Numbered from the stretch's first letter, positions 1 to 64,000 are shown. The stretch is 64,000 nucleotides of DNA from Longimicrobiales bacterium (GCA_963664435.2 CAXXKM010000001.1:864001-928000), one strand, 5' to 3'. Program-made: numbers and translations. Notes: a model not told the origin generated them from the letters alone.

Positions 1-904
1 GGCGCGCGGGGATCGATCCGAAGGTGCGCTGGGCGCGGGCGAGCGCTTCGTCGCGGTCGAGGTCGCCGACGATCGTGACGGTCATGACCGCGGGCGAATA
101 GTACTGGTCGTAGAAGCCGCGCAGATCCTCCGGGGTGATGCTCTGCAGGCTCCGCCACAGGTCCGGGAACGGGGCGCGCTGCCGCTCGACGCCGAACTCT
201 CGCTCCCAGAAGTCGGGGGGCGCGAGCCACCCCGGGTTGAGCGCGGCCACAAGGTGGTCGAAGAACTCGCGCGGCCGGGCGCGGATCTCGTTCTCGACGG
301 GTTGCCGCCCGCGGTCCACCACGGCGGTGTCCATCTCGTGGGGCGAGAGGATGCCGGCCAGCCACTCGATGGCGAAGAGCCCGTGCTCACGGCCGATGGT
401 GACGTAGTACCAGGTGTGGTCGCGGTAGGTGAAGCCGTTGCGCCGCCCGCCGATCCCCTCCACCGCGTCCTTGATCTCCTGCTCGGTGCGGCCGTCGTGG
501 TCCGAGAAGAGCATGTGCTCCGTGAAGTGGGCGAGCTGCTCCTTGCCGGGCGGATCGGCGTCCGAACCGACCGGCACCCCCGCGCTCACCGAGACGTTGG
601 GCGCGCCGGGAAGGTGCTTGAACCAGATCCTGACGCCATTGGAGAGGAAGTGGGTCTCGAACCCGGCGAAGGGGTTGGAGGGGGCCGTCCCCTCGGCCTC
701 TACCGCGCCCGCGTCCCCCGCGGAGGGATCGACTTCGGCTGGTTCCTGGCCGGAGCCCGGCTCGGGCAGGAGCGGCAGCCACGCCAACAGACCGACAAGA
801 GCGGCACGCCAGTGCCATCTTGAGACAGCCGCCCGGGGCACGCGCACTTCCAACCCTTGTCGAGCGAGTCTCATCTCGGGTTCCGGTCCGGCCATCTTGC
901 ACAT
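1..904 (-). CDS. M16 (insulinase/pitrilysin) zinc peptidase, secreted; 3' end runs off the window
   Basis: Not in the ORF track. Manual translation gives ...FETHFLSNGVRIWFKHLPGAPNVSVSAGVPVGSDADPPGKEQLAHFTEHMLF...NGFTYRDHTWYY, with the HxxEH motif. Start uncertain (ATG at 904, 895 or 874). Confidence 0.85.
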   Translation of the reverse strand, partial: MCKMAGPEPEMRLARQGLEVRVPRAAVSRWHWRAALVGLLAWLPLLPEPGSGQEPAEVDPSAGDAGAVEAEGTAPSNPFAGFETHFLSNGVRIWFKHLPGAPNVSVSAGVPVGSDADPPGKEQLAHFTEHMLFSDHDGRTEQEIKDAVEGIGGRRNGFTYRDHTWYYVTIGREHGLFAIEWLAGILSPHEMDTAVVDRGRQPVENEIRARPREFFDHLVAALNPGWLAPPDFWEREFGVERQRAPFPDLWRSLQSITPEDLRGFYDQYYSPAVMTVTIVGDLDRDEALARAQRTFGSIPAR

Positions 905-925
905 GATCCTCGCTCAAGGGATCCG

Positions 926-1804
926 TCAGCTCGCGAGGGTGCGCTCGAGGTAGGCCTTGAGCCGATCCCAGGCATCCTGTGCTGGGGCGGTGCGCAACTC
1001 GGGATCGCCGTCCACGCGCAACCAGAAGCCGTGGTTGACGGCATCGTAGATGTGGACGTCGTTATCGATGCCCTGGGCGCGCAGCGCGTCGACGAACTGG
1101 TTCACCTGTTCGGGCGGGATGCCGCCGTCCATCTCCGCGAAGGTGCCGTACACCTCGTGGTCGATTCCCGCCAGCACCGCCGGATCGGTGACCAGCCGCC
1201 CGTAGAAGATCGCGGTGGCGTCGTGATGCTCGCCCCCCAGCGCGTAGGTGAGCGCGATGCCGCCGCCGAAGCACCACCCCATGGTGCCGATCGCACCGGT
1301 CACGTCGTCGCGCGCGCGCAGAAAGTTCACCGCCTCGTTCAGGTTGGCGATGACCGCGTCCGGATCGGCGTTCGCTTCCGCCATGAGCGCACGGTTCTCG
1401 TCCGGATTGGCTCCGGTGCGGCCCTGGAACAGGTCCGCGGCCAGCGCCACGTATCCTTCATCGGCCATCGCGTCCGCGACCTGGCGCACCCGGTCCACCA
1501 GTCCGTTCCATTCGTGGATCAGCACCAGTGCCGGAAAGGGGCCTTCCCCCTCGGGCACCGCCAGGTATCCGCGGGTGGCGTCGTCACCGGCGAGATAGTG
1601 GACGTTGTCACCGCGGGGCGCGGGCGCAGTGCCGAGGATCGCGGCGGGTAGCCCGCCATCATCCGCGGAGCCCATTTCGACGCGGATTTCCATGCCGCCG
1701 CCGTCGGGGCCCTCGCCGCCGTCGGAGGAAGGCGCGCAGGCAAGGATGGAGAAGAGGAGGACGATGCCGGGGATGCGCGATCGATGGAGCGTGACGGAGT
1801 TCAT
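926..1804 (-). CDS. Dienelactone hydrolase family protein, lipoprotein-like signal
   Basis: IHEWNGL, GWCFGG nucleophile motif, HGF; signal ending ILAC; purine-rich RBS before ATG 1804. Confidence 0.9.
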   Translation of the reverse strand: MNSVTLHRSRIPGIVLLFSILACAPSSDGGEGPDGGGMEIRVEMGSADDGGLPAAILGTAPAPRGDNVHYLAGDDATRGYLAVPEGEGPFPALVLIHEWNGLVDRVRQVADAMADEGYVALAADLFQGRTGANPDENRALMAEANADPDAVIANLNEAVNFLRARDDVTGAIGTMGWCFGGGIALTYALGGEHHDATAIFYGRLVTDPAVLAGIDHEVYGTFAEMDGGIPPEQVNQFVDALRAQGIDNDVHIYDAVNHGFWLRVDGDPELRTAPAQDAWDRLKAYLERTLAS

Positions 1805-1896
1805 CTTCCCTCCCGGTGGATAGGAATGCGGGAACTTGACGATTTTGCACCCTGGCGGAGCCGTGGAATCTCTGGAAGGCAAGGCCATCCGCGTTT

Positions 1897-2577
1897 CTAC
1901 CGGGGTTCGGCGCGCTCCCCCCTGTACTCCACATGCAGCCGGGGCGTTCGTTCGTTCACGCGAATCCACATGCGTACTTCGTCGTGGGGGGGCTCCGGGT
2001 TTCCGAACCCCATGCGCCATTCTTCCCGGTGATGGTTGTAGACGAAGTACTCGCAGTCGGATTCGTAGACGGGCCGGTGCGCGTTCCTGCGCGAGGGCAA
2101 CTCGCCCTGTCGCTCAAGCCCGGGATAGGTGCGCTGGATGTCGCGGGTCAGGAGGTCCCAGATGGTCTGGCAGCTCTCCAGGGGCATCACCATCACGTAG
2201 GCGCCCTCGACCAGTTCGCCGGTATCGGGATGGAAGTAGTAGCCGGCGAGGGCCTCCCGGCCCAGCAGCCGCACTGGCGTCGAGTAGATGCGCAGCCCTT
2301 CGCGTTCGCCCACCTGCTCGGTTTCGGCGATCTCGGGGATGTCGTCGACACGGCTGCCCCACGGGTGTCCGCGGAACCCGTCGACGATGGGTTCCTGCGC
2401 GGCGGCGGGAGTCGACTGCCAGGTGAGGGTCGCCGCGAAGACGACGCCGAGGAGCCGCCACCTCGGGGCGCAGCGAAGGATGGAGCCGGGAATGCCGCCG
2501 GAATTCAGGCTCTCCACGAGCCGGATGGGAGCAAGCCGTCCGGAAGTCTCGCGCGCGCGTTCCATGATGTTCGGCAT
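1897..2577 (-). CDS. Hypothetical exported protein
   Basis: Hydrophobic signal-like segment ending PAAAQ, then GFRGHPWG and a globular domain; start uncertain. Confidence 0.55.
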   Translation of the reverse strand: MPNIMERARETSGRLAPIRLVESLNSGGIPGSILRCAPRWRLLGVVFAATLTWQSTPAAAQEPIVDGFRGHPWGSRVDDIPEIAETEQVGEREGLRIYSTPVRLLGREALAGYYFHPDTGELVEGAYVMVMPLESCQTIWDLLTRDIQRTYPGLERQGELPSRRNAHRPVYESDCEYFVYNHHREEWRMGFGNPEPPHDEVRMWIRVNERTPRLHVEYRGERAEPR

Positions 2578-2702
2578 GTCCACAAAGCTAGCGCTTCGGC
2601 CGACGAGGAGCGACCTCGTGTGACTGCAGGATCGTCGCCAACCTGAAGCGGCGCCAGGCAGATCCCGAACTGCGTCGCGTGGGGGCCTGCGGTCCCGCCG
2701 CG

Positions 2703-3458
2703 TCAGTCCGCGTAGTCCTGGCCCTCGGCGTCCAGAACGTCCTTCATGCCCCTGAGGTAGCCCGCTTCGCCCCAGGACTCGATGGACAGTTCGGCGTTGT
2801 GCTTCGCGGCCGCGATCGGCATCGGGCGAATCTTCCGGCCGGCCTGCAGCACGAGCATTTCGTTCATACACGCGCGCTCCAACTGATAGAGCCAGAGAAT
2901 CGTCTTTTCGATGGTGTCCCCGACGACGAGCACGCCGTGGTTGGCGAGAAAGAGCACGCGCTTGTCGCCGAGCGCCTCGGCCATGCGCTCTCCCTCGCCG
3001 GACTCGGTGACAAGCCCCTCGTACCCGAAATAGGCGCAGTTCCCGTAGAAAACGGCCGCGTTCTGGCTCCCGCGCTCATCCAGTCTCCACCCGTCGATGG
3101 AGGCGAGGGCGGTGCTCCAGGGGGCGTGGACGTGCAGCGCGCACACGATGTCGGGCCGCGCGCGCTGGATGGGATCGTGGATCGCCCACGCGCTCACGTT
3201 GAGCCGCCCTTCCCTGCCGACCGGCCTTCCCTTCGAGCCGACCTCGACGAGGCTGCTCGCCGTTACGCGCGAGAAATGCGTCTGCCCGGGCGTGATGAGC
3301 AGGTGTCCGGGTCTGCCGGGCACCTTGCAGCTGAAGTGGTTCCAGGTACCCTCGTGCATGTTCTCGTGCACCACGATCCGATGCACGGCCGCGAAATCGA
3401 TACGGCACCGCCTCAACACGCGGGTGTCGTGCGCAACCGGGTCCGTGCCGACAATCAA
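2703..3458 (-). CDS. Class II aldolase/adducin family protein
   Basis: EGTWNHFS, WAIH, LHVH and LANHG metal-binding motifs; TTG start overlaps upstream TGA. Confidence 0.9.
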   Translation of the reverse strand: MIVGTDPVAHDTRVLRRCRIDFAAVHRIVVHENMHEGTWNHFSCKVPGRPGHLLITPGQTHFSRVTASSLVEVGSKGRPVGREGRLNVSAWAIHDPIQRARPDIVCALHVHAPWSTALASIDGWRLDERGSQNAAVFYGNCAYFGYEGLVTESGEGERMAEALGDKRVLFLANHGVLVVGDTIEKTILWLYQLERACMNEMLVLQAGRKIRPMPIAAAKHNAELSIESWGEAGYLRGMKDVLDAEGQDYAD

Positions 3459-3997
3459 AAGACCAGCGTCTCCAGCGCGACGAGTATTCCCAGCGCCAGA
3501 CCCACGATGCCACCCAGCTTGATCGTCATGCGGTGTTCGAGCGCGCGCATGTCGGCCCTCAGCGAAGTCTCGGTTTTCTCCAGATCGCCACGCAATGCGG
3601 TGATCTCGGCTCGCAGCGACGCTTCCGTTTTCTCCAAGTCCCCGCGCAGCGACGCCTCGGTCTTCTCCAGATCGTCGCGCAATGCGGTGATCTCGGCTCG
3701 CAGCGACGCTTCCGTTTTCCCCAACTCGTCCCGCAGCGACGCCTCGGTGTGCTCCAAGTCCCCGCGTAGCGACGTCAAGTCCCCACGCAACGACATCAAC
3801 TCCCCACGCAGCGACGCTTCCAGTTCCTGCATTTCCCGACGCAGCGCCTCTTCCGTTTCCTTCACATGGCGCTTGGTGGCCAGACTCTCGTCCACACACT
3901 GCGCGAAGGTGTCCACGAGCACGCGAGCCTGATCCTCGCTGAAGCCCGCTTCCTGCCGCAGTCTGGTGGCGGCGCTGAGCGTGTCGAAGGCGATCAT
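3455..3997 (-). CDS. DUF1640/CCDC90-like coiled-coil protein with C-terminal membrane anchor
   Basis: MIAFDTL...AGFSEDQA...LATK head, repetitive coiled coil, C-terminal hydrophobic helix. Confidence 0.8.
   Translation of the reverse strand: MIAFDTLSAATRLRQEAGFSEDQARVLVDTFAQCVDESLATKRHVKETEEALRREMQELEASLRGELMSLRGDLTSLRGDLEHTEASLRDELGKTEASLRAEITALRDDLEKTEASLRGDLEKTEASLRAEITALRGDLEKTETSLRADMRALEHRMTIKLGGIVGLALGILVALETLVF
3591..3830. repeat. Intragenic tandem repeats (21/33/54-nt units) in the DUF1640 stalk
   Basis: About 42-nt exact duplication starting at 3591 and 3678; SLRGD/LEKTEASLR units recur. Confidence 0.85.
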
Positions 3998-4339
3998 GGT
4001 CTCCCTAATGTTGCCGCTTGCTGCCGCGATTGCCAGAACGCGGGCCCAAAACGGGATCGACGACCAATCGGCGATTCGCAATCTGGCAGCGCCTTCCCGG
4101 CGCGAAAATGGCGGAATGGGACGATTCGAGCATCGATCGTCGCGGAGCGTGATGACGGTGATGGGAACACACCGAGTTCTCTGAGACCTTCGGTGAACCA
4201 GGACGGAAGCGATTTGGACCGCGCGGGCCGGCCGGTCTTGCCGGTGCGCCCCCGCGCGCGCATGGTCATGAAGGTTCCTGCTGTCAGGTCATGCAGGTTC
4301 CGTCATGCAGCTGCTGTCGCACCGTCTGGAGGTTTCGTC

Positions 4340-5197
4340 ATGAAAAACTCATCGCTGGCCACATTCGCGGTCGCCCTCGGCATCTCTTTCGCGGCAGGCT
4401 CTGGAGAGGCCGCCGCCCAGGGAGACAACATGCTCGACATGATGGAGTTCGAGCGTCCCATCGAGGCCCTGGACAACGTCTGGATCGAGGAGCTGACCAT
4501 GCTCGAGGTCCGGGACGCACTGCGCGAGGGCACCAACACGGCCCTGATCCTCACCGGCGGAATCGAGGAGAACGGGCCCTACCTCACGACCGGCAAACAC
4601 AACCACGTGCTGCGGGTCATGGGAGATGCGATCGCGCGCCGGCTCGGGAACACCCTGGTCGCGCCCATCGTCACCATCGAGCCCGGCAACCCGGAGACCG
4701 CGAGCTCGCCGGGCGGCATCCGCTTCTCGCAGGAGACCTACCAAGCCGTGCTGCGCGACATGGCGGTGAGCCTCAAGGCCCAGGGGTTCACCCGCATCTT
4801 CATGCTGGGCGACAGCGGCGGGAACCAGCGCGGCATGGCGGCCGTGGCCACGGAGCTCTCGGAGACATGGGCGGACGAGGACATCGTCATCGCCCACATC
4901 CGCGAGTACTACAACTACGGCGACGTGCTGACGTATCAGCGCGAGGTGCTCGGGATCGACGAGGATCCCCGGCTGGAGGGCCTCCACGACGACTACTACA
5001 TCACGTCGATCATCATGAACGACGACCCGCAGCATGTGCGGCTCCAGCAGCGCATCGCGGCCGACAAGGCGTCGATCAACGGCATCAGCATCCTGCCGGT
5101 CGAGCGGACCCTGGAGCACGGCGAGAGGCTGATCGAGTTCCGGACCGACGCGACCGTGGAGGCGATCCACAGGGTGCTGATGGCTCGGGGCAGCTGA
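4340..5197 (+). CDS. Creatininase/creatinine amidohydrolase family protein, secreted
   Basis: EELT..EVRD, GGIEENGPYL, GDSGGN; signal peptide; GGAGG RBS. Confidence 0.85.
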   Translation: MKNSSLATFAVALGISFAAGSGEAAAQGDNMLDMMEFERPIEALDNVWIEELTMLEVRDALREGTNTALILTGGIEENGPYLTTGKHNHVLRVMGDAIARRLGNTLVAPIVTIEPGNPETASSPGGIRFSQETYQAVLRDMAVSLKAQGFTRIFMLGDSGGNQRGMAAVATELSETWADEDIVIAHIREYYNYGDVLTYQREVLGIDEDPRLEGLHDDYYITSIIMNDDPQHVRLQQRIAADKASINGISILPVERTLEHGERLIEFRTDATVEAIHRVLMARGS

Positions 5198-5241
5198 CTT
5201 TCCAGATTCTCGGTGCTTCCAAATCCGGTGGAGCCAGGACC

Positions 5242-8200
5242 ATGACCGTATCCCGCATTTCCGCATTGGTGACCGCGTTCCGCATGACCACGCCCTCCAA
5301 CGCAGGCCGTTTCACGCTGGTCGCAGGCCGCTTGCTGTTTGCGGGCCTTGCGGTGGCAGCAGGCCTCTGGCTGTCTGCGGGCCTTGCGCTCCCGGCAGTC
5401 CCGCTATCCGCCCAGGAGGTCCCGGAGGAGCATCTGAGCGGTCTGCGCTTCCGCCACATCGGTCCGGTCGGCAACCGGCTGGCGTCCGTGGTGGGGGTGC
5501 CCGGGAACCGGAACATCTACTTCGCCGGGGCGGCCAGCGGCGGCATCTGGCGCACCGAGGACGCCGGGCTCAACTGGGAGCCGGTCTTCGACGACCAGCC
5601 CGTGCACTCCATCGGCGCGCTCGCGGTGGCGCCCAGCGACCACGCGATCGTGTGGGCCGGGACGGGCGAGTCGTCCATCCGGTCGAACGTCTCCATCGGC
5701 AACGGCGCGTGGAAGTCCACCGACGGCGGCGACACCTGGGCGCACATGGGACTGGAAGGGACGGGGCGGGTGGGCCGCATCGTCATCCATCCCGCCGATC
5801 CGGACATCGTCTACGTCGCCGCGCTGGGGCACGCGTACCAGCCGTCCGAGGATCGGGGCGTGTACCGCACCCTCGACGGGGGCGAGAGCTGGGAGCGGGT
5901 GCTCTTCGTGGACCCGGGGGCGGGCGCATACGAGATGGTCATTGATCCGCACAATCCTCGGAAGATCATGGCCAGCATGTGGGACCTGGACCTCAAGACC
6001 TGGAAACGGGACAGCGGGGGCCCCGCGAGCGGCATCCACGTGACCATGGACGGGGGCGACACCTGGCGCGAGATCGAGGGCAACGGGCTCCCCACGCGCC
6101 GCATCGGCAAGATCGGGCTCTGCATGTCGGCGTCCGATTCCGACCGCATCTACGCCCTCATCGAGACGGGAGACGGGGTGCCCATCGACGGAGAGGAGAC
6201 CGACTCGGGCGAGCTCTGGAGGACGAGCGACGGAGGCGACAGCTGGCGCCTCGTCTCATACAGCCATGACCTCGCGACGCGGCAGGCCTACTACACGCGC
6301 TGCGGCGTGGCGCCCGACGACCGCGACGAGGTCTACTTCCTGTCGTCCAGCTACAGCGTGAGCCGAAACGGCGGCGAAACGCACGAGACCACCAACTTCC
6401 TCTTCGCCGGGGACGCGCCGGGTTGGGATCACCACGACATCTGGAGCGATCCGCTGAACGCCGACCGGATAGCGGTGGCGCACGACGGCGGATTCTCGGT
6501 CAGCGAGAACCGGGGCCGCTCCTGGTTCCGGGTGCAGCTGCCGATCGCGCAGATGTACCACGTGACCGCCGACAACGCGATCCCCTACAACGTGCTGGGC
6601 AACCGACAGGACGGGCCTTCGTTCCGGGGGCCATCGAATTCGCGCATGGGCGGTCTCTTTTCGAACGGGCGCATCCCGCGCGGGGAGTGGCGCGGCGTGG
6701 GCGGAGGCGAGAGCGGCTTCGCGACGCCGGACCCGCGCGATCCCAACATCGTGTGGTCGAGCGCATCCGGGGCCGGTGCCGCAGGCGGGATCGTGGTGCG
6801 CCATGATGTCGCCAGGGGACAGTTCCGGGACGTCGAGGTCTGGCCCATGTCCACCTTGGGAAGGCCGGCGGAGGACATGCGCTTCCGCTTCCAGTGGACC
6901 TTCCCGCTGCTGCTTTCGCCGCACGATCCAAACACCCTCTACGTCACCAGCCAGCACGTTCACCGCACCCGCAACAACGGGCAGAGCTGGGAGGTGATCA
7001 GCCCGGACCTCTCCACCAACGACAAGTCCCGCCAGACCATCTCCGGAGGACTGACCCCGGACAACATCGGCGTGGAGTTCTGCTGCGTGATCTACGCCTT
7101 CGACGAGTCGCCGGTGGAGGCCGGCGTGCTGTGGGCGGGCACCAACGACGGGCTCATGCAGGTGAGCCGCGACAACGGCGCCAGCTGGACCAACGTGACC
7201 GAAAACATCCCCGATCTGCCCCTCGACGGCGTGGTTCGCAGCATCGACGCCTCGCGCTGGGACGCCGCCCGCGCCTACATCACCATCGAGCACCACCAGG
7301 TGGGCGACTTCGAGGCGCGCGCCTACCGCACCGACGACTTCGGCGAGAGCTGGACCCGGATCACCGACGGCGTCGACAACCATCCCGTCGACTATACGCG
7401 GTATCTGCTTGAGGACGCGGTGCGCCCCGGGCTGCTCTATCTGGGCACCGAGAGTTCGCTCTACATCAGCTACGACGACGGCGACAGCTGGCAGCGCTTC
7501 ATGCCGAACCTGCCGCCCACGCCGTACTACGGGCTCTTCCAGCAGGAGCACTTCAACGACCTGGTGATCGGGACGTACGGGCGCGGCTACTGGATCCTGG
7601 ACGACCTGGGTCCCGTGCAGCAGCTCACCGACGAGGTGGCGTCGTCGACCGCGCACCTGTTCGAGCCTCGCGACGCCTACCGTTTCCGCCCCGTGACCGA
7701 GCCCGCGACCATGCTGGACGACTGGTCCGACGGGGAGAACCCGGAGGGCGACGCCCCGCTGACCTACTGGCTGGGAGATGGCGCCGGAACGGTCCAGCTG
7801 CGCATCGACGACAGCGCGGGAGAGGAGGTCACGACGCTGGACGGCACCAGCAGCGCGGGCTTCAACCGCGTGTGGTGGGACCTGACCGGCGACGGCCCGA
7901 CCGAGATCCGGCTGCGGACCAAGCCGCTCTACTCGGACTGGTTCCCGATGCCGGACGAGGGCTATCGCGTGGGCGGTGGCGGTTTCGGTGGAGGCGGCAG
8001 CCCGCTGCAGCCGCCGGGCACCTACACGGTGACTCTGCTCGTCGACGATGAAGAGATGGGAAGCCAGCCGCTGACCGTGCTGAAGGATCCCAACTCGGAA
8101 GGCACGATGGCGGACATCGCCGCACAGACGGAACTGGTGCAGGAGATCATGGCCGACCGCAACCAGGCCGCGGACATGGTGAACCGGATCGAGCTGCTGC

Positions 8201-8559
8201 GCCGCCAGATCTACGACCTGCGACCGGTGCTCGAGGCCGAAGAAGGCGCGGAGGACCTGATCGAGGCCGGGGAGGCGCTCGATGCGGCCCTCATCGAGGT
8301 CGAAAGCGAGCTGATCCAGCTGAAGGACACGGGAAGCGACGGGGTGCGCTGGCCGTCGATGATCGTGGGGAGGTTGCGTTACCTGCAGGGGGCGGTGGCG
8401 AGCGCAGACTTCCGGCCGACGGACCAGCACGGGGAAGTGTCCCAGGTGCTGAGGGTGCAACTGGGGGAGGTGGAAGAGGCGCTGCAGGAGGTGCTCGCGG
8501 AGGATCTGGAGAACTTCAACCGGCTTCTGCAGCAGAGGATTGGGAGGGTGATTACGTGA
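5242..8559 (+). CDS. VPS10/BNR-repeat beta-propeller protein (glycosyl hydrolase-like)
   Basis: FRHIGP start and many Asp-box repeats (STDGGDTW, TLDGGESW, SRDNGASW); helical C-terminus. Confidence 0.88.
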   Translation: MTVSRISALVTAFRMTTPSNAGRFTLVAGRLLFAGLAVAAGLWLSAGLALPAVPLSAQEVPEEHLSGLRFRHIGPVGNRLASVVGVPGNRNIYFAGAASGGIWRTEDAGLNWEPVFDDQPVHSIGALAVAPSDHAIVWAGTGESSIRSNVSIGNGAWKSTDGGDTWAHMGLEGTGRVGRIVIHPADPDIVYVAALGHAYQPSEDRGVYRTLDGGESWERVLFVDPGAGAYEMVIDPHNPRKIMASMWDLDLKTWKRDSGGPASGIHVTMDGGDTWREIEGNGLPTRRIGKIGLCMSASDSDRIYALIETGDGVPIDGEETDSGELWRTSDGGDSWRLVSYSHDLATRQAYYTRCGVAPDDRDEVYFLSSSYSVSRNGGETHETTNFLFAGDAPGWDHHDIWSDPLNADRIAVAHDGGFSVSENRGRSWFRVQLPIAQMYHVTADNAIPYNVLGNRQDGPSFRGPSNSRMGGLFSNGRIPRGEWRGVGGGESGFATPDPRDPNIVWSSASGAGAAGGIVVRHDVARGQFRDVEVWPMSTLGRPAEDMRFRFQWTFPLLLSPHDPNTLYVTSQHVHRTRNNGQSWEVISPDLSTNDKSRQTISGGLTPDNIGVEFCCVIYAFDESPVEAGVLWAGTNDGLMQVSRDNGASWTNVTENIPDLPLDGVVRSIDASRWDAARAYITIEHHQVGDFEARAYRTDDFGESWTRITDGVDNHPVDYTRYLLEDAVRPGLLYLGTESSLYISYDDGDSWQRFMPNLPPTPYYGLFQQEHFNDLVIGTYGRGYWILDDLGPVQQLTDEVASSTAHLFEPRDAYRFRPVTEPATMLDDWSDGENPEGDAPLTYWLGDGAGTVQLRIDDSAGEEVTTLDGTSSAGFNRVWWDLTGDGPTEIRLRTKPLYSDWFPMPDEGYRVGGGGFGGGGSPLQPPGTYTVTLLVDDEEMGSQPLTVLKDPNSEGTMADIAAQTELVQEIMADRNQAADMVNRIELLRRQIYDLRPVLEAEEGAEDLIEAGEALDAALIEVESELIQLKDTGSDGVRWPSMIVGRLRYLQGAVASADFRPTDQHGEVSQVLRVQLGEVEEALQEVLAEDLENFNRLLQQRIGRVIT

Positions 8560-8706
8560 GGGGGGGTTGTCGGGATTGAGAGAGCAATGCCCGAAGCTAT
8601 TCGACCAGCTGCCATCCAACAGACCGGGCATTGCTGCGTGAATACTACCATGATCACTTGGCCCTCGTAGACCGCGACGCACAACCCCTTGGCCCTTGAG
8701 GGATGC

Positions 8707-9648
8707 TCACCCTCGAAACCGATTCTGGTTGTGCCACTCCAGGTAGTCCCGCCCCGGCCGGTGCTCGGCACGCGGAGGCACCCAAAGCCCCTTCCCATGC
8801 AGCTTGTAGTAGTTCTCGCCGTCGTCGAAGTCCGTGTGGATGTGCTTGCTGACTTCGAAGTGGTGGTGAGGAGTGACGGTTACATAACCCGCGTCGAAGA
8901 GCCGGTGTACATCGGACCGCAGCAGCATCCCGTTCTGCACGTAGTTCTCCGGGACCTCGCTGAAAGGCTGGATGTGGGCCGCGTCGAGAGCCGGGAGCGC
9001 CCTCTCGCGCGTTACCGCGCACTGGCGCTCGTATACGTCGGTGACAACGCTTCGGAAGATCCCCTGTCCCACTCGATGTCTCGCGGGCACAGGATCGGAA
9101 TAGCCTCCCGGCAGGTCGAGCCAGCCCTCGGGCTTCGGTTCCGCTACGATGGTCCCCTGGAGGCGATCGGTCACCTGCGTCCACAGATCCGGCCCGATCC
9201 CGGTCCGCAAGTCGTATCCCTTCCCGCGCTGGATGCTCGGAGCCCAATCGGCGGGCTGGCGAAACCAGTCCTTCTCATCCCAGAAGAAGGGTTCAGCCAG
9301 GAGGATGCACCCGATCATGTAGTTCGAGGATCGTGGACGATCCCTGCGGAGATGAGCGGTGCGCTGCCGAACCGCGTCAAGGCTCGGAGCACCGTTCTTC
9401 TCCCCGAATGCCTGCCACGCCAAGCCGACCGGGAGCTCGGTGTAGTGCTCGAAGAACCCGCCGCCAGCGATCACGTTGTGCGGGCTCTTCAGCTTGAACA
9501 ACAATGGCTGGCCTCGAGTGAGCACGCGGAAGTGGCCACCCCAAGGCTTCGGAGTCCAGAAGTTGACTTCGTCCACCCGCTCGCGATGGGAAAGGCTCCT
9601 GAGGTGGTCGAACCAGTTCTTGTCCGTGACGGCGGCGTATGCGTTCAG
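8707..9648 (-). CDS. HNH endonuclease, putative restriction endonuclease
   Basis: C-terminal RVGQGIFR...CAVT...AAHIQP...NGMLLRSDVHRLFD; N-terminal VTD..WF...VNFW domain; probable CTG start. Confidence 0.85.
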   Translation of the reverse strand: MNAYAAVTDKNWFDHLRSLSHRERVDEVNFWTPKPWGGHFRVLTRGQPLLFKLKSPHNVIAGGGFFEHYTELPVGLAWQAFGEKNGAPSLDAVRQRTAHLRRDRPRSSNYMIGCILLAEPFFWDEKDWFRQPADWAPSIQRGKGYDLRTGIGPDLWTQVTDRLQGTIVAEPKPEGWLDLPGGYSDPVPARHRVGQGIFRSVVTDVYERQCAVTRERALPALDAAHIQPFSEVPENYVQNGMLLRSDVHRLFDAGYVTVTPHHHFEVSKHIHTDFDDGENYYKLHGKGLWVPPRAEHRPGRDYLEWHNQNRFRG

Positions 9649-9821
9649 GGCTGAGTCCTTCTTTCTCGTAGCGAAAGTCTCAATACGGCTGGGATGGCGT
9701 ACTCGCAGCAACGGCAATCTACGCTTCTGAGGCTCATCCCGCCGCTGGCTGACCACCTGAGCATGCGGACAATCCCTGGGCTCCAGAAGCAGACGCGCCA
9801 ACGGGGCTATCGGGACCGATG

Positions 9822-11360
9822 CTATCCGCCCCGATCATGCACCTCCCTGGCAAAGCACCGCCAGTACAACTCCTCCACTCGCTCCACTTCATCCGGAGAC
9901 AGGCGCCTGAACTCGCGGGTGCGCGCCCGCTTGGACAGCCTCCCGCTAGTCTGCCGGAGAAACTGCGCCAAGAGGTTGATCGTCTTCTCCGGCATGTCTG
10001 CGGTTTCCTCCTGGACGCGTCTCGAAAACTCGTCGTATCCCTCAAGGTACGCGACTTCCTGGGGCAGATCCCGAGTCACGACCTCTCCAACGCACTTGTA
10101 GAGGTACTCGGCGTGGGCCGTCGCGTCGAAGAAGCGGTAATAATCGCCGGTGTCGTTCAGAACCTCGATGTTGTGCCGTCGCGTCGTACGCCAATCGACC
10201 AGGGGGAGCACCTCCCGGGCATAGCTGACGAGAACCTCACGGTAATCGGTGATCCGCCTCAGCATCGCGACACTCACCGGGAACACCAGGTTCGGCGGGC
10301 TGTAGCCGCCCCGGGCCAGCACGTAATGGATCATCCAGCGGTGCAGGCGTCCATTCCCGTCCTCGAACGGGTGGATGTAGACGAATCCGAACGACAGGGC
10401 GGCCGCCACGACGACCGGATCCGAGGGCGTTTCCGCGGCCTTGCGCGCGTACTCCACGATGCCCTGCATCAGGTCGGGCAGATCCTCCGGACGTGAGCTG
10501 ATGTGCGCCGGAATCGGATCCATGGTTGCCCGGTCACGCTCCCCGATCCACCCACCCTCGATCCTGAGCCCAAGCTGCACGAACCGCGCATCGCCGATCA
10601 CGATCTTCTGCAAACGAACGAGTTCGTCGACGGTGAGGTCGCGATGGCCGGCGCTGGCGGTTGCCCAGGCCCAACGCAGCCGTCGATCTTGCCGCGCGGG
10701 TTCGCCCTCGATCTCAAAGGACGCCCTGCTGTCGTCGTAGGGAAGAAGCTGGGCGGCGCGGCGGAGGATGTCAGGCTGGGTCCGTTCGACGATACGCCGA
10801 GCTTCCGCATCGAGGCCCATCCGCGCGTAGCGGTCGAGCTCGGGGGTCCTGCGCACCATCGGACAGAACCGCTGCGTACCCGGAAGATTGTTCCGGACTC
10901 GGTGGCGTCGCGAGAGCGCGCCGCTCTCGGGAGCGAACTGCAGCTCGGGATCAACCACCGGAACAGCCTTCACCTTGCCGGAGTCCGGCAGATCCAGCCG
11001 CACATCCATCAGCCACTCGTAGAGGAACCAGATCCGACGGGTGTACTTTCCGGTAGGCTTGTCGCGCACCATCCGGACGATGTCCGCTGGCCCGACTCGC
11101 CGGAAGAGCGCGCGCAGCACGGAGAGGCTGACGCCCTCCCATTTCACGGCGAACTCGAGTTGGCTCGCGAGGCTCTCTTCGGGTGCGAAACTCGGAGCGA
11201 ACATCCGCCAATGGCGCGTGGAGTCGGGATGATGGCGGTTGGCGATGGCTGCAAGGCGTGACGGAGGCGGAACCCGAAGATCGTAGTGGGCAATGAGAGC
11301 CCCATACCCGGCAGGCGTACCCGGCTCGGGCAGGGCTGGTCTTATCATCACTATTGGCAT
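9822..11360 (-). CDS. Fic family protein (AMPylase)
   Basis: Canonical HPFEDGNGRLHR motif. Confidence 0.9.
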   Translation of the reverse strand: MPIVMIRPALPEPGTPAGYGALIAHYDLRVPPPSRLAAIANRHHPDSTRHWRMFAPSFAPEESLASQLEFAVKWEGVSLSVLRALFRRVGPADIVRMVRDKPTGKYTRRIWFLYEWLMDVRLDLPDSGKVKAVPVVDPELQFAPESGALSRRHRVRNNLPGTQRFCPMVRRTPELDRYARMGLDAEARRIVERTQPDILRRAAQLLPYDDSRASFEIEGEPARQDRRLRWAWATASAGHRDLTVDELVRLQKIVIGDARFVQLGLRIEGGWIGERDRATMDPIPAHISSRPEDLPDLMQGIVEYARKAAETPSDPVVVAAALSFGFVYIHPFEDGNGRLHRWMIHYVLARGGYSPPNLVFPVSVAMLRRITDYREVLVSYAREVLPLVDWRTTRRHNIEVLNDTGDYYRFFDATAHAEYLYKCVGEVVTRDLPQEVAYLEGYDEFSRRVQEETADMPEKTINLLAQFLRQTSGRLSKRARTREFRRLSPDEVERVEELYWRCFAREVHDRGG

Positions 11361-11719
11361 GTGCAGGGAGACTCGTTCACCCCAATCCTGGACCGTGGCG
11401 CCTCCACAGCCACCCTCCTGTCTCGGCGATCGGGATCCCGTATCTTGGGAATCACCTTTTCCTGCACCGCACGGTACATCCTGCCACCGCTCGTGCTGCT
11501 GCGCCTGGTCCTTTCTCTCCCTTCCTTGTCTCCAGGCGCATGGCAGCTCGATGGGGCAGGCATGCAATCCCGGCGTCGATCACGTGAGGTGGGCTCACCG
11601 CAGTCAGGCTCTGCGGTCGCCGCCGTTTGTCCGGCCCGTCCCCACCGCCGTAACTTGCTCGTATCCTCGGTGGAATCCTGCCGGCCTCGATGCCCGGTAG
11701 CCGGTGAAGGCGGATACGC

Positions 11720-12550
11720 ATGGCTGAACCGACATCGGCAACGCTCCTCTTCCGACGCATCCTGCGCGAACCGACCTCCCATTTCGTGCTCCTGGCAGCC
11801 GTCCTGTTCGCCGCGAACGCGGCGCTCGAGGCGGGGCGGGGCAACGTCATCACGGTCGATCGCGTGCAGATCGACGTTCGGATCGCGGAGCTGGAAGCGA
11901 TACGCGGCGCTCCGCTGAGCCCGGAGGAGCGGCAGCTCGTCGAGGACGCGTACATCGACGAGCAGGTCCTCGTGCGCGAGGCTCTCGACATGGGGCTCGA
12001 GGCCGATCGCAGGATCGACGACATCCTCGTGCAGAAGATGCTCCATGTCCTGAGCGGGGATGTCATTCAGCCAACGGAGGACGAGCTCAGGGAGTTCTAC
12101 GAGGCGAACCGGGCGAGCTATACATCCGAGCCGACGCTCACCATCGAGGAGGTCGTCATCGCCGGGGACTCGCCCGCAGCCGGAGACCTGGTGGCCCGGC
12201 TGCGGGTCGGCGCGTCCGCCCTGGAACTTGCCGAGAGCTCCGACGCACGATCGTCCGTGTTGCGCGCGGTGACGGGCGGCGATCTGAGGAGGCTGTTCGG
12301 GCCGGTGACGGCCGAGCTCATCCTCAGCGCGAACACCGATGGCTGGATCGGGCCGCACGAGACCGTCCGAGGCCAGCACTGGTTCCGGATCGTCGAGCGT
12401 ACGACTCCCGAGCTCCCGCCCCTCGACAGCGTGCGCGAGCGGGTGCGTCTCGACTGGGTGGCCGACCAAGAGGCCGCGAGGCTCGACCAGGCGGTCAGGG
12501 AGCTGCGCGACCGCTACAACATCGTCATCGAGGAACCGGGGGAGCGATGA
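11720..12550 (+). CDS. PpiC/rotamase-like peptidylprolyl isomerase
   Basis: LREP..HF N-terminal anchor, EQVLVREALDMGL, WIGP...GQH; typical partner of HupE/UreJ genes. Confidence 0.8.
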   Translation: MAEPTSATLLFRRILREPTSHFVLLAAVLFAANAALEAGRGNVITVDRVQIDVRIAELEAIRGAPLSPEERQLVEDAYIDEQVLVREALDMGLEADRRIDDILVQKMLHVLSGDVIQPTEDELREFYEANRASYTSEPTLTIEEVVIAGDSPAAGDLVARLRVGASALELAESSDARSSVLRAVTGGDLRRLFGPVTAELILSANTDGWIGPHETVRGQHWFRIVERTTPELPPLDSVRERVRLDWVADQEAARLDQAVRELRDRYNIVIEEPGER

Positions 12551-13626
12551 TGAAGGTCGTTGGCCTCGGGGTGGCTCTCGCGCTCATCGGCCTGACCTCG
12601 CCGCCGCCCGGTCACGGCGTGGATGTCAGCGGGCCGTCGCCATCCGACCGCGCTGCGGCCGTCATCCCGACCTCCCTCCCCACCCACGACGTGGACGTCA
12701 CCTCCGTCGCCCGCGTCTACCTCGACCAGATCGACGACACCCGGTATGTGTTCTCGATCGTCGATACCCAGGTGTCGCCCATCATCGACTTGCGCGGGGT
12801 GCTCCCGGAGCGTTGCACGCCGCTGCCCCAGGAGGCCGCGGGCGTGCTCGTGAGCGCGGGCTTCGCCTTCGAGTGCGCCTCGGAGCTCACCTTCGATGAC
12901 GCCCTGGAGCTTCCGTGGTCGCTGGCCGGGGTGGTCGCTCTGGTGCGCTGGGGCGACGGCACCGAGGCGTCGGCCTACTTCCGGGGCGACGGCCGCTCCG
13001 TCCCCATCCGGCTGGCGGATCTGCGCGCCGGAGGCGGCACGACTGCTCGTCTCGCGGGCACGTACTTCATTCTCGGGGGAGAGCACATCCTCTTCGGGAT
13101 CGATCACCTGCTCTTCGTACTGGGACTGCTCCTGCTCGTCGGGGGATTCTGGTCGCTGGTCAAGACCATCACCTCCTTCACCCTGGCGCACAGCATCACG
13201 CTGGGGCTGGCGGTGCTCGGCTACGTGCCCGTGGACCGCGCGCCGGTCGAGGCCGCGATCGCCCTCTCCATCGTGCTGCTGGCCCGCGAGATCGTGGTCG
13301 GGCACCGGGGCCGGAAGAGCCTGGTGCACCGGTATCCGTGGCTGGTGGCCTTCGTCTTCGGGCTACTGCACGGGCTCGGGTTCGCCGGCGCCCTCGGCGA
13401 GATCGGGCTCAGGGCCAGCGACGTTCCGGTAGCCCTCCTGTTCTTCAATCTGGGCGTCGAGGCAGGGCAGCTTGCGTTCGTCGTGGCGCTGATCGCGCTG
13501 GCGAAGATCACCGGGCGGGCAAGGCAGATGGCCGTGCAGCGCGTCGAGCCCGTCCTTGGCTACGCGCTGGGCGCCTTCGCCACCTTCTGGTTCCTGGATC
13601 GCCTTCCGGCGCTCTGGGGCGCGTAA
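12547..13626 (+). CDS. HupE/UreJ family membrane protein
   Basis: GGEHILFGIDHLLF, FTLAHSITL, FGLLHGLGFA, FNLGVEAGQ. Confidence 0.92.
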   Translation: MMKVVGLGVALALIGLTSPPPGHGVDVSGPSPSDRAAAVIPTSLPTHDVDVTSVARVYLDQIDDTRYVFSIVDTQVSPIIDLRGVLPERCTPLPQEAAGVLVSAGFAFECASELTFDDALELPWSLAGVVALVRWGDGTEASAYFRGDGRSVPIRLADLRAGGGTTARLAGTYFILGGEHILFGIDHLLFVLGLLLLVGGFWSLVKTITSFTLAHSITLGLAVLGYVPVDRAPVEAAIALSIVLLAREIVVGHRGRKSLVHRYPWLVAFVFGLLHGLGFAGALGEIGLRASDVPVALLFFNLGVEAGQLAFVVALIALAKITGRARQMAVQRVEPVLGYALGAFATFWFLDRLPALWGA

Positions 13627-13734
13627 GTGCGTATGGGATGTCCGAGGAAATATGGGATGGACGAGTGACTTTGGTATGCGCGAGGGACCATGGGGCATCT
13701 CGCAAGACATGACAGATGTGAGGGAACTTGGTAA

Positions 13735-15468
13735 ATGACTAGACTTGAGGAACCGATTCGTCGCTTGCTGACTGGCGTTTTTCTGCTCTCGCTGCTCCTG
13801 CCCGCCGCCCGCGTTCAGGCTCAGGAGCCCGCTTCATTCGACGTGCTCATCACCGGAGCCCAGGTCCTGGACGGCACCGGAAACCCCTGGATCTACGCGG
13901 ATGTCGGCATCCGGGACGGGATGATCGCGGCCGTGGGCGACCTGGCCGACGCGCCGGCCGAACGGGTCATCGACGCCCGGGGCAAGGTGGTTGCGCCCGG
14001 TTTCATCGACCTTCATTCCCACGGCGCTCCAGGTCTGGCGTCGCCGGACGAGCGCCGCCGCGCCGCCACCAACCTGGTCACCCAGGGCGTGACCACCGTC
14101 GTCATCAACCAGGACGGCCGCAGCCCCGTGGACATCGGCGCGCAGAGGTCACTGCTGCAGAACCTGCGCACCGGTCCCAACGCGATCCTCATGGTGGGCC
14201 ACAACTCGATCCGCGCGGAGGCGATGGGCGACGACTACCGGCGGCTCGCGACGCCCGGGGAGGTGCAGCGCATGCGGGAGCTCGCGCGCGCAGGGATGGA
14301 GGCGGGAGCCTTCGGGATGTCGGCGGGACTCGAATACGTGCCCGGCCGCTGGAGCGACACCGACGAGGTGGTCGCGGTCGTGGAGGAGATCGTGCCCTTC
14401 GGCGGCGTGTTCATCGAACATGAGCGCAGCAGCGGCACTTCGCCGATGTGGTGGCGGCCCAGTCAGGACGAGCCCGGTCCGCCGACCATGCTCAATTCCA
14501 TCCAGGAGACCATCGAGATCGGCGAGCGCACCGGGGCAACGGTGGTCGCGACCCACATCAAGGCGAGGGGCGCCAACTACTGGGGATCGAGCGGGGCCAT
14601 CATCGCGGCGATCCGCCGGGCGCGGGACCGGGGCGTCGCGATCTTCGCGGACCAGTACCCGTACGCGACCAGCGGCAGCGACGGCAACGTGAGCCTCATT
14701 CCGGAATGGGCCGTGGGCGCGGCCGATGAAGCTGCGGGCGGCGGTCCGGACGCGGCACCCGACTACGCGGAAGCCTTGCGAGCAACCCTCGCAGACCCCG
14801 AGCGCGCCCGCATGCTCCGGCAGGACATCGCGTACGAGACCGAATTTCGGGGCGGCGCGGAGAACATCGTCGTCTTCGACTATCCGGACCGTACGCTGAT
14901 CGGCAGGAGCGTCGCCGAGATCGCGGACGAGCGCGGCATCTCGGCCGTCGAAGCCGCGATCCAGCTCCAGCTGGAAGGGATGCCGGACCGCCGCGGCGGC
15001 GGGCGCCTGCGCAGCTTCTCGTTCTCGGAGGAGGACATCGAGAACTTCTCTGCCCAGCCATGGGTGGCGACGGCCTCGGACGGTGGCATCTCACTACCCG
15101 AGGACGGGCCGGCCATCCACGCCCGCTTCTACGGCACCTTCCCGCGCAAGATCCGGGAGTACGCGCTCGATCGCGGCGTCCTCTCCGTCGAGAACGCCAT
15201 CCGCTCCATGACCACCCTGCCCGCGCAGATCCTGGGGCTGCGCAACCGCGGCCAGGTGCGCGAGGGCTTCGTGGCCGATGTCGTCGTCCTCGACCTGGAG
15301 CAGATCCGCGACATGGCCACCTTCACCAACCCGCACCAGTACGCGACCGGAATCGACTACGTGCTCGTCAACGGCAGCTTCGTTGTGGACGAGGGTGCAC
15401 CGACCGGGATGCTCCCCGGAATCGTGATCACTCCATCCGAGGGCAGGAGGCCGCCCGCAACAGATTGA
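13735..15468 (+). CDS. N-acyl-D-amino-acid deacylase-like amidohydrolase, secreted
   Basis: PGFIDLHSH, GLEYVPG, DQYPY, SDGG, HARFYGTFPR. Confidence 0.9.
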   Translation: MTRLEEPIRRLLTGVFLLSLLLPAARVQAQEPASFDVLITGAQVLDGTGNPWIYADVGIRDGMIAAVGDLADAPAERVIDARGKVVAPGFIDLHSHGAPGLASPDERRRAATNLVTQGVTTVVINQDGRSPVDIGAQRSLLQNLRTGPNAILMVGHNSIRAEAMGDDYRRLATPGEVQRMRELARAGMEAGAFGMSAGLEYVPGRWSDTDEVVAVVEEIVPFGGVFIEHERSSGTSPMWWRPSQDEPGPPTMLNSIQETIEIGERTGATVVATHIKARGANYWGSSGAIIAAIRRARDRGVAIFADQYPYATSGSDGNVSLIPEWAVGAADEAAGGGPDAAPDYAEALRATLADPERARMLRQDIAYETEFRGGAENIVVFDYPDRTLIGRSVAEIADERGISAVEAAIQLQLEGMPDRRGGGRLRSFSFSEEDIENFSAQPWVATASDGGISLPEDGPAIHARFYGTFPRKIREYALDRGVLSVENAIRSMTTLPAQILGLRNRGQVREGFVADVVVLDLEQIRDMATFTNPHQYATGIDYVLVNGSFVVDEGAPTGMLPGIVITPSEGRRPPATD

Positions 15469-15572
15469 GCGTCAGCAGCCCGTGAATCCACGGCGAGCCG
15501 CCGAACTCGGCGAGGCGCCCGACTGGCCAGGCGCCCCTCTGAAGGGCGAACAACTGCCGGGCGGGCTCGCGA

Positions 15573-17045
15573 TCAGCGCCGAGAACCCGACCCGTCCGTC
15601 CGCACTGCGCCCGGCCCGCGGATCACGCCCTCATCCCCGACAACCTCGATGCTCGTGCCGAACGGCTCCGAGAGGGCGGCCAGGAGCGTAAGGATCCGCT
15701 GCGCGTCCTCGCCCGAAGCGGCCACCGGCCGGCCACGCTGCGGGCGCGGCAGCCCGTACCCCAGCACCGTCGGCACCAGCCGGATCTCGTACAGCTCTCC
15801 CTCCCGGAACTCCGAAAGCGCCACGACTCCGTCCCACCAGTAGTCCGCGGCGGGGCGCCCGCCCCCGGAGGCCACTTCCCTGCCATCGTAGAAATCGGAC
15901 GGCAGGCCGCGGAACGCGTCGACGTCATAGCGGGCATAGTTGTCCCAGGGCTGGAATGGCGGGGTCTCGTTCTGGAACAGGAAGTCATCCAGGGAATAGA
16001 AGATCGGCTTTTCCTGGTATATCTCGATGCCGCGAAGCACGTGCGGACCATGCGCGTAGAAGGCATCGGCACCAGCATCGATCGCGGCTCGCGCGAACGT
16101 CACCAGCGCATCCGCGGGCACGTAGCTGCTCTCGTTGCAGTCGTCCTGATAGAGGCCGAGGCAGCCCGGCTCGTCCCCGGCCCGACCGGGGATGTAGTTG
16201 TTGCCGCCGCCCTGGTGGGTGTGGCTGGTCACGACCACCCAGTTGGCCTGCCGGCGGGCGTCGCGGACGGTGGCCAGCAGCTCCTGCAGGTCGCCCTGGT
16301 GCGGGGTCGTGATGGTTCGATATCCATCGCCCGACTCGAAGTTGCCCTGGATTCCTCCGACTCCCTGAGCGCGCGCCTCTTCCAGGCTCTCGTAGACATC
16401 GCCCGGCACCACGTACGTCGTCTCGAAACGCATCGGCGCCAGCCCGGGCCGCCCACGCAGGTCCGGACGCTGATGGCCGGCCCTCATGTGCTCCGAGAAG
16501 CTCGAGGACACGGCGATGAGCGCCACCCGGCCATCCATCGTTTCCATGTACGCAGGCGCCCTCGCGAGCGCGAGATTCTCGCCCGAGCCCGCGACCTTGA
16601 TCCCCGCCGCGGCCAGGGCCCGCTGCGTCGAGCGCATCCCGCCCGCACCCCAGTCCATGGTGTGGTTGTTGGCGAGCCCCAGCATGTCCAGCCCCATCCA
16701 CGCCAGGTCCCTGGCCAGGTCCGGATGCCCGGCCATGTACGTGCCCCCGCTCTGGGCCGAGGGGATGATGTCGGGGCCGTACTCGTGCAGCAGCATCTCC
16801 ATGTTGCCGAAGCCGACGGTGCTCCCCCCAATCAGGTCCCGCAGCTTCAGGAACTCCGGCTCATCATAGGGCATCAAAGCCCGCGTGATGATGAGGTCCC
16901 CCACCATCGCCATGGTGATGTCCCCTTCCCCGTCGCGATGCTGCGCCTCGGCGGGCGAGGCCGTGAGCAGGGGCAGGATGAGAAAGGAGAGGCGGAGTGC
17001 GTGTCCTGCCTGGATCCCGATTCGGGCCGAAGTCGATCCGCGCAT
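15573..17045 (-). CDS. CapA family metallophosphoesterase-fold protein
   Basis: VGD, GNME, LANNHTMDWG, HGPH, YSL motifs; signal peptide; AGGAGG RBS. Confidence 0.88.
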   Translation of the reverse strand: MRGSTSARIGIQAGHALRLSFLILPLLTASPAEAQHRDGEGDITMAMVGDLIITRALMPYDEPEFLKLRDLIGGSTVGFGNMEMLLHEYGPDIIPSAQSGGTYMAGHPDLARDLAWMGLDMLGLANNHTMDWGAGGMRSTQRALAAAGIKVAGSGENLALARAPAYMETMDGRVALIAVSSSFSEHMRAGHQRPDLRGRPGLAPMRFETTYVVPGDVYESLEEARAQGVGGIQGNFESGDGYRTITTPHQGDLQELLATVRDARRQANWVVVTSHTHQGGGNNYIPGRAGDEPGCLGLYQDDCNESSYVPADALVTFARAAIDAGADAFYAHGPHVLRGIEIYQEKPIFYSLDDFLFQNETPPFQPWDNYARYDVDAFRGLPSDFYDGREVASGGGRPAADYWWDGVVALSEFREGELYEIRLVPTVLGYGLPRPQRGRPVAASGEDAQRILTLLAALSEPFGTSIEVVGDEGVIRGPGAVRTDGSGSRR

Positions 17046-17225
17046 GTTCACCTCCTGCCGCGGGAAAGAGCCGACTTGCAACAGTCAGATTACGGCGCGG
17101 CGGGACGCGGCGGCAAGGGGGTTGGCGACAGACGCGGGACGACCATTGCGGCCTGGCTCGTCGCGTATCGCAACCGCACGGTCAGGTGCTAGGTTAAGGC
17201 ATCTGTCCCGCCTCCGGAGGATCCC

Positions 17226-17609
17226 ATGCGGTATCTCATCCTCTCCCTCCTTCTCGTATTCTCCCTCGAAGGCTGCGCATCCACGGGCAGCGGCCCCGGC
17301 ACCTCCCGCAACCTCATCACCCGCGCGCAGATCGAGGAATCGCAGGCGATCACGGCGTACGACGTCATCCGCGCACTGCATCCCCAGTGGCTTCGGGCCC
17401 GGGGTCAGACGGTGGGCCTCGCGAACGCGACGCCGGTAACTCCGACGGTCTTCATGGACGGCACCCGCATGGGTGAGCTGGACGTCCTGAACGCGTACCA
17501 GGTGCGCGACATCGAGGAGATCCGCTATCTCGATCCGGGCCGGGCCGCGAGTCGGTATGGGATGGGGTATCCGAGGGGCATCATCGAGATCATTTCGCTC
17601 AGGCGATGA
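17226..17609 (+). CDS. Small lipoprotein with a stand-alone TonB-receptor plug-like domain
   Basis: Lipobox LEGC; ITRAQI, PTVFMDG, DIEEIRYL, AASRYG, GIIEI. Confidence 0.75.
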   Translation: MRYLILSLLLVFSLEGCASTGSGPGTSRNLITRAQIEESQAITAYDVIRALHPQWLRARGQTVGLANATPVTPTVFMDGTRMGELDVLNAYQVRDIEEIRYLDPGRAASRYGMGYPRGIIEIISLRR

Positions 17610-17636
17610 ACGGTTTCGTGCCGGACCTGACGACCA

Positions 17637-18866
17637 GTGCCTGATTCCAGGTCCGTCCGCGGGCTGGCGAGTGGTCCTGGCCGGCGGCCGGCGCGGTCCG
17701 GGTGCGCCGCCATCCCCGCGAGGCGGGCAGACGGTCGGTCGAACTGGAGCATCGCGGGCATCCTCACCGCATGCGCCATCCTCACCGCGTGCGGCATCTT
17801 CGACGCGACCTCGCCGTTCGACGGCGACGGCAGCAACATTCCGCCCGTGCCCGAGGACTCCTTCTGCAGCATTCCCGAGGAACTGGTCGTCTCCGGGGGC
17901 GTGGGCCGGGACGGCATCCCGGCTCTCCGCAACCCGTCGCTGGTGCCCAGCCACCACGCCGAGGCCACCTACCTCGGGGAGGCCGACCGGGTGATCGGGA
18001 TCGAGGCCGACGGGCGCTTCATCGCGGTGCCGCACAACATCCTCTGGTGGCACGAGATCGTGAACCTCGACGACTTCGGGAGCCCCATCGCCGTCACCTA
18101 CTGTCCCCTCACCGGGTCGAGCATGGTCTTCGACCGCTCTGCCATCGAGGGTGCCGACCTGGGCGTGTCGGGCCTCCTGTTCCACAACAACCTGATGATG
18201 TTCAACCGCCGCAGCGACGGGACCCAGGAATCACTCTTCCCGCAGATGCTGCGGAGTGCTCGATGTGGTCCGCTGGACGGCCAGCCGCTCGAGTTGCTTC
18301 CGTCGATGGAGATGCGGTGGAACGCCTGGAAGGACCTGCACCCCGAGACCCTGGTTGTCTCGGGTATCCGGGCCCGCGGCGGGGACTACGAGAACTACCC
18401 CTACGCCGACTACGAAGTGGTCGACAACAGCCAAACCCTGTTCCCGAACCCCGAGTTCGACACCCGGCGGCCCCCCAAGGAGCGCGTTCTCGGTATTCCG
18501 CGCGACAACGGGCACGGCATGGCCTATCCGTTCATCGTGCTCGAGAGCAGGGGCGATGTCGTGGTGGTGCACGACGACGTGCAGGGGACTCAGCCGGTGG
18601 TGGTGTTCTGGTCCAGCCAGGCCCAGGCGGCGATGGCCTACGAGCCAATGGTCAACGGCCGAGACCTTGCCTTCGAGGTCCGCGACGGCGGGTTCTTCGA
18701 TGTGCAGACCGGCAGCAGATGGACCCTCGGGGGTCGTGCCGCCGACGGGCCTCTCGAGGGCTCGGCGCTCCAGCCGGTGCGCGACGCCTACGTGGCGTTC
18801 TGGTTCGCGTGGGCGACCTTTCACCCGAACACCGAGGTCCTGTCAGGCCCGCTCAGGATCTCCTGA
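17637..18866 (+). CDS. DUF3179 domain lipoprotein
   Basis: GRDGIPAL, WHEIVN, TYCPLTGS, GVSGLL, FWFAW; start uncertain. Confidence 0.88.
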   Translation: MPDSRSVRGLASGPGRRPARSGCAAIPARRADGRSNWSIAGILTACAILTACGIFDATSPFDGDGSNIPPVPEDSFCSIPEELVVSGGVGRDGIPALRNPSLVPSHHAEATYLGEADRVIGIEADGRFIAVPHNILWWHEIVNLDDFGSPIAVTYCPLTGSSMVFDRSAIEGADLGVSGLLFHNNLMMFNRRSDGTQESLFPQMLRSARCGPLDGQPLELLPSMEMRWNAWKDLHPETLVVSGIRARGGDYENYPYADYEVVDNSQTLFPNPEFDTRRPPKERVLGIPRDNGHGMAYPFIVLESRGDVVVVHDDVQGTQPVVVFWSSQAQAAMAYEPMVNGRDLAFEVRDGGFFDVQTGSRWTLGGRAADGPLEGSALQPVRDAYVAFWFAWATFHPNTEVLSGPLRIS

Positions 18867-18877
18867 CGGAGCACACG

Positions 18878-20875
18878 ATGCTGAGGTTCGCCGAGGAACT
18901 TCTGGTTCTCGTGCTGGACGAAGGCCGTGGCGATTTCGCCCCGAGCCTGCCCTCCCGGTCGCTCAATCTGGCGCTCGCCGGAGCCGTGCTGATGGACCTC
19001 GCGCTCGAGGACCGCATCGACACGGATCTCGACCGGCTCATGCTGATCGACTCAACGCCGCTCGGTGACGATATCCTCGACCCGACGCTGGCCGAGATCG
19101 CGCGCGATGGCCGGTCGCGAGACACGGCATACTGGCTCGGGCGGACCGCCGGGCGGGGGGACCGCATCCGGCGCGCCGCGCTCGCCCGCCTCATCAAGCG
19201 CGGTATTCTGAGATCCGAGGCGCAGGGGCTGCTGTCCCTGGTTCCCGCCGTGTCCCGGTCGCGTCGCTATCCCGCCGCCGACGGGCAGCCGGTCGAAGAG
19301 GCCAGGCTGCGCGTGATGCGGATCCTGTTCAGCGACGATGTTCCGGACCCGCGCGACATCGCGATCATCGCTCTCGCAAACGCCTGCGGCGTGTTCCGCA
19401 CGATTCTGTCGCCGGAGGAGCGGGCGCAGGTCCGGGATCGCATCGATCTGCTGAAGAATCTCGACCTGATCGGCCGGACGACGAGCCTGGCGATCGAAGG
19501 ACTCGAGGCGTCCGACGAGCCATCTCCGGAGCGTCGGCGATCGACGGAGATACCGGTGGTGCCGGGCCTTCCGTGGCTCGGAAACGGCCTGGCCATGCGG
19601 AAGGGACTCGTGACCTTCCTCGCCCGCCAGTACCGCGAACTGGGCCCGATCTTCAGGATACGCGCCCCGGGACGCCGGTTCGTGTGCATCGCGGGGCCGG
19701 AAGCGGCCAATTTCCTGACCTCGCACGGGAAGACCGTCTTCCGGTCGCTCGAGCCGATGGCGAACTTTCACAACCAGATGGGCTCGTCGCGCTCGATCCT
19801 GACCATGGACGGGATCGATCACGTCACGACGCGGAAGGCCCAGGCCAGGGGATACGCGGTCCGGGTCATGAGGGACCGGTCACAGGAGGTCGTCGACATC
19901 ACCCGCGACGAGATCCACAGGTGGCCGGTGCGGGCACCGTTCGAGGCGTTGCCGGCGTTCCAGCGCGTGATCGCCGAGCAGATGGGCCACATGATGGCGG
20001 GCTATTCGCCGCAGGGTTACACGCACGATCTGTCCACGCTCCTCGGCGGGCTGCTCCTCAGCGGCGCGACGATGCCGCACATCATGAAGCTCCCGCGCTT
20101 CCGCCGCGCCCGCGAACGAGGCCGGGAGCTGGCCCGGGCGGTCCTCGCGCACAAGCGCGAAGTGGGTCCGCGCAGATCGACGCCGGACTTCATCGACCTG
20201 ATGCTCGAGCTGCGCGACGCCGATCCCCAGCTTCTTCCCGAGACCAACCTGCCCCTGACGCTGCTCGCGCCCTATATGGTCGGACTGGATACTACGGCGA
20301 GCACGTGTTCGTTCATGATCTACAACGTGCTGAAGCGCCCGCAGCTCATGGAGCGCATGACCGCCGAGGCGGACGCCCTGTTCGATCGGGGCCGCGTGAG
20401 CGGCGAGGCCCTGAAGGAGCTCGACGTCTCGCGCCGCGTGGCGATGGAGACGCTGCGGCTTCATCCGGTCTCGCCCGCCGTGCTTCGGACGACCTCCAAC
20501 TCCTTCGAGTTCGCGGGTCACAGGGTATCCGCGGGCACCCAGGTCATGATCGGTACGGCGGTCGGGCACACGCTCGAGGAATACTTTCCCGACCCGGAGC
20601 GTTTCGACATCGACCGCTACACGCCGGCTCGCGGCGAACACCGGCAGCGCGGCGCCTACGTCCCCTTCGGGGCCGGCAACCACCGGTGTCTCGGCAGCGG
20701 TCTTGTCCCGGCCCAGCTCGGCCTCACCATGGCCACGATACTGAGGGAGCTCGTGCTGGAGCCGCTCGCGCCCGACCATGCGCTGCGCGTGAGATCGTTC
20801 CCGACCATGCAGCCGATAGGCTTCAGAATCCGCGTCCTGCGCCGACGCGCACACAACGTCCCGACGACGAGATAG
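18878..20875 (+). CDS. GPP34 (GOLPH3-like) domain fused to cytochrome P450
   Basis: N-terminal FAEELLVLVLD...LAGAVLMDLALEDRI; C-terminal GLDTT, ETLR, PERF and heme motif FGAGNHRCLG. Confidence 0.88.
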   Translation: MLRFAEELLVLVLDEGRGDFAPSLPSRSLNLALAGAVLMDLALEDRIDTDLDRLMLIDSTPLGDDILDPTLAEIARDGRSRDTAYWLGRTAGRGDRIRRAALARLIKRGILRSEAQGLLSLVPAVSRSRRYPAADGQPVEEARLRVMRILFSDDVPDPRDIAIIALANACGVFRTILSPEERAQVRDRIDLLKNLDLIGRTTSLAIEGLEASDEPSPERRRSTEIPVVPGLPWLGNGLAMRKGLVTFLARQYRELGPIFRIRAPGRRFVCIAGPEAANFLTSHGKTVFRSLEPMANFHNQMGSSRSILTMDGIDHVTTRKAQARGYAVRVMRDRSQEVVDITRDEIHRWPVRAPFEALPAFQRVIAEQMGHMMAGYSPQGYTHDLSTLLGGLLLSGATMPHIMKLPRFRRARERGRELARAVLAHKREVGPRRSTPDFIDLMLELRDADPQLLPETNLPLTLLAPYMVGLDTTASTCSFMIYNVLKRPQLMERMTAEADALFDRGRVSGEALKELDVSRRVAMETLRLHPVSPAVLRTTSNSFEFAGHRVSAGTQVMIGTAVGHTLEEYFPDPERFDIDRYTPARGEHRQRGAYVPFGAGNHRCLGSGLVPAQLGLTMATILRELVLEPLAPDHALRVRSFPTMQPIGFRIRVLRRRAHNVPTTR

Positions 20876-20880
20876 ACCCC

Positions 20881-22152
20881 GTGAGCGGCGCTCGCCCGCG
20901 GGTCAGCCTCCCGCGGTATCACTCCCTCGACCGGCTGCGCGCATCCATGATGCTGCTCGGGGTGGTTCGTCACGCCGCGGTGAGCTACGTGCCCGTCGTC
21001 TTCTTCGAATGGCCCTACCGGGACCCCCAGGCCGACATGCTCGCCTACTGGCTGGTCCTCTTCATCCGAGTGTTCAACCTGCCGGTCTTCTTCGCGATTG
21101 CGGGGTTCTTTGCCGCGTACCTGATCGAGACGCGCGGCACCCGTGTATTCCTCCGGCATCGATGGAGCCGGATCGGGGTGCCGTTCCTGGTGGCCTGGCC
21201 CGTCCTGGCGGTCACGATGTTCCTCATCGTGCCGTTCGCCGCCCGCTTCAGCTCCGCGCCGCCGAACGCCGCCTACAGCCTTGTCGAGTTGACCTCTCCC
21301 AGGGCTCTGGACCACCTGTTCATGCACCTGTGGTTCCTCTACCACCTGTTGATTCTCTGCCTGGTCGCGAGCGCACTGCGCCCGCTGGCCGCCCGGATTC
21401 CCGCAGACGTGCGCGCCCGGGCGATGGATCTCTTCGAGCGCTGGGTGCACCGTGGAGGCATCGCGGTGCTGATTGTGACCGCGGGCCTCATACTGTACCG
21501 GATGGAGTCGTGGGCGATCGACTACTACGCCGGTCCGTTTCCCGCCCTGCGCCAGCTGGCGCTGTACGGCCTGTTCTTCGGATTCGGGTGGATGCTGTTT
21601 CGCAGGCGCGAGACGCTTGAGGGCTTCAGGAGTCCCGCCTGGGTTCTCCTTGCGGCCGGGGTCCTGTGCTTCTTCGTGTACCGGCACTTGTTCGAAGTCA
21701 ATTGCCCTCCCAGGCCGGACAGGATGTGCACGGGCATTGACGAGGGACGTCACCTGTCGGCGGTCGTCTTCCTCGCGCTTTCCATGTGGTTCATGGCATA
21801 TGGCCTGATCGGACTCTTCCTGCGCTACATGGACAGGCCGAGCCGGCGCTGGCGGTACATGGCGGACGCCTCGTACTGGATCTACATCGTCCACGTGCCG
21901 TTCGTCATGCTGCTGCCCCTTCTCCTGGCGAGCGTTCCGCTGCCCGCGATCCTCAAGCTGGCGCTGGTCTCGGTCACGGCGATCGGCCTGATCCTGTTGA
22001 CCTACAAGTACTTCGTACGGCCGACATTCATCGGCAAGCAACTGAACGGACACCGTTACTCTCGAGGCGCGGCCTCCTCTCCCTCGGAACCCTCGAGGTG
22101 CCGGCGCGGACGCCCGAACGATCTTCAGCGAGAACCTGCGGGCATGAAATAG
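20881..22152 (+). CDS. Acyltransferase_3 family (OpgC/MdoC-like) membrane acyltransferase
   Basis: LDRLRA, FFAIAGFF, HLWFL, ADASYWIYIVH; multiple TM helices. Confidence 0.88.
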   Translation: MSGARPRVSLPRYHSLDRLRASMMLLGVVRHAAVSYVPVVFFEWPYRDPQADMLAYWLVLFIRVFNLPVFFAIAGFFAAYLIETRGTRVFLRHRWSRIGVPFLVAWPVLAVTMFLIVPFAARFSSAPPNAAYSLVELTSPRALDHLFMHLWFLYHLLILCLVASALRPLAARIPADVRARAMDLFERWVHRGGIAVLIVTAGLILYRMESWAIDYYAGPFPALRQLALYGLFFGFGWMLFRRRETLEGFRSPAWVLLAAGVLCFFVYRHLFEVNCPPRPDRMCTGIDEGRHLSAVVFLALSMWFMAYGLIGLFLRYMDRPSRRWRYMADASYWIYIVHVPFVMLLPLLLASVPLPAILKLALVSVTAIGLILLTYKYFVRPTFIGKQLNGHRYSRGAASSPSEPSRCRRGRPNDLQREPAGMK

Positions 22153-24488
22153 CCAACCCCGCGCTCGTTGCATATGTAGGCCGGGTTGGCCGCATCGTCT
22201 CCCAGCTTGCGACGCAGCCGCTTTACGACGGCCCGCACGAGCTTGGGGTCCGGCGCGCGTCGATCTCCCTTGCGCCACGCCTGGCGCAGCAGCGACTCGT
22301 GTGTCAGCACCCGCCCCACGTTGACCGACAGCACGCGCAGCAACTCGTACTCGGTGGGGGTCAGTTGCACCGACCGGCCGGCAACCGCGACGTGCCGCTG
22401 GTCGTACCGAATGGCCAGTTGCCCCAGGAGGAAGGGCTCGGGCCCGGCTACACGCCGCAGGGCGGCCCGCACTCTGGCCGTCAACTCCGATGGAGAGAAC
22501 GGCTTGACGATGTAGTCGGCCGCGCCCGCATCGAGCGCCCTGACGATCGTCTCGTCCCGGCCGTAGGCCGAGATGAAGATGACGGGCAGGTCGCTCAGTT
22601 CCGGAACCCGCTCCATCAACGCGATGCCGTCGGTCCCGGGCAGCAGCAGGTCCAGCAGGACCAACCCGGGCTTGTGCATCGCGACGAGGTTGGCCACCTC
22701 CTCCGCGTCCCCGGTCACTACCGGGGCGAAGCCCGCCTCGGTGAGCGCGTCTCGAAGGTACCGCAGTATCAGGGGATCGTCGTCTACCACCAGGATGCGC
22801 GTCTTCTCCTCCCTTTGCCCAGCCGCGCCCGGGCCAGCCGATGCGAGACCTTCAGAGGCGGTTTCCGGCTCCTCGGCCAAGGGCAGCGTAAAGGTGAACC
22901 TCGTGCCTTGTCCCACACCTCCGCTTTCGGCCCGGATTCGCCCCCCGTGCGCCTCCACCAGTCCCTTGCAGATGGTCAGGCCGAGCCCGGCACTCGCCCC
23001 GCCTCGCTCCCGGTCGCCGCCGACCGGCGCGGCGTACTTGCGGAACAGGTGGGGCAGTCGGTCCGGCGGCACGCCACGGCCCCTGTCGCTCACCGAGATC
23101 GCCACATGCACGCCTTCGCGCCTCGCGTCGATCCGGATGGGCGACGATTCGGGAGAGTACTTCGCCGCGTTGGACAAGAGGTTGCTCAGGACTTGAACAA
23201 TGCGCGTCCGGTCCGCCATCACCCGCGGCAGGTCTTCCGGCAGGTCGATGTCGAGGTCGTGCCTTCCCGTGCCGCTCACGAACGTGCTCCGCGCCTGGTC
23301 AACGAGAGCTGCGACGTGCGCCGGCTCGGGCGACACCGACAGCGTGCCCGTCACGATGCGCCCGTGGTCGAGCAACTCGCCGATCAGGCCGCGCATCCGG
23401 TCGGCCTGGTCGTCGATGACCCGGAAGAACTGCAGCATCTCAGCCGGGTCCGGCGCCGGCGAGGCGCCCAACACGGTTGCCGTGGAGCCCTTGATCGAGA
23501 TGAGCGGTGTTCGCAACTCGTGGCTCACGATGCCAAGGAACTCTGCGCGCATGCGCTCCAGTTCCTCCAGCGGCTCCAGATCCTGCAGCGTGACCACGAC
23601 CGACACGACCGTGCCGTCGTCCGCCTGGATCGGCGTCGAGTTGACCAGGCTGGTCACGCTCCGGCCATCGGGGACCGAGAGCGTGATTTCCTCGGCGCGC
23701 ACGGTCTCGGGCGTCCCCAACAGCTGCGCCAGCGGAAACTCCGCCAGGGCAACCGCCCGCCCGTCCGCGCGGTGACAGGTGATCGCTTCCAGCAGTTCCA
23801 ACGGAGTGGACCCGGACATGTTCAGCGCGTCGACGATCCGGCGCGCCTCCCGGTTGAACGACATCGGCTCGCCGGTTCGCCCGTCGAAGACCACAACGCC
23901 GACCGGTGAAGTCTCGATCAGGGTCTCCAGGTCCGCCCGCGCCCTGCGTTCCTCCCGGTGCGCGCGAGCGTTGGCGATCGCGGTCGCCGCCTGGGCGGCG
24001 AACAGCGTCAACACCTCCTCGTTGTCGGTGTTGAACTCCTGACCGTCCTCCTTTTCGGCGAGGAAGAAGTTGCCGACGTTAAGGTCGCGGTGTCGCAGCG
24101 GTGCCCCCACCATCGCCCTCGACTCCATCACCTCCGAAGAGAGGCCCAGCGCGCGGACATAGGCGGTCAGATCCGCCACGCGAACGGGCGCCGCAAGACC
24201 CCTGAAGTGCTCGAAGAGCCGTGGGCCGTCCGGCCAGGCGATCAGCTCTTCCTTCTCGGCCGGCGTGAAGCCGGAAAGCACGAATTCCCCGGGCTTTCCA
24301 GCCCCGTCGACGGTGGCGATCACGCCGTAGCGCGCCCCGGTCAACGCACGCGCGCTCTCGACGACCTCCTGCAGCACGGTGTCGAGGTCCAGGCTGCTGT
24401 TTGCGCGCAGCACGGCAGCGCTCAACCTGGACACGCGCTCCCGAAGCGCCTCGATCTCTCTCCTCAACTCGACAGAATCGCCCGCCAT
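22125..24488 (-). CDS. Cytoplasmic hybrid histidine kinase: GAF-PAS-HisKA-HATPase-REC-OmpR-type winged helix
   Basis: VSHELRTP, NLLSNA, GLGL, ILVVDDD, LLDL, KPF, LTPTEYELL, LRRKLG...GVGY. Confidence 0.92.
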   Translation of the reverse strand: MAGDSVELRREIEALRERVSRLSAAVLRANSSLDLDTVLQEVVESARALTGARYGVIATVDGAGKPGEFVLSGFTPAEKEELIAWPDGPRLFEHFRGLAAPVRVADLTAYVRALGLSSEVMESRAMVGAPLRHRDLNVGNFFLAEKEDGQEFNTDNEEVLTLFAAQAATAIANARAHREERRARADLETLIETSPVGVVVFDGRTGEPMSFNREARRIVDALNMSGSTPLELLEAITCHRADGRAVALAEFPLAQLLGTPETVRAEEITLSVPDGRSVTSLVNSTPIQADDGTVVSVVVTLQDLEPLEELERMRAEFLGIVSHELRTPLISIKGSTATVLGASPAPDPAEMLQFFRVIDDQADRMRGLIGELLDHGRIVTGTLSVSPEPAHVAALVDQARSTFVSGTGRHDLDIDLPEDLPRVMADRTRIVQVLSNLLSNAAKYSPESSPIRIDARREGVHVAISVSDRGRGVPPDRLPHLFRKYAAPVGGDRERGGASAGLGLTICKGLVEAHGGRIRAESGGVGQGTRFTFTLPLAEEPETASEGLASAGPGAAGQREEKTRILVVDDDPLILRYLRDALTEAGFAPVVTGDAEEVANLVAMHKPGLVLLDLLLPGTDGIALMERVPELSDLPVIFISAYGRDETIVRALDAGAADYIVKPFSPSELTARVRAALRRVAGPEPFLLGQLAIRYDQRHVAVAGRSVQLTPTEYELLRVLSVNVGRVLTHESLLRQAWRKGDRRAPDPKLVRAVVKRLRRKLGDDAANPAYICNERGVGYFMPAGSR

Positions 24489-24642
24489 TATTTCACCCCG
24501 TCCGAACCGGAGAACCCCGCGCGGAAATGCGCCCGGATGCGGGCCGTCCCGCTATCGCTCACTTGTCACGAAAGTATATCAGACTCGTCGCGCGACAAGC
24601 GAGGGGAGGGGTTGGTTGGGCTTCGCGACCGGGCCGCGCAAC

Positions 24643-24675
24643 GCCCCAACCCTGACGCTACGTCAGGGTTGGGGC
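24643..24675 (-). terminator. Hairpin terminator after susD
   Basis: Perfect 15-bp stem GCCCCAACCCTGACG/CGTCAGGGTTGGGGC with 3-nt loop, 8 nt past the stop. Confidence 0.7.
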
Positions 24676-24683
24676 TGTTCCGC

Positions 24684-26153
24684 TCAGTTGGGATCCCAGA
24701 ACAGCGGTGTGTTCCAAGGCTCCGATCCCAGCCCCTGGGCCGACTGCGCGGCCATCAGGTTGGCGTTGTTCACCGACTCCTCGCTCTGCGGATACGGCAG
24801 CCGTACCGGGATGAGACCGTTGTTCAGGTTGTCGGGGCCCGCCACCAGGCCGGGATGGTTGGCGCGCCGGAAGTACGCCCACGCCTCCGGGCCCTGATCG
24901 TAGAGCGCGAACCACATCTGCTGGGCGATCTGCGCCAGCCGGGTGTCCATATCGGACGCGAAAGCCACCATCGGCTGCGCCAGATACGCGTCGATGTCGT
25001 CCGACGAGATGTCGTACGTCTCCATGGATGCCCGGATGCCGGCCTCGTAGAGGGCCGCTGCATCCCCCCCGGCGTAGCCTCTGACCGCGGCCTCCGCCCG
25101 AAGCAGCGCCACCTCGGCATACGACTGGATCCAAGTGGGCGTGTCGGGCTGCAGGAACCACGTGCCGACCCGGGACACCTGCTCGAACTCGATCCCGTGG
25201 CTGTCGTCCAACCCGTTGGGCATCCCGCGGAATTCACCGGTCTCCCTGGCCGGATCGGCGTAGATGGGGAGCCTGGGGTCGTTGTGCTCGATCAGCGCGT
25301 CGACCATCGCCGCGCTGATGCGGAAGTCGCCGGGGCGGGAGATGAACGCGGGCGCCATCGGGTTCTCGTTGGGCGGAGAGCCCAGCCAATCCAGCTTGGC
25401 CTCGTCCTCGCGGCTCTCGAAGACGCCCGCGGAAATCGCGCTCGAGGCCTCCGACGCGCTCATCAGGCGCATCGCCATGCGCAGCCGCAGCGAGTTCGCA
25501 AACCGCTGCCACTTGTACATGTCGCCCCCGAAGATCAGGTCCGGGCTGCCGACCGTTCCGCGGAACGCGTCGGGGAAGAGCCCGCTCATGGGAGCGATCT
25601 GGGAGCTCGCCGCGGACAACTCCGCGAGCAGGGCGCTGTAGATGGACTGCGCGTCATCGTACTTCGGCGTGATGTTGCCGGCCTCAAGCCCGCCCAGCGC
25701 TTCCGTGTAGGGGATGTCGCCCCACAGGTCCACCATGTTGTGGAACATCCACGCGCGCAGGATGCGCCCGACCGCTTCCTGGTTGGCCAGGCCCCTCTCG
25801 GCCGCCTTCTGGACCACCCCGTCGAAGTCCACCAGGGCCCCGGTATAGAAGCCGGCCCAGAGCCCGTCCGAGAAGCTGCCGTCGATCTCGTAGCGGTCGA
25901 TGGAGCCGTACTGGAGGCGCGCGTAGTGCTGCACCCAGACCGAGGCGGTGCCCCGGTCGAAGCCCGTTCCCAGCAGGCTGGTAACGGCGCCCACGATGCC
26001 CGCGGGCAGCAGGTACTGAGCCCCCACGTCGGTGGGCGCGTTTGGGTTGGTGTTGATCCCGGTGAAGTCCTCCGTGCAACCGGAGGCGCCCAGGCCGATC
26101 GCCACGATCAAACCGGCCGCGAGGCTTCGATGCATCTTTCTCTTCGTATTCAT
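24684..26153 (-). CDS. SusD/RagB family nutrient-binding outer-membrane lipoprotein
   Basis: Lipobox ASGC, INTNPN, WGDIPY, WQRFANSLRLR, RLPYP; directly downstream of SusC. Confidence 0.92.
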   Translation of the reverse strand: MNTKRKMHRSLAAGLIVAIGLGASGCTEDFTGINTNPNAPTDVGAQYLLPAGIVGAVTSLLGTGFDRGTASVWVQHYARLQYGSIDRYEIDGSFSDGLWAGFYTGALVDFDGVVQKAAERGLANQEAVGRILRAWMFHNMVDLWGDIPYTEALGGLEAGNITPKYDDAQSIYSALLAELSAASSQIAPMSGLFPDAFRGTVGSPDLIFGGDMYKWQRFANSLRLRMAMRLMSASEASSAISAGVFESREDEAKLDWLGSPPNENPMAPAFISRPGDFRISAAMVDALIEHNDPRLPIYADPARETGEFRGMPNGLDDSHGIEFEQVSRVGTWFLQPDTPTWIQSYAEVALLRAEAAVRGYAGGDAAALYEAGIRASMETYDISSDDIDAYLAQPMVAFASDMDTRLAQIAQQMWFALYDQGPEAWAYFRRANHPGLVAGPDNLNNGLIPVRLPYPQSEESVNNANLMAAQSAQGLGSEPWNTPLFWDPN

Positions 26154-26223
26154 TCTCGATCTCCCGCTCGGTTCAGCTGTCTTCGGCATCATCGGTTTCT
26201 CCTGTCGAGACATGTGCGCCTCC

Positions 26224-29200
26224 TCAATGCACGACGGAGATGTTGATCCCGAAGGATCGCGGCGTCGGGAACTGCTTGTCTTCGATGCCGGCGAGATTCG
26301 CTTCGGTTGTGCTGCCCTCGATGGCTGCAGTCTCCGGATCGATGTGGGGGATCGCGGTCCACAGCCACACATTGCGGCCCACCAAGGTGATGCGTGCCTG
26401 CGACACCGGCAGATTGTCCAGGTAGGCCGGCGGCAGATCGAAGGCGATCGCGACCTCGCGCAGCTTGGTGAAGTTGTTCTCGAAGAGCCACTCGGTGTCC
26501 ACGTCGTCGAGGCGCGTGGCGAGCGTGCGCGGCGCGACCGCCACCGTGTTCGCCGCCCCGCCCTCGGTGACGCCGGGGAAGACGACCGGGCCCCGGCCGG
26601 TGACGCGGTCCGGATCCCAGTCCCTGGGGGTCGGGTTGGCCGACTCGTAGAGCACGCCCGTGCGGTAGCCCAGGCGGCAGGAGCCGCAGAAGATCTGTCC
26701 GCCGTTGTGCGTGTCGACCTGTGCGCTCACGGTGAAGGAGCCGTACGAGAGCGTGCTGCGGACGCCGCCGATCCAGTCGGGCTGGTAGGTGTCGATGATC
26801 TCGGACGACCCCCGGATCGGGAGACCGTTGGAGCCGACGATGATGTTGCCGGCGGAGTCCCTCTCCCACACCGGACCGAAGAAGATGCCGTACGGATGCC
26901 CGGGCCGCGCCTCGACGGCGCCGCGAATCCCTCCGGCCCGTCCGATCACGATCGACTCCAGGCCGGGCGCGAGTTCGAGCACCTCGGAGGTGTTCTTCCC
27001 GAAGTTGAAGGTCATGTCCCATCCGAGGCCGCCCGGCTGGTTCAGCAGATCGACCGTCAGCAGCGCCTCGATCCCCTTGTTCTGTACCGAGCCCGCATTC
27101 AGCACCTGACGCGTGTAGCCACTCGCCTCCGACACGTCCACGCCCAGGATCTGGTCCCTGGTGATCGAGTTGTAGTAGGTGAGGTCCACGGCGGCGCGAT
27201 CGAACCAGAAGCGCAGGTCCGCCCCGATCTCCCACGACCGGGTCTCCTCGGGCCTGAGGTCGGCGTTGGGAATCGTGTTGCTGGTCGTATAGCCGGGGAT
27301 GTTCCCGAACTTGTCGACCTCGGAATAGACCGAGGTGAGCTGATACGGATCGGCGTCGTTGCCGACCTTCGCCCAGCTCGCGCGCAGCTTCCCGTACGTG
27401 AGGAAGTCGGAGTCGATCTGGAGCGCGTCGGTGAACACGAGGCTGCCCGAGAAGGACGGATAGAAGTACGAACGGTTGTCCTCGGGCAGCGTCGAGGACC
27501 AGTCGTTGCGGGCCGTGACGTCGATGAAGGCGAAGTCCCGGTACCCGACGGTGAACAGGCCGTAGAGGCTGTTCACATGCTTCCTCTGGATGACGTAGTT
27601 CAGGAGCGGTGGAGCCGCGGAATTGCTCACGTTGTAGATGCCCGGGACGTTGAGCTTGCGGCTTCCCGCCTCCTGCAGATCGAAGTCGTTGCGCCGCATG
27701 TTCGCGCCGCCGCTGACGTTGAGCGAGAAATCGGTGGTCAGCTGCCGGTTCGCCGTGACCAGCGCCTCGATGTTGGTCTCCTGGTGGAACGAGGCGGCCT
27801 CCACGAAGCCTCCCTCAGGGGTGTCCTGGGAGTAGAACGGGTAGACCTCCTTGTTGGACTGCTCGAACCAGTCCGTCCCCAGGCGCACGCGCGCGTTGAG
27901 CCACTCGCCCGCCAGCTTGTAGTTGCCGGTGACCTGGCCGAGGACGCGGTTGCGCCGGTCGTCGTTGCTCCGGTAGTTCTGGACCCAGTACACGTTGTCG
28001 TGGTAGTTGTGGTTCCAGTTGGGGGTCAGTACGCCGGAATTCGGATCCCACTCCTCGTTGGCGCGCTGCATGCGCTTGGCGTCGACCTGGCGCTGGAACC
28101 AGTTGAAGATGTGGATGGCGTAATAGGACCCGTTCCCCGGCGCCGGGCGGTTGTGCCCCTGCGTCTGCGTGTACTGGAACGAGCCGTCAAGGTCGAACCG
28201 GTCGGTCACCTGCACGCCGGCGTTCAGGGCCAGCTGGGTGCGTTCCATTTCGTTCCGGGGGGCCATCCCGGTTGCGTCCAGGCGCAGCGCCGAGAAACGC
28301 ACGTTGGAACGCTCGGTGGCGTGGGAGATGGCGAAGTTGGTGGTGAGGTTGTTCCCGGTCTGGAAGTACTCGCGCACGTTCATCGGAGAGGGCAGCCAGG
28401 GCTGGGCGACGCCGGCCGACCACCACTGGGGATAGAGGCGCCCGTCGAGGGGCGGGCCCCAGCTCTCGTCCACGCCGTCGTTCTCGCCGCCGCCTCTGCC
28501 GTCGACCCAGTTGTAGCCGTCGTCGGTGGCGCCGCCGCCATAGATGTTCTGGTACTTGACCATGCGAAGCGGGGACTCGACGACGAAGTTGCTGCTCGCC
28601 GTGATGGTCGTGCGGCCGATCGCGCCCCTGCCCGACTTGGTCACGATCTCCACCACGCCGTTGGAGGCCCGCGACCCGTACAGCGCCGCCGCGTTCGCTC
28701 CCCGGAGCACCGTCACCGACTCGATGTTCGCGGGGTCGATGTCCTGGGCCATGTTGCCGTAGTCGATGCCGCTCCGGTTGCGCACGACCGCGCCCCGGGT
28801 GCCGCCGTTGGCGGCCGTCTCGCGCCGGCTGTTGTCGATGGGCACCCCGTCCACCACGATGAGCGGCTCGTTGTTGCCGGAGATCGAGGCGATCCCCCGC
28901 AGGACCATCTTCGCGGTGCCGCCCAGGACGGCGGGCGGCGTCACCCTGAGGCCCGCCACCTTGCCGGTCAGGCTGCTGATCACGTTGTTGTCGCGGACCT
29001 CGGCCAGTTCGTCGCCGTCGATGCCCTGCACCGAGTAGCCGAGGCTTCGCTCCGCGCGGGTGATGCCGAGCGCGGTGACCACCACTTCCTCCAGCAGCAG
29101 GGCTTCGCTCTCGAGCGCGAAGTCGGCCACGGCCGCGGCATCGGCGGTGACGGTGACCACCGCGGTCTGGGTCGCGTAGCCGAGCCGCCCGGCCTGGATC

Positions 29201-29433
29201 GTGACCTCGCCGACCGGCACTCCGGTGATGAGGTAGCGGCCCTCCGCGTTGGTCGCGGCCCCCGTGCCCTGGCCCACGATGGACACCTGGACGGCATCGA
29301 GGGGAGCCAGGGTCGCCGCGTCCGTGATCAGGCCGGTGATGCTGCCGGTCTGCGCGCGGAGCAGCGACGGGGCCGCCAGCAGGGCCAGCGCCAGAAAGGC
29401 GAGTGGCACGGTCCATACATTAAAGCGATTCAT
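26224..29433 (-). CDS. SusC/RagA family TonB-linked outer-membrane transporter
   Basis: EVVVTALGI, PLIVVDGVP, IESVTVLRGANAAALYGSRASNGV, LRPEET. Confidence 0.95.
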   Translation of the reverse strand: MNRFNVWTVPLAFLALALLAAPSLLRAQTGSITGLITDAATLAPLDAVQVSIVGQGTGAATNAEGRYLITGVPVGEVTIQAGRLGYATQTAVVTVTADAAAVADFALESEALLLEEVVVTALGITRAERSLGYSVQGIDGDELAEVRDNNVISSLTGKVAGLRVTPPAVLGGTAKMVLRGIASISGNNEPLIVVDGVPIDNSRRETAANGGTRGAVVRNRSGIDYGNMAQDIDPANIESVTVLRGANAAALYGSRASNGVVEIVTKSGRGAIGRTTITASSNFVVESPLRMVKYQNIYGGGATDDGYNWVDGRGGGENDGVDESWGPPLDGRLYPQWWSAGVAQPWLPSPMNVREYFQTGNNLTTNFAISHATERSNVRFSALRLDATGMAPRNEMERTQLALNAGVQVTDRFDLDGSFQYTQTQGHNRPAPGNGSYYAIHIFNWFQRQVDAKRMQRANEEWDPNSGVLTPNWNHNYHDNVYWVQNYRSNDDRRNRVLGQVTGNYKLAGEWLNARVRLGTDWFEQSNKEVYPFYSQDTPEGGFVEAASFHQETNIEALVTANRQLTTDFSLNVSGGANMRRNDFDLQEAGSRKLNVPGIYNVSNSAAPPLLNYVIQRKHVNSLYGLFTVGYRDFAFIDVTARNDWSSTLPEDNRSYFYPSFSGSLVFTDALQIDSDFLTYGKLRASWAKVGNDADPYQLTSVYSEVDKFGNIPGYTTSNTIPNADLRPEETRSWEIGADLRFWFDRAAVDLTYYNSITRDQILGVDVSEASGYTRQVLNAGSVQNKGIEALLTVDLLNQPGGLGWDMTFNFGKNTSEVLELAPGLESIVIGRAGGIRGAVEARPGHPYGIFFGPVWERDSAGNIIVGSNGLPIRGSSEIIDTYQPDWIGGVRSTLSYGSFTVSAQVDTHNGGQIFCGSCRLGYRTGVLYESANPTPRDWDPDRVTGRGPVVFPGVTEGGAANTVAVAPRTLATRLDDVDTEWLFENNFTKLREVAIAFDLPPAYLDNLPVSQARITLVGRNVWLWTAIPHIDPETAAIEGSTTEANLAGIEDKQFPTPRSFGINISVVH

Positions 29434-29553
29434 CGTTGTCCTCCTTGCAAGGTACTGCCCTTGGAATTGCTGATCGGATTCGAGCATTGGCTGTCCCGCC
29501 GCCGACACGCTGCCGGGAGCCCGTGGGCCCTCCGCACACCGGGTCCCTTCCGG

Positions 29554-30147
29554 CTAACCGCCCCAGCGGTAGCCGAATCCCACGCTGAACGACGCGTCCA
29601 TCTGTGATTCGTCCACGACGTGGTTCTGGTAGGTCCAGCTCGTGACGTCCGCGAAGACGAAGGCGTTGGACTCGAGGAGAATCCGCACGCCCGCGCCGAA
29701 GACGCCCGTGAACTCGGTGACGTCGTACGCGTAGCTGTTCGTGGCTTCGCCCTGCCGGTCCACCACCACCAGCCCGCCGCCTCCGAACACGTACGGTTCC
29801 ATGTTGCCGCCGGTCATGAGCAGGACCTCGACGCCGCCGCCGTAGTACTGCCGCCCCAGATCGACCGCCTCGTTGATGCCCCCGGTATTGTCGGTCCCGG
29901 ACTTGGAGGTGAGGCTGACGTCCCCGCGGATCGAGATGCGCTCGTAGAGCTGAAGCGTCGCCCCGGCGCCGAAGCGGACGCCCATCCCGAAGGACACCGA
30001 ACGATCGGCGTCGTAGCCCGCGGGGTTGTTGATGAGTCCGCCGTGGGCGGAGAGAGAGAAGCTGCTGACGGGTTCCTGCGCGTTGGCGGGCAGGGCCGCG
30101 AAGGCACCCGCAAGCACTGCGAGGACAAGTCTCCGTACACCTGACAT
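29554..30147 (-). CDS. Small outer-membrane beta-barrel protein
   Basis: Signal peptide, alternating beta-strands, PYVFGGGG, C-terminal SVGFGYRW. Confidence 0.75.
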   Translation of the reverse strand: MSGVRRLVLAVLAGAFAALPANAQEPVSSFSLSAHGGLINNPAGYDADRSVSFGMGVRFGAGATLQLYERISIRGDVSLTSKSGTDNTGGINEAVDLGRQYYGGGVEVLLMTGGNMEPYVFGGGGLVVVDRQGEATNSYAYDVTEFTGVFGAGVRILLESNAFVFADVTSWTYQNHVVDESQMDASFSVGFGYRWGG

Positions 30148-30234
30148 GGAGCCCTCCTTACTGCTGGCGAGGCGACGACCTGAGGAACCGGGAGGGCCGG
30201 CTGGTCGAGCCTCGGAAAACCTCGGAAAACCCGT

Positions 30235-30264
30235 ATTATGGGATGAGCGAAGGCCCCACGTCAA
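30235..30264 (-). promoter_or_regulatory. Putative sigma-70 promoter for the OMP-susC-susD operon
   Basis: TTGACG-N18-CATAAT on the minus strand. Confidence 0.45.
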
Positions 30265-30372
30265 GAGGTTTTGGATGTCGTGCCGCGCAGGCGCACGCTA
30301 TACTTGTTCGGAAGGCGTGTCGGGACGCGGAGAGCGCGCCGGGATGCGCTTGTCACACCAGCCGGGGACGCG

Positions 30373-32712
30373 ATGCTGCCCATCCTCCTGAGCGTGCTCA
30401 GCGCCGCGCCAGCACTGCAGGAAACGCAGACATCGGCGTATGCGGGCATCCGCGACGAGACCGAGGTTGCGGTGCCACGCCTGGAGCAGGACGCCGACAT
30501 CGACGGGTTCCTGGACGAGCCCGCGTGGCTCGCCGCCGCGGTGCTCACGGGCTTCTCCCAGTACGAACCCGTGGACCAGAGGCCGGCCGCCGACACCACC
30601 CAGGTCCTGGTCTGGTACTCTCCGACGGGCATCTACTTCGGCATCAGGGCCTTCGACGCCTCGGGATCGGTCAACGCCACGCTCGCCGACCGGGACCGGA
30701 TCGAGGGCGACGACTACGTCCAGCTGCTGCTCGACACCTTCGACGACCGGCGCCAGGCGTTCCTCTTCGGCGTCAACCCGTTCGGCATCCAGCAGGACGG
30801 CAACCGCACCGAGGGCGAGCAGGGCCGGGCGAGCCGGGGCGTGGAGGTGAGCGAGACCAATCTCACGCCGGACTACGTCTTCGACTCGAGGGGCAGGCTC
30901 ACCGACTACGGCTACGAGGTCGAGATCCACATCCCCTTCCAGAGCATCAGCTACCAGGCGTCCGACGTGCAAAGCTGGGGCATCAACGTCATCCGCAAGG
31001 TGCAGCATTCGGGGTACACCGACACCTGGACGCCCACGCGGCGGGGCGCCGCATCCTTCCTCGCCCAGTCGGGGCGGCTGTTGGATCTGCGCGACCTCAC
31101 CCGGGGCATGGTGGTCGACTTCACGCCGGCGGTGACGGCGGCGCTGAACGGCGCACCCGACGCGAGCGACGCCTGGAGCTACGGGTCGGACGCGGAGATG
31201 GGGGGCAACCTGCGCTGGGGCGTGAGCGCCAACCTCACCCTGGACGCCACCGTCAACCCCGACTTCTCCCACGTCGAGGCGGATGTGGGGCAGGTCTCGA
31301 GCAACGAGCGCTTCGCCCTCTTCTTCCCCGAAAAGCGCCCCTTCTTCCTCGAGGGCATCGATCGCTTCGACGCTCCCAACCGGCTCATCTACACGCGCCG
31401 GCTGCAGAATCCGTTGACGGGGGTCAAGCTGACCGGGAAAGTGGCCGGCATGAACATCGGCCTGCTCTCCGGCATCGACGGGGCCGTCCCGAACAGCGGC
31501 GGCGTGGACTCGAACCCCTGGTTCAACGCGCTTCGGCTGCAGCGCGACGTCGGCGGGCAGTCCACGGTCGGAATGGTCTACACGGACCGCATCCTGGGCG
31601 GCGACTTCAACCGGGTGGCGGCGGCCGACACCCGCCTCGTCTTCGGGGGCGTCTACACGATGTCCCTGCAGGGGGGCGCGAGCTTCACCCGGGCGGCGGG
31701 AACGACCACCGGGGCGCCCATCTGGGAGGCGGTCTTCCAGCGCACCGGACGCCGCCTGGTGCTCGACTATCGGATCACCGGCATCCATCCCGACTTCGAA
31801 ACCCAGGCCGGCTTCGTCAACCGCCCCGGCGTCATCCACAGCCGGACCAGCAACAGCGTCAACTTCTACGGGGGCCCGGGCGCCGTCATCGAGCGCTGGA
31901 CACCGGGATTCAGCACGATGGGCTGGTGGGGATACCACGGGTTCGGCAGCGACGCGCCGGAGGAGACCAAGACCTTCCTGTCGAGCACATTCCAGCTTCG
32001 CGGCGGATGGTCGATGCGCGTGAGCCACGGGTGGGAGAGCTACGCCTTCAAGCCCGAGTGGTACGCCGACTACGGGGTGGTCCGGCCGGGGCCGGCGGGC
32101 GCCGACACGGTGTTCTGGGACGCCCCGGACCGCATCACCGACGTGCGCGGGTGGATCACCAACGTGACCACGCCCGAGTTCTCCTCGTTCTCGGCCAGAG
32201 TCGGCGTGAACGTGTGGCAGGACGTGGGCTTCGCCGAGGCGCGCGGCGTCTGGCTCTTCCGCCCCAACATGACGGTCAACTGGCGCCCCACGGACCAGTT
32301 CCGCGTCAACTTCCTCTACAACCAGCTCACCCTCGACCGCCGCTCGGACGGGTCGAACATGTCGATCCAGCGGATTCCCCGGCTCTCGCTCGAGTACCAG
32401 ATTTCGCGCTTCCTCTTCGTGCGCCTGGTGGGCCAGTACGACTCCCTCGAGCGGGACGCGCTCCGGGCCGGCGACACCGACGAGCCCATCTTCCTCCGGG
32501 ACCCGGGCACGGGCGGATGGATGCCCTCGCGCGCTACCGAGGACAACCGGTTCACCGGGGATGTCCTGCTCTCGTACCGCCCGACCCCCGGAACCGTCGT
32601 CTTTCTCGGCTACGGCGCGGCCGTGGATGACCCCGACGCCTTCCGGTTCCAGCGCATGGTGCGGGGCGAGGACCGGTTCTTCATGAAGCTGAGCTACCTC
32701 TTCCGGCGGTAG
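30373..32712 (+). CDS. DUF5916 protein with N-terminal CBM9-like domain
   Basis: IDGFLDEPAW, LDTFDD, TVNPDFSHVEAD, FFPEKRPFFLEG, terminal KLSYLF. Confidence 0.88.
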   Translation: MLPILLSVLSAAPALQETQTSAYAGIRDETEVAVPRLEQDADIDGFLDEPAWLAAAVLTGFSQYEPVDQRPAADTTQVLVWYSPTGIYFGIRAFDASGSVNATLADRDRIEGDDYVQLLLDTFDDRRQAFLFGVNPFGIQQDGNRTEGEQGRASRGVEVSETNLTPDYVFDSRGRLTDYGYEVEIHIPFQSISYQASDVQSWGINVIRKVQHSGYTDTWTPTRRGAASFLAQSGRLLDLRDLTRGMVVDFTPAVTAALNGAPDASDAWSYGSDAEMGGNLRWGVSANLTLDATVNPDFSHVEADVGQVSSNERFALFFPEKRPFFLEGIDRFDAPNRLIYTRRLQNPLTGVKLTGKVAGMNIGLLSGIDGAVPNSGGVDSNPWFNALRLQRDVGGQSTVGMVYTDRILGGDFNRVAAADTRLVFGGVYTMSLQGGASFTRAAGTTTGAPIWEAVFQRTGRRLVLDYRITGIHPDFETQAGFVNRPGVIHSRTSNSVNFYGGPGAVIERWTPGFSTMGWWGYHGFGSDAPEETKTFLSSTFQLRGGWSMRVSHGWESYAFKPEWYADYGVVRPGPAGADTVFWDAPDRITDVRGWITNVTTPEFSSFSARVGVNVWQDVGFAEARGVWLFRPNMTVNWRPTDQFRVNFLYNQLTLDRRSDGSNMSIQRIPRLSLEYQISRFLFVRLVGQYDSLERDALRAGDTDEPIFLRDPGTGGWMPSRATEDNRFTGDVLLSYRPTPGTVVFLGYGAAVDDPDAFRFQRMVRGEDRFFMKLSYLFRR

Positions 32713-32796
32713 CGAGGGTGGTTGAAGCATAAACGCCGGCCGCGCGTTGTGTGTCCCTGAGGTAGGAGCGCGCTCGCATCACGGCTGGAGGATTCG

Positions 32797-34050
32797 ATGA
32801 ACTGGTTCCACTCCCCTCGGCTCTCTCGGCGCCGGCCGGGAACCCTCGTCGTCGCCTGTTTCCTCGGGATGGCGGCGGCCGCCGTCCTGACCACCGGCGC
32901 AACACCCCGTTCGGCCGGCAACCCGCAGGAGGAGCTGGGGCGGCTGCTGTTCTGGGATCCGGTTCTGTCGGGTCCCATGGACGTATCCTGCGCCACCTGT
33001 CATCACCCCGACTTCGCATACGCCGACGGGCGCGCGCTGTCGCTGGGTCCGGGAGCGGTGGGCCTCGGTCCGGACCGGGTCGACCTCAGCGACGGCGCGA
33101 TTCCGGTCGCACAGCGCAACTCCCCCACCCTGCTCAACGTCGCGTACAACGGGCTCGACAGGCAGCGCAGGCGGCGGCGCGGCGGGCCGCGCTTTACGCC
33201 GCTGCCCGCGGACCTCGAGACGGTCAATTCCGAGCGGGCTCCCATGTTCTGGGACCGCCGGGCGCGGAGCCTGGAGACGCAGGCGCTGCTCCCGCTCACC
33301 ATCCGCGAGGAGATGCGGGGCGACGCCTACTCCGAGGAGGTCGCGGTCGACTCGGTCGTGGCCCGGCTGCGGGCGATCCCCGAGTACGCAAGCCTGTTCC
33401 GGGAGGTGTACGGCGAGGAGACTTCCATCGACGCCACGCAGATCGCGGGCGCCATCGCGGCCTTCGAGCGCACTCTGGTCGCGCGCAACAGCCCCTTCGA
33501 CCGGTTCCTGGCGGGGGATGAGGACGCGCTCACCGTCCAGCAGCGCCGCGGCCTCGACGAGTTCAACGAGGCCGACTGCTCGGACTGTCACCGGGGCCCG
33601 ATGCTTTCCGACTTCAACATGCACGCCGAGGGCGTGGCCGAGAACCCGCTCCTGGCCGAGCCGGACGCCGGCGACGGACGCTTCCGCTTCCGAACCCCGA
33701 CCCTCCGCAACGTCGCCGTCACCGCGCCCTACATGCACAACGGCATGCTGGGCACGCTGGAGGAGGTCCTCGCCTTCTACGACCGCGGGCGCTCCGAGAA
33801 CCCCAACGTCTCCAACCGGCGGCGGCGGCGCGGCGGCGACGACCGCGGGGACGACGCTCCTGCCACGCCCGGGAGGCTCTCCGGCCGCTTCCGCGGCGTG
33901 GACGACATGACCGTGCAGGAGCAGGAGGACATCATCGCCTTCCTGGAAGCGCTCACCGATCCCGACTTCGACCGCACGATCCCGGCGCGGGTGCCCAGCG
34001 GCCTGACGCCCGGGGGGAGCATTTCGATGGCGGAGGTCACGAATCGGTAG
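32797..34050 (+). CDS. Di-heme cytochrome c peroxidase/MauG family protein
   Basis: CATCH and CSDCH heme motifs, RNSPT, FRTPTLRN, TAPYMHNG. Confidence 0.92.
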   Translation: MNWFHSPRLSRRRPGTLVVACFLGMAAAAVLTTGATPRSAGNPQEELGRLLFWDPVLSGPMDVSCATCHHPDFAYADGRALSLGPGAVGLGPDRVDLSDGAIPVAQRNSPTLLNVAYNGLDRQRRRRRGGPRFTPLPADLETVNSERAPMFWDRRARSLETQALLPLTIREEMRGDAYSEEVAVDSVVARLRAIPEYASLFREVYGEETSIDATQIAGAIAAFERTLVARNSPFDRFLAGDEDALTVQQRRGLDEFNEADCSDCHRGPMLSDFNMHAEGVAENPLLAEPDAGDGRFRFRTPTLRNVAVTAPYMHNGMLGTLEEVLAFYDRGRSENPNVSNRRRRRGGDDRGDDAPATPGRLSGRFRGVDDMTVQEQEDIIAFLEALTDPDFDRTIPARVPSGLTPGGSISMAEVTNR

Positions 34051-34137
34051 CTGGAGGTAAGCCCGGGCGAAGCCCATCCCGGCGGCGACTTGCGCCCACG
34101 CTGGCCAGCTACTCGCTTCCCGGCTTATCCTCAACCC

Positions 34138-34743
34138 ATGTCCATCCGCGAATACGCGTTGCGAGCTCTGGTTCCGGTTGCGTTGCCCTTCCTGTCCCTC
34201 GCATGCGAGAGCTACGCTCCGTCCCCGGAGGCCCTTGCCGTCACCACCCGCGAGGCCCGGGCCGCCATTGAAGCTTACGTGGATGCGGTAAATGCCCTGG
34301 ACGTCGACTCGGCGGGCACCTTCTACTCGGCCGCAGGCGACTTTGTCTGGCTTGAAGAGGGCGTGTTCAGGTACCGGTCCGCCAGCGAGTCGCGCGAGTC
34401 GCTGGCCGGATTGGCACAGATGGCGTCGTCGGCGACCCTCACTTTGTCGGACCTCACCGTGACCGCGCTTGGCCCGGAGGCAGCGGTGGCGTCGTGCCAC
34501 TTCGTGCAGGAGATCGGGATGGACGGCGGGGCTGGCTTCTCCTTCTCGGGGGCGATGACGATCGTGCTCCGCAAGGAGGATGGCCGCTGGCTCTTCGTCT
34601 CCGGTCACACCTCGTCCCCACCGGCGCAGCCGGAAGCGAGCGCGACCCGGGGCGGCGGCCGGCTGAACGTCCGCGTCACCCCATGGACTCCGGCGGATGA
34701 TCGCCAGGATCTCAACACTGATTCGCCACTATATCAACAGTGA
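34138..34743 (+). CDS. NTF2-like/SnoaL (DUF4440-like) lipoprotein
   Basis: Lipobox LAC; helix-then-sheet pattern ending GRWLFVSGHTS. Confidence 0.75.
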   Translation: MSIREYALRALVPVALPFLSLACESYAPSPEALAVTTREARAAIEAYVDAVNALDVDSAGTFYSAAGDFVWLEEGVFRYRSASESRESLAGLAQMASSATLTLSDLTVTALGPEAAVASCHFVQEIGMDGGAGFSFSGAMTIVLRKEDGRWLFVSGHTSSPPAQPEASATRGGGRLNVRVTPWTPADDRQDLNTDSPLYQQ

Positions 34744-34753
34744 AGTTGTCACC

Positions 34754-36370
34754 ATGTCACCAGTAGACACCAGTAACATGAAGCCACACAACTCCCGCCG
34801 ACCGGACGACAAGACCCGCGACCCGGACCACCCCCGCAACCCGCACCACCTCACCCGCCGCGAGTGGCTCGCCGGCGCCGGAGCCGGCACGGCGGCGCTC
34901 CTGCTCGAGCGCGACCCTCTTCGGGCGGCGGTGCGGTCGGGTGGGACGCCGGTCCAGCAGGCGAGCACCGTGGTCTTCACGAACACCACCGTCGCGAACC
35001 CGGACACCGTCCAGGACGACGTGGCGCTCGCGGTCGAGGGCAACCTCATCGCGGCCATCGGTCCCACCGACGAGGTGCTCGAGCGGTATCCCGGGGCCGA
35101 GACCTACGACGGACGCGGCAAGGCGCTCTTCCCCGGCCTCATCAACTGTCACGCCCACATGCGGGCGGTCGTCGCGCGCGGATTCAACGAGGACTTCGGC
35201 TTCCCGAACACCGCCAACCTGGCCATCTCGCCCGCGAGCCTCCTCGAGGGTGAGGAGGGCAACCTCATGGTGCAGGTCGCCGCGCTCGAGGCCATTACCA
35301 CCGGGACGACGACCATCGTCGAGTACACGGGCAACGTCCAGCGCCACGCCGGGGTGCTGGCCGATTCGGGGCTCCGCTGCGTCCTCGCCGAGGGGATCCG
35401 GGACGCGGAGAACGTGCCCGGCCCGATGTCCACTCAGGCGATGGCGCGGACGGTCAGCGAAACGCCCTGGTTTTCGGAGAGGCTCCGGGACGAGGGCATG
35501 CAGCGCATCAACGACCTGTTCAGCAGCTGGCACGGCGCGCGAAACGGCCGCATCACGGTGTTTCCGGCGGCCTCGCTCGTCGAGACTTCGTCGCCCGAGC
35601 TGCTGCGGGCGGTGCGCGACTTCGCCGAGACGAACGATCTGGGCTACACGATCCACCTGAACCAGAGCCGCGCCGAGTACGAGTTCATGGTCATGCACCA
35701 CGGCCTGCGCCCGTCCGAGTACCTGGACCGGCACGACTTCCTCGGCCCCCGGCTGTTCGCCGCGCACGCGCGTTACGTCAACCACGAGGAAATCGCGCTG
35801 CTGGGGAGGTCCGGCACCATCATCTCGCACCAGGCGGGGATGGCGGCCAATCGCGGCATCAGCCCGCCGATTCCGGAGCTGCGCACGGCCGGCTGCCCCA
35901 TCGCGCTCGGCACCGACAACAACACCAACGACGTCTTCGAGGTGATGCGCACAGCTCTGCTGACCGAGCGGATCCGGCGCAATCGCGACGGGGACGAGGT
36001 GCCCGGCCTTCAGCCTCAGCCGGAGGACATCCTGGCGGATGCGACGCAGGGCGGAGCGCTGGCGGTGCAGCAGCCGGACGCCCTCGGGACGCTGGAAGTC
36101 GGGAAGATGGCCGACCTCATCGTGGTCGACACGCTGCGGCCCCACCTCGTGCCCGCAGGACGCATCATCTCCGCGCTGGTCCACTGCGGCCACCCGGGCG
36201 ACATCGAGTCGGTCATGGTGGACGGCCGCTTTGTCATGCGCGACCGCGAAGTCCTCACCATGGACGCGGACGCCATCCTCCGGGAAGCCGACGCGGTGGG
36301 CCGGAGGATCTGGGGCCGGGTGCTGGAGGCGAGCCCGCTCAACGTGCCGAGACTTACGCGCAACGGCTGA
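34754..36370 (+). CDS. Amidohydrolase (MTA/SAH deaminase-like) with Tat signal
   Basis: TRREWL, PGLINCHAH, IHL, AAH, LGTD, GKMADL. Confidence 0.88.
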   Translation: MSPVDTSNMKPHNSRRPDDKTRDPDHPRNPHHLTRREWLAGAGAGTAALLLERDPLRAAVRSGGTPVQQASTVVFTNTTVANPDTVQDDVALAVEGNLIAAIGPTDEVLERYPGAETYDGRGKALFPGLINCHAHMRAVVARGFNEDFGFPNTANLAISPASLLEGEEGNLMVQVAALEAITTGTTTIVEYTGNVQRHAGVLADSGLRCVLAEGIRDAENVPGPMSTQAMARTVSETPWFSERLRDEGMQRINDLFSSWHGARNGRITVFPAASLVETSSPELLRAVRDFAETNDLGYTIHLNQSRAEYEFMVMHHGLRPSEYLDRHDFLGPRLFAAHARYVNHEEIALLGRSGTIISHQAGMAANRGISPPIPELRTAGCPIALGTDNNTNDVFEVMRTALLTERIRRNRDGDEVPGLQPQPEDILADATQGGALAVQQPDALGTLEVGKMADLIVVDTLRPHLVPAGRIISALVHCGHPGDIESVMVDGRFVMRDREVLTMDADAILREADAVGRRIWGRVLEASPLNVPRLTRNG

Positions 36371-36705
36371 CCCCGACGGGTCTCGACGGGATACAGCGGC
36401 TCCGACGTCCGGCGGAATCGGGCTCAGCCCCGAAGGTGCTGGCGCTCGCGGCGCCTGAGCTGGTGGAACCCGCGTAGCGGCAGTGTCTCTGGACAGGATC
36501 CCGGCGCACACGGCTGCCTGTGCGCCCGACACCGGCCCCGCGCGGGACCAGCTGCTGACCGCCCCTTGCCGCTTGTTATCCGGACACAATATTCTCATGC
36601 GCGTCAGCCGATGGCTCGCGCAATAGTCGCAATCATCAAGTGTCGCGCGACATATTGTCGTTTGGTCGCACACAACGCAACCGAAATGTGGAGGAGCGTC
36701 AGGTG

Positions 36706-39336
36706 ATGGCCCGAACGGTATCCGCTTCGACGAAAACGATTCACGGGGTCGGCCTGCTCGTCCTGGCCGGCGTCCTGTCCCTCGGGCGCCCCGCCCCGGC
36801 GCAGGCGCAGGAGACCTGTCCGCTTACCCCCGGCGTCCCTCCGCCGCCTGACCCGGCCGTGACCGCGCAGCAGGTGGAGAACGGAAGCGCCAGCCTGAAG
36901 GATTTCGCGGTGGGCGCTCGGGACTATTTCAAGAACCTTTCCCCGCAGGTCACCGTGGAACATGCGGCATACTTCGGATGTCTCCTCAGGCAGGAGGGGG
37001 GTCCTTGGCGTTCCGGCTCCACCTACCTGATACAATTGACGCCCGACGGACGGGTGTTCGTGCATGCGAAGGACATGTCAACGTCCGGCGGGCTGCTCAA
37101 CCCCCTGATCTATGCGGAAATCCTTGTCGCATTGGGGGTTTCCCCGGCCGATCTGGCCAACCTGGCCTCCCCCGATCCCGCGGCCGCCGCTGCCGCTCAG
37201 GCCGCCGTCTTCGGCACATTGTTGCAGGAACCGGACGGCGCATTCGACGCGACCGCCCCGGTCCCGGGTTTGCGACCGGGCATACCGGGCGCCTCCGGCC
37301 ATGCCGGCGTATATGTCTCCGCCACGCTTGGCATCCCGCTCCTGTTGCTCGCCGGATTCGAGCTCGACGCAACCCATCTGGCTCGAGAGGAAATCGATTA
37401 CGGCGATCCGACCGTTACCGCCAGGGACGTGGTGGATCGCGAGACCCTGAAGACCTTCGTCACGGAAGCGGGCGAGTACTTCATCGAGCTCCAGGAGACC
37501 GGAGGTGCAGCGGCTTCCTCGCAGGCCAGAATCGCCTTGCGGGATCCGAACGGGCCCTGGAGGCACGGTTCCGTGTACCTCTACGTACTGGAGCGCAACA
37601 GCAACGTCATCATGTTTCACGGAGCGTTCCCGGATCGGTTCGAACTCAAGCCCCTGATCCCGACTGTCCGGGATGTCGTCACCGGGGAGTTCGTTCTGAC
37701 GCAGGTGCTGGAAGCGGCGGCCAGCAGTCCGGAAGGAGGCTTCGTACAGTATTACTGGGACGATCCCACGGACGACTCGGACTCGGCCGACATCCCCAAG
37801 GTGGGCTACGCCCGCGAGTTCACCGGTCAAATCCAGACGCCGGACGGACGCACACTCCCGGTGGACGTCGTCGTCGGATCGGGCTTCTACATGAACTCGC
37901 CGGGGGTGACCGCGGCGCGCCAGAACACGGCCATCGAGTCCGTGCTGCCCCAGGTCATGCGAGCCATGACCGCCAACACGATCGATGCCATCTCGGCCCG
38001 CATCCGACAGGCAACCTCCGGGGCCCCGATGGCGATGGAGCTCAACCTCGGCGGCGCATCCACCCTCACGCCCCATGCGCTGCTGGCAAACGCGCGGGCG
38101 CTGGGGCACGGCACGCTCGATCTCGGCCGGCTCCTGGCGGAATCGTCCTTCAGCCTCCCGATCCACGCGGGCGGCGCCGTGCAGGACGACCCCGCCGGAG
38201 GTGGAGGTCTCACGCTCTGGGGAAGCGGGAGCTACCGCGACTTCGCGGGCGGCAACCCGGAAACCCTGGGCTACGATGGCACCGTGCTGAGCGCCAACTT
38301 CGGGATCGATACGCGGGTTACCGCACGGCTGCTGGCAGGGGTGTCGTTGTCACGGGCGCGCGGGGCGGCGAACTACACCGCCTCCGAGGTGGTGACGGGC
38401 GAATTGATGACTCCGCTCACGAGCATCAACCCCTACCTGGGCTGGCAGGCTCCGGGCGGATTCGACCTGTGGGCCACGGCCGGCCATGGTTGGGGCGAGG
38501 TCGAGGTCGACGATGTGGCGGCGGACGCGCAGGCGAGCGACCTGACGCAGCAGATGGTGGCGGCGGGGCTTGGCAAGTCGCTGGTGTCCAGCGAGCGACT
38601 GATCGAAGGCGGCAGGACGAGCCTCAGGTTCAAGGGTGAAACGGCTTTCACGCGGGCCGATGTCGAGGGGGCCGGAACCATCGAGAGCACGATGTTGAAT
38701 GCCAGCCGACACCGCTTGATGTTCGAGGTGCTCCACGCCCGGAGACTCGCGTCGGGAGCAACGCTCGCACCGTCGATCGAAGCCGGCATGCGGTATGACG
38801 GCGGGGATGGCGAGACCGGCGCGGGCGCGGACATCGCCGCCGGCCTAATGGTATCCGACCTGTTGGCCGGGCTGTCGGTTGACGCTCGGGTGCGGACGCT
38901 TCTGGTGCACGAGGCCGAGGGATACGAGGAACGGGGCGCTTCTCTGTCGCTGATCTACGACCCGACACCTTCGACCCCGCTGGGGTTCACGGCGCGCGTG
39001 TCGCCGTCGTGGGGCGGCCAGGCGATGAGCGGGGCCCAGGCGCTCTGGGGTCGGCAGACCATGACGGGGCTCGGGGCCGGGAGCCTGGAATCGGGCAGCC
39101 AGCTGAATGCCGAGGTGGGCTATGCGTTGCCCGTGGGGCGCGGGCTGGTGGGGACGCCGAGGTTCGGCGTTGCGACCTCCGAGTTCGGGCGGGACTACCG
39201 AGTAGGCTACAACCTGACTGTCCTGCGGGGCGGGCCCATGAACTTCCACTTCGGAATCGATGCTCGGCGGGGGCAGTACCTGATGCGCCAGGAGCCGGAC
39301 CACAGCCTGCTCGTTCGGCTCAACATGACCTGGTAA
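36706..39336 (+). CDS. Autotransporter-like protein with two Cache-like passenger domains
   Basis: Two repeats containing GPWR.GS.YL; second has GGFVQYYW, KVGY and VVGSGFY (single Cache type); C-terminal barrel ending in W. Confidence 0.75.
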   Translation: MARTVSASTKTIHGVGLLVLAGVLSLGRPAPAQAQETCPLTPGVPPPPDPAVTAQQVENGSASLKDFAVGARDYFKNLSPQVTVEHAAYFGCLLRQEGGPWRSGSTYLIQLTPDGRVFVHAKDMSTSGGLLNPLIYAEILVALGVSPADLANLASPDPAAAAAAQAAVFGTLLQEPDGAFDATAPVPGLRPGIPGASGHAGVYVSATLGIPLLLLAGFELDATHLAREEIDYGDPTVTARDVVDRETLKTFVTEAGEYFIELQETGGAAASSQARIALRDPNGPWRHGSVYLYVLERNSNVIMFHGAFPDRFELKPLIPTVRDVVTGEFVLTQVLEAAASSPEGGFVQYYWDDPTDDSDSADIPKVGYAREFTGQIQTPDGRTLPVDVVVGSGFYMNSPGVTAARQNTAIESVLPQVMRAMTANTIDAISARIRQATSGAPMAMELNLGGASTLTPHALLANARALGHGTLDLGRLLAESSFSLPIHAGGAVQDDPAGGGGLTLWGSGSYRDFAGGNPETLGYDGTVLSANFGIDTRVTARLLAGVSLSRARGAANYTASEVVTGELMTPLTSINPYLGWQAPGGFDLWATAGHGWGEVEVDDVAADAQASDLTQQMVAAGLGKSLVSSERLIEGGRTSLRFKGETAFTRADVEGAGTIESTMLNASRHRLMFEVLHARRLASGATLAPSIEAGMRYDGGDGETGAGADIAAGLMVSDLLAGLSVDARVRTLLVHEAEGYEERGASLSLIYDPTPSTPLGFTARVSPSWGGQAMSGAQALWGRQTMTGLGAGSLESGSQLNAEVGYALPVGRGLVGTPRFGVATSEFGRDYRVGYNLTVLRGGPMNFHFGIDARRGQYLMRQEPDHSLLVRLNMTW

Positions 39337-39385
39337 CGGGGCGTCCCCCGGCAGAGGTACCGCGGACCGTGCCGGGGGGCGCAAC

Positions 39386-40279
39386 TCAGCCGCGCAGGTG
39401 CTCGTTGAAGAACGCGATGGTCCGCTCCTGCGCGAGGCTGGCCGCCTCCTGGTCGTAACGTGGCGTGGTGTCGTTGTGGAAGCCGTGGTTCGCGCCGTCA
39501 TAGACGTGGACCGCGAACTCCTTCCCGTTTGCCTCGAGCGCTTCCTGGTAGGCCGGGTAGGCGGCGTTGATGCGCTCGTCCAGGCCTGCGAGCTGGATCA
39601 TGAGGGGCGCCTGTATCGAGGGCACGTCCTCCAGCGCCGGCGCCGATCCGTAGAACGGCACGCCGGCGGCCAGATCGGGAAGCCGGACCGCAAGCTGATT
39701 CACCACTCCGCCGCCGTAGCAGAAGCCGACGGCCCCGACTCGCCCGGTGGTCGCGTCGTGGTCCCGCAGGAACCGGAACGCGGCCAACCAGTCCTCCATC
39801 ATCACGTCCCTGTCGAGTTGCCGCTGCATCTCCCGGCCCTCGTCGTCGTTGCCGGGATAGCCGCCCAGGGGGGTGAGCGCGTCCGGCCCCAGCGCCACGA
39901 AATCGGCCGCGGCGAACCTGCGGACGACGTCTTCGATGTAGGGGTTGAGGCCGCGATTCTCGTGGATGACGAGGACCGAGGGGAGGGGCTCCGTCGCGCC
40001 GGCGGGCACGGCCATGTAGCCACGCATGGTCCCCGAGCCGTCCGGTGAAGGGTAGGTGACGTACTCCTGCCGGATCCGGGCGTCGTCGGTCGCCACCTGC
40101 CGCGCCCACGCGTAGTTGGGACGAAGCGCCTCAAGGACCGCCAGGGCTGCCGCGCCGCCGCCCAGCACCTTGCCGGCCCCCTCCAGGAAGTCCCGGCGCT
40201 GAATGAACCCGTGGACGTAGCCATCGAAGAGGGCCAGCACCTCCTGGGGAAAATCGCTCGCCTGCTTTCGTGTGCTCAT
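39386..40279 (-). CDS. Dienelactone hydrolase, YghX-like
   Basis: RRDFL, IHENRGLNP, GFCYGG, HGFHNDTTPRYD. Confidence 0.92.
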   Translation of the reverse strand: MSTRKQASDFPQEVLALFDGYVHGFIQRRDFLEGAGKVLGGGAAALAVLEALRPNYAWARQVATDDARIRQEYVTYPSPDGSGTMRGYMAVPAGATEPLPSVLVIHENRGLNPYIEDVVRRFAAADFVALGPDALTPLGGYPGNDDEGREMQRQLDRDVMMEDWLAAFRFLRDHDATTGRVGAVGFCYGGGVVNQLAVRLPDLAAGVPFYGSAPALEDVPSIQAPLMIQLAGLDERINAAYPAYQEALEANGKEFAVHVYDGANHGFHNDTTPRYDQEAASLAQERTIAFFNEHLRG

Positions 40280-40409
40280 GGGAGATCCTCCGCAAATCGT
40301 GTGACGATCGTTCATACCGGGTCTCACCCGCGACCATGGCCTCGGGAATGAACAGGATGCGGCCCGCGACCGAAGCACACAAGCACCGGGAGCGATGCAC
40401 CGGTCCCTC

Positions 40410-43400
40410 CTACCGCAACTTGATTCTTCCGCGGACGCGCACCGAATGTTGCGCCCCACTGAGCCCGCTCTCGCGCCGCGTGCCCTCGAGGCGCAGTCCG
40501 ACGCCCGAGCCCAGATCGTAGCGCACGCCGCTCGAGAAGGCGCGCACGCCGCTCTGGCCGAGGTGGAAGCCGCTGTAGGGCGTCCCCTTCAGGCCGACGA
40601 TGCCGTAGGCCACCTCGCCGTCCACGTTGGGACCCATGCCCGGGCCATGGCCGCCCATCGCGTCGGACACCCCGCGCTCCCACAGCTGGTTCACCCCGCT
40701 CATGTGGTCGCCGTACGAAGGCGCCACCCGGATCGAGAGTCCCTGGTCCCGAGCCGCCGGATCGAACATCAGCGTGCCGCCCAGGCCCCATTCCTCGTAG
40801 CCGTCGTGCCCCGAGATGACGAACCGTCCGCGGCCCTCCGCGGTCAGCCCCAGACTGGAGTTCGTGTAGCGGAGCCCACCGCCGACTTCCGCGCTCGCGC
40901 CGTTCACACCGTCGCCGTTGTCGTAGCGCATCCCGCCTTCGAGCAGGAACGCCATCTCGTGCCCGGTGTCGGAGCGGAAGCCCTGTGCCAACTCGAGAGC
41001 CAGCTTGCCGCGCTGCATATCGAGCGTCACCGCCTCGATCCGCTCGGAGCCGTCGACCTTGACTCGGCCGTACCAGCCCTCGGCCTTGACGCGGATGCCG
41101 CTCAGGCCGCTCGAGAACAACTGGTAGCCGGCACCCCCCGCTCCCGTCAGCATGCTGGCGGGGCTGGTGCGGAGCCCTTCCCGTACGTCGTCCACTTCGA
41201 TGTCGCCCCGGCCGAGCCCGGCCGAACCCCAAACCGAGGTGCCGCGCGCGCCGGAGAACCAGGCCAGGTAGGGATGCAGGCTGGTCATGGTGGCGCCGTA
41301 CGTGCCCTTCACCGCGCTGGCGCCGGTCCTGTCGGTGAAGTCGAAGCTGCCTGAGGAGTACGAGCCCGCGACGCCCGCCAGAATGTCCGGCCCCACGCGC
41401 ACGTCCACGCCGACGTGGCCGCTCACCATGTTGCCCTTCCAGTCGACGCCGCTCGCGCCGGGTTCGCCGAGGTGGTGGTACTCGCCCGCGCCCCAGCTCG
41501 CCAACCGGGTGCCCGTGGCGGACTGCTGCGGCGCATCCGTGGCGCCGAAGGGCATCGTAAAGGAGGTGCCGCCGAAGAGCGCGGCCAGACCGGCCTGGTC
41601 GCGCTGGCCGAGGCCGAGTCCGCCCGCGCCCGGCGCGGACAGGCTCGCGGCCATCGACGAGAGCCCGTGCGTCTCCACGCGCCGCTCCATGCCCATCCCG
41701 CTGGCCACAACGTCGACGCGGCTTGCGATCGCCGAAACCGTGCTCGACGTCATCGCTGCCGCCACGTGCGGCAGGACGCGGGTGTTCAGCCGTCCCGTGC
41801 GCTGCACGGGATCGTCGGTCGCGGCCGAAGCGCTCGCCGACGCCGCGCCGGTGCCGGCCCGGTTGATGGCCGACACCCGGTAGTGGCGCACGCTCCCCGG
41901 CAGCAGGCCGGTGTGCGAGAAAATGCTGCCCCTGGAATCGGTGTTGGTCACCAGATCCGTCCACGCGGCGGCGTTCTCCGAGACCTCGATGCGATAGCCC
42001 GTGATGGGGGCGCCGCCATTGTAGGCGGGCGCGACCCAGGCGAGGTCGATCTGCGTGGGCGTGACCGCGGTGGCGACCAGCCCCGTGGGCGCGTCGGGCA
42101 CGGTCGCGTCGGTGGTGGAGCCCGCAACCCGCGACGCATCGCCCGCGCCGATCCGGTTGATCGCCGAAACGCGGTAGTGGCGCGTCGAGGCCGGCGCGAG
42201 CCCGCTGTGCGTATGGACGGTGGCCGTGGTGCGCGTGTTGGCCACCAGATCCTCCCAACTCCTGCCCCCGTCTGCCGACACCTCGATGCGGTAGCCAGTG
42301 ATGCGCGCGCCCCCGTCGTCGGAGGGCGCCTGCCAGGAAAGGTTGATCTGGGAGGTCCCGGCCGCCTCGGCGCTGAGACGCCGCGGCACCCCCGGCAGGG
42401 TCGCGTCGGTGGTCGCACGCGCCGTATTCGAGTAAGGCCCCGGGCCCGCGAGGTTTCTCGCCGCGACCCGGTAGTGCCGCGTGGTCGCGGGCCGCAGGGT
42501 CACGTCGGAGAACGTCGTCGTCGTCGAGTTCGTGTTGCGGCGGATGATGTTCCAGGTCGCGCCCTCGTCGTCGGAAGCCTCGATACGGTAGCCGATGATC
42601 GAAACACCGCCCGTATAGCGGGGCGCGTTCCACGAGAGGTCGATGCGCGAGGTGCCCACCGCCCGCGCCGTCAGCCCGGTCGGGGCTCCGGCAGTATCGA
42701 CGTGCGTAACAGCCCACACCGGGGGCTCCGAGGTGCGCGGCGACCACTCTCCCTCGCCTTCGCGGTTGATGGCCCTGACCTGGTACTGGTACCGGGTCAC
42801 CGGCTGGAGTCCGGTGTGCCTGAACGTGGTCGTCGTCGTCCCGGTGTTTTGCTCGGCGATGGTCCAGTCGTCGTCGGGCGGCCCGAGCACCCGGATGCCG
42901 TAGCCGGTGATGCGCGCCCCTCCGTCGGCTTCCGGCGCATCCCAGGCGAGGAGGATGCCGCTCGGCCCGGTCGCGCGCGCACGCACGTTCTGCGGCCGCC
43001 CGGGAGGCGCTGCATCGGTGGTGCCTTCGGCCACGTTGGAGGGGGGTCCTGCCCTCGCCGGGCCGTTGATCGCGGACACGCGATAGAACCAGGTGGCGGC
43101 GGGACCAAGATTGCTGTCGGTGTGGATGGTGGCCGTGCTGCCGGTGCTGGCCACGTGGATAACCCAGCCGCCGACTCCGTTGGCGGACCTCTCGATGCGG
43201 TAGCCGGTAATCGGGCTGCCGCCGTCGTCTGCCGGGACCGACCAGGTAAGGAGAAGCTGGTCGGTTCTCGTCGCGCCCGGAACCACCCTGAGTCCTGTGG
43301 GCGCGCTCGGAGCGGAGGTTTCGGTGGTCTCCCGGGCGGTACTCGACCACGCGCCCAGGCCCGCCGCGCTCCTCGCCGCGACGCGGTAGTTGCGGGTGGT

Positions 43401-44717
43401 GTTGGGCCTGAGGCCACCGTGAAAGTAGGTCGTGGTCACGGCGTTGGTGTCGGCCAGGTGCCGCCAGTCGCCGGTTTCGGTGCGCGATTCGATGCGGTAG
43501 CCGGTGATCCGCCCCGAGCCGCTGGAGGAGGGGGCGCGCCAACTCAACCCGATGGCCGAGTCCCCGCGGGCCTGCGCCGTAAACGACCGGGGCGCGTCCG
43601 GCAGGACAGCCTCCGTGGTGGCGAAGGCGACGTTCGAGGGATCTCCCGTCCCGTTGAAATTGATCGCCGACACCCTGTAGTGGCGCGTGACGCCCCCGGT
43701 GAGGCGCGTGTGGCGGTAGACGGTGTCGGGATGCCGGCGCTCCAGAGGGTCCCAGGAATCACCGCCGTCCGCCGACACCTCGATCAGGTATCCGGTAATC
43801 TCGCGCCCGCGATTCGAACTCGGCTCATCCCACTCAAGCTCGATCGCGTCAGGGCCGTCGGCCACCGCAGCGAGGTTGCGCGGCTCTCCGGGAACGCCGG
43901 TGCGCGCCTCCCCGGTGACGTTTCTGACCTGCCTGTCGAAACCGAACGCGAGATTGCCGACCAGGTCCCGAAGCGCGTTGGTGCCGCGGTCGTCGTAGAA
44001 CACCCGAACCGCGTCGACCGTGTCGACGGGGCTGGCCAGAAGCAGGAACACATCGCGGGTGGCCACTTCAACCCCGGACACGGTCTTGACGTTGAACGCG
44101 TTGCCCCTGAGGAAGGATACCTGGAAGTCGCTGGCCGAGGGGACGAAACCTTCATCGAGGTCTTCGTCGAAGGCGATGACGACTTCGTCGCCGTTGACCT
44201 TCGCGTCGGAGACTTCGGGGCCCTTCGTGTCCACGGGAATGTCGAGGGAATTCGACGCAAGATTCCCATCCCCCGAGGCGCTGTCCTGCGCTACGTTCGC
44301 AGGGATGTGGACGAACACGCGACCACTATAGGCCTCCGGCATCCTCAGCGTGACGGAAAATCTTCTGCCGGAGTCGCTGCCCGGTGGAACGGCCTCCGCG
44401 CATCCCGTATTCGGATACGGGCAGGTGATGTTGAGGGCGTCGGCCGTGAAGCCTTTCACGGGCCGTGAGAAAAGGATGGTGATCTGCGCACTGTCCTGTC
44501 TGGGCGGGCTGATCCAGCTCCATGAAATCGAGGTCCTGGGGGGGACGGCCACGTCGCTCGCCGCCGCCGGCGGTTCCGCGGCCGATCGGACCACCTCGCG
44601 CGACCCGCCCGGCGTTGGCTCCTCAGCCCGCGCGCCCGCGGAAGGAAGCAGGAAGGCGCAGACCACTGCGGCGGCCCGGAGGGAACGGGCAGGAAGGCCA
44701 GGCTGGTTCGGAATCAT
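40410..44717 (-). CDS. Fibronectin type III repeat autotransporter-like adhesin
   Basis: Ig-like/SwmB-like N-terminal domains, seven Fn3 repeats (P..P..L.A...W..P...GG..ITGY.IE...YRV.A.N..G), C-terminal barrel. Confidence 0.88.
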   Translation of the reverse strand: MIPNQPGLPARSLRAAAVVCAFLLPSAGARAEEPTPGGSREVVRSAAEPPAAASDVAVPPRTSISWSWISPPRQDSAQITILFSRPVKGFTADALNITCPYPNTGCAEAVPPGSDSGRRFSVTLRMPEAYSGRVFVHIPANVAQDSASGDGNLASNSLDIPVDTKGPEVSDAKVNGDEVVIAFDEDLDEGFVPSASDFQVSFLRGNAFNVKTVSGVEVATRDVFLLLASPVDTVDAVRVFYDDRGTNALRDLVGNLAFGFDRQVRNVTGEARTGVPGEPRNLAAVADGPDAIELEWDEPSSNRGREITGYLIEVSADGGDSWDPLERRHPDTVYRHTRLTGGVTRHYRVSAINFNGTGDPSNVAFATTEAVLPDAPRSFTAQARGDSAIGLSWRAPSSSGSGRITGYRIESRTETGDWRHLADTNAVTTTYFHGGLRPNTTRNYRVAARSAAGLGAWSSTARETTETSAPSAPTGLRVVPGATRTDQLLLTWSVPADDGGSPITGYRIERSANGVGGWVIHVASTGSTATIHTDSNLGPAATWFYRVSAINGPARAGPPSNVAEGTTDAAPPGRPQNVRARATGPSGILLAWDAPEADGGARITGYGIRVLGPPDDDWTIAEQNTGTTTTTFRHTGLQPVTRYQYQVRAINREGEGEWSPRTSEPPVWAVTHVDTAGAPTGLTARAVGTSRIDLSWNAPRYTGGVSIIGYRIEASDDEGATWNIIRRNTNSTTTTFSDVTLRPATTRHYRVAARNLAGPGPYSNTARATTDATLPGVPRRLSAEAAGTSQINLSWQAPSDDGGARITGYRIEVSADGGRSWEDLVANTRTTATVHTHSGLAPASTRHYRVSAINRIGAGDASRVAGSTTDATVPDAPTGLVATAVTPTQIDLAWVAPAYNGGAPITGYRIEVSENAAAWTDLVTNTDSRGSIFSHTGLLPGSVRHYRVSAINRAGTGAASASASAATDDPVQRTGRLNTRVLPHVAAAMTSSTVSAIASRVDVVASGMGMERRVETHGLSSMAASLSAPGAGGLGLGQRDQAGLAALFGGTSFTMPFGATDAPQQSATGTRLASWGAGEYHHLGEPGASGVDWKGNMVSGHVGVDVRVGPDILAGVAGSYSSGSFDFTDRTGASAVKGTYGATMTSLHPYLAWFSGARGTSVWGSAGLGRGDIEVDDVREGLRTSPASMLTGAGGAGYQLFSSGLSGIRVKAEGWYGRVKVDGSERIEAVTLDMQRGKLALELAQGFRSDTGHEMAFLLEGGMRYDNGDGVNGASAEVGGGLRYTNSSLGLTAEGRGRFVISGHDGYEEWGLGGTLMFDPAARDQGLSIRVAPSYGDHMSGVNQLWERGVSDAMGGHGPGMGPNVDGEVAYGIVGLKGTPYSGFHLGQSGVRAFSSGVRYDLGSGVGLRLEGTRRESGLSGAQHSVRVRGRIKLR

Positions 44718-44746
44718 CGTGTCGTCTCCGCGTTGGTAAACGAGCG

Positions 44747-44832
44747 TCACCCCCCGCCCGGAATCCCGAACGGGGGGTGAGCCGTCCTGCGACCATCGGC
44801 CTGGCTGGTGGCGAGTCAGCCAGGCCGATGGT
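44747..44832 (-). terminator. Tandem hairpins between the lipoprotein and Fn3 genes
   Basis: 16-bp stem 44792-44807/44817-44832 and 10-bp stem 44747-44756/44771-44780. Confidence 0.65.
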
Positions 44833-44844
44833 GTTGAAGGGTTG

Positions 44845-47800
44845 TTAGCTCGATGGCTTGGCATCGACGGATACCACGGTACCCTGGCGCTCCTCGGTCC
44901 AGGTGTCGGTGCTGCCGTCCTCGCCCTCGTCAACACCCTCCTGCCGCGCGTCGACGCGTACCTTGATGGCCTTGTTGAGGTCGGCTTCAGTGATCGGAAC
45001 CGGTACCCCACCGAGCGTGCTCCAGGTTGCGGTGAAGCCGTCAGCGACCGGGAGGGTCCACGCCCTGGTTTCGCTGCCGAGAGTGGCAGGTGTTCCACCA
45101 GCGGCGACGAGCCATAAGGTGTTGCCTGCGGACGCGGCGTCGACCTCTACCAGAATCCGGAACTGCGAGTTGCCATTCGTCACAGCGTTCCAGCTGACCT
45201 CGATGTCGTCGTCGTCCCGTACGGCGGCCACACCGCTGGCCGACGGATCGATTTCGTCAACCGTGACCGCAGCCGAGGTGTCGGCGTACGGGACAGCCGG
45301 GGTCGAAGGCGTGATCTCTTCAGCGTTGGCAATGACCCGAACCATGAACTCGCCATCGCTCGGATTCGGGATCGTGAAGCTGCCCGGCACGTCCTCGAGT
45401 GGAGTACCAGCCTGCACCTGGGTTGGCGAGGTGACATCCGTCCAGGTATCACCATCATCCACGGAGGTCTGGATCGTGTACGTGGCGTCGTTATACCCAT
45501 CGGGCGTGTGCTCGGCGTTGGCCGTGTACATGACCGAGATGGTGGTAGCCCAGGCCCTCGTGGACTCATCGACATCGTCGGTGGCGTCGTCGTCGTCAAC
45601 GCGCATCCGCGCCGCTCTGACGTTCCGGGCGCCAGCAGTCATCGCCCTGATCGTACCGAAGTCATAAGCCTGACCCGGAGCGACGCTCACCCTCTGGTTG
45701 TCGTTCGGGTAGCCGAAGACGTGGTTCGCCGCCGACGCTTCGATGTCATAGGTGCCGAACGGTACGCTGAGCACGAAGGTGCCTCTGGCAGTGCTGGTGC
45801 TGGAGACATCGTCCCCGGCTGCGCCCGGAACCACGTTCGTGGCCGTGACCGTAACGCCACCCATTGCGGTGTTGTCCGGACCGCGCACCCTGCCCGAAAT
45901 CGTCGCGTGCAGGAAGCCGGTGAAGTTGATACCCGAGACCGCCGATCCGGCGTGGGCCGGCACGGACAGCTCCGCAGGCGCGAAGCTCATGCCGTCCTTC
46001 GACACGGTCACCGCAGCACTCTCGCCCAGGTCTTTGGCGGTGATGGTCGCGGTGTAGGTGCCGTCGGCGCCCGTCACGAGCTTGCCTGCGTTCGCACCGG
46101 TCGTGGCTGCGTTGGTCGGGGCCGCGCCGTCCACCATGATCTCGGCACCGGCGATCGGCGCGCCGCTGCCGGATGCGGTGACCGTACCGCTGATCGAGGC
46201 GGTCGCGCCTACGCCCGAAAGATCGACGTCTGCGTTGATACGGTCGTTCGCAGCGAATGGCACGATCTCCCGCGTCTTCCCGCTTCCTTCATGGGCGGTC
46301 TCAACGAAGACGCTGTTCGTGTGCGTCACGTTGCCAATCTTGCGGCTCGCCACGTTGGGCACGTACTCCGCGATGTAGCGGCCGTGCGCGTCGGTCATCG
46401 CCTCAACCCCGTTCACGTTCACGGTCACGTCGGGAACGGGGAATTCCTCCGCGTCCCTCACGTAGCCGTAGACGGTGGTCGTCGCCGGCGTGATGTCGAG
46501 TTCAACATCCCCTGCGAGCGGGCTGAAGGCGCTGCCGACCATGGCGGTGGCGCCCTTCGGACCCATCCTCGCCCGCCAGCCGTCCGTCACGCTGGCTTCG
46601 TAGACGCCGGCAGCGATGTTGTTGAAGGCGAACTGGTGGGTCTCGTCGAGCACTTCATTGCCCTTGGAGGTCTCACCCGGCCCCCGGACCGGCTTCTCCG
46701 TGGTGGTGGCGGACTCCTCGTCACCCGCGAGATTCTTGCCCTCGACGGGGCTCAGGCTGACCGAAATGCCGGGTACGAACGTGGGTCCACCATCATCCTC
46801 CGGACCCATCTTGAAGCCGTCATCGTTGGCGCTCTCGCTGCTCCTGAGGACCTGGTTCTTCCAGATCAGGCCCGTCACCGAGTGCGTGCTCACGTAGGCG
46901 AACGACGAGCAATCGCCGTGGTCCTGCGGCTTGGTGGCCTGTAGCGGGCATAGCGAAACCGTGTGGCTGTAGCCGCCCTGCGCTCCGAAGTGGCCGCCAG
47001 TGATTCCGTTGGTTTCCGTGCCGGCGTAGGCGGCCAGCTCATCGGCATGCCCGCCCTCATCGAGGAGCATGATGCTCTGGTCGCTGTTGTCGGCCTTCGA
47101 CGCCTGGGCAATCACGTTCATGTCGGCCGGCACGTTGTTGAAGACCCATGCACCGCCGTCACCATTGTTGCGCGGCTCGCTGATGCTGTCCGCAGCCGTG
47201 AACGGGCGCGAGCGCCCGCTGTCGTCGATATAGCGGACCTCGACGTCGACCTTGCGATCGGCACCCTTTCCGTCCATCTCGTCGCCGCCGATGATGTTTC
47301 CGGTGTAGCCTTCGACCTGGTCGAGCTCGTGGTGGACGTAGACCTTGAGCGTCTGGGTCGTGAACGCCGCCTCGAGCATGCCGGCGTCCTGCGTGCCGGC
47401 CAGCATGAGGCCGGTGTGCGTGTACTCGACCGGCTGAGCCGAGTAGTTCTCGCCCCCGTCCAGCGCGTTGTCCTGGTCGTCGGCGAGCGCGACGGTGAAG
47501 GTCGCCGGCAGGTCGTCGGCTCCGACGGTAGTCATGAACGCCGCGTTGCCCATGTCGTCCAGCATCTCCGGCGCGCCGTCGACCGCTTCGTCGCCGGACA
47601 TGACGCTGATCGCCCAGCCGGCGAGCGCCTCGCCGCCACCGTACTCGGTGGTGACAGTGGCGCCGCTGACGGATGCGTCGACGTTCAGGTTGACGATGTC
47701 GTTGGAGTTTCCGGCCGCGGTCGCAAACATCTGCGGATCCCAGGACACTGCGGTCCTGGCGTCCTCACCGTAATCGTAGCCTTCGGCCGATACGCCCGCT

Positions 47801-49503
47801 GTCACCATGTTCCCGTCGGTGCGTGCGCGCGCGACCTTGATCGTGACGGAGCCGTCGTCGTCGGTGGTGCCGCTGCCGACCATGCCGTCGCCCGTCCCGT
47901 AGAGCGTGACTGTGGCGCCGGGAACCGCGTCGCCCATGTCGTCGCCGTTCCTCAGCGAGACCGTGAAGTTGACCGTTGTGTGCGTGATGTCGAACGGAAT
48001 GGCCTGCGAAGCCGGCTCGCCGACACCGAGGTCGACGGAGTAGCCTTCGCCCGGTCCGCCGTACGCGAGGTCGGCGGCCGCGAGCGCCGCGGCGACATCG
48101 GCGTTGATGAGCACGACCAGCTGGTAGGGGCCGGCGCGCAGACCCGTGAAGGAGAACGCACCGGTCTCGTCCGTGGCGCCAAGCCGCTGCTCGTTGACGC
48201 CCGGGCCCACCAGCGCCACCGGAATGCCGGCGTGCGCCACCGAATGCTCGCCCTCGTCGTACATGTCGTTCTTGGTCGCCTCGTCGATGAACACCATGCC
48301 CGAGACGCTCGCGGTGCGCGCGTGCGCGCCCTCGAAATTCACGATCGCCGACTCGTCGTCGCCCAGCGTCACGTCCGTGCTCATCGACTCGAACACGTAG
48401 GCGTCGCTCTCGACCGCGATCGAGACCGTGTAGTCGCCGGCCGCCAGGCCCGCGAAGGCGTACTGGCCGCCCGCGTCGGTCATCGTCGTGCGGCTCTCGT
48501 CGCCGCCCGCCAGCGTCACCGCGATGTCGCCGAGTCCCATGCCCTCGACGCTCACTCCGCCCGCGATGCCGGAGGTGCGGAGCAGGACGCCGGTGAACGA
48601 CACCGTGCCGGTCTCGTCGAGATCCACGCTCACGTCCTGCGACGTGGCCGCGAACTCGTAGTCGCGCGGGTCGAAGTCCGCGATCTCGACCCTGTAGTCG
48701 CCGGGGCGAAGTTCCTCGAACCGGAACATGCCATCGCCGTCGGTCATCATCGTGTAGCTCTCGTCGGCCGGACCGCCGCTCAGGGTGACCGTAATGCCGG
48801 CAAGCCCTTCGCCTTCGATGATCACCTGCCCCTCGACCGCGGAGGTGCGGATGAAGTGGCCCGTGAAGTCGGCCTGGCCGACATCGCCCACGTCGACCTG
48901 GATCTCGAGGCTCACCGTCTCGAAGGACACGTCCTCGGGGAAGTCGCTGATGGTGACCGTGTAGGTGCCCGCGCGGAGCCCGGTGAAGGCGAAGCCGCCG
49001 CTCATGTCGGTCTCCATGGTCTCGCCCATGGCGTGCTCGCCGCCGAGCGTGACCGTCACGCCAGCCAGCGTCTCGGGCTGGCCGTCGCCGCCGCTCATCA
49101 TGGCGTCGGCCGCAACCACGTTGCCGACCACCGCGGAGGAGCGGATGTACTCGCCGGCGAAGTTGAGTTGGACGTTCTGACCATCGGTCGCGATGGTCGC
49201 GGACTGCGTCACCTGGGCGAACGTCGCATCCTCGGGGAAGCCGCTGATGGTGACCGTGTAGGTCCCGGCTTCCACGCCCGAGAAGGCGAAGCTGCCACCC
49301 GACCCGGTCGTCGTGGTCGCACCCGACGACAGGGTGGCGGCGATGCCGCTGGCGGCCGTGCCTTCAATCGTCACCGTCCCGGAGATGGTTCCCACGGGAG
49401 TGGGCGGCGGGGGCGGCTCCACGGGCGGCGGAGTGCCCTCGTCGCAGGCGGTGAAGGTCAGGGCCATCAGCGTTGCTGCGGCGAAGAGTTTGAGTCGGTT
49501 CAT
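44845..49503 (-). CDS. Large acidic surface lipoprotein with carboxypeptidase-regulatory/SdrD-B-like beta-sandwich repeats
   Basis: Lipobox FTAC, poly-Pro linker, repeated G.V...G.TVTL.G...T...G.F.F.GL.AG.YTV units; AGGAGG RBS. Confidence 0.85.
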   Translation of the reverse strand: MNRLKLFAAATLMALTFTACDEGTPPPVEPPPPPTPVGTISGTVTIEGTAASGIAATLSSGATTTTGSGGSFAFSGVEAGTYTVTISGFPEDATFAQVTQSATIATDGQNVQLNFAGEYIRSSAVVGNVVAADAMMSGGDGQPETLAGVTVTLGGEHAMGETMETDMSGGFAFTGLRAGTYTVTISDFPEDVSFETVSLEIQVDVGDVGQADFTGHFIRTSAVEGQVIIEGEGLAGITVTLSGGPADESYTMMTDGDGMFRFEELRPGDYRVEIADFDPRDYEFAATSQDVSVDLDETGTVSFTGVLLRTSGIAGGVSVEGMGLGDIAVTLAGGDESRTTMTDAGGQYAFAGLAAGDYTVSIAVESDAYVFESMSTDVTLGDDESAIVNFEGAHARTASVSGMVFIDEATKNDMYDEGEHSVAHAGIPVALVGPGVNEQRLGATDETGAFSFTGLRAGPYQLVVLINADVAAALAAADLAYGGPGEGYSVDLGVGEPASQAIPFDITHTTVNFTVSLRNGDDMGDAVPGATVTLYGTGDGMVGSGTTDDDGSVTIKVARARTDGNMVTAGVSAEGYDYGEDARTAVSWDPQMFATAAGNSNDIVNLNVDASVSGATVTTEYGGGEALAGWAISVMSGDEAVDGAPEMLDDMGNAAFMTTVGADDLPATFTVALADDQDNALDGGENYSAQPVEYTHTGLMLAGTQDAGMLEAAFTTQTLKVYVHHELDQVEGYTGNIIGGDEMDGKGADRKVDVEVRYIDDSGRSRPFTAADSISEPRNNGDGGAWVFNNVPADMNVIAQASKADNSDQSIMLLDEGGHADELAAYAGTETNGITGGHFGAQGGYSHTVSLCPLQATKPQDHGDCSSFAYVSTHSVTGLIWKNQVLRSSESANDDGFKMGPEDDGGPTFVPGISVSLSPVEGKNLAGDEESATTTEKPVRGPGETSKGNEVLDETHQFAFNNIAAGVYEASVTDGWRARMGPKGATAMVGSAFSPLAGDVELDITPATTTVYGYVRDAEEFPVPDVTVNVNGVEAMTDAHGRYIAEYVPNVASRKIGNVTHTNSVFVETAHEGSGKTREIVPFAANDRINADVDLSGVGATASISGTVTASGSGAPIAGAEIMVDGAAPTNAATTGANAGKLVTGADGTYTATITAKDLGESAAVTVSKDGMSFAPAELSVPAHAGSAVSGINFTGFLHATISGRVRGPDNTAMGGVTVTATNVVPGAAGDDVSSTSTARGTFVLSVPFGTYDIEASAANHVFGYPNDNQRVSVAPGQAYDFGTIRAMTAGARNVRAARMRVDDDDATDDVDESTRAWATTISVMYTANAEHTPDGYNDATYTIQTSVDDGDTWTDVTSPTQVQAGTPLEDVPGSFTIPNPSDGEFMVRVIANAEEITPSTPAVPYADTSAAVTVDEIDPSASGVAAVRDDDDIEVSWNAVTNGNSQFRILVEVDAASAGNTLWLVAAGGTPATLGSETRAWTLPVADGFTATWSTLGGVPVPITEADLNKAIKVRVDARQEGVDEGEDGSTDTWTEERQGTVVSVDAKPSS

Positions 49504-49573
49504 GGAACCTCCTGAGTGGTGGAAAGGAAAACCGGCCTGGAGGGGCTGGAGAGAGTCGCGTGCCTTTGGATAG

Positions 49574-49589
49574 GCAAAGGCGGTGCCAA
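49574..49589 (-). promoter_or_regulatory. Sigma-54 (RpoN) -24/-12 promoter of the large lipoprotein gene
   Basis: TTGGCACCGCCTTTGC: TGGCAC-N5-TTGC with exact GG-N10-GC spacing, about 70 nt upstream of the ATG. Confidence 0.75.
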
Positions 49590-49962
49590 TTTCAGAACCT
49601 TCATAATTGGCAACCGGTTACGCACTATCGCCCCGCTCTGTGGCATCCGGCGGACCCCACGGATTCTCGGATTATCGGCGACGGCCACTGTTTTCTGAAT
49701 GCGACTAAAACGATAAGATTGTTGGCGATATCGCCCGTTTATCAGAAATGTGTCTCAAATATCACTCCGATCGCCCCTGTCTCGTCGTATACGACGTTAT
49801 CGATATCCGCAATGCCAGAAGCGACTGTAGGACGATCCGTCACGGCCCTAAATTGACAAGATCGCTGATCGTACATACTGGTATATACGAAGACTCACCA
49901 TGGGGGCAAAGGAATGGGGCGCCACGGTTGGCAGCGCGCCTCTTCACGGCGGGATCGCAGGG

Positions 49963-50826
49963 ATGGAGTCGAAACAACTGGTCTGCATGCTGTATTGCAG
50001 CGACGGCGAACTGAGGGACCGACTGGAGCGCGTGCTCGCCGGCGTCGCAGTTCAGCGAGTGCGTTCGAGAGAGGCACTCCTGGCGCCGCCCGCGATCGTT
50101 TGCGCGACGGTATACGGAACCACCACCTGCTCCGATGACGAAGTCGAGTGGTTGCGGTCGGCCTTCAGGCCTCTGAGCCCGCCATGCGTCGTGGTGGCTG
50201 ACCTCTCCGTAGACTGCCTGCGACGACTGGACCCACTCCGCTCCTGCAGGCTGAAGGTCGTGTGGACCGCCGAGGCCGAGGACCGCCTCGGTGAAGTCCT
50301 CGGGGAGTTCGGCAGGGTGAGTTGGGGTCCGATGTGGCGTCTCGGCCTGGGGCTGGTGTCGGAGCCTTCCCTGAAGCCTTTCGTAAAGGAGACGATCCGC
50401 CGGGCGTGCGGCCTGCGCAACGATCCCGCCGGCACTCCGTTCGTCCCCGAGAAGTCCGTCGGAAAGCTGGCGCGCGAGGTCGGCGTCGCCACGTCGACGC
50501 TTCGGCTTTGCTGGAGGGAGGAAGTTCCGCTCCGGTGCAGCCTCAAGGAATTCCTGAGCTGGGCGGTCACCCTCTGGGGCACGCGCGCGCGTGCACTTGA
50601 GGAATGGACTCCCCTCGCCAAACGGCTGGGACTCCAGCGCCGCTCGCTCGAGAGAAACTTCCTTCGGACGGCCGGATGTACCCTCGCCGAGGCGGCCGAG
50701 GACTCGGAGCGGGTGGTCGGGCGATTCAATGAGTGGGTCGATTCCGTGTGGGAGCCCCACTCCGGCGACGGGTCCGGGGCGTATGATCGGGTTCCGACGC
50801 AGGCGCCCCGCGAGGAGATGCCTTGA
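49963..50826 (+). CDS. Regulator with degenerate receiver-like N-terminus and AraC-type double HTH
   Basis: CSDGELRDRLERVL and PCVVVA resemble a REC fold without the acidic pocket; SVGKLAREVGVATSTL and LAKRLGL...FLRTAGCT are two HTH-like segments. Confidence 0.65.
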   Translation: MESKQLVCMLYCSDGELRDRLERVLAGVAVQRVRSREALLAPPAIVCATVYGTTTCSDDEVEWLRSAFRPLSPPCVVVADLSVDCLRRLDPLRSCRLKVVWTAEAEDRLGEVLGEFGRVSWGPMWRLGLGLVSEPSLKPFVKETIRRACGLRNDPAGTPFVPEKSVGKLAREVGVATSTLRLCWREEVPLRCSLKEFLSWAVTLWGTRARALEEWTPLAKRLGLQRRSLERNFLRTAGCTLAEAAEDSERVVGRFNEWVDSVWEPHSGDGSGAYDRVPTQAPREEMP

Positions 50827-51869
50827 CGGTGGCCGGATCGACCGCCCGGCGTTACGTCGGGTGGCGGTGCAGGCTCTACCCGAGCCCCGCGCAGGATGAA
50901 GCGCTGCTCCGGTGCAGGAACGGCCTGCGCGAACTCGCCAACGCCCTGCTCGCCACCTCCCAGCTCAGGTACGGGGAGACCGGACGGCGCCTGTCCCTGA
51001 TCGAGATGCGCGCCTTCGCGCGGGACTGGAAGCGGCAGCCGAAGCACCGGGAATTCCCCGCCAGCGCCAGCTACCGCGTCGCCGCCGATCTCGACCGGAC
51101 CTTCCGCACCTGGTTCAGCAGGCCGGGAAAACGCGGGCGCAGAGGATTTCCCCGGATCAAGAGCATCGGACGGGAGCCCGGCATCTACTTCAGCAACCAG
51201 GGGATCCGCTTCGACGGCAGCCGGGTGTGGCTGCCCAGGTTCGGGTCCGTGCGCTGGAAGGGCGGAAAGCTGCCCTCGGGGAGGCTGCCGGGTCCGTCCG
51301 GACGCAAGACCCTCGGTCTGCTCTCGGGGCGGGCCTGGCTCGATGCGGGAAACCGGTGGATGCTGTCGTGCCTGTTCGAGTGCGCGCCGCTCACCCCCGT
51401 CGAACCGAGAACGGAGAAGGCGGCAGTCCGTCAGAACGGCCGCGAAATCAGTGTGTCGGTGGACGGGGAGGCCCTCCACGTGATCCGCGAGAGCAGGACG
51501 CTCAGGAACGCGAGGCGCCGCCTGGCAAGGCTCGAGCGGCGGCTGGAGCGATGCGAATTCGGGTCAGAAGGCCGAAAGCGCACCCTTGCCCTCATGCGCA
51601 ACCAGGCACGCAGGGTTCGGAACCACCAGGCGGATCTGCAGCACAAGGCCACGACCGGCGTCGTGCATGAGGCCCGCGAGATCGAAGTGGAAGGCGCGAG
51701 CAGCGAACTGCTGCGTCAGCTCGAATACAAGGCGGAGTGGCACCGCCGCCGACTGAAGGTACGGCGAGGCCCGCCGGAACCGGGGACTGGCAAGCCCCGA
51801 CGCGCGCGGAGACCGGGGAGCCGGTCGCAGAAACGCGAATCGCGGACGCGAAGGCCGAAAGCTCTGTAG
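50823..51869 (+). CDS. TnpB homologue with degenerate RuvC (TldR-like, predicted nuclease-dead)
   Basis: RLYPSPAQ, GFPRIKS, LPRFGSVR, RLARLERRL, DLQHKATT, RQLEYKAEW are TnpB hallmarks; no GIDLG, no CxxC zinc finger, no DxNAA. Confidence 0.85.
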   Translation: MTVAGSTARRYVGWRCRLYPSPAQDEALLRCRNGLRELANALLATSQLRYGETGRRLSLIEMRAFARDWKRQPKHREFPASASYRVAADLDRTFRTWFSRPGKRGRRGFPRIKSIGREPGIYFSNQGIRFDGSRVWLPRFGSVRWKGGKLPSGRLPGPSGRKTLGLLSGRAWLDAGNRWMLSCLFECAPLTPVEPRTEKAAVRQNGREISVSVDGEALHVIRESRTLRNARRRLARLERRLERCEFGSEGRKRTLALMRNQARRVRNHQADLQHKATTGVVHEAREIEVEGASSELLRQLEYKAEWHRRRLKVRRGPPEPGTGKPRRARRPGSRSQKRESRTRRPKAL

Positions 51870-51900
51870 CCGTCTGCGAAGGCCGGAACGAATCAGGGAG
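51781..51900 (+). ncRNA. Putative omega-RNA (guide RNA scaffold) overlapping the TnpB 3' end
   Basis: Stems CGGGG/CCCCG, GACCGG/CCGGTC and TCGCGGACG/CGTCTGCGA; ACGCGCGCGGAG...GAAACGCGAA resembles IS605-type 3' RNA as I recall it; boundaries approximate. Confidence 0.6.
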
Positions 51901-52312
51901 CAGGACCTCGCCAGGTACGGGACAGCAGGTGATATCTGATCCGTGAGCGATAATATCGGCAACTATGATGATATCATGGAGACAGAGAGAGTCGAGGCAA
52001 CACCGGCCCCCACGCAAGAGGTAGCCGATTGCACTGCGATCTATCAGTTATATTTCAAGGTAGTATGCTGATATTGGGATGATAACGCGGATGCATGCAC
52101 CCTGAAGCTCCATCCGCAGTCCCCAGGCCGCTTTGTACGCTCAATCCACACTTCCACCGCGAACCCTGCCGAGACTAGGGGAGGTGCCCTTGAATCCCGG
52201 TCGACAATTTATGACGTTTGGATGATAGTTCGGGTGCATTTGCGATGTTTTGGCGATCACTGGTTGTGCCCGAGGACGCGACGCCGGGCGAGGATCCGGG
52301 GAGGACGGGCCG

Positions 52313-54676
52313 GTGACTAAGCACCCGGACGCGTTGAGAATAGAGGCGCTGCAGGAGCGCGTCTCGAGGCTGTGCGGCGCAATCCTGCGCATCAACGCGA
52401 GCCTGGATCTTGAGACGGTCCTGCAGGAAGTCGTAGACAGCGCCCGGGCCCTGACCGGCGCCCGCTATGGCCTGATTGCGACCGTCGACGACGCGGGCGA
52501 ACCCGGGCCGTACCTCGTCTCCGGCCTGACGCCGGAGCAGCTGCGGCAGCTTCAGGAGTGGGAGGACGGGCTCCGGGTCTTCGAGCACTTCCGGGACCTT
52601 CCGGGTGCGGTGCGGATCGGAGACCTGTCGACCTGGCTCCGTTCGCTCGGTTTCTCGCCGGTCGCGCTTCCATCGAAGACGCTGCAGGGCACGCCGATCC
52701 GTCATCGGGGCATCTACGCCGGAAGTTTCTTTATCGGCGGAAAGGACGGGGAAGGCGAGTTCACCCGCGAGGACGAAGAGGTTCTCGTCCTGCTGGCGTC
52801 GCAGGCAGCGACGGCGATCGCCAATGCCCGCAACTTCCGGGACGAACAGCGGGCGCGGGCGAAGGTGGAGACCCTCGTCGACACGTCGCCGGTCGGCGTG
52901 GTGGTCCTGGACGCCAGAACCGGAAGTCTGGTGTCGATCAACCGGGAGGCGAAGCGGATCGTCCGAGGCCTGCGGATGCCGGACGGGTCAACGATGGAGC
53001 TTCTGGAATTGGTTACGTGCCGGCGCGGCGACGGGCGCGAGTTCGCCTTGAAGGAATACCCGCTGGCGCGCGAGCTGAGCAGCGCCGAGACGCTGCGTGC
53101 CGAGGAGATCGAACTTTCGGTCCCCGATGGACGCAGCGTTAAGACGCTGATAAACGTGACGCCGATCCATGAGCCCGACGGTCGCGTCGAGTCCGTTGTG
53201 GTCACCATGCAGGATATGGCGCCGTTTGAGGAGCTCGAGCGAATGCGGACCGAGTTCCTCGGGATCGTGAGTCACGAGTTGCGCGCGCCGCTTGCCGCCA
53301 TCAAGGGCTCGGCGGCCACAGTGCTCGCCGGCTCCGGGCGCGTCGCTCGTGCCGAGATGCTGCAGTTCTTCCGCATCATCGACGAGCACGCCGACAACAT
53401 GAGCGTTTTGATGGGCGACCTGCTCGATGCGGGACGCATCGCGACGGGCACATTGTCCATCTCGCCCGAGCCCTCGGATGTCGGGGCGCTGATCGACCAG
53501 GCGCGGACCACCTTCCTGAACGCCGGCGGCCGACACAGCGTGCGGGTCGACCTGCCTCCGGACCTGCCGAAGGTGATGGTCGACCGGCAGCGCATCGTAC
53601 AGGTCCTCAACAACCTCCTCTCCAACGCGGCGAGATACTCCCGGACGTCGTCGCCCATAGAGGTCAACGCGCGGCTCGATGGCGTCCATGTCTCGATCAC
53701 GGTATCCGACCATGGCAGAGGCATCGCGCCCGAGCGGCTGGCGCACTTGTTCGCCAAGCGGGCCGGCGCGGGCGAGGGCACGCGCGGTCTGGCGACGGGC
53801 CTGGGCCTCGCCATCTGCAAGGGACTGGTAGAGGCGCACGGGGGCCGCATCCGGGCTCGGAGCGAAGGAGAGGGTCGAGGGGCGCGATTCACGTTCACCG
53901 TCCCTACCGCCGAAGAGGTCGGCGGCGACATCGCGGCTTCGGATTCCTCCTCGCAGGAACGCTCCCGTCCAGGTCCGGACGCGACGCGCATCCTGGTGGT
54001 GGACGACGACCCGCGGACGCTGCTCTACATCCGCGATACGCTCACCACGGCGGGGTATACCGTACTCGAGACGGGCGAGCCTCCGGAACTGGCGCGGGTC
54101 ATTCGCGCGGAGAAGCCCCACCTGGTCCTGCTCGACCTGATGTTGCCCGGGACCGACGGCATCAAGCTGATGCAACAGGTTCCCGACCTGGCCGACATGC
54201 CGGTCATCTTCATCTCCGCCTACGGGCGGGACGAGACGATCGCAAAGGCCCTCGACGCCGGGGCCGCCGATTACATCGTCAAGCCGTTTTCGGCGACGGA
54301 GTTGACGGCGAGGATCCGGGCGGCGCTGCGCAGGCACGCCGAGCCCGCATCCTTCATGCTGAGTGGGCTGGCCATCGACTACGATCGCCGCCAGGTGACG
54401 CTCGGCGGCCAGCCGCTGGAGCTCACCGCCACCGAATACGAGCTGCTGCGGGTGCTCTCGGCCAACGCCGGGCGCGTGCTGACGTACCGCGCGCTGCTGC
54501 GCAAGGCCTGGGACACCCGCTACCGGAGCTCCGTCGACCCGAAGCTGGTGCATGCCGTTGTGAGGAGGCTCCGCCACAAACTGGGCGAGGACGGCGCTCG
54601 GCCGACCTACATTCTCAACGAGCGAAGGGTAGGCTACCGGATGCCCGCGCCGGACGACCGCGCGAGCGAGCCGTGA
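52313..54676 (+). CDS. Hybrid histidine kinase GAF-PAS-HisKA-HATPase-REC-OmpR winged helix; paralogue of 22125-24488
   Basis: VSHELRAP, NLLSNA, ILVVDDD, KPF, LTATEYELL; GTG start after GGAGG. Confidence 0.92.
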   Translation: MTKHPDALRIEALQERVSRLCGAILRINASLDLETVLQEVVDSARALTGARYGLIATVDDAGEPGPYLVSGLTPEQLRQLQEWEDGLRVFEHFRDLPGAVRIGDLSTWLRSLGFSPVALPSKTLQGTPIRHRGIYAGSFFIGGKDGEGEFTREDEEVLVLLASQAATAIANARNFRDEQRARAKVETLVDTSPVGVVVLDARTGSLVSINREAKRIVRGLRMPDGSTMELLELVTCRRGDGREFALKEYPLARELSSAETLRAEEIELSVPDGRSVKTLINVTPIHEPDGRVESVVVTMQDMAPFEELERMRTEFLGIVSHELRAPLAAIKGSAATVLAGSGRVARAEMLQFFRIIDEHADNMSVLMGDLLDAGRIATGTLSISPEPSDVGALIDQARTTFLNAGGRHSVRVDLPPDLPKVMVDRQRIVQVLNNLLSNAARYSRTSSPIEVNARLDGVHVSITVSDHGRGIAPERLAHLFAKRAGAGEGTRGLATGLGLAICKGLVEAHGGRIRARSEGEGRGARFTFTVPTAEEVGGDIAASDSSSQERSRPGPDATRILVVDDDPRTLLYIRDTLTTAGYTVLETGEPPELARVIRAEKPHLVLLDLMLPGTDGIKLMQQVPDLADMPVIFISAYGRDETIAKALDAGAADYIVKPFSATELTARIRAALRRHAEPASFMLSGLAIDYDRRQVTLGGQPLELTATEYELLRVLSANAGRVLTYRALLRKAWDTRYRSSVDPKLVHAVVRRLRHKLGEDGARPTYILNERRVGYRMPAPDDRASEP

Positions 54677-54749
54677 TCCGCCGGCACCGGCCATCTCCCC
54701 TCGCACAGTCCACCCGGCCCCGCCGTGTGCCGTGTGCCGCGAGCATCAT

Positions 54750-57632
54750 CTACCAGCTGTAGCCCAGCCGCGTGTAGTAGAAGCCGCCGTTGAAGCCGAA
54801 CGGCGTGAACTGGCCGAAGCGGTTACCGACCCCGGCCGCGGCGCCCGGATACTCCTCCGGATAGGTGTTGAGCACGTTCTGGGCGCCGGCCGTGAGCGTC
54901 CAGCGGTGGGCGAGCTTCCGGGACGCCTCCACATCGAAGAGGACTCGGGACGGGTAGTCGATGGTGTCGGAGGGATCCGATTCGTAGTAGGGCTGCTCGC
55001 CGTCGAAGTAGCCGCCCCAGTAGCTGGCGCGCGCCAGGAAGCGGGATCCGCCGGCGAAGACGTGATTCATCGCGAGGTTGCCGCGCACGCCGGGGAGCCC
55101 TTCCTCGAGAATCCGGATCCGGTGCGCGGTGAGGGTCTCTTCGTTGAAATCCGTCACGGCGGTCCGGGTCCAGTTCCACGCGCTGCTGAAGGTTGTCGTG
55201 GAACCGCCCCCTCCGCGCACATCATACGCGCCGACCAGGTCGACGCCGTCCGTCCGGGTCGCGAAGTCGTTGATGAAGAACCGGAAGCGTGCGAGTACCC
55301 CGCCGGGCCGAATGATGTCCTGGGCGATGAGCTGCTCGATCTCCGCCGAGGTGAGCTCCCGGTCGGCGCTGGTCGTCAGGCGGTCCGAAACCCGGATCTG
55401 GAAGAAGTCCAGCGAAAGCCGGAAGGGACCATCGTCGTACACCGTCCCCAGGGCCAGGTTGACGGACTTCTCCGGCTTGAGCGGCTCGCCCCCGAATCTC
55501 TCCGCCAGCGGTGACGTCGACGGGATCGTGCCGTTGTTGGTCAGGTCCATGATCGCGGGATCGTAGATCGTCGAGATGTTGAACGCGTTCTGCTGTCCCG
55601 GCGAGGGGGCTCGGAAGCCGGTGCTGAGGCTGCCGCGCAGCCCCAGGGTCTCCGACGCGCTCACGCGTCCCGCGACCTTCCCGTTGACCGTCGTCCCGAA
55701 GTCCGAGAAGCGCTCGACGCGCCCCGCCGCGCCGAACGTCCAGGCGCCCTCGGGCTCACGGAGCTCCATGTCGCCATAGGCGGCGAAGTTGCTCCGGTTC
55801 CAGACGCCCTCGGTAAGGGGTCCGAACCCGGTGAACCCGTTGGAGCCGGGGGTGAAGCCCTGCGTCGCCAGCGGACCCTCGATCGACGACTCCGTGCTGC
55901 CCTGGACGATCTCGAAGCGCTCGTTGCGCCACTCGGCGCCGCCGGCGAGGCTGGTCCGCTCGTTGAACGCGTAGGACAGGTCCACGTTGAAGTTGATCTC
56001 CTGCTGGTCGTAGATGCCCGGGTTGAACCAGGGGGTGCAGGGTTGATCCGGCACGACGAACGAGATCTCTCGGCCCGCGTCGGCGCAGGGCTGGTCCGGT
56101 CCCAGGGACGCGTTCACCGTGTTGTACATGTAGAAGTCGAGGTTGGATCTGCCCCAGGACGCGCTCGCGTCCCAGTTCAGGTCGCCGCCGGCGCCCTTCA
56201 GCCCGGCCACCGCGGATGCGTCCAGGAGGTAGGAGCCGAACTGCGGCGTGAATCCCCCGGGGAAGAGCTCGCGGAAGGTGAAGCAGTCGGGATCGGCCAT
56301 GACTTGGTTGAACGCGCCCTGGTCGAGCACGACTCCGTCATCGTCGACCCGCACTTCCGGGCAGCCCGCCGAGCCGTCGAGCACGCCGTCCCGCGCATCG
56401 AGCATGTCGCCGATCAGGAGGACCTGCTGGTCGTCGGCGTTCCTCGTTCCGAACACCCCGCTGCGCGTGCCCGGGTTGCGGTAGTAGAAGCCGCCCTCCA
56501 CCTGCTTGCTCACGTAATTGCCGTGGGAATAGAGTTGCATGTCGTCGTTGAACAGGTACCCCATGTTCGCCCACAGCTTGAGCTCGTTGGAGACCTGCGG
56601 CGCGCCCCAGATCTGCGCCGGCGCCCGGACGCTCGAGTTGCCGGACGCGAGCAACGCCAGGGCGTCGGTGCGCTGCGTGCTGCGATCGGTGGGATTGGCG
56701 TTGCCGTACTCGCCGGTCAGGTTCAGGAAGCCCGTCTCTCCGAGCGGCAGGCCCACGTTGCCGGACAGGGTGTACGCCTCCCCATCTCCGGGGAACGTGC
56801 CGTCCTCGAACGGCTCGCTGGTCTTCCCCAGGGCGTACCCGCCGGTCTTGAAGTCGATGGAGCCGCCGGAGCGATCGTTCCTGAGGACGAAGTTGACGAC
56901 GCCCGCGATCGCGTCGGAGCCGTACTGGGCGGAGGCGCCGTCGCGCAGGACCTCTGCCTGCTGCAGCACCAGCCCCGGGATGAGGGCGATATCCGGTCCC
57001 TGGGAGCCGTCGGAGAGGCCGTTGCCGTACCAGGTGATGACCGCGGCGCGGTGGCGCCGCTTGCCGTTGACGAGGACCAGCGTGTGGTCCGGGGCCAGGC
57101 CGCGGAGGTTCGCGGGCCGCACGAAGGTGGCCGCATCGCTGATCGGCTGAATGTTCACGTTGAAGGACGGCACCACGTTGCGCAGCAGGTTGGCGAAGTC
57201 GGTATCGCCCTGCTGCAGGATCTCGGGGGCCGGAATCACGTCGACGGGCACCGGAGACTCCGTGATGGTGCGGGGGCGCGCGCGGCTGCCGACCGCGACC
57301 ACGCCCTCGAGCACGAGCACCGTCTCGGTGAGCACCACGTTCAGCGTGGTGGGCTGGCCGTCCGCGATGGTCACCTGCCGCCGTTCGGTCTCGTAGCCGA
57401 TCAGCACCACCACCACTTCATGGACGCCCGGCGGGATGGGCTCGATCCGATAGCTGCCGTCGGAACCGGTCAGCGCGCCGATGCCCAGGCCTCCCAGGCT
57501 GACCTGTGCTCCCGCGATGACGCCACCCTCGGCCGCCAGGGTGACCGTTCCCCGCAGGGTGCCCTGCGCGGCGGCCGGACCCGCGTGCGCGAGGGCCAGG
57601 AACAGAGCGGCGGCGGCGGCTCTTCTCACCAT
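54750..57632 (-). CDS. TonB-dependent receptor
   Basis: N-terminal carboxypeptidase-regulatory-like domain, plug LVLVNGKRRH...GASAQYGSDAIAGV, LKPEKS, terminal W. Confidence 0.93.
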   Translation of the reverse strand: MVRRAAAAALFLALAHAGPAAAQGTLRGTVTLAAEGGVIAGAQVSLGGLGIGALTGSDGSYRIEPIPPGVHEVVVVLIGYETERRQVTIADGQPTTLNVVLTETVLVLEGVVAVGSRARPRTITESPVPVDVIPAPEILQQGDTDFANLLRNVVPSFNVNIQPISDAATFVRPANLRGLAPDHTLVLVNGKRRHRAAVITWYGNGLSDGSQGPDIALIPGLVLQQAEVLRDGASAQYGSDAIAGVVNFVLRNDRSGGSIDFKTGGYALGKTSEPFEDGTFPGDGEAYTLSGNVGLPLGETGFLNLTGEYGNANPTDRSTQRTDALALLASGNSSVRAPAQIWGAPQVSNELKLWANMGYLFNDDMQLYSHGNYVSKQVEGGFYYRNPGTRSGVFGTRNADDQQVLLIGDMLDARDGVLDGSAGCPEVRVDDDGVVLDQGAFNQVMADPDCFTFRELFPGGFTPQFGSYLLDASAVAGLKGAGGDLNWDASASWGRSNLDFYMYNTVNASLGPDQPCADAGREISFVVPDQPCTPWFNPGIYDQQEINFNVDLSYAFNERTSLAGGAEWRNERFEIVQGSTESSIEGPLATQGFTPGSNGFTGFGPLTEGVWNRSNFAAYGDMELREPEGAWTFGAAGRVERFSDFGTTVNGKVAGRVSASETLGLRGSLSTGFRAPSPGQQNAFNISTIYDPAIMDLTNNGTIPSTSPLAERFGGEPLKPEKSVNLALGTVYDDGPFRLSLDFFQIRVSDRLTTSADRELTSAEIEQLIAQDIIRPGGVLARFRFFINDFATRTDGVDLVGAYDVRGGGGSTTTFSSAWNWTRTAVTDFNEETLTAHRIRILEEGLPGVRGNLAMNHVFAGGSRFLARASYWGGYFDGEQPYYESDPSDTIDYPSRVLFDVEASRKLAHRWTLTAGAQNVLNTYPEEYPGAAAGVGNRFGQFTPFGFNGGFYYTRLGYSW

Positions 57633-58963
57633 TGGAACCTGGCCTCCCAGTCGTCGAGGAGCGCGAAGTGGTCACCGTCGGCAACCGTGTAATAGACTCT
57701 CTGCATCCCCTGCCGGCGGGTGGGCTCGAAGGACACGGATTCGCCGATTCCCAGCGGGAAGTTGCGCACGCTGAAGATCGTCTCTTCCAGCCGGGACCTG
57801 TCTGGACGTCCTCCCAGGCGCCGGAGGATTTCGGTCATCAGCTTCGCGTTGAGAAACCCCTCCAGGCTGACGAAGCCGCGGGCGAGGGGTTGATACGATT
57901 CACCCTCGGTGATTCTCTCCAGATCGTCCGGCAGCCGAGGGTCGTACTGGAACATCAGCCGATGGTACTCGTTCACGGACGGGAACGTGGCGTCGTCGAA
58001 CGCGGGCACGACCTGCGAATTCACCAGGAACCGGGTGTAGGAATCCGGGTCGGAGCGTCTCTCGCGCAGGACTCGCTGCAGGTTCTCGCTCCCCACGAAC
58101 GACAGGTTGGCCACCGGCACGTGCAGCCCCAGATCGACGGCGTCGCGGGCGAAGGCCGCGCACGCGGCGTAGGCGCCGATACAGATCACGGCGTCGGGCG
58201 AGCCGGCCTTCAGGATCTCCACCTGGCGCCTCATGCTCGCGCCGAACGGCGTGCCTCGCCGGTAGGTGGCCTCCCCCGCGATGGTCTCTCCGTGCCGGGC
58301 CAACGCCTCTCGCACCCCCGCCCAGCCGCTGCGTCCATACGCGTCGATCTGGTAGAAGACCGCCACGCGCCGCCGTCCGATGCGGACGAAGTTGTCGACC
58401 AGCCCGGCGGTCTCCTGCCGATAGGAGGCCCGCAGGTTGAAGGCGAACTCGCCGTAGGGAGGTTCGCGCTGCGGCTCCGCTCCCGTGAAGGGGAAGAAGA
58501 GGTAGAACTGCTGGTCGCGAAATCGCTTCAGCAGAGGCAACACCCGGGTGACGGTAGGGGTGCCCACGTATCCGAAGAGCAGGAACACACCGTCGTCCTG
58601 CATGAGCCGGAGGGTGTTCGCGACGCAGGTTTCGGGCTGATAGCCGTCGTCGTAGAGCTTGAGGACGATCCGGCGGCCGTTGACTCCCCCGTTGTCGTTG
58701 ACGTGGCTGAAGTAGGCCATCGCGCCGCGATACAGCTCCGTGCCCAGGCCGCGAGAGGGGCCCGAGAACGCGGCCGACACGCCGAGTACGATGTCATCGG
58801 CCTGCGTACCCGCGGTGCGGCGGCTCCGGTGCGTCGACGGGGAGGAAGCGGCGAGCGCCTTCGCCCAGGGAGCGGCGGCCAGCGCGGCGAGCCCGGATCG
58901 CAGGAGCGATCGGCGGGTCAGCAGGTTCGCGTTGCACACCCTCCTGTCTCGCCCTCCAATCAT
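57626..58963 (-). CDS. Periplasmic binding protein (LivJ/Peripla_BP_6-like) with Tat signal
   Basis: TRRSLL, GGVNGRRI, DDGYQP, GYVGTPT, NLRASY; start uncertain. Confidence 0.85.
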   Translation of the reverse strand: MIGGRDRRVCNANLLTRRSLLRSGLAALAAAPWAKALAASSPSTHRSRRTAGTQADDIVLGVSAAFSGPSRGLGTELYRGAMAYFSHVNDNGGVNGRRIVLKLYDDGYQPETCVANTLRLMQDDGVFLLFGYVGTPTVTRVLPLLKRFRDQQFYLFFPFTGAEPQREPPYGEFAFNLRASYRQETAGLVDNFVRIGRRRVAVFYQIDAYGRSGWAGVREALARHGETIAGEATYRRGTPFGASMRRQVEILKAGSPDAVICIGAYAACAAFARDAVDLGLHVPVANLSFVGSENLQRVLRERRSDPDSYTRFLVNSQVVPAFDDATFPSVNEYHRLMFQYDPRLPDDLERITEGESYQPLARGFVSLEGFLNAKLMTEILRRLGGRPDRSRLEETIFSVRNFPLGIGESVSFEPTRRQGMQRVYYTVADGDHFALLDDWEARFQW

Positions 58964-59368
58964 GCGAGATGCCGCCCCCCTGGTCGGTTGCAAAACGAGC
59001 CTGACGGGGTCGCCTCCGAACCCATCCCCGCTGGCCTGCCTCCAGCGTACTCGCTGGTTTTGAGTTCCGCAACCGACGGACGAGCACAGTGTCCACACCC
59101 TCTATTGTCTGACAGAATCGCCTCTTATGGCGATAAATGCCCGATTTTCCACGAGTTATCCACAGCGGAACGGCGCGCGGGCGGGCGTTCGGGGTTCCCA
59201 GGCAGGGATCTGAAACAGGGGCTCGCGCGCCGCGACGGCAGCCGGCAGCCGGGGCGGCGCCCTGCCTGATTCAGCGCATCAGCGAGTCACGCGCAGCGCG
59301 GTAAGGCTGAGGAGGAAGCCGGCAACCGGGGTCCACGGGATGATCGCGCTCCACATCCGATCCCGCCC

Positions 59369-60460
59369 TCAGTCGCGGCCGTCGTCCGCGAGATGTCGTG
59401 CGATGCGGTCCAGCTTCGGGCCGATAGAGGACATTACCGCCGCGAACAGCACGAGCGCCCAGCCCGCCGAGAGGATGAGGTGGGCGCCGACGAGCACGCG
59501 CGCGCTGAGCGAAACCGGGGTGAGGGCCGTGAAGTCGTGCCCCAACGCGGTGAAGAACGCGAAGGACAGCCAGTCGGTGATGCCTGCGCCGGCTCCGGCG
59601 AACGAGCCCGGCCCGAGGCGCTCCAGCGCCCCATAGAAGCCCGCAAAGAGGAAGATGATCGTCAGATAGCCGACCGCGAATCCGCCGATCGGGACCCACA
59701 TGACCCGCAGGTAGGCTGCAAGCTGGCCGTACACTTCCAGCCGTGGGCGGAGCCAGACGGCGGCGGCGCGCCCCAGAAGAAACGCGACCGCGGGAATCAC
59801 CAAGATCGAAAGGATGATGGTCAGGACGATCCACACGGTTGCAATAGCCCCCGAAAACCCGTCGTCTTCCCGGATCACTCCGAACCCGAACAGCAGACCC
59901 AGCAGGATGGGAAGGGCAACCGCGCCGAGGACCAGCAGCCAGGGAGGACGGGCGTCGACCCATCCCTCGCGGCGCCGGCTGAGGAGGCCGATCAGCAGCG
60001 CGGTCCAGGGCATGGCGAGGAGGGGGAATATCGCCAGTAATGGTACCAGGTCGAAGTCGCCTGCGGCCAGCGCGGGGATGAACCCCAGGCTCAGCAGGAC
60101 GGCGAGAATGAACGTCTCCCGGATCACGTCCCGATATCCGGAGAGAGACGACCGGCCGAGCCCGGCGATCAAGCCGACCGCCAGGGGGAGCAGGGGCGGC
60201 AGGATGACGCCCCAGCCGACATCCATTGCTCCGCTCAGAAACGCCGTGACGACTCCGACCACCGAGCCGATCAGGATGCCGCTCCAGGGATGATTCCCCG
60301 ATCCGCCGCGGAGACCGACGCCGACTCCGACGGCGACCGCAAACCCCGTCCCCAGCAGAACGTCGGTGTGGTTCCCGGTAATGGCGTAGCCGAAGGTCAC
60401 GACCACGAGAGCGATCGTGGCCGCGATCCGGACCGTCAGCCAGATCAGCCGGCTCGCCAT
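59369..60460 (-). CDS. Polytopic membrane protein with C-terminal two-helix ion-channel-like domain
   Basis: Many TM helices; FAGFY...SF...FAFFTALGHDFTALTPVS..AR resembles Ion_trans_2. Confidence 0.6.
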   Translation of the reverse strand: MASRLIWLTVRIAATIALVVVTFGYAITGNHTDVLLGTGFAVAVGVGVGLRGGSGNHPWSGILIGSVVGVVTAFLSGAMDVGWGVILPPLLPLAVGLIAGLGRSSLSGYRDVIRETFILAVLLSLGFIPALAAGDFDLVPLLAIFPLLAMPWTALLIGLLSRRREGWVDARPPWLLVLGAVALPILLGLLFGFGVIREDDGFSGAIATVWIVLTIILSILVIPAVAFLLGRAAAVWLRPRLEVYGQLAAYLRVMWVPIGGFAVGYLTIIFLFAGFYGALERLGPGSFAGAGAGITDWLSFAFFTALGHDFTALTPVSLSARVLVGAHLILSAGWALVLFAAVMSSIGPKLDRIARHLADDGRD

Positions 60461-60505
60461 TCTCCTCCCAGGAGTGTCATGAAGTCCTGGAATCCGCGGA
60501 TGCAG

Positions 60506-62746
60506 CTAGCGCTGCGGTTCCGACACCACCGTCGGTCCCTCTCCCTCCTCCAGCGTCTCCAGCACCTGCCGCCACTCGAACTTCTCGCCGAGGCCGCGCA
60601 CGTAGTAGTCCATCCAGGCCATCTCGCTTACGGCTTTGACGAGGCGATTGCGGGGGTCCGGGATGCCGTGGCTGCGGCCGGGATACATGAAGAGTTCCGT
60701 CGGCACGTCCAGCTTCTTCAGCGCCATGTGCAGCTCGACCGACTGCGGGCTCGGCACGCGCGGGTCGCCCTCCACCACGTGGATCATGGTCGGGGTGACC
60801 GCGTTCCTGATGTACTTGAGCGGTGACTGGTCGAAGTAGGTGTCGAAGTCCTCGTACAGAAAGCCGTCGCCGACGTAGAACTGGCGGTTCCGCTGCACGT
60901 CGCTCTGCGCGTACATGCTGATCCAGTTCATGGTCCCGGCACCGGAGCTGATGGCCTTGAAGCGGTCGGTCTGGGTGAGGATCCAGTTGGACCAGTGGCC
61001 GCCCGCGCTCCAGCCCAGCGCGCCCATGCGGTCGCCGTCCACGATGCCCTCGGCGATCAGATGGTCCACGCCGGTGATGATGTCTTCATAGCCCATCGTG
61101 AAGTAGTCGCCCACGATGTCGGTGCGGTGCGCGTTGCCGTAGTTGCGCGAGCCGCGGTAGTTGGGCTTGAGCACCGCGTAGCCCGCGCCCGCGTACACCT
61201 GCGCATTGTAGCCGCCGTTGAAGCGCAGGACATCCGCCGACGCCGGCCCCCCGTGGATGGCGACGATGAGCGGATAGCGCGTCCCCTCCTCGTAGCCGAC
61301 CGGGTAGACTAGCACCCCGCCGACCATCTTCCCGTCCGACGAGCGCCAGTTGACCTCGACTTCCTCGCCGAGGGCGATGTCGCGCACGTGCGGGTTCACG
61401 TCCACGAGCTGCGTCCACTCGGAGCGGTCCGCAACTTCGTCCACGTTCGCCACGGTGAACACGGTGGGCGGGGTCATCGGGTCGCTGTAGCCGATGAGGA
61501 GGGTGCCGGTGTTGTCGTCCCGGGACACCGAGAGCGCCGCCCGCTCCTCGGTGAGCTGGCGCACCGCACCCGTCTCCACATCGAGCGCATGCAGCTGCGT
61601 CGTCACGGTCACGCCGGCGTTGAAGTAGATCGTCTCCGAGTCCTCGGACCAGAAGCCGACGCTCGAGCTCTGGTCGAAGTCCGCGCCCAGCTTCCGGAAC
61701 GCGCCCCCGCGATCCTCGACTTCGCGGATGTAGACGCGGTTCTCGGTCATGGAGTAACGCTCCATGTCGTCCGGCGCCGAGAAGGCGATCCAGCGGCCGT
61801 CGGGGGAGAAGCTCATCCCGCCCTCGCCGATCTCGTAGTTGTCGGTGAGGCGCTCGATCTCGCCGGTCGCAACCTCCTTCAGATAGAGGTCCGCATAGAG
61901 CCGCTGCGCGGTGATGTTGCGCTCGTAGCGCTCGGGCGAGCCGCCCGTGATGCCGATCCAGCGGCCATCTTCGGAGAGGACGAAGCTGTTGACGCTGTAC
62001 GATGCGTCGCTGGTCTCGCGCCGCTCGGCTGCCGACGCGACATCCATGCTCCACAGGCTCGACAGCGGGGTGACGGCGTTGCGCACGTCGACCGTGAAGC
62101 CCATCTCGACCCGCTTCACCTCGTCCTCGTCGAACGAGTCGAGGCGCGTGAAGTAGATGCGGCTCCCGTCCTGCGTGAAGTCCCACTGGTCGACCCCGGC
62201 CTCGCCGTCCGTGAGTTGCTCAGGCTCGCCGCCCGTGAGGTCATCGGCCGGCAGCCGGTAGAGCTGCTCCCGGTCGCTCTCGCCGGAGCGGTACACGAGC
62301 CAGCCGCCATCGGGGCTGAACTCGAAGCCCGACACCCCCTCGGCCGCGTCTGTGATCTTCCGGGCCTCGCCGCCGTCGTGGCGCATCATGTAGAGCTGGT
62401 TGGCGTCGCCGTCGCGATTGGACGAGAAGACGAAGAACGACCCGTCCGGCGCCCAGGCCGGGCTGGTCTCGTTCTTGTCGTCGGTATAGGTGAGCTGCCG
62501 GCTCGACGAGACGCCGTCGCTCAGCGACACGAGGTGGATGTCGGTCTGGGATTCGGCCGCATCCCAGTCCGGGGTCGTGACGGTGTAGAGCATCCGCGCG
62601 CCGTCCGGGCTCGGGGTCCACGATCCGGCACGCCTGAGCTCCTGGACATCCATGAACGTGAGTGGACGCTGCTGCGCGGCCAGCGGCGAGGCGAATGCCG
62701 CGAGGGCGGCGACGGAGACGGTGAGGGCAACGGAAAGGAAGCGCAT
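60506..62746 (-). CDS. S9 family (prolyl oligopeptidase/acylaminoacyl) peptidase, secreted
   Basis: PD40-like propeller, IHGGP, PNYRGS, GWSAGG, D.RVP, HG triad. Confidence 0.93.
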   Translation of the reverse strand: MRFLSVALTVSVAALAAFASPLAAQQRPLTFMDVQELRRAGSWTPSPDGARMLYTVTTPDWDAAESQTDIHLVSLSDGVSSSRQLTYTDDKNETSPAWAPDGSFFVFSSNRDGDANQLYMMRHDGGEARKITDAAEGVSGFEFSPDGGWLVYRSGESDREQLYRLPADDLTGGEPEQLTDGEAGVDQWDFTQDGSRIYFTRLDSFDEDEVKRVEMGFTVDVRNAVTPLSSLWSMDVASAAERRETSDASYSVNSFVLSEDGRWIGITGGSPERYERNITAQRLYADLYLKEVATGEIERLTDNYEIGEGGMSFSPDGRWIAFSAPDDMERYSMTENRVYIREVEDRGGAFRKLGADFDQSSSVGFWSEDSETIYFNAGVTVTTQLHALDVETGAVRQLTEERAALSVSRDDNTGTLLIGYSDPMTPPTVFTVANVDEVADRSEWTQLVDVNPHVRDIALGEEVEVNWRSSDGKMVGGVLVYPVGYEEGTRYPLIVAIHGGPASADVLRFNGGYNAQVYAGAGYAVLKPNYRGSRNYGNAHRTDIVGDYFTMGYEDIITGVDHLIAEGIVDGDRMGALGWSAGGHWSNWILTQTDRFKAISSGAGTMNWISMYAQSDVQRNRQFYVGDGFLYEDFDTYFDQSPLKYIRNAVTPTMIHVVEGDPRVPSPQSVELHMALKKLDVPTELFMYPGRSHGIPDPRNRLVKAVSEMAWMDYYVRGLGEKFEWRQVLETLEEGEGPTVVSEPQR

Positions 62747-62943
62747 CTGAACCTCGCGTGCGAGGGTGAACTGGAGCCGGGGCGATGTTATTCCGGGTCG
62801 GACCGCATCATTCGGGGCCGGATGTACGATTCGCCGGACCCTTCATGATACGAACAGAGACCGAGGTCGGCGAGAACGGAAGGGGCTCTGCACGCGGCTA
62901 CGGGGGTATATCCCGTACCTTCGCTGCAAGCCGGGAGGTCTTC

Positions 62944-63423
62944 ATGCCAACAGCTGTCGGCAGACACACCTTGTCCGCGTTGGCCCTGGCCGTGCTCGTC
63001 ACCGGCTGCGGGGCATCCCTCGCCCGCCAGAACCGGGCCGACATCGGCCGCGCAACGCTCAGGGACATCCAGCTGCACGTGCCGGAGGTCTTGGCTGACC
63101 ACGGCTATTCGATCAACCAGACCAGGCAGACGGTCGGCCGCATCTACTACGAGACCCGCTGGCTCTACCGGGCCCCGTTCGACGACGAGATCGAGCGGGG
63201 CGTGCAGGAAGTGCGGACGAGGTTCATCGTCCAGGGGCGAAGGGGCGGATCGGACTTCTACGACGTCGAGATCCGGGTCGAGAACGCAGTCCGGGGCATC
63301 CTGCCCAGCGGAGATTGGTCCCCGCTCGCCACCCCCGATTTCGAGGATCACATGAGAAGCGTCTCCGACGAACTCATGATGAACATCAACGCGGGCGTGC
63401 GGATTCGCGGTCCGGGCTACTAG
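62944..63423 (+). CDS. Hypothetical lipoprotein
   Basis: GGAGG RBS, lipobox VTGC. Confidence 0.7.
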   Translation: MPTAVGRHTLSALALAVLVTGCGASLARQNRADIGRATLRDIQLHVPEVLADHGYSINQTRQTVGRIYYETRWLYRAPFDDEIERGVQEVRTRFIVQGRRGGSDFYDVEIRVENAVRGILPSGDWSPLATPDFEDHMRSVSDELMMNINAGVRIRGPGY

Positions 63424-63424
63424 C

Positions 63425-64000
63425 CTACCTCAGGCTCCACCCCGCAGCGGTTCCCGGGTTGCCCTCTCCGCCGAACGAGTACACCTCCAGGCTGAGCGCC
63501 TCCAGCTCCTCGGCGATCACCGGCATGTGCAGCGGCGTTCCCATGCGAAGCGTCCCGAAGCCGCGCTGATCGAAGTAGTCGAGCCCGCCGGACTCGAAGA
63601 GGAGTTCCATGCTCTTCTCGTACCACATGGCGAAGAGCACGCTGCCGCACGCGCCCGTGATGGTCCGGGGCACACACCGGTCGCCCGACACTCCGTCCGC
63701 CGTCGCGGGCGGAAGCCCCGCAGCCTCGCGGCTCGGGTTGATGTATTGGAGCGCCGCCTCCGGCTGACCCATCCTGATGTGGGCCTCCGCCATGAGGAAC
63801 TCCATCTCGCGCACCGTCAGCTCGGGGATGAACCCGAAGCCTGTATCGGCCTTGTCGCGCCACTTCCAGGTCCGGTACGGCGTGACGAACCAGATGCCGC
63901 GCTGCGCGTCACCGAAGAGCGTGCCCGGAATCTCGACGAGCGTGCCAGAGGCCTCCGGATCACCCGGGGCGTGGACCCGCTGGTCGTCCGTCTCCACGTG
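63425..64000 (-). CDS. SusD/RagB-like protein, C-terminal part (5' end outside the window)
   Basis: AEAHIR...AALQYIN..R...YEKSMELLFE...FDQR...HMPV. Confidence 0.7.
   Translation of the reverse strand, partial: HVETDDQRVHAPGDPEASGTLVEIPGTLFGDAQRGIWFVTPYRTWKWRDKADTGFGFIPELTVREMEFLMAEAHIRMGQPEAALQYINPSREAAGLPPATADGVSGDRCVPRTITGACGSVLFAMWYEKSMELLFESGGLDYFDQRGFGTLRMGTPLHMPVIAEELEALSLEVYSFGGEGNPGTAAGWSLR

Follow-up and report, generated by a model that had tools for sequence, protein, structure and literature searches.

The nuclease-dead TnpB and the genes around it

The window, a stretch of 64,000 nucleotides from the genome of a Longimicrobiales bacterium, carries a regulator gene and a nuclease-dead TnpB gene in one operon and, divergent from it, a giant lipoprotein gene followed by an fn3-repeat autotransporter-like gene (Table 1). 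A first-pass annotation had described the TnpB-like frame and the AraC-type gene before it; it did not include the omega-RNA, its guide or the divergent lipoprotein gene, around which the system is built.

Table 1. Coordinates of genes, RNA elements and guide matches, counted from the first letter of the window unless a contig is named
Feature	Position	Strand	Remarks
fn3-repeat autotransporter-like gene	40410..44342	-	Follows the lipoprotein gene and travels with the cassette; start from our own gene calling
Cassette-borne giant lipoprotein gene	44845..49503	-	1552 aa; CarboxypepD_reg-like Ig repeats; lipobox-like signal
Subtype-C guide site	49363..49377	+	12/12; early coding region, antisense to the lipoprotein
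Subtype-B guide site	49490..49505	-	11/11; immediately 3' of the ATG in the window's lipoprotein gene
Sigma54-type -24/-12 motif of the cassette lipoprotein	49574..49588	-	Consensus match
Sigma70-like promoter of the regulator-TnpB operon	49853..49881	+	TTGACA, 17 nt, weak -10; consensus match, conserved among copies
Pseudo-receiver and MarA/AraC-fold regulator	49963..50826	+	287 aa; translationally coupled to the dead TnpB
Nuclease-dead TnpB, TldR-like, subtype A	50823..51869	+	348 aa; open frame
Omega-RNA scaffold	about 51758..51886	+	Overlaps the ORF end; nexus hairpin 51762-51776, pseudoknot 3' strand 51881-51884, terminal GG 51885-51886
Internal loop complementary to guide positions 8-12	51862..51866	+	Predicted from the sequence; covaries with the guide in subtype B
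Guide AACGAATCAGGG	51887..51898	+	Predicted; directly 3' of the scaffold; start perhaps 2 nt later if AA is scaffold
Type-A target, outside the window	G000:C2:12967-12978	-	Leader of core lipoprotein gene; 12/12 match
Type-A target, outside the window	G000:C2:54994-55005	+	Leader of core lipoprotein gene; 12/12 match

The TnpB-like frame is uninterrupted, as first annotated. Profile searches scored it at 75 bits against NF040570 (cut-off 100) and at E 3e-5 against PF01385, and its structure model (pLDDT 84), with a folded core at about residues 8-315, had ISDra2 TnpB as its top fold match (E 3e-20). Alignment to intact relatives of the P0068 group bore out the catalytic losses that had been read from the sequence: firstly, the RuvC-I Asp position is occupied by Arg203; secondly, the RuvC-II Glu (E290) is retained and the next 19 residues are deleted; thirdly, the zinc finger and RuvC-III are absent. 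With the Glu kept, the first Asp replaced and RuvC-III gone, the protein has lost at least two of the RuvC D-E-D residues, which is how TldRs are defined in the accessible text of the TldR description, where many members are already reported with C-terminal loss (10.1101/2023.11.30.569447). Across residues 318-348 the pLDDT falls below 50, and 3 of 22 type-A copies carry frameshifts in this region; these last ~35-40 residues are read-through of the omega-RNA and no protein domain.

No Y1 TnpA was found in the window's own genome and 24 family genomes (25 in total), and searches for the IS607 recombinase gave 0 matches in the own genome and matches in 6 of 41 genomes, none above the cut-off, in agreement with the earlier remark that neither tnpA nor a resolvase is nearby. 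The locus lacks both the transposase gene and the intact nuclease of an active IS200/IS605 or IS607 element, and in viral contigs we found only distant intact TnpB. Neutral decay, raised at the outset as an outcome that would count against domestication, is not what the copies record: median pairwise dN/dS was 0.27 (range 0.14-0.44; Nei-Gojobori, codons 3-308, 22 copies in 231 pairs that are not independent), indicating purifying selection. The TnpB copies are mosaic, the identities of their N-terminal and C-terminal thirds correlating at r 0.03 as against r 0.9 for the two halves of the regulator.

The structure model of the regulator agrees with its description as a pseudo-REC/AraC-HTH gene. 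Residues 1-120 form a receiver fold (Z about 11 in structure comparison) whose strand 3 ends in G-T with no acidic residue, so that the phospho-acceptor Asp is missing, while residues 137-259 have the MarA/AraC fold (1bl0, Z 10.3, rmsd 2.6 A over 110 aligned residues) and with it the two-HTH, MarA-like DNA-binding domain of AraC/XylS regulators. By sequence the gene gave only a weak HTH_18 hit (E 0.06, under the Pfam cut-off), no match under E 0.1 in a PDB sequence search and no match under 0.001 in Foldseek; its Atlas neighbours are partly HTH_18 (22% and 92% of members). Pairwise Nei-Gojobori dN/dS for 15 copies was 0.44. The TTG start of the dead TnpB and the TGA stop of the regulator overlap as TTGA, as annotated; the GAGGAG ribosome-binding site proposed with them is present at 50812 but not conserved among homologues, several of which have no start at codon 1, with GTG at codon 3 in most.

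The lipoprotein has a conserved N-terminus and a variable body: likeness between paralogs is 86-97% over the first 300 columns of the alignment and drops to 11-55% in its final blocks, the pattern expected, to judge by these alignments, if they are interchangeable surface variants. Its promoter is divergent from the regulator in 13 of 16 aligned type-A copies. With the sigma54 -24/-12 consensus we found six perfect motifs in the genome, five of them before lipoprotein paralogs, together with six strong sigma54-activator genes. Sigma54 promoters need AAA+ activators. Because of these motifs and activators, the AraC-type protein is unlikely to activate the lipoprotein genes directly.

The omega-RNA, its guide and the predicted target

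A block of 140 nt across the end of the TnpB frame is near-invariant among 24 copies. Its first loop pairs 4/4 with the four bases preceding the terminal GG in 44 of 45 distinct RNAs, and the pairing shows a compensatory change, GGCC:GGCC in subtypes A and B and GGCA:TGCC in subtype C and in orphan RNAs; the search pattern demanded AA after GG and would pass over RNAs whose guides start differently. IS607-type relatives have the same layout of pseudoknot strand and GG, and the available text on IS607-type RNAs describes a terminal GG and pairing of the first loop with the 3' end (10.1101/2023.11.20.567912). An IS607 ancestry fits this RNA end. We inspected four plasmid loci with the closest annotated relatives of P0068, the intact outgroup, and in two of them the relative follows an IS607 transposase or a recombinase-family gene; these relatives are only 37-39% identical to the outgroup, and HMM scores favour the IS200 model. 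Rfam had no match for the RNA, and its structure was supported neither by minimum free energy, no better than that of shuffles (z -0.06), nor by covariation in RNAalifold (-0.64).

We had also placed the RNA end at TCAG (51896), in the IS200/605 style; the resulting guide varied in every copy and had no consistent target, and the end was moved to 51886 because of the IS607-type relatives and the pseudoknot. A supposed guide against the sigma54 -24 box was an artefact of the wrong boundary, with just 4-8 nt of G-rich likeness, and a mobile IS carrying the regulator as cargo was discarded, there being no transposase and no fixed left end.

Among type-A RNAs the predicted guide is invariant at positions 1-10 (31/31), nearly so at positions 11 (25/31) and 12 (28/31), and variable at position 13 (2/31). 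Conservation stops where the target match stops, which supports its reading as a guide. In the own genome the 12-mer occurs four times: in two RNAs and, at 12/12, in two core lipoprotein leaders, whose genes have no dead TnpB nearby and both lie within one 14-kb, 99.5% inverted duplication. The chance of such a match was 3.4e-4 for random intergenic 12-mers and 0/20000 in shuffles, and of 52 start offsets only 51886-51887 reach 12. Searching with TG plus 10 guide bases returned 15 matches in 14 of the 19 genus genomes, and none with a reversed control. All 15 lie 22-24 nt before a lipoprotein ATG; 14 have the flank GTGAAGGTTG, and 14 match at 12/12, the exception being an 11/12 match in G010; of the two RNAs in that genome, one is changed accordingly at position 12. 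As the leaders are orthologous, the 14 genomes attest conservation and are not 14 independent tests. Three genomes (G006, G008 and G015) have neither dead TnpB nor site, and the complete G008 and G006 have no lipoprotein after the marker symporter; two others (G017 and G018) have the dead TnpB and no site, their core locus being not found or cut by a contig end. Five other 11-nt guide matches, in 5 genomes checked, are without the TG flank.

The distribution of the site suggests self-avoidance. Among 50 distinct lipoprotein 5' regions it is found in 13, and in 0 of the 24 linked to type-A cassettes (one start not located); the cassette leader of the window is likewise without it. Both core targets in the own genome have TGA at codon 3 of frames that are otherwise open and about 1760 aa long, and because of this stop the core target may already be dead in this genome.

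The boundary between RNA and guide is uncertain by 2 nt, because all guides begin with AA, possibly scaffold. The TAM was read from the targets, and its flanks differ between A/B and C unless the boundary shifts by 2 nt; if AA is scaffold, the flanks of the three guides are TTGAA, ATGAA and TTCAA and the guides 9-10 nt long, which comes near the oppF clade with its TAM TTTAA. A search for an active ancestor locus for TAM determination found none. From its complementarity, the internal loop may fold back and mask the distal guide, and such pairing can be an alternative reason for guide conservation.

Distribution, subtypes and their guides

The dead TnpB was found in 16 of 19 genus genomes (the own genome and 15 of 18 others) and in 0 of 22 genomes of other genera in the same sample, a tally that includes the unpublished G025 as a non-matching row from which no positive finding derives. 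A wider search of the phylum added two dead copies in the sister genus and one in another family, the latter equal in score and frame length to a G007 copy and perhaps a binning error. The relatives are assigned to Ca. Palauibacter, Longimicrobiales or Gemmatimonadetes; this group is described as abundant in sponges and marine sediment (PMC10469786). Presence is patchy, and many copies are broken, IS-interrupted or 5'-truncated. Mapped copies lie mostly in islands with a giant lipoprotein and/or fn3 autotransporter-like gene; AraC-like, LuxR, kinase and conjugation genes are also among their neighbours, several copies adjoin conjugation, integrase or ArdC genes, and linkage to fliC, csrA or oppF was not found at dead-TnpB loci. 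Contigs of 4 sequencing runs from 2 studies gave no credible joint at the cassette.

The copies fall into subtypes A (73-88% identity to the query), B (about 53%) and C (about 40%), the last full length with a zinc finger, with Ala for the RuvC-I Asp and with RuvC-III altered in 2 of 3; B and C are more basal than A. Searching Gemmatimonadota genomes for the gene pair, as had been proposed, showed it to be conserved: an AraC-like homologue lies directly upstream in 25 of 26 near-full-length type-A copies (one regulator broken), as against 0 of 10 subtype B or C copies with an adjoining AraC-like gene. The independent domestication of a dead TnpB suspected from the window is upheld by this pairing, by purifying selection, by the retained RNA and by a specific predicted DNA target. 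All features of a TldR that can be examined by sequence were found, namely a TnpB fold, catalytic loss, the absence of a transposase together with selection, a conserved predicted scaffold and guide, and a guide match, beside a conserved motif, in the 5' region of a gene tied to the locus.

The guides of subtypes B and C, tested at the same pre-set boundary as that of A, match the same lipoprotein family at other positions. The B guide, whose TnpB has two copies on contig C3 of the own genome, matches 11/11 just after the ATG in 19 of 50 lipoprotein 5' regions, that of the window's gene included (6/20000 shuffles); the C guide, found in G005 and G007 and absent from the own genome, matches at up to 12/12 in the early coding region (1/20000 shuffles). 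In 6 lipoprotein genes linked to B or C copies, no tested guide matches at 8 nt or more. The sequence at lipoprotein starts is AAC AGA, in place of AAC CGA, in the G009 core and in sister genus g20 (4 of 5 genomes, all lipoprotein starts), and RNAs with A at guide position 4 do occur, in a G009 orphan and in G233; the G236 RNA differs at position 3 from the site in G236 itself. Orphan-RNA guides had no consistent target in other genomes: a single 11-nt match, at a TonB-receptor start in the own genome, was not repeated in 5 other genomes.

Proposed action, alternatives and relation to known systems

The dead fold, selection on it, conservation of the RNA, the guide-target match and self-avoidance are directly supported. 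Most likely, as far as sequence comparison can tell, the dead TnpB switches off a rival lipoprotein copy and helps to swap the surface coat. We regard as probable, though well short of assured, the fuller account in which a new TldR clade silences the rival gene by roadblock, with the AraC-like protein dispensable for targeting. The operon's message would encode the dead TnpB and would also supply, through its 3' end, an omega-RNA whose guide of 10-12 nt is fixed. The complex would bind DNA where the flank GGTTG is followed by AACGAATCAGGG, or TTGAA by 10 nt, a match that is present 18-35 nt before the core-gene start codon and roughly 50-70 nt past the predicted sigma54 start. By TldR precedent, the bound complex would block RNA polymerase and lower core lipoprotein expression. 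The cassette lipoprotein, divergently transcribed from another leader, would escape, and from the lack of a site in that leader we infer that the cell shifts to the cassette's surface variant. Subtypes B and C would target other paralogs, B hitting core and type-A genes at the start codon, and the result would be a web of cross-silencing among cassettes, some of which adjoin conjugative-element genes. The AraC-like protein would be a co-transcribed island regulator that couples TldR supply to its own control.

The orientation of the sites bears on this account. Polymerase meets the TAM-distal end of type-A and type-C sites, and the TAM-proximal end of the oppositely placed type-B site. In published assays, a TldR site in a 5' UTR gave repression only when its TAM-proximal end faced polymerase, and because TldRs are weak in the other orientation the type-A and type-C sites count against a simple roadblock.

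With guide and target unchanged, the AraC-like protein might be a physical partner that the RNP of subtype A brings to the core leader, where it would strengthen a block that is weak in this orientation or gate it by a signal. Besides the site orientation, the overlapping stop and start in 25 of 26 type-A copies speak for this reading, as does a tentative complex prediction: the modelled pair scored 0.44 (runs 0.44, 0.00 and 0.47) against a best control of 0.01, with runs agreeing in at least 70% of contacts and a partner pLDDT of at least 81. Of 157 solved pairs 116 passed the mark for a complex, and of 215 mismatched pairs 2 did; at 0.60 or less it was passed by 18 of the solved pairs and by both mismatched ones. 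These benchmark counts are only rough, since our own alignments were used. The prediction lends weak support to the joint action with an AraC-like factor suggested in the first-pass annotation. Regulator and dead-TnpB identities correlate with an R2 of only 0.10 (105 pairs; Mantel p 0.036; r 0.0 for the RuvC third), although gene conversion among the TnpB copies (halves r 0.03) could erase a real signal of co-evolution. For dCas12f loci an R2 of 0.19 is reported for a non-partner HTH gene and 0.78 for sigmaE, and the poorly co-evolving HTH neighbour proved to be an autoregulator and no partner (PMC13472631). The receiver half is deleted in 6 of 26 type-A copies, the regulator match starting no earlier than residues 105-123; in the 4 copies that were aligned, the promoter joins the gene at about codon 104. 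Moreover, one type-A copy without a regulator gene (L093) keeps its guide, B and C carry guides without a regulator, C with the same site orientation, and the regulator family also stands alone, with homologues up to 62% identical. The AraC link therefore finds no support as the defining feature for which it was first taken, since it is absent in the 10 B and C copies, whose guides match the same lipoprotein family, identities co-vary so little and the receiver half is missing in some copies. We hold the partnership to be unlikely. Doubtful too is a wider scheme in which cassettes silence one another with at least three fixed guides, subtype A acts bound to the AraC factor, delivered or gating, and subtype-B R-loops leave a recurrent C-to-T nonsense change in the target.

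The weak orientation of the type-A site might instead mean that the RNP acts on RNA, its guide pairing with the core mRNA before the ribosome site and blocking translation or triggering decay. The A and C guides are indeed antisense to the message, and about 10 nt separate the end of the A site from the Shine-Dalgarno-like sequence that follows in the core gene. The B guide, by contrast, is identical to the message and can act on DNA only, A and B have a common TG (or TGAA) flank, as a TAM would give, and the target-recognition half of the protein is folded and conserved, which together make RNA targeting improbable.

MarA/AraC-fold proteins are often activators, and the modelled complex (0.44) might accordingly turn a promoter on together with the AraC-like factor, in the manner of dCas12f-sigmaE; we think this very improbable, since all sites lie downstream of the sigma54 motif, in leaders or coding starts, the genes linked to a cassette have no match to its guide, as would be expected if rivals are silenced, and sigma54 depends on AAA+ activators, which the genome has. 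As little is to be said for a decaying IS remnant that rides amplified surface-protein islands with an old flank or RNA structure for a guide: broken, interrupted and truncated copies, conjugative-element neighbours and patchy presence would suit it, but dN/dS stands at 0.27 after catalysis was lost, the guide is invariant in differing flanks, three different guides match one gene family, and self-avoidance goes with guide-target covariation.

The roadblock account would make the locus a new TldR clade with a predicted target, whose constant partner, from its gene neighbourhoods, appears to be the giant lipoprotein, as flagellin is for fliC- and csrA-TldRs. In its predicted workings it is most like the fliC and csrA TldRs. 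In the fliC_P TldR, a dead TnpB with RuvC and zinc-finger loss and a fixed guide lies beside a surface-protein variant (10.1101/2023.11.30.569447, 10.1101/2025.07.22.666180), targets an unlinked host paralog and spares its own copy (10.1101/2025.07.22.666180). Unlike fliC_P, whose site is in the promoter and whose carrier is a prophage, the present system has its site in the leader of a 1500-1800 aa lipoprotein gene with a sigma54-type promoter, is cargo of islands or conjugative elements in Gemmatimonadota, and seems to descend from an IS607-type ancestor (HMM scores favour IS200). The csrA TldR of Firmicutes, in the accessible part of its account, likewise has several loci per genome with a predicted web of cross-repression among paralogs (10.1101/2025.07.22.666180), as well as sites within the transcribed region, broken loci that possibly donate RNA in trans and a co-encoded protein regulator; that regulator is the RNA-binding CsrA, whereas ours is by fold a DNA-binding pseudo-REC/AraC protein, with a single omega-RNA overlapping the ORF and no invertase seen. 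The oppF TldR of Enterococcus, again from the text available, shares a short guide of about 9-11 nt, C-terminal truncation and a target lying past the start site of a lipoprotein-type gene with many paralogs; it differs in targeting the linked oppA rather than an unlinked paralog and in its TAM, TTTAA (10.64898/2026.09.22.753285).

In dCas12f-sigmaE, too, one operon combines a dead RNA-guided protein and a regulator of transcription, although the closer parallel to our AraC-like gene is the weakly co-evolving HTH neighbour of dCas12f loci (PMC13472631). In contrast to dCas12f-sigmaE, the best fold matches here are TnpB, with an omega-RNA; the partner has REC and MarA folds and is no sigma factor, the sites are downstream of the promoter and repression is predicted. 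IS607-family TnpBs (such as CboIStron; the Acidiphilium pACRY02 element) share the RNA end of pseudoknot strand and GG, and the outgroup's nearest annotated relatives lie behind serine recombinase genes, clearly in two of the four inspected; here, by contrast, there is no recombinase and no nuclease, the guide is fixed rather than set by the insertion flank, and the target flank ends in TG instead of GG. Two TldR papers were searched for the words AraC and Gemmatimonad, and their main text contains neither. The literature covered, which left most subscription papers outside its scope, yielded no system of dead TnpB with AraC or of TldR with a lipoprotein; a supplementary list of 506 TldRs may include these sequences without a target.

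If the account is right, this family would add one more independent TldR lineage, whose target is named and testable, and RNA-guided isoform swapping would reach beyond flagellin and peptide-binding proteins to the giant surface lipoproteins of a sponge-associated, uncultured genus of Gemmatimonadota. The family preserves steps of domestication, from the intact relative through a point-dead, full-length form and a zinc-finger-deleted form to the regulator-coupled one, and would present a guide-against-guide web inside single genomes. With an effector of roughly 310 aa and a 130-nt RNA it is a candidate for CRISPRi-like use, and it would allow one to test directly whether RNA can guide an AraC-type factor. 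For the organism, it would offer a first handle on the role of the multi-copy lipoproteins, which probably serve to vary the coat against phage or host.

Codon-3 stops in the lipoprotein genes

Eight genes of the giant surface lipoprotein family, distributed over seven genomes, carry an identical CGA-to-TGA change at codon 3. The change corresponds to position 4 of the predicted subtype-B target, on the strand that would be displaced by an R-loop, and is spread over several lipoprotein leader subgroups, which also hold intact members. Three origins are conceivable: deamination within an R-loop, escape from targeting, or a codon that is simply a hot spot for mutation.

Omega-RNAs and further guide matches

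Upstream of a lipoprotein promoter, orphan omega-RNAs (those without a dead TnpB gene) lie in tandem with differing guides, and in G233, a sister-genus genome, the scaffold end and guide are duplicated as a short repeat. Both arrangements read as array-like guide expansion. At three loci (L049, L054 and L056), the 3' end of dead TnpB occurs in 5'-truncated tandem copies with the omega-RNA whole; the paired copies are identical for ~11–12 nt beyond TCA and divergent thereafter.

Directly after the ATG of a TonB-dependent receptor gene in the window, we found an 11-nt match to an orphan guide from contig C3, which did not recur in five other genomes. The type-A guide has a conserved intergenic match of 10–11 nt with a GGAAG-type flank, also found in G006, a genome without dead TnpB; this match is possibly a second target, or possibly chance.

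Coordinates of features (G000, the window's own genome; other G, other genomes; C, contig; L, locus)
Feature	Location	Strand
Hybrid GAF-PAS-kinase-REC-Trans_reg_C protein	window 52313-54676	+
Orphan-guide match, TonB-dependent receptor start	window 29421-29433	-
Intergenic type-A guide match	G000:C3:1640636	-
Intergenic type-A guide match	L316, L317, L357, L360, L361	
Lipoprotein starts with codon-3 TGA	G000:C2 (two), G002:C34, G003:C374, G004:C2, G007:C29, G010:C1, G011:C25	
Tandem orphan omega-RNAs / scaffold-guide duplication	G000:C3:1146924-1146538; L048:3552-5420; L452:2426-2620	
Subtype-C loci	G277:C25:2635-3780; G007:C5:34708-35853	
Inverted duplications at lipoprotein islands	G000:C2:1-33000 with 44000-62000; C3:1130000-1146000 with 1778000-1794000; G010:C3:1244000-1274000	

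Cassette neighbors and further relatives

The hybrid kinase gene and a LuxR-type gene recur downstream of type-A cassettes. Contig sequences yielded four additional dead TnpB relatives (P0065, P0066, P0070 and P0072) with 33–45% identity to the query, two of which have a RuvC insertion of a different kind. The subtype-C locus of G277, a genome from another family, equals that of G007 in score and frame length, which may reflect either transfer or bin contamination.

Lipoprotein paralogs and duplicated islands

Large, near-identical inverted duplications are present around lipoprotein islands. Two paralogs on contig C2 of G000 share their start and differ in body, a pattern that may point to a shuffling or invertible locus, or to mixed-strain assembly. 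The complete genome of G006 contains 23 lipoprotein N-terminus matches, ~19 of them strong; this paralog number without dead TnpB suggests other means of handling lipoprotein paralogs.
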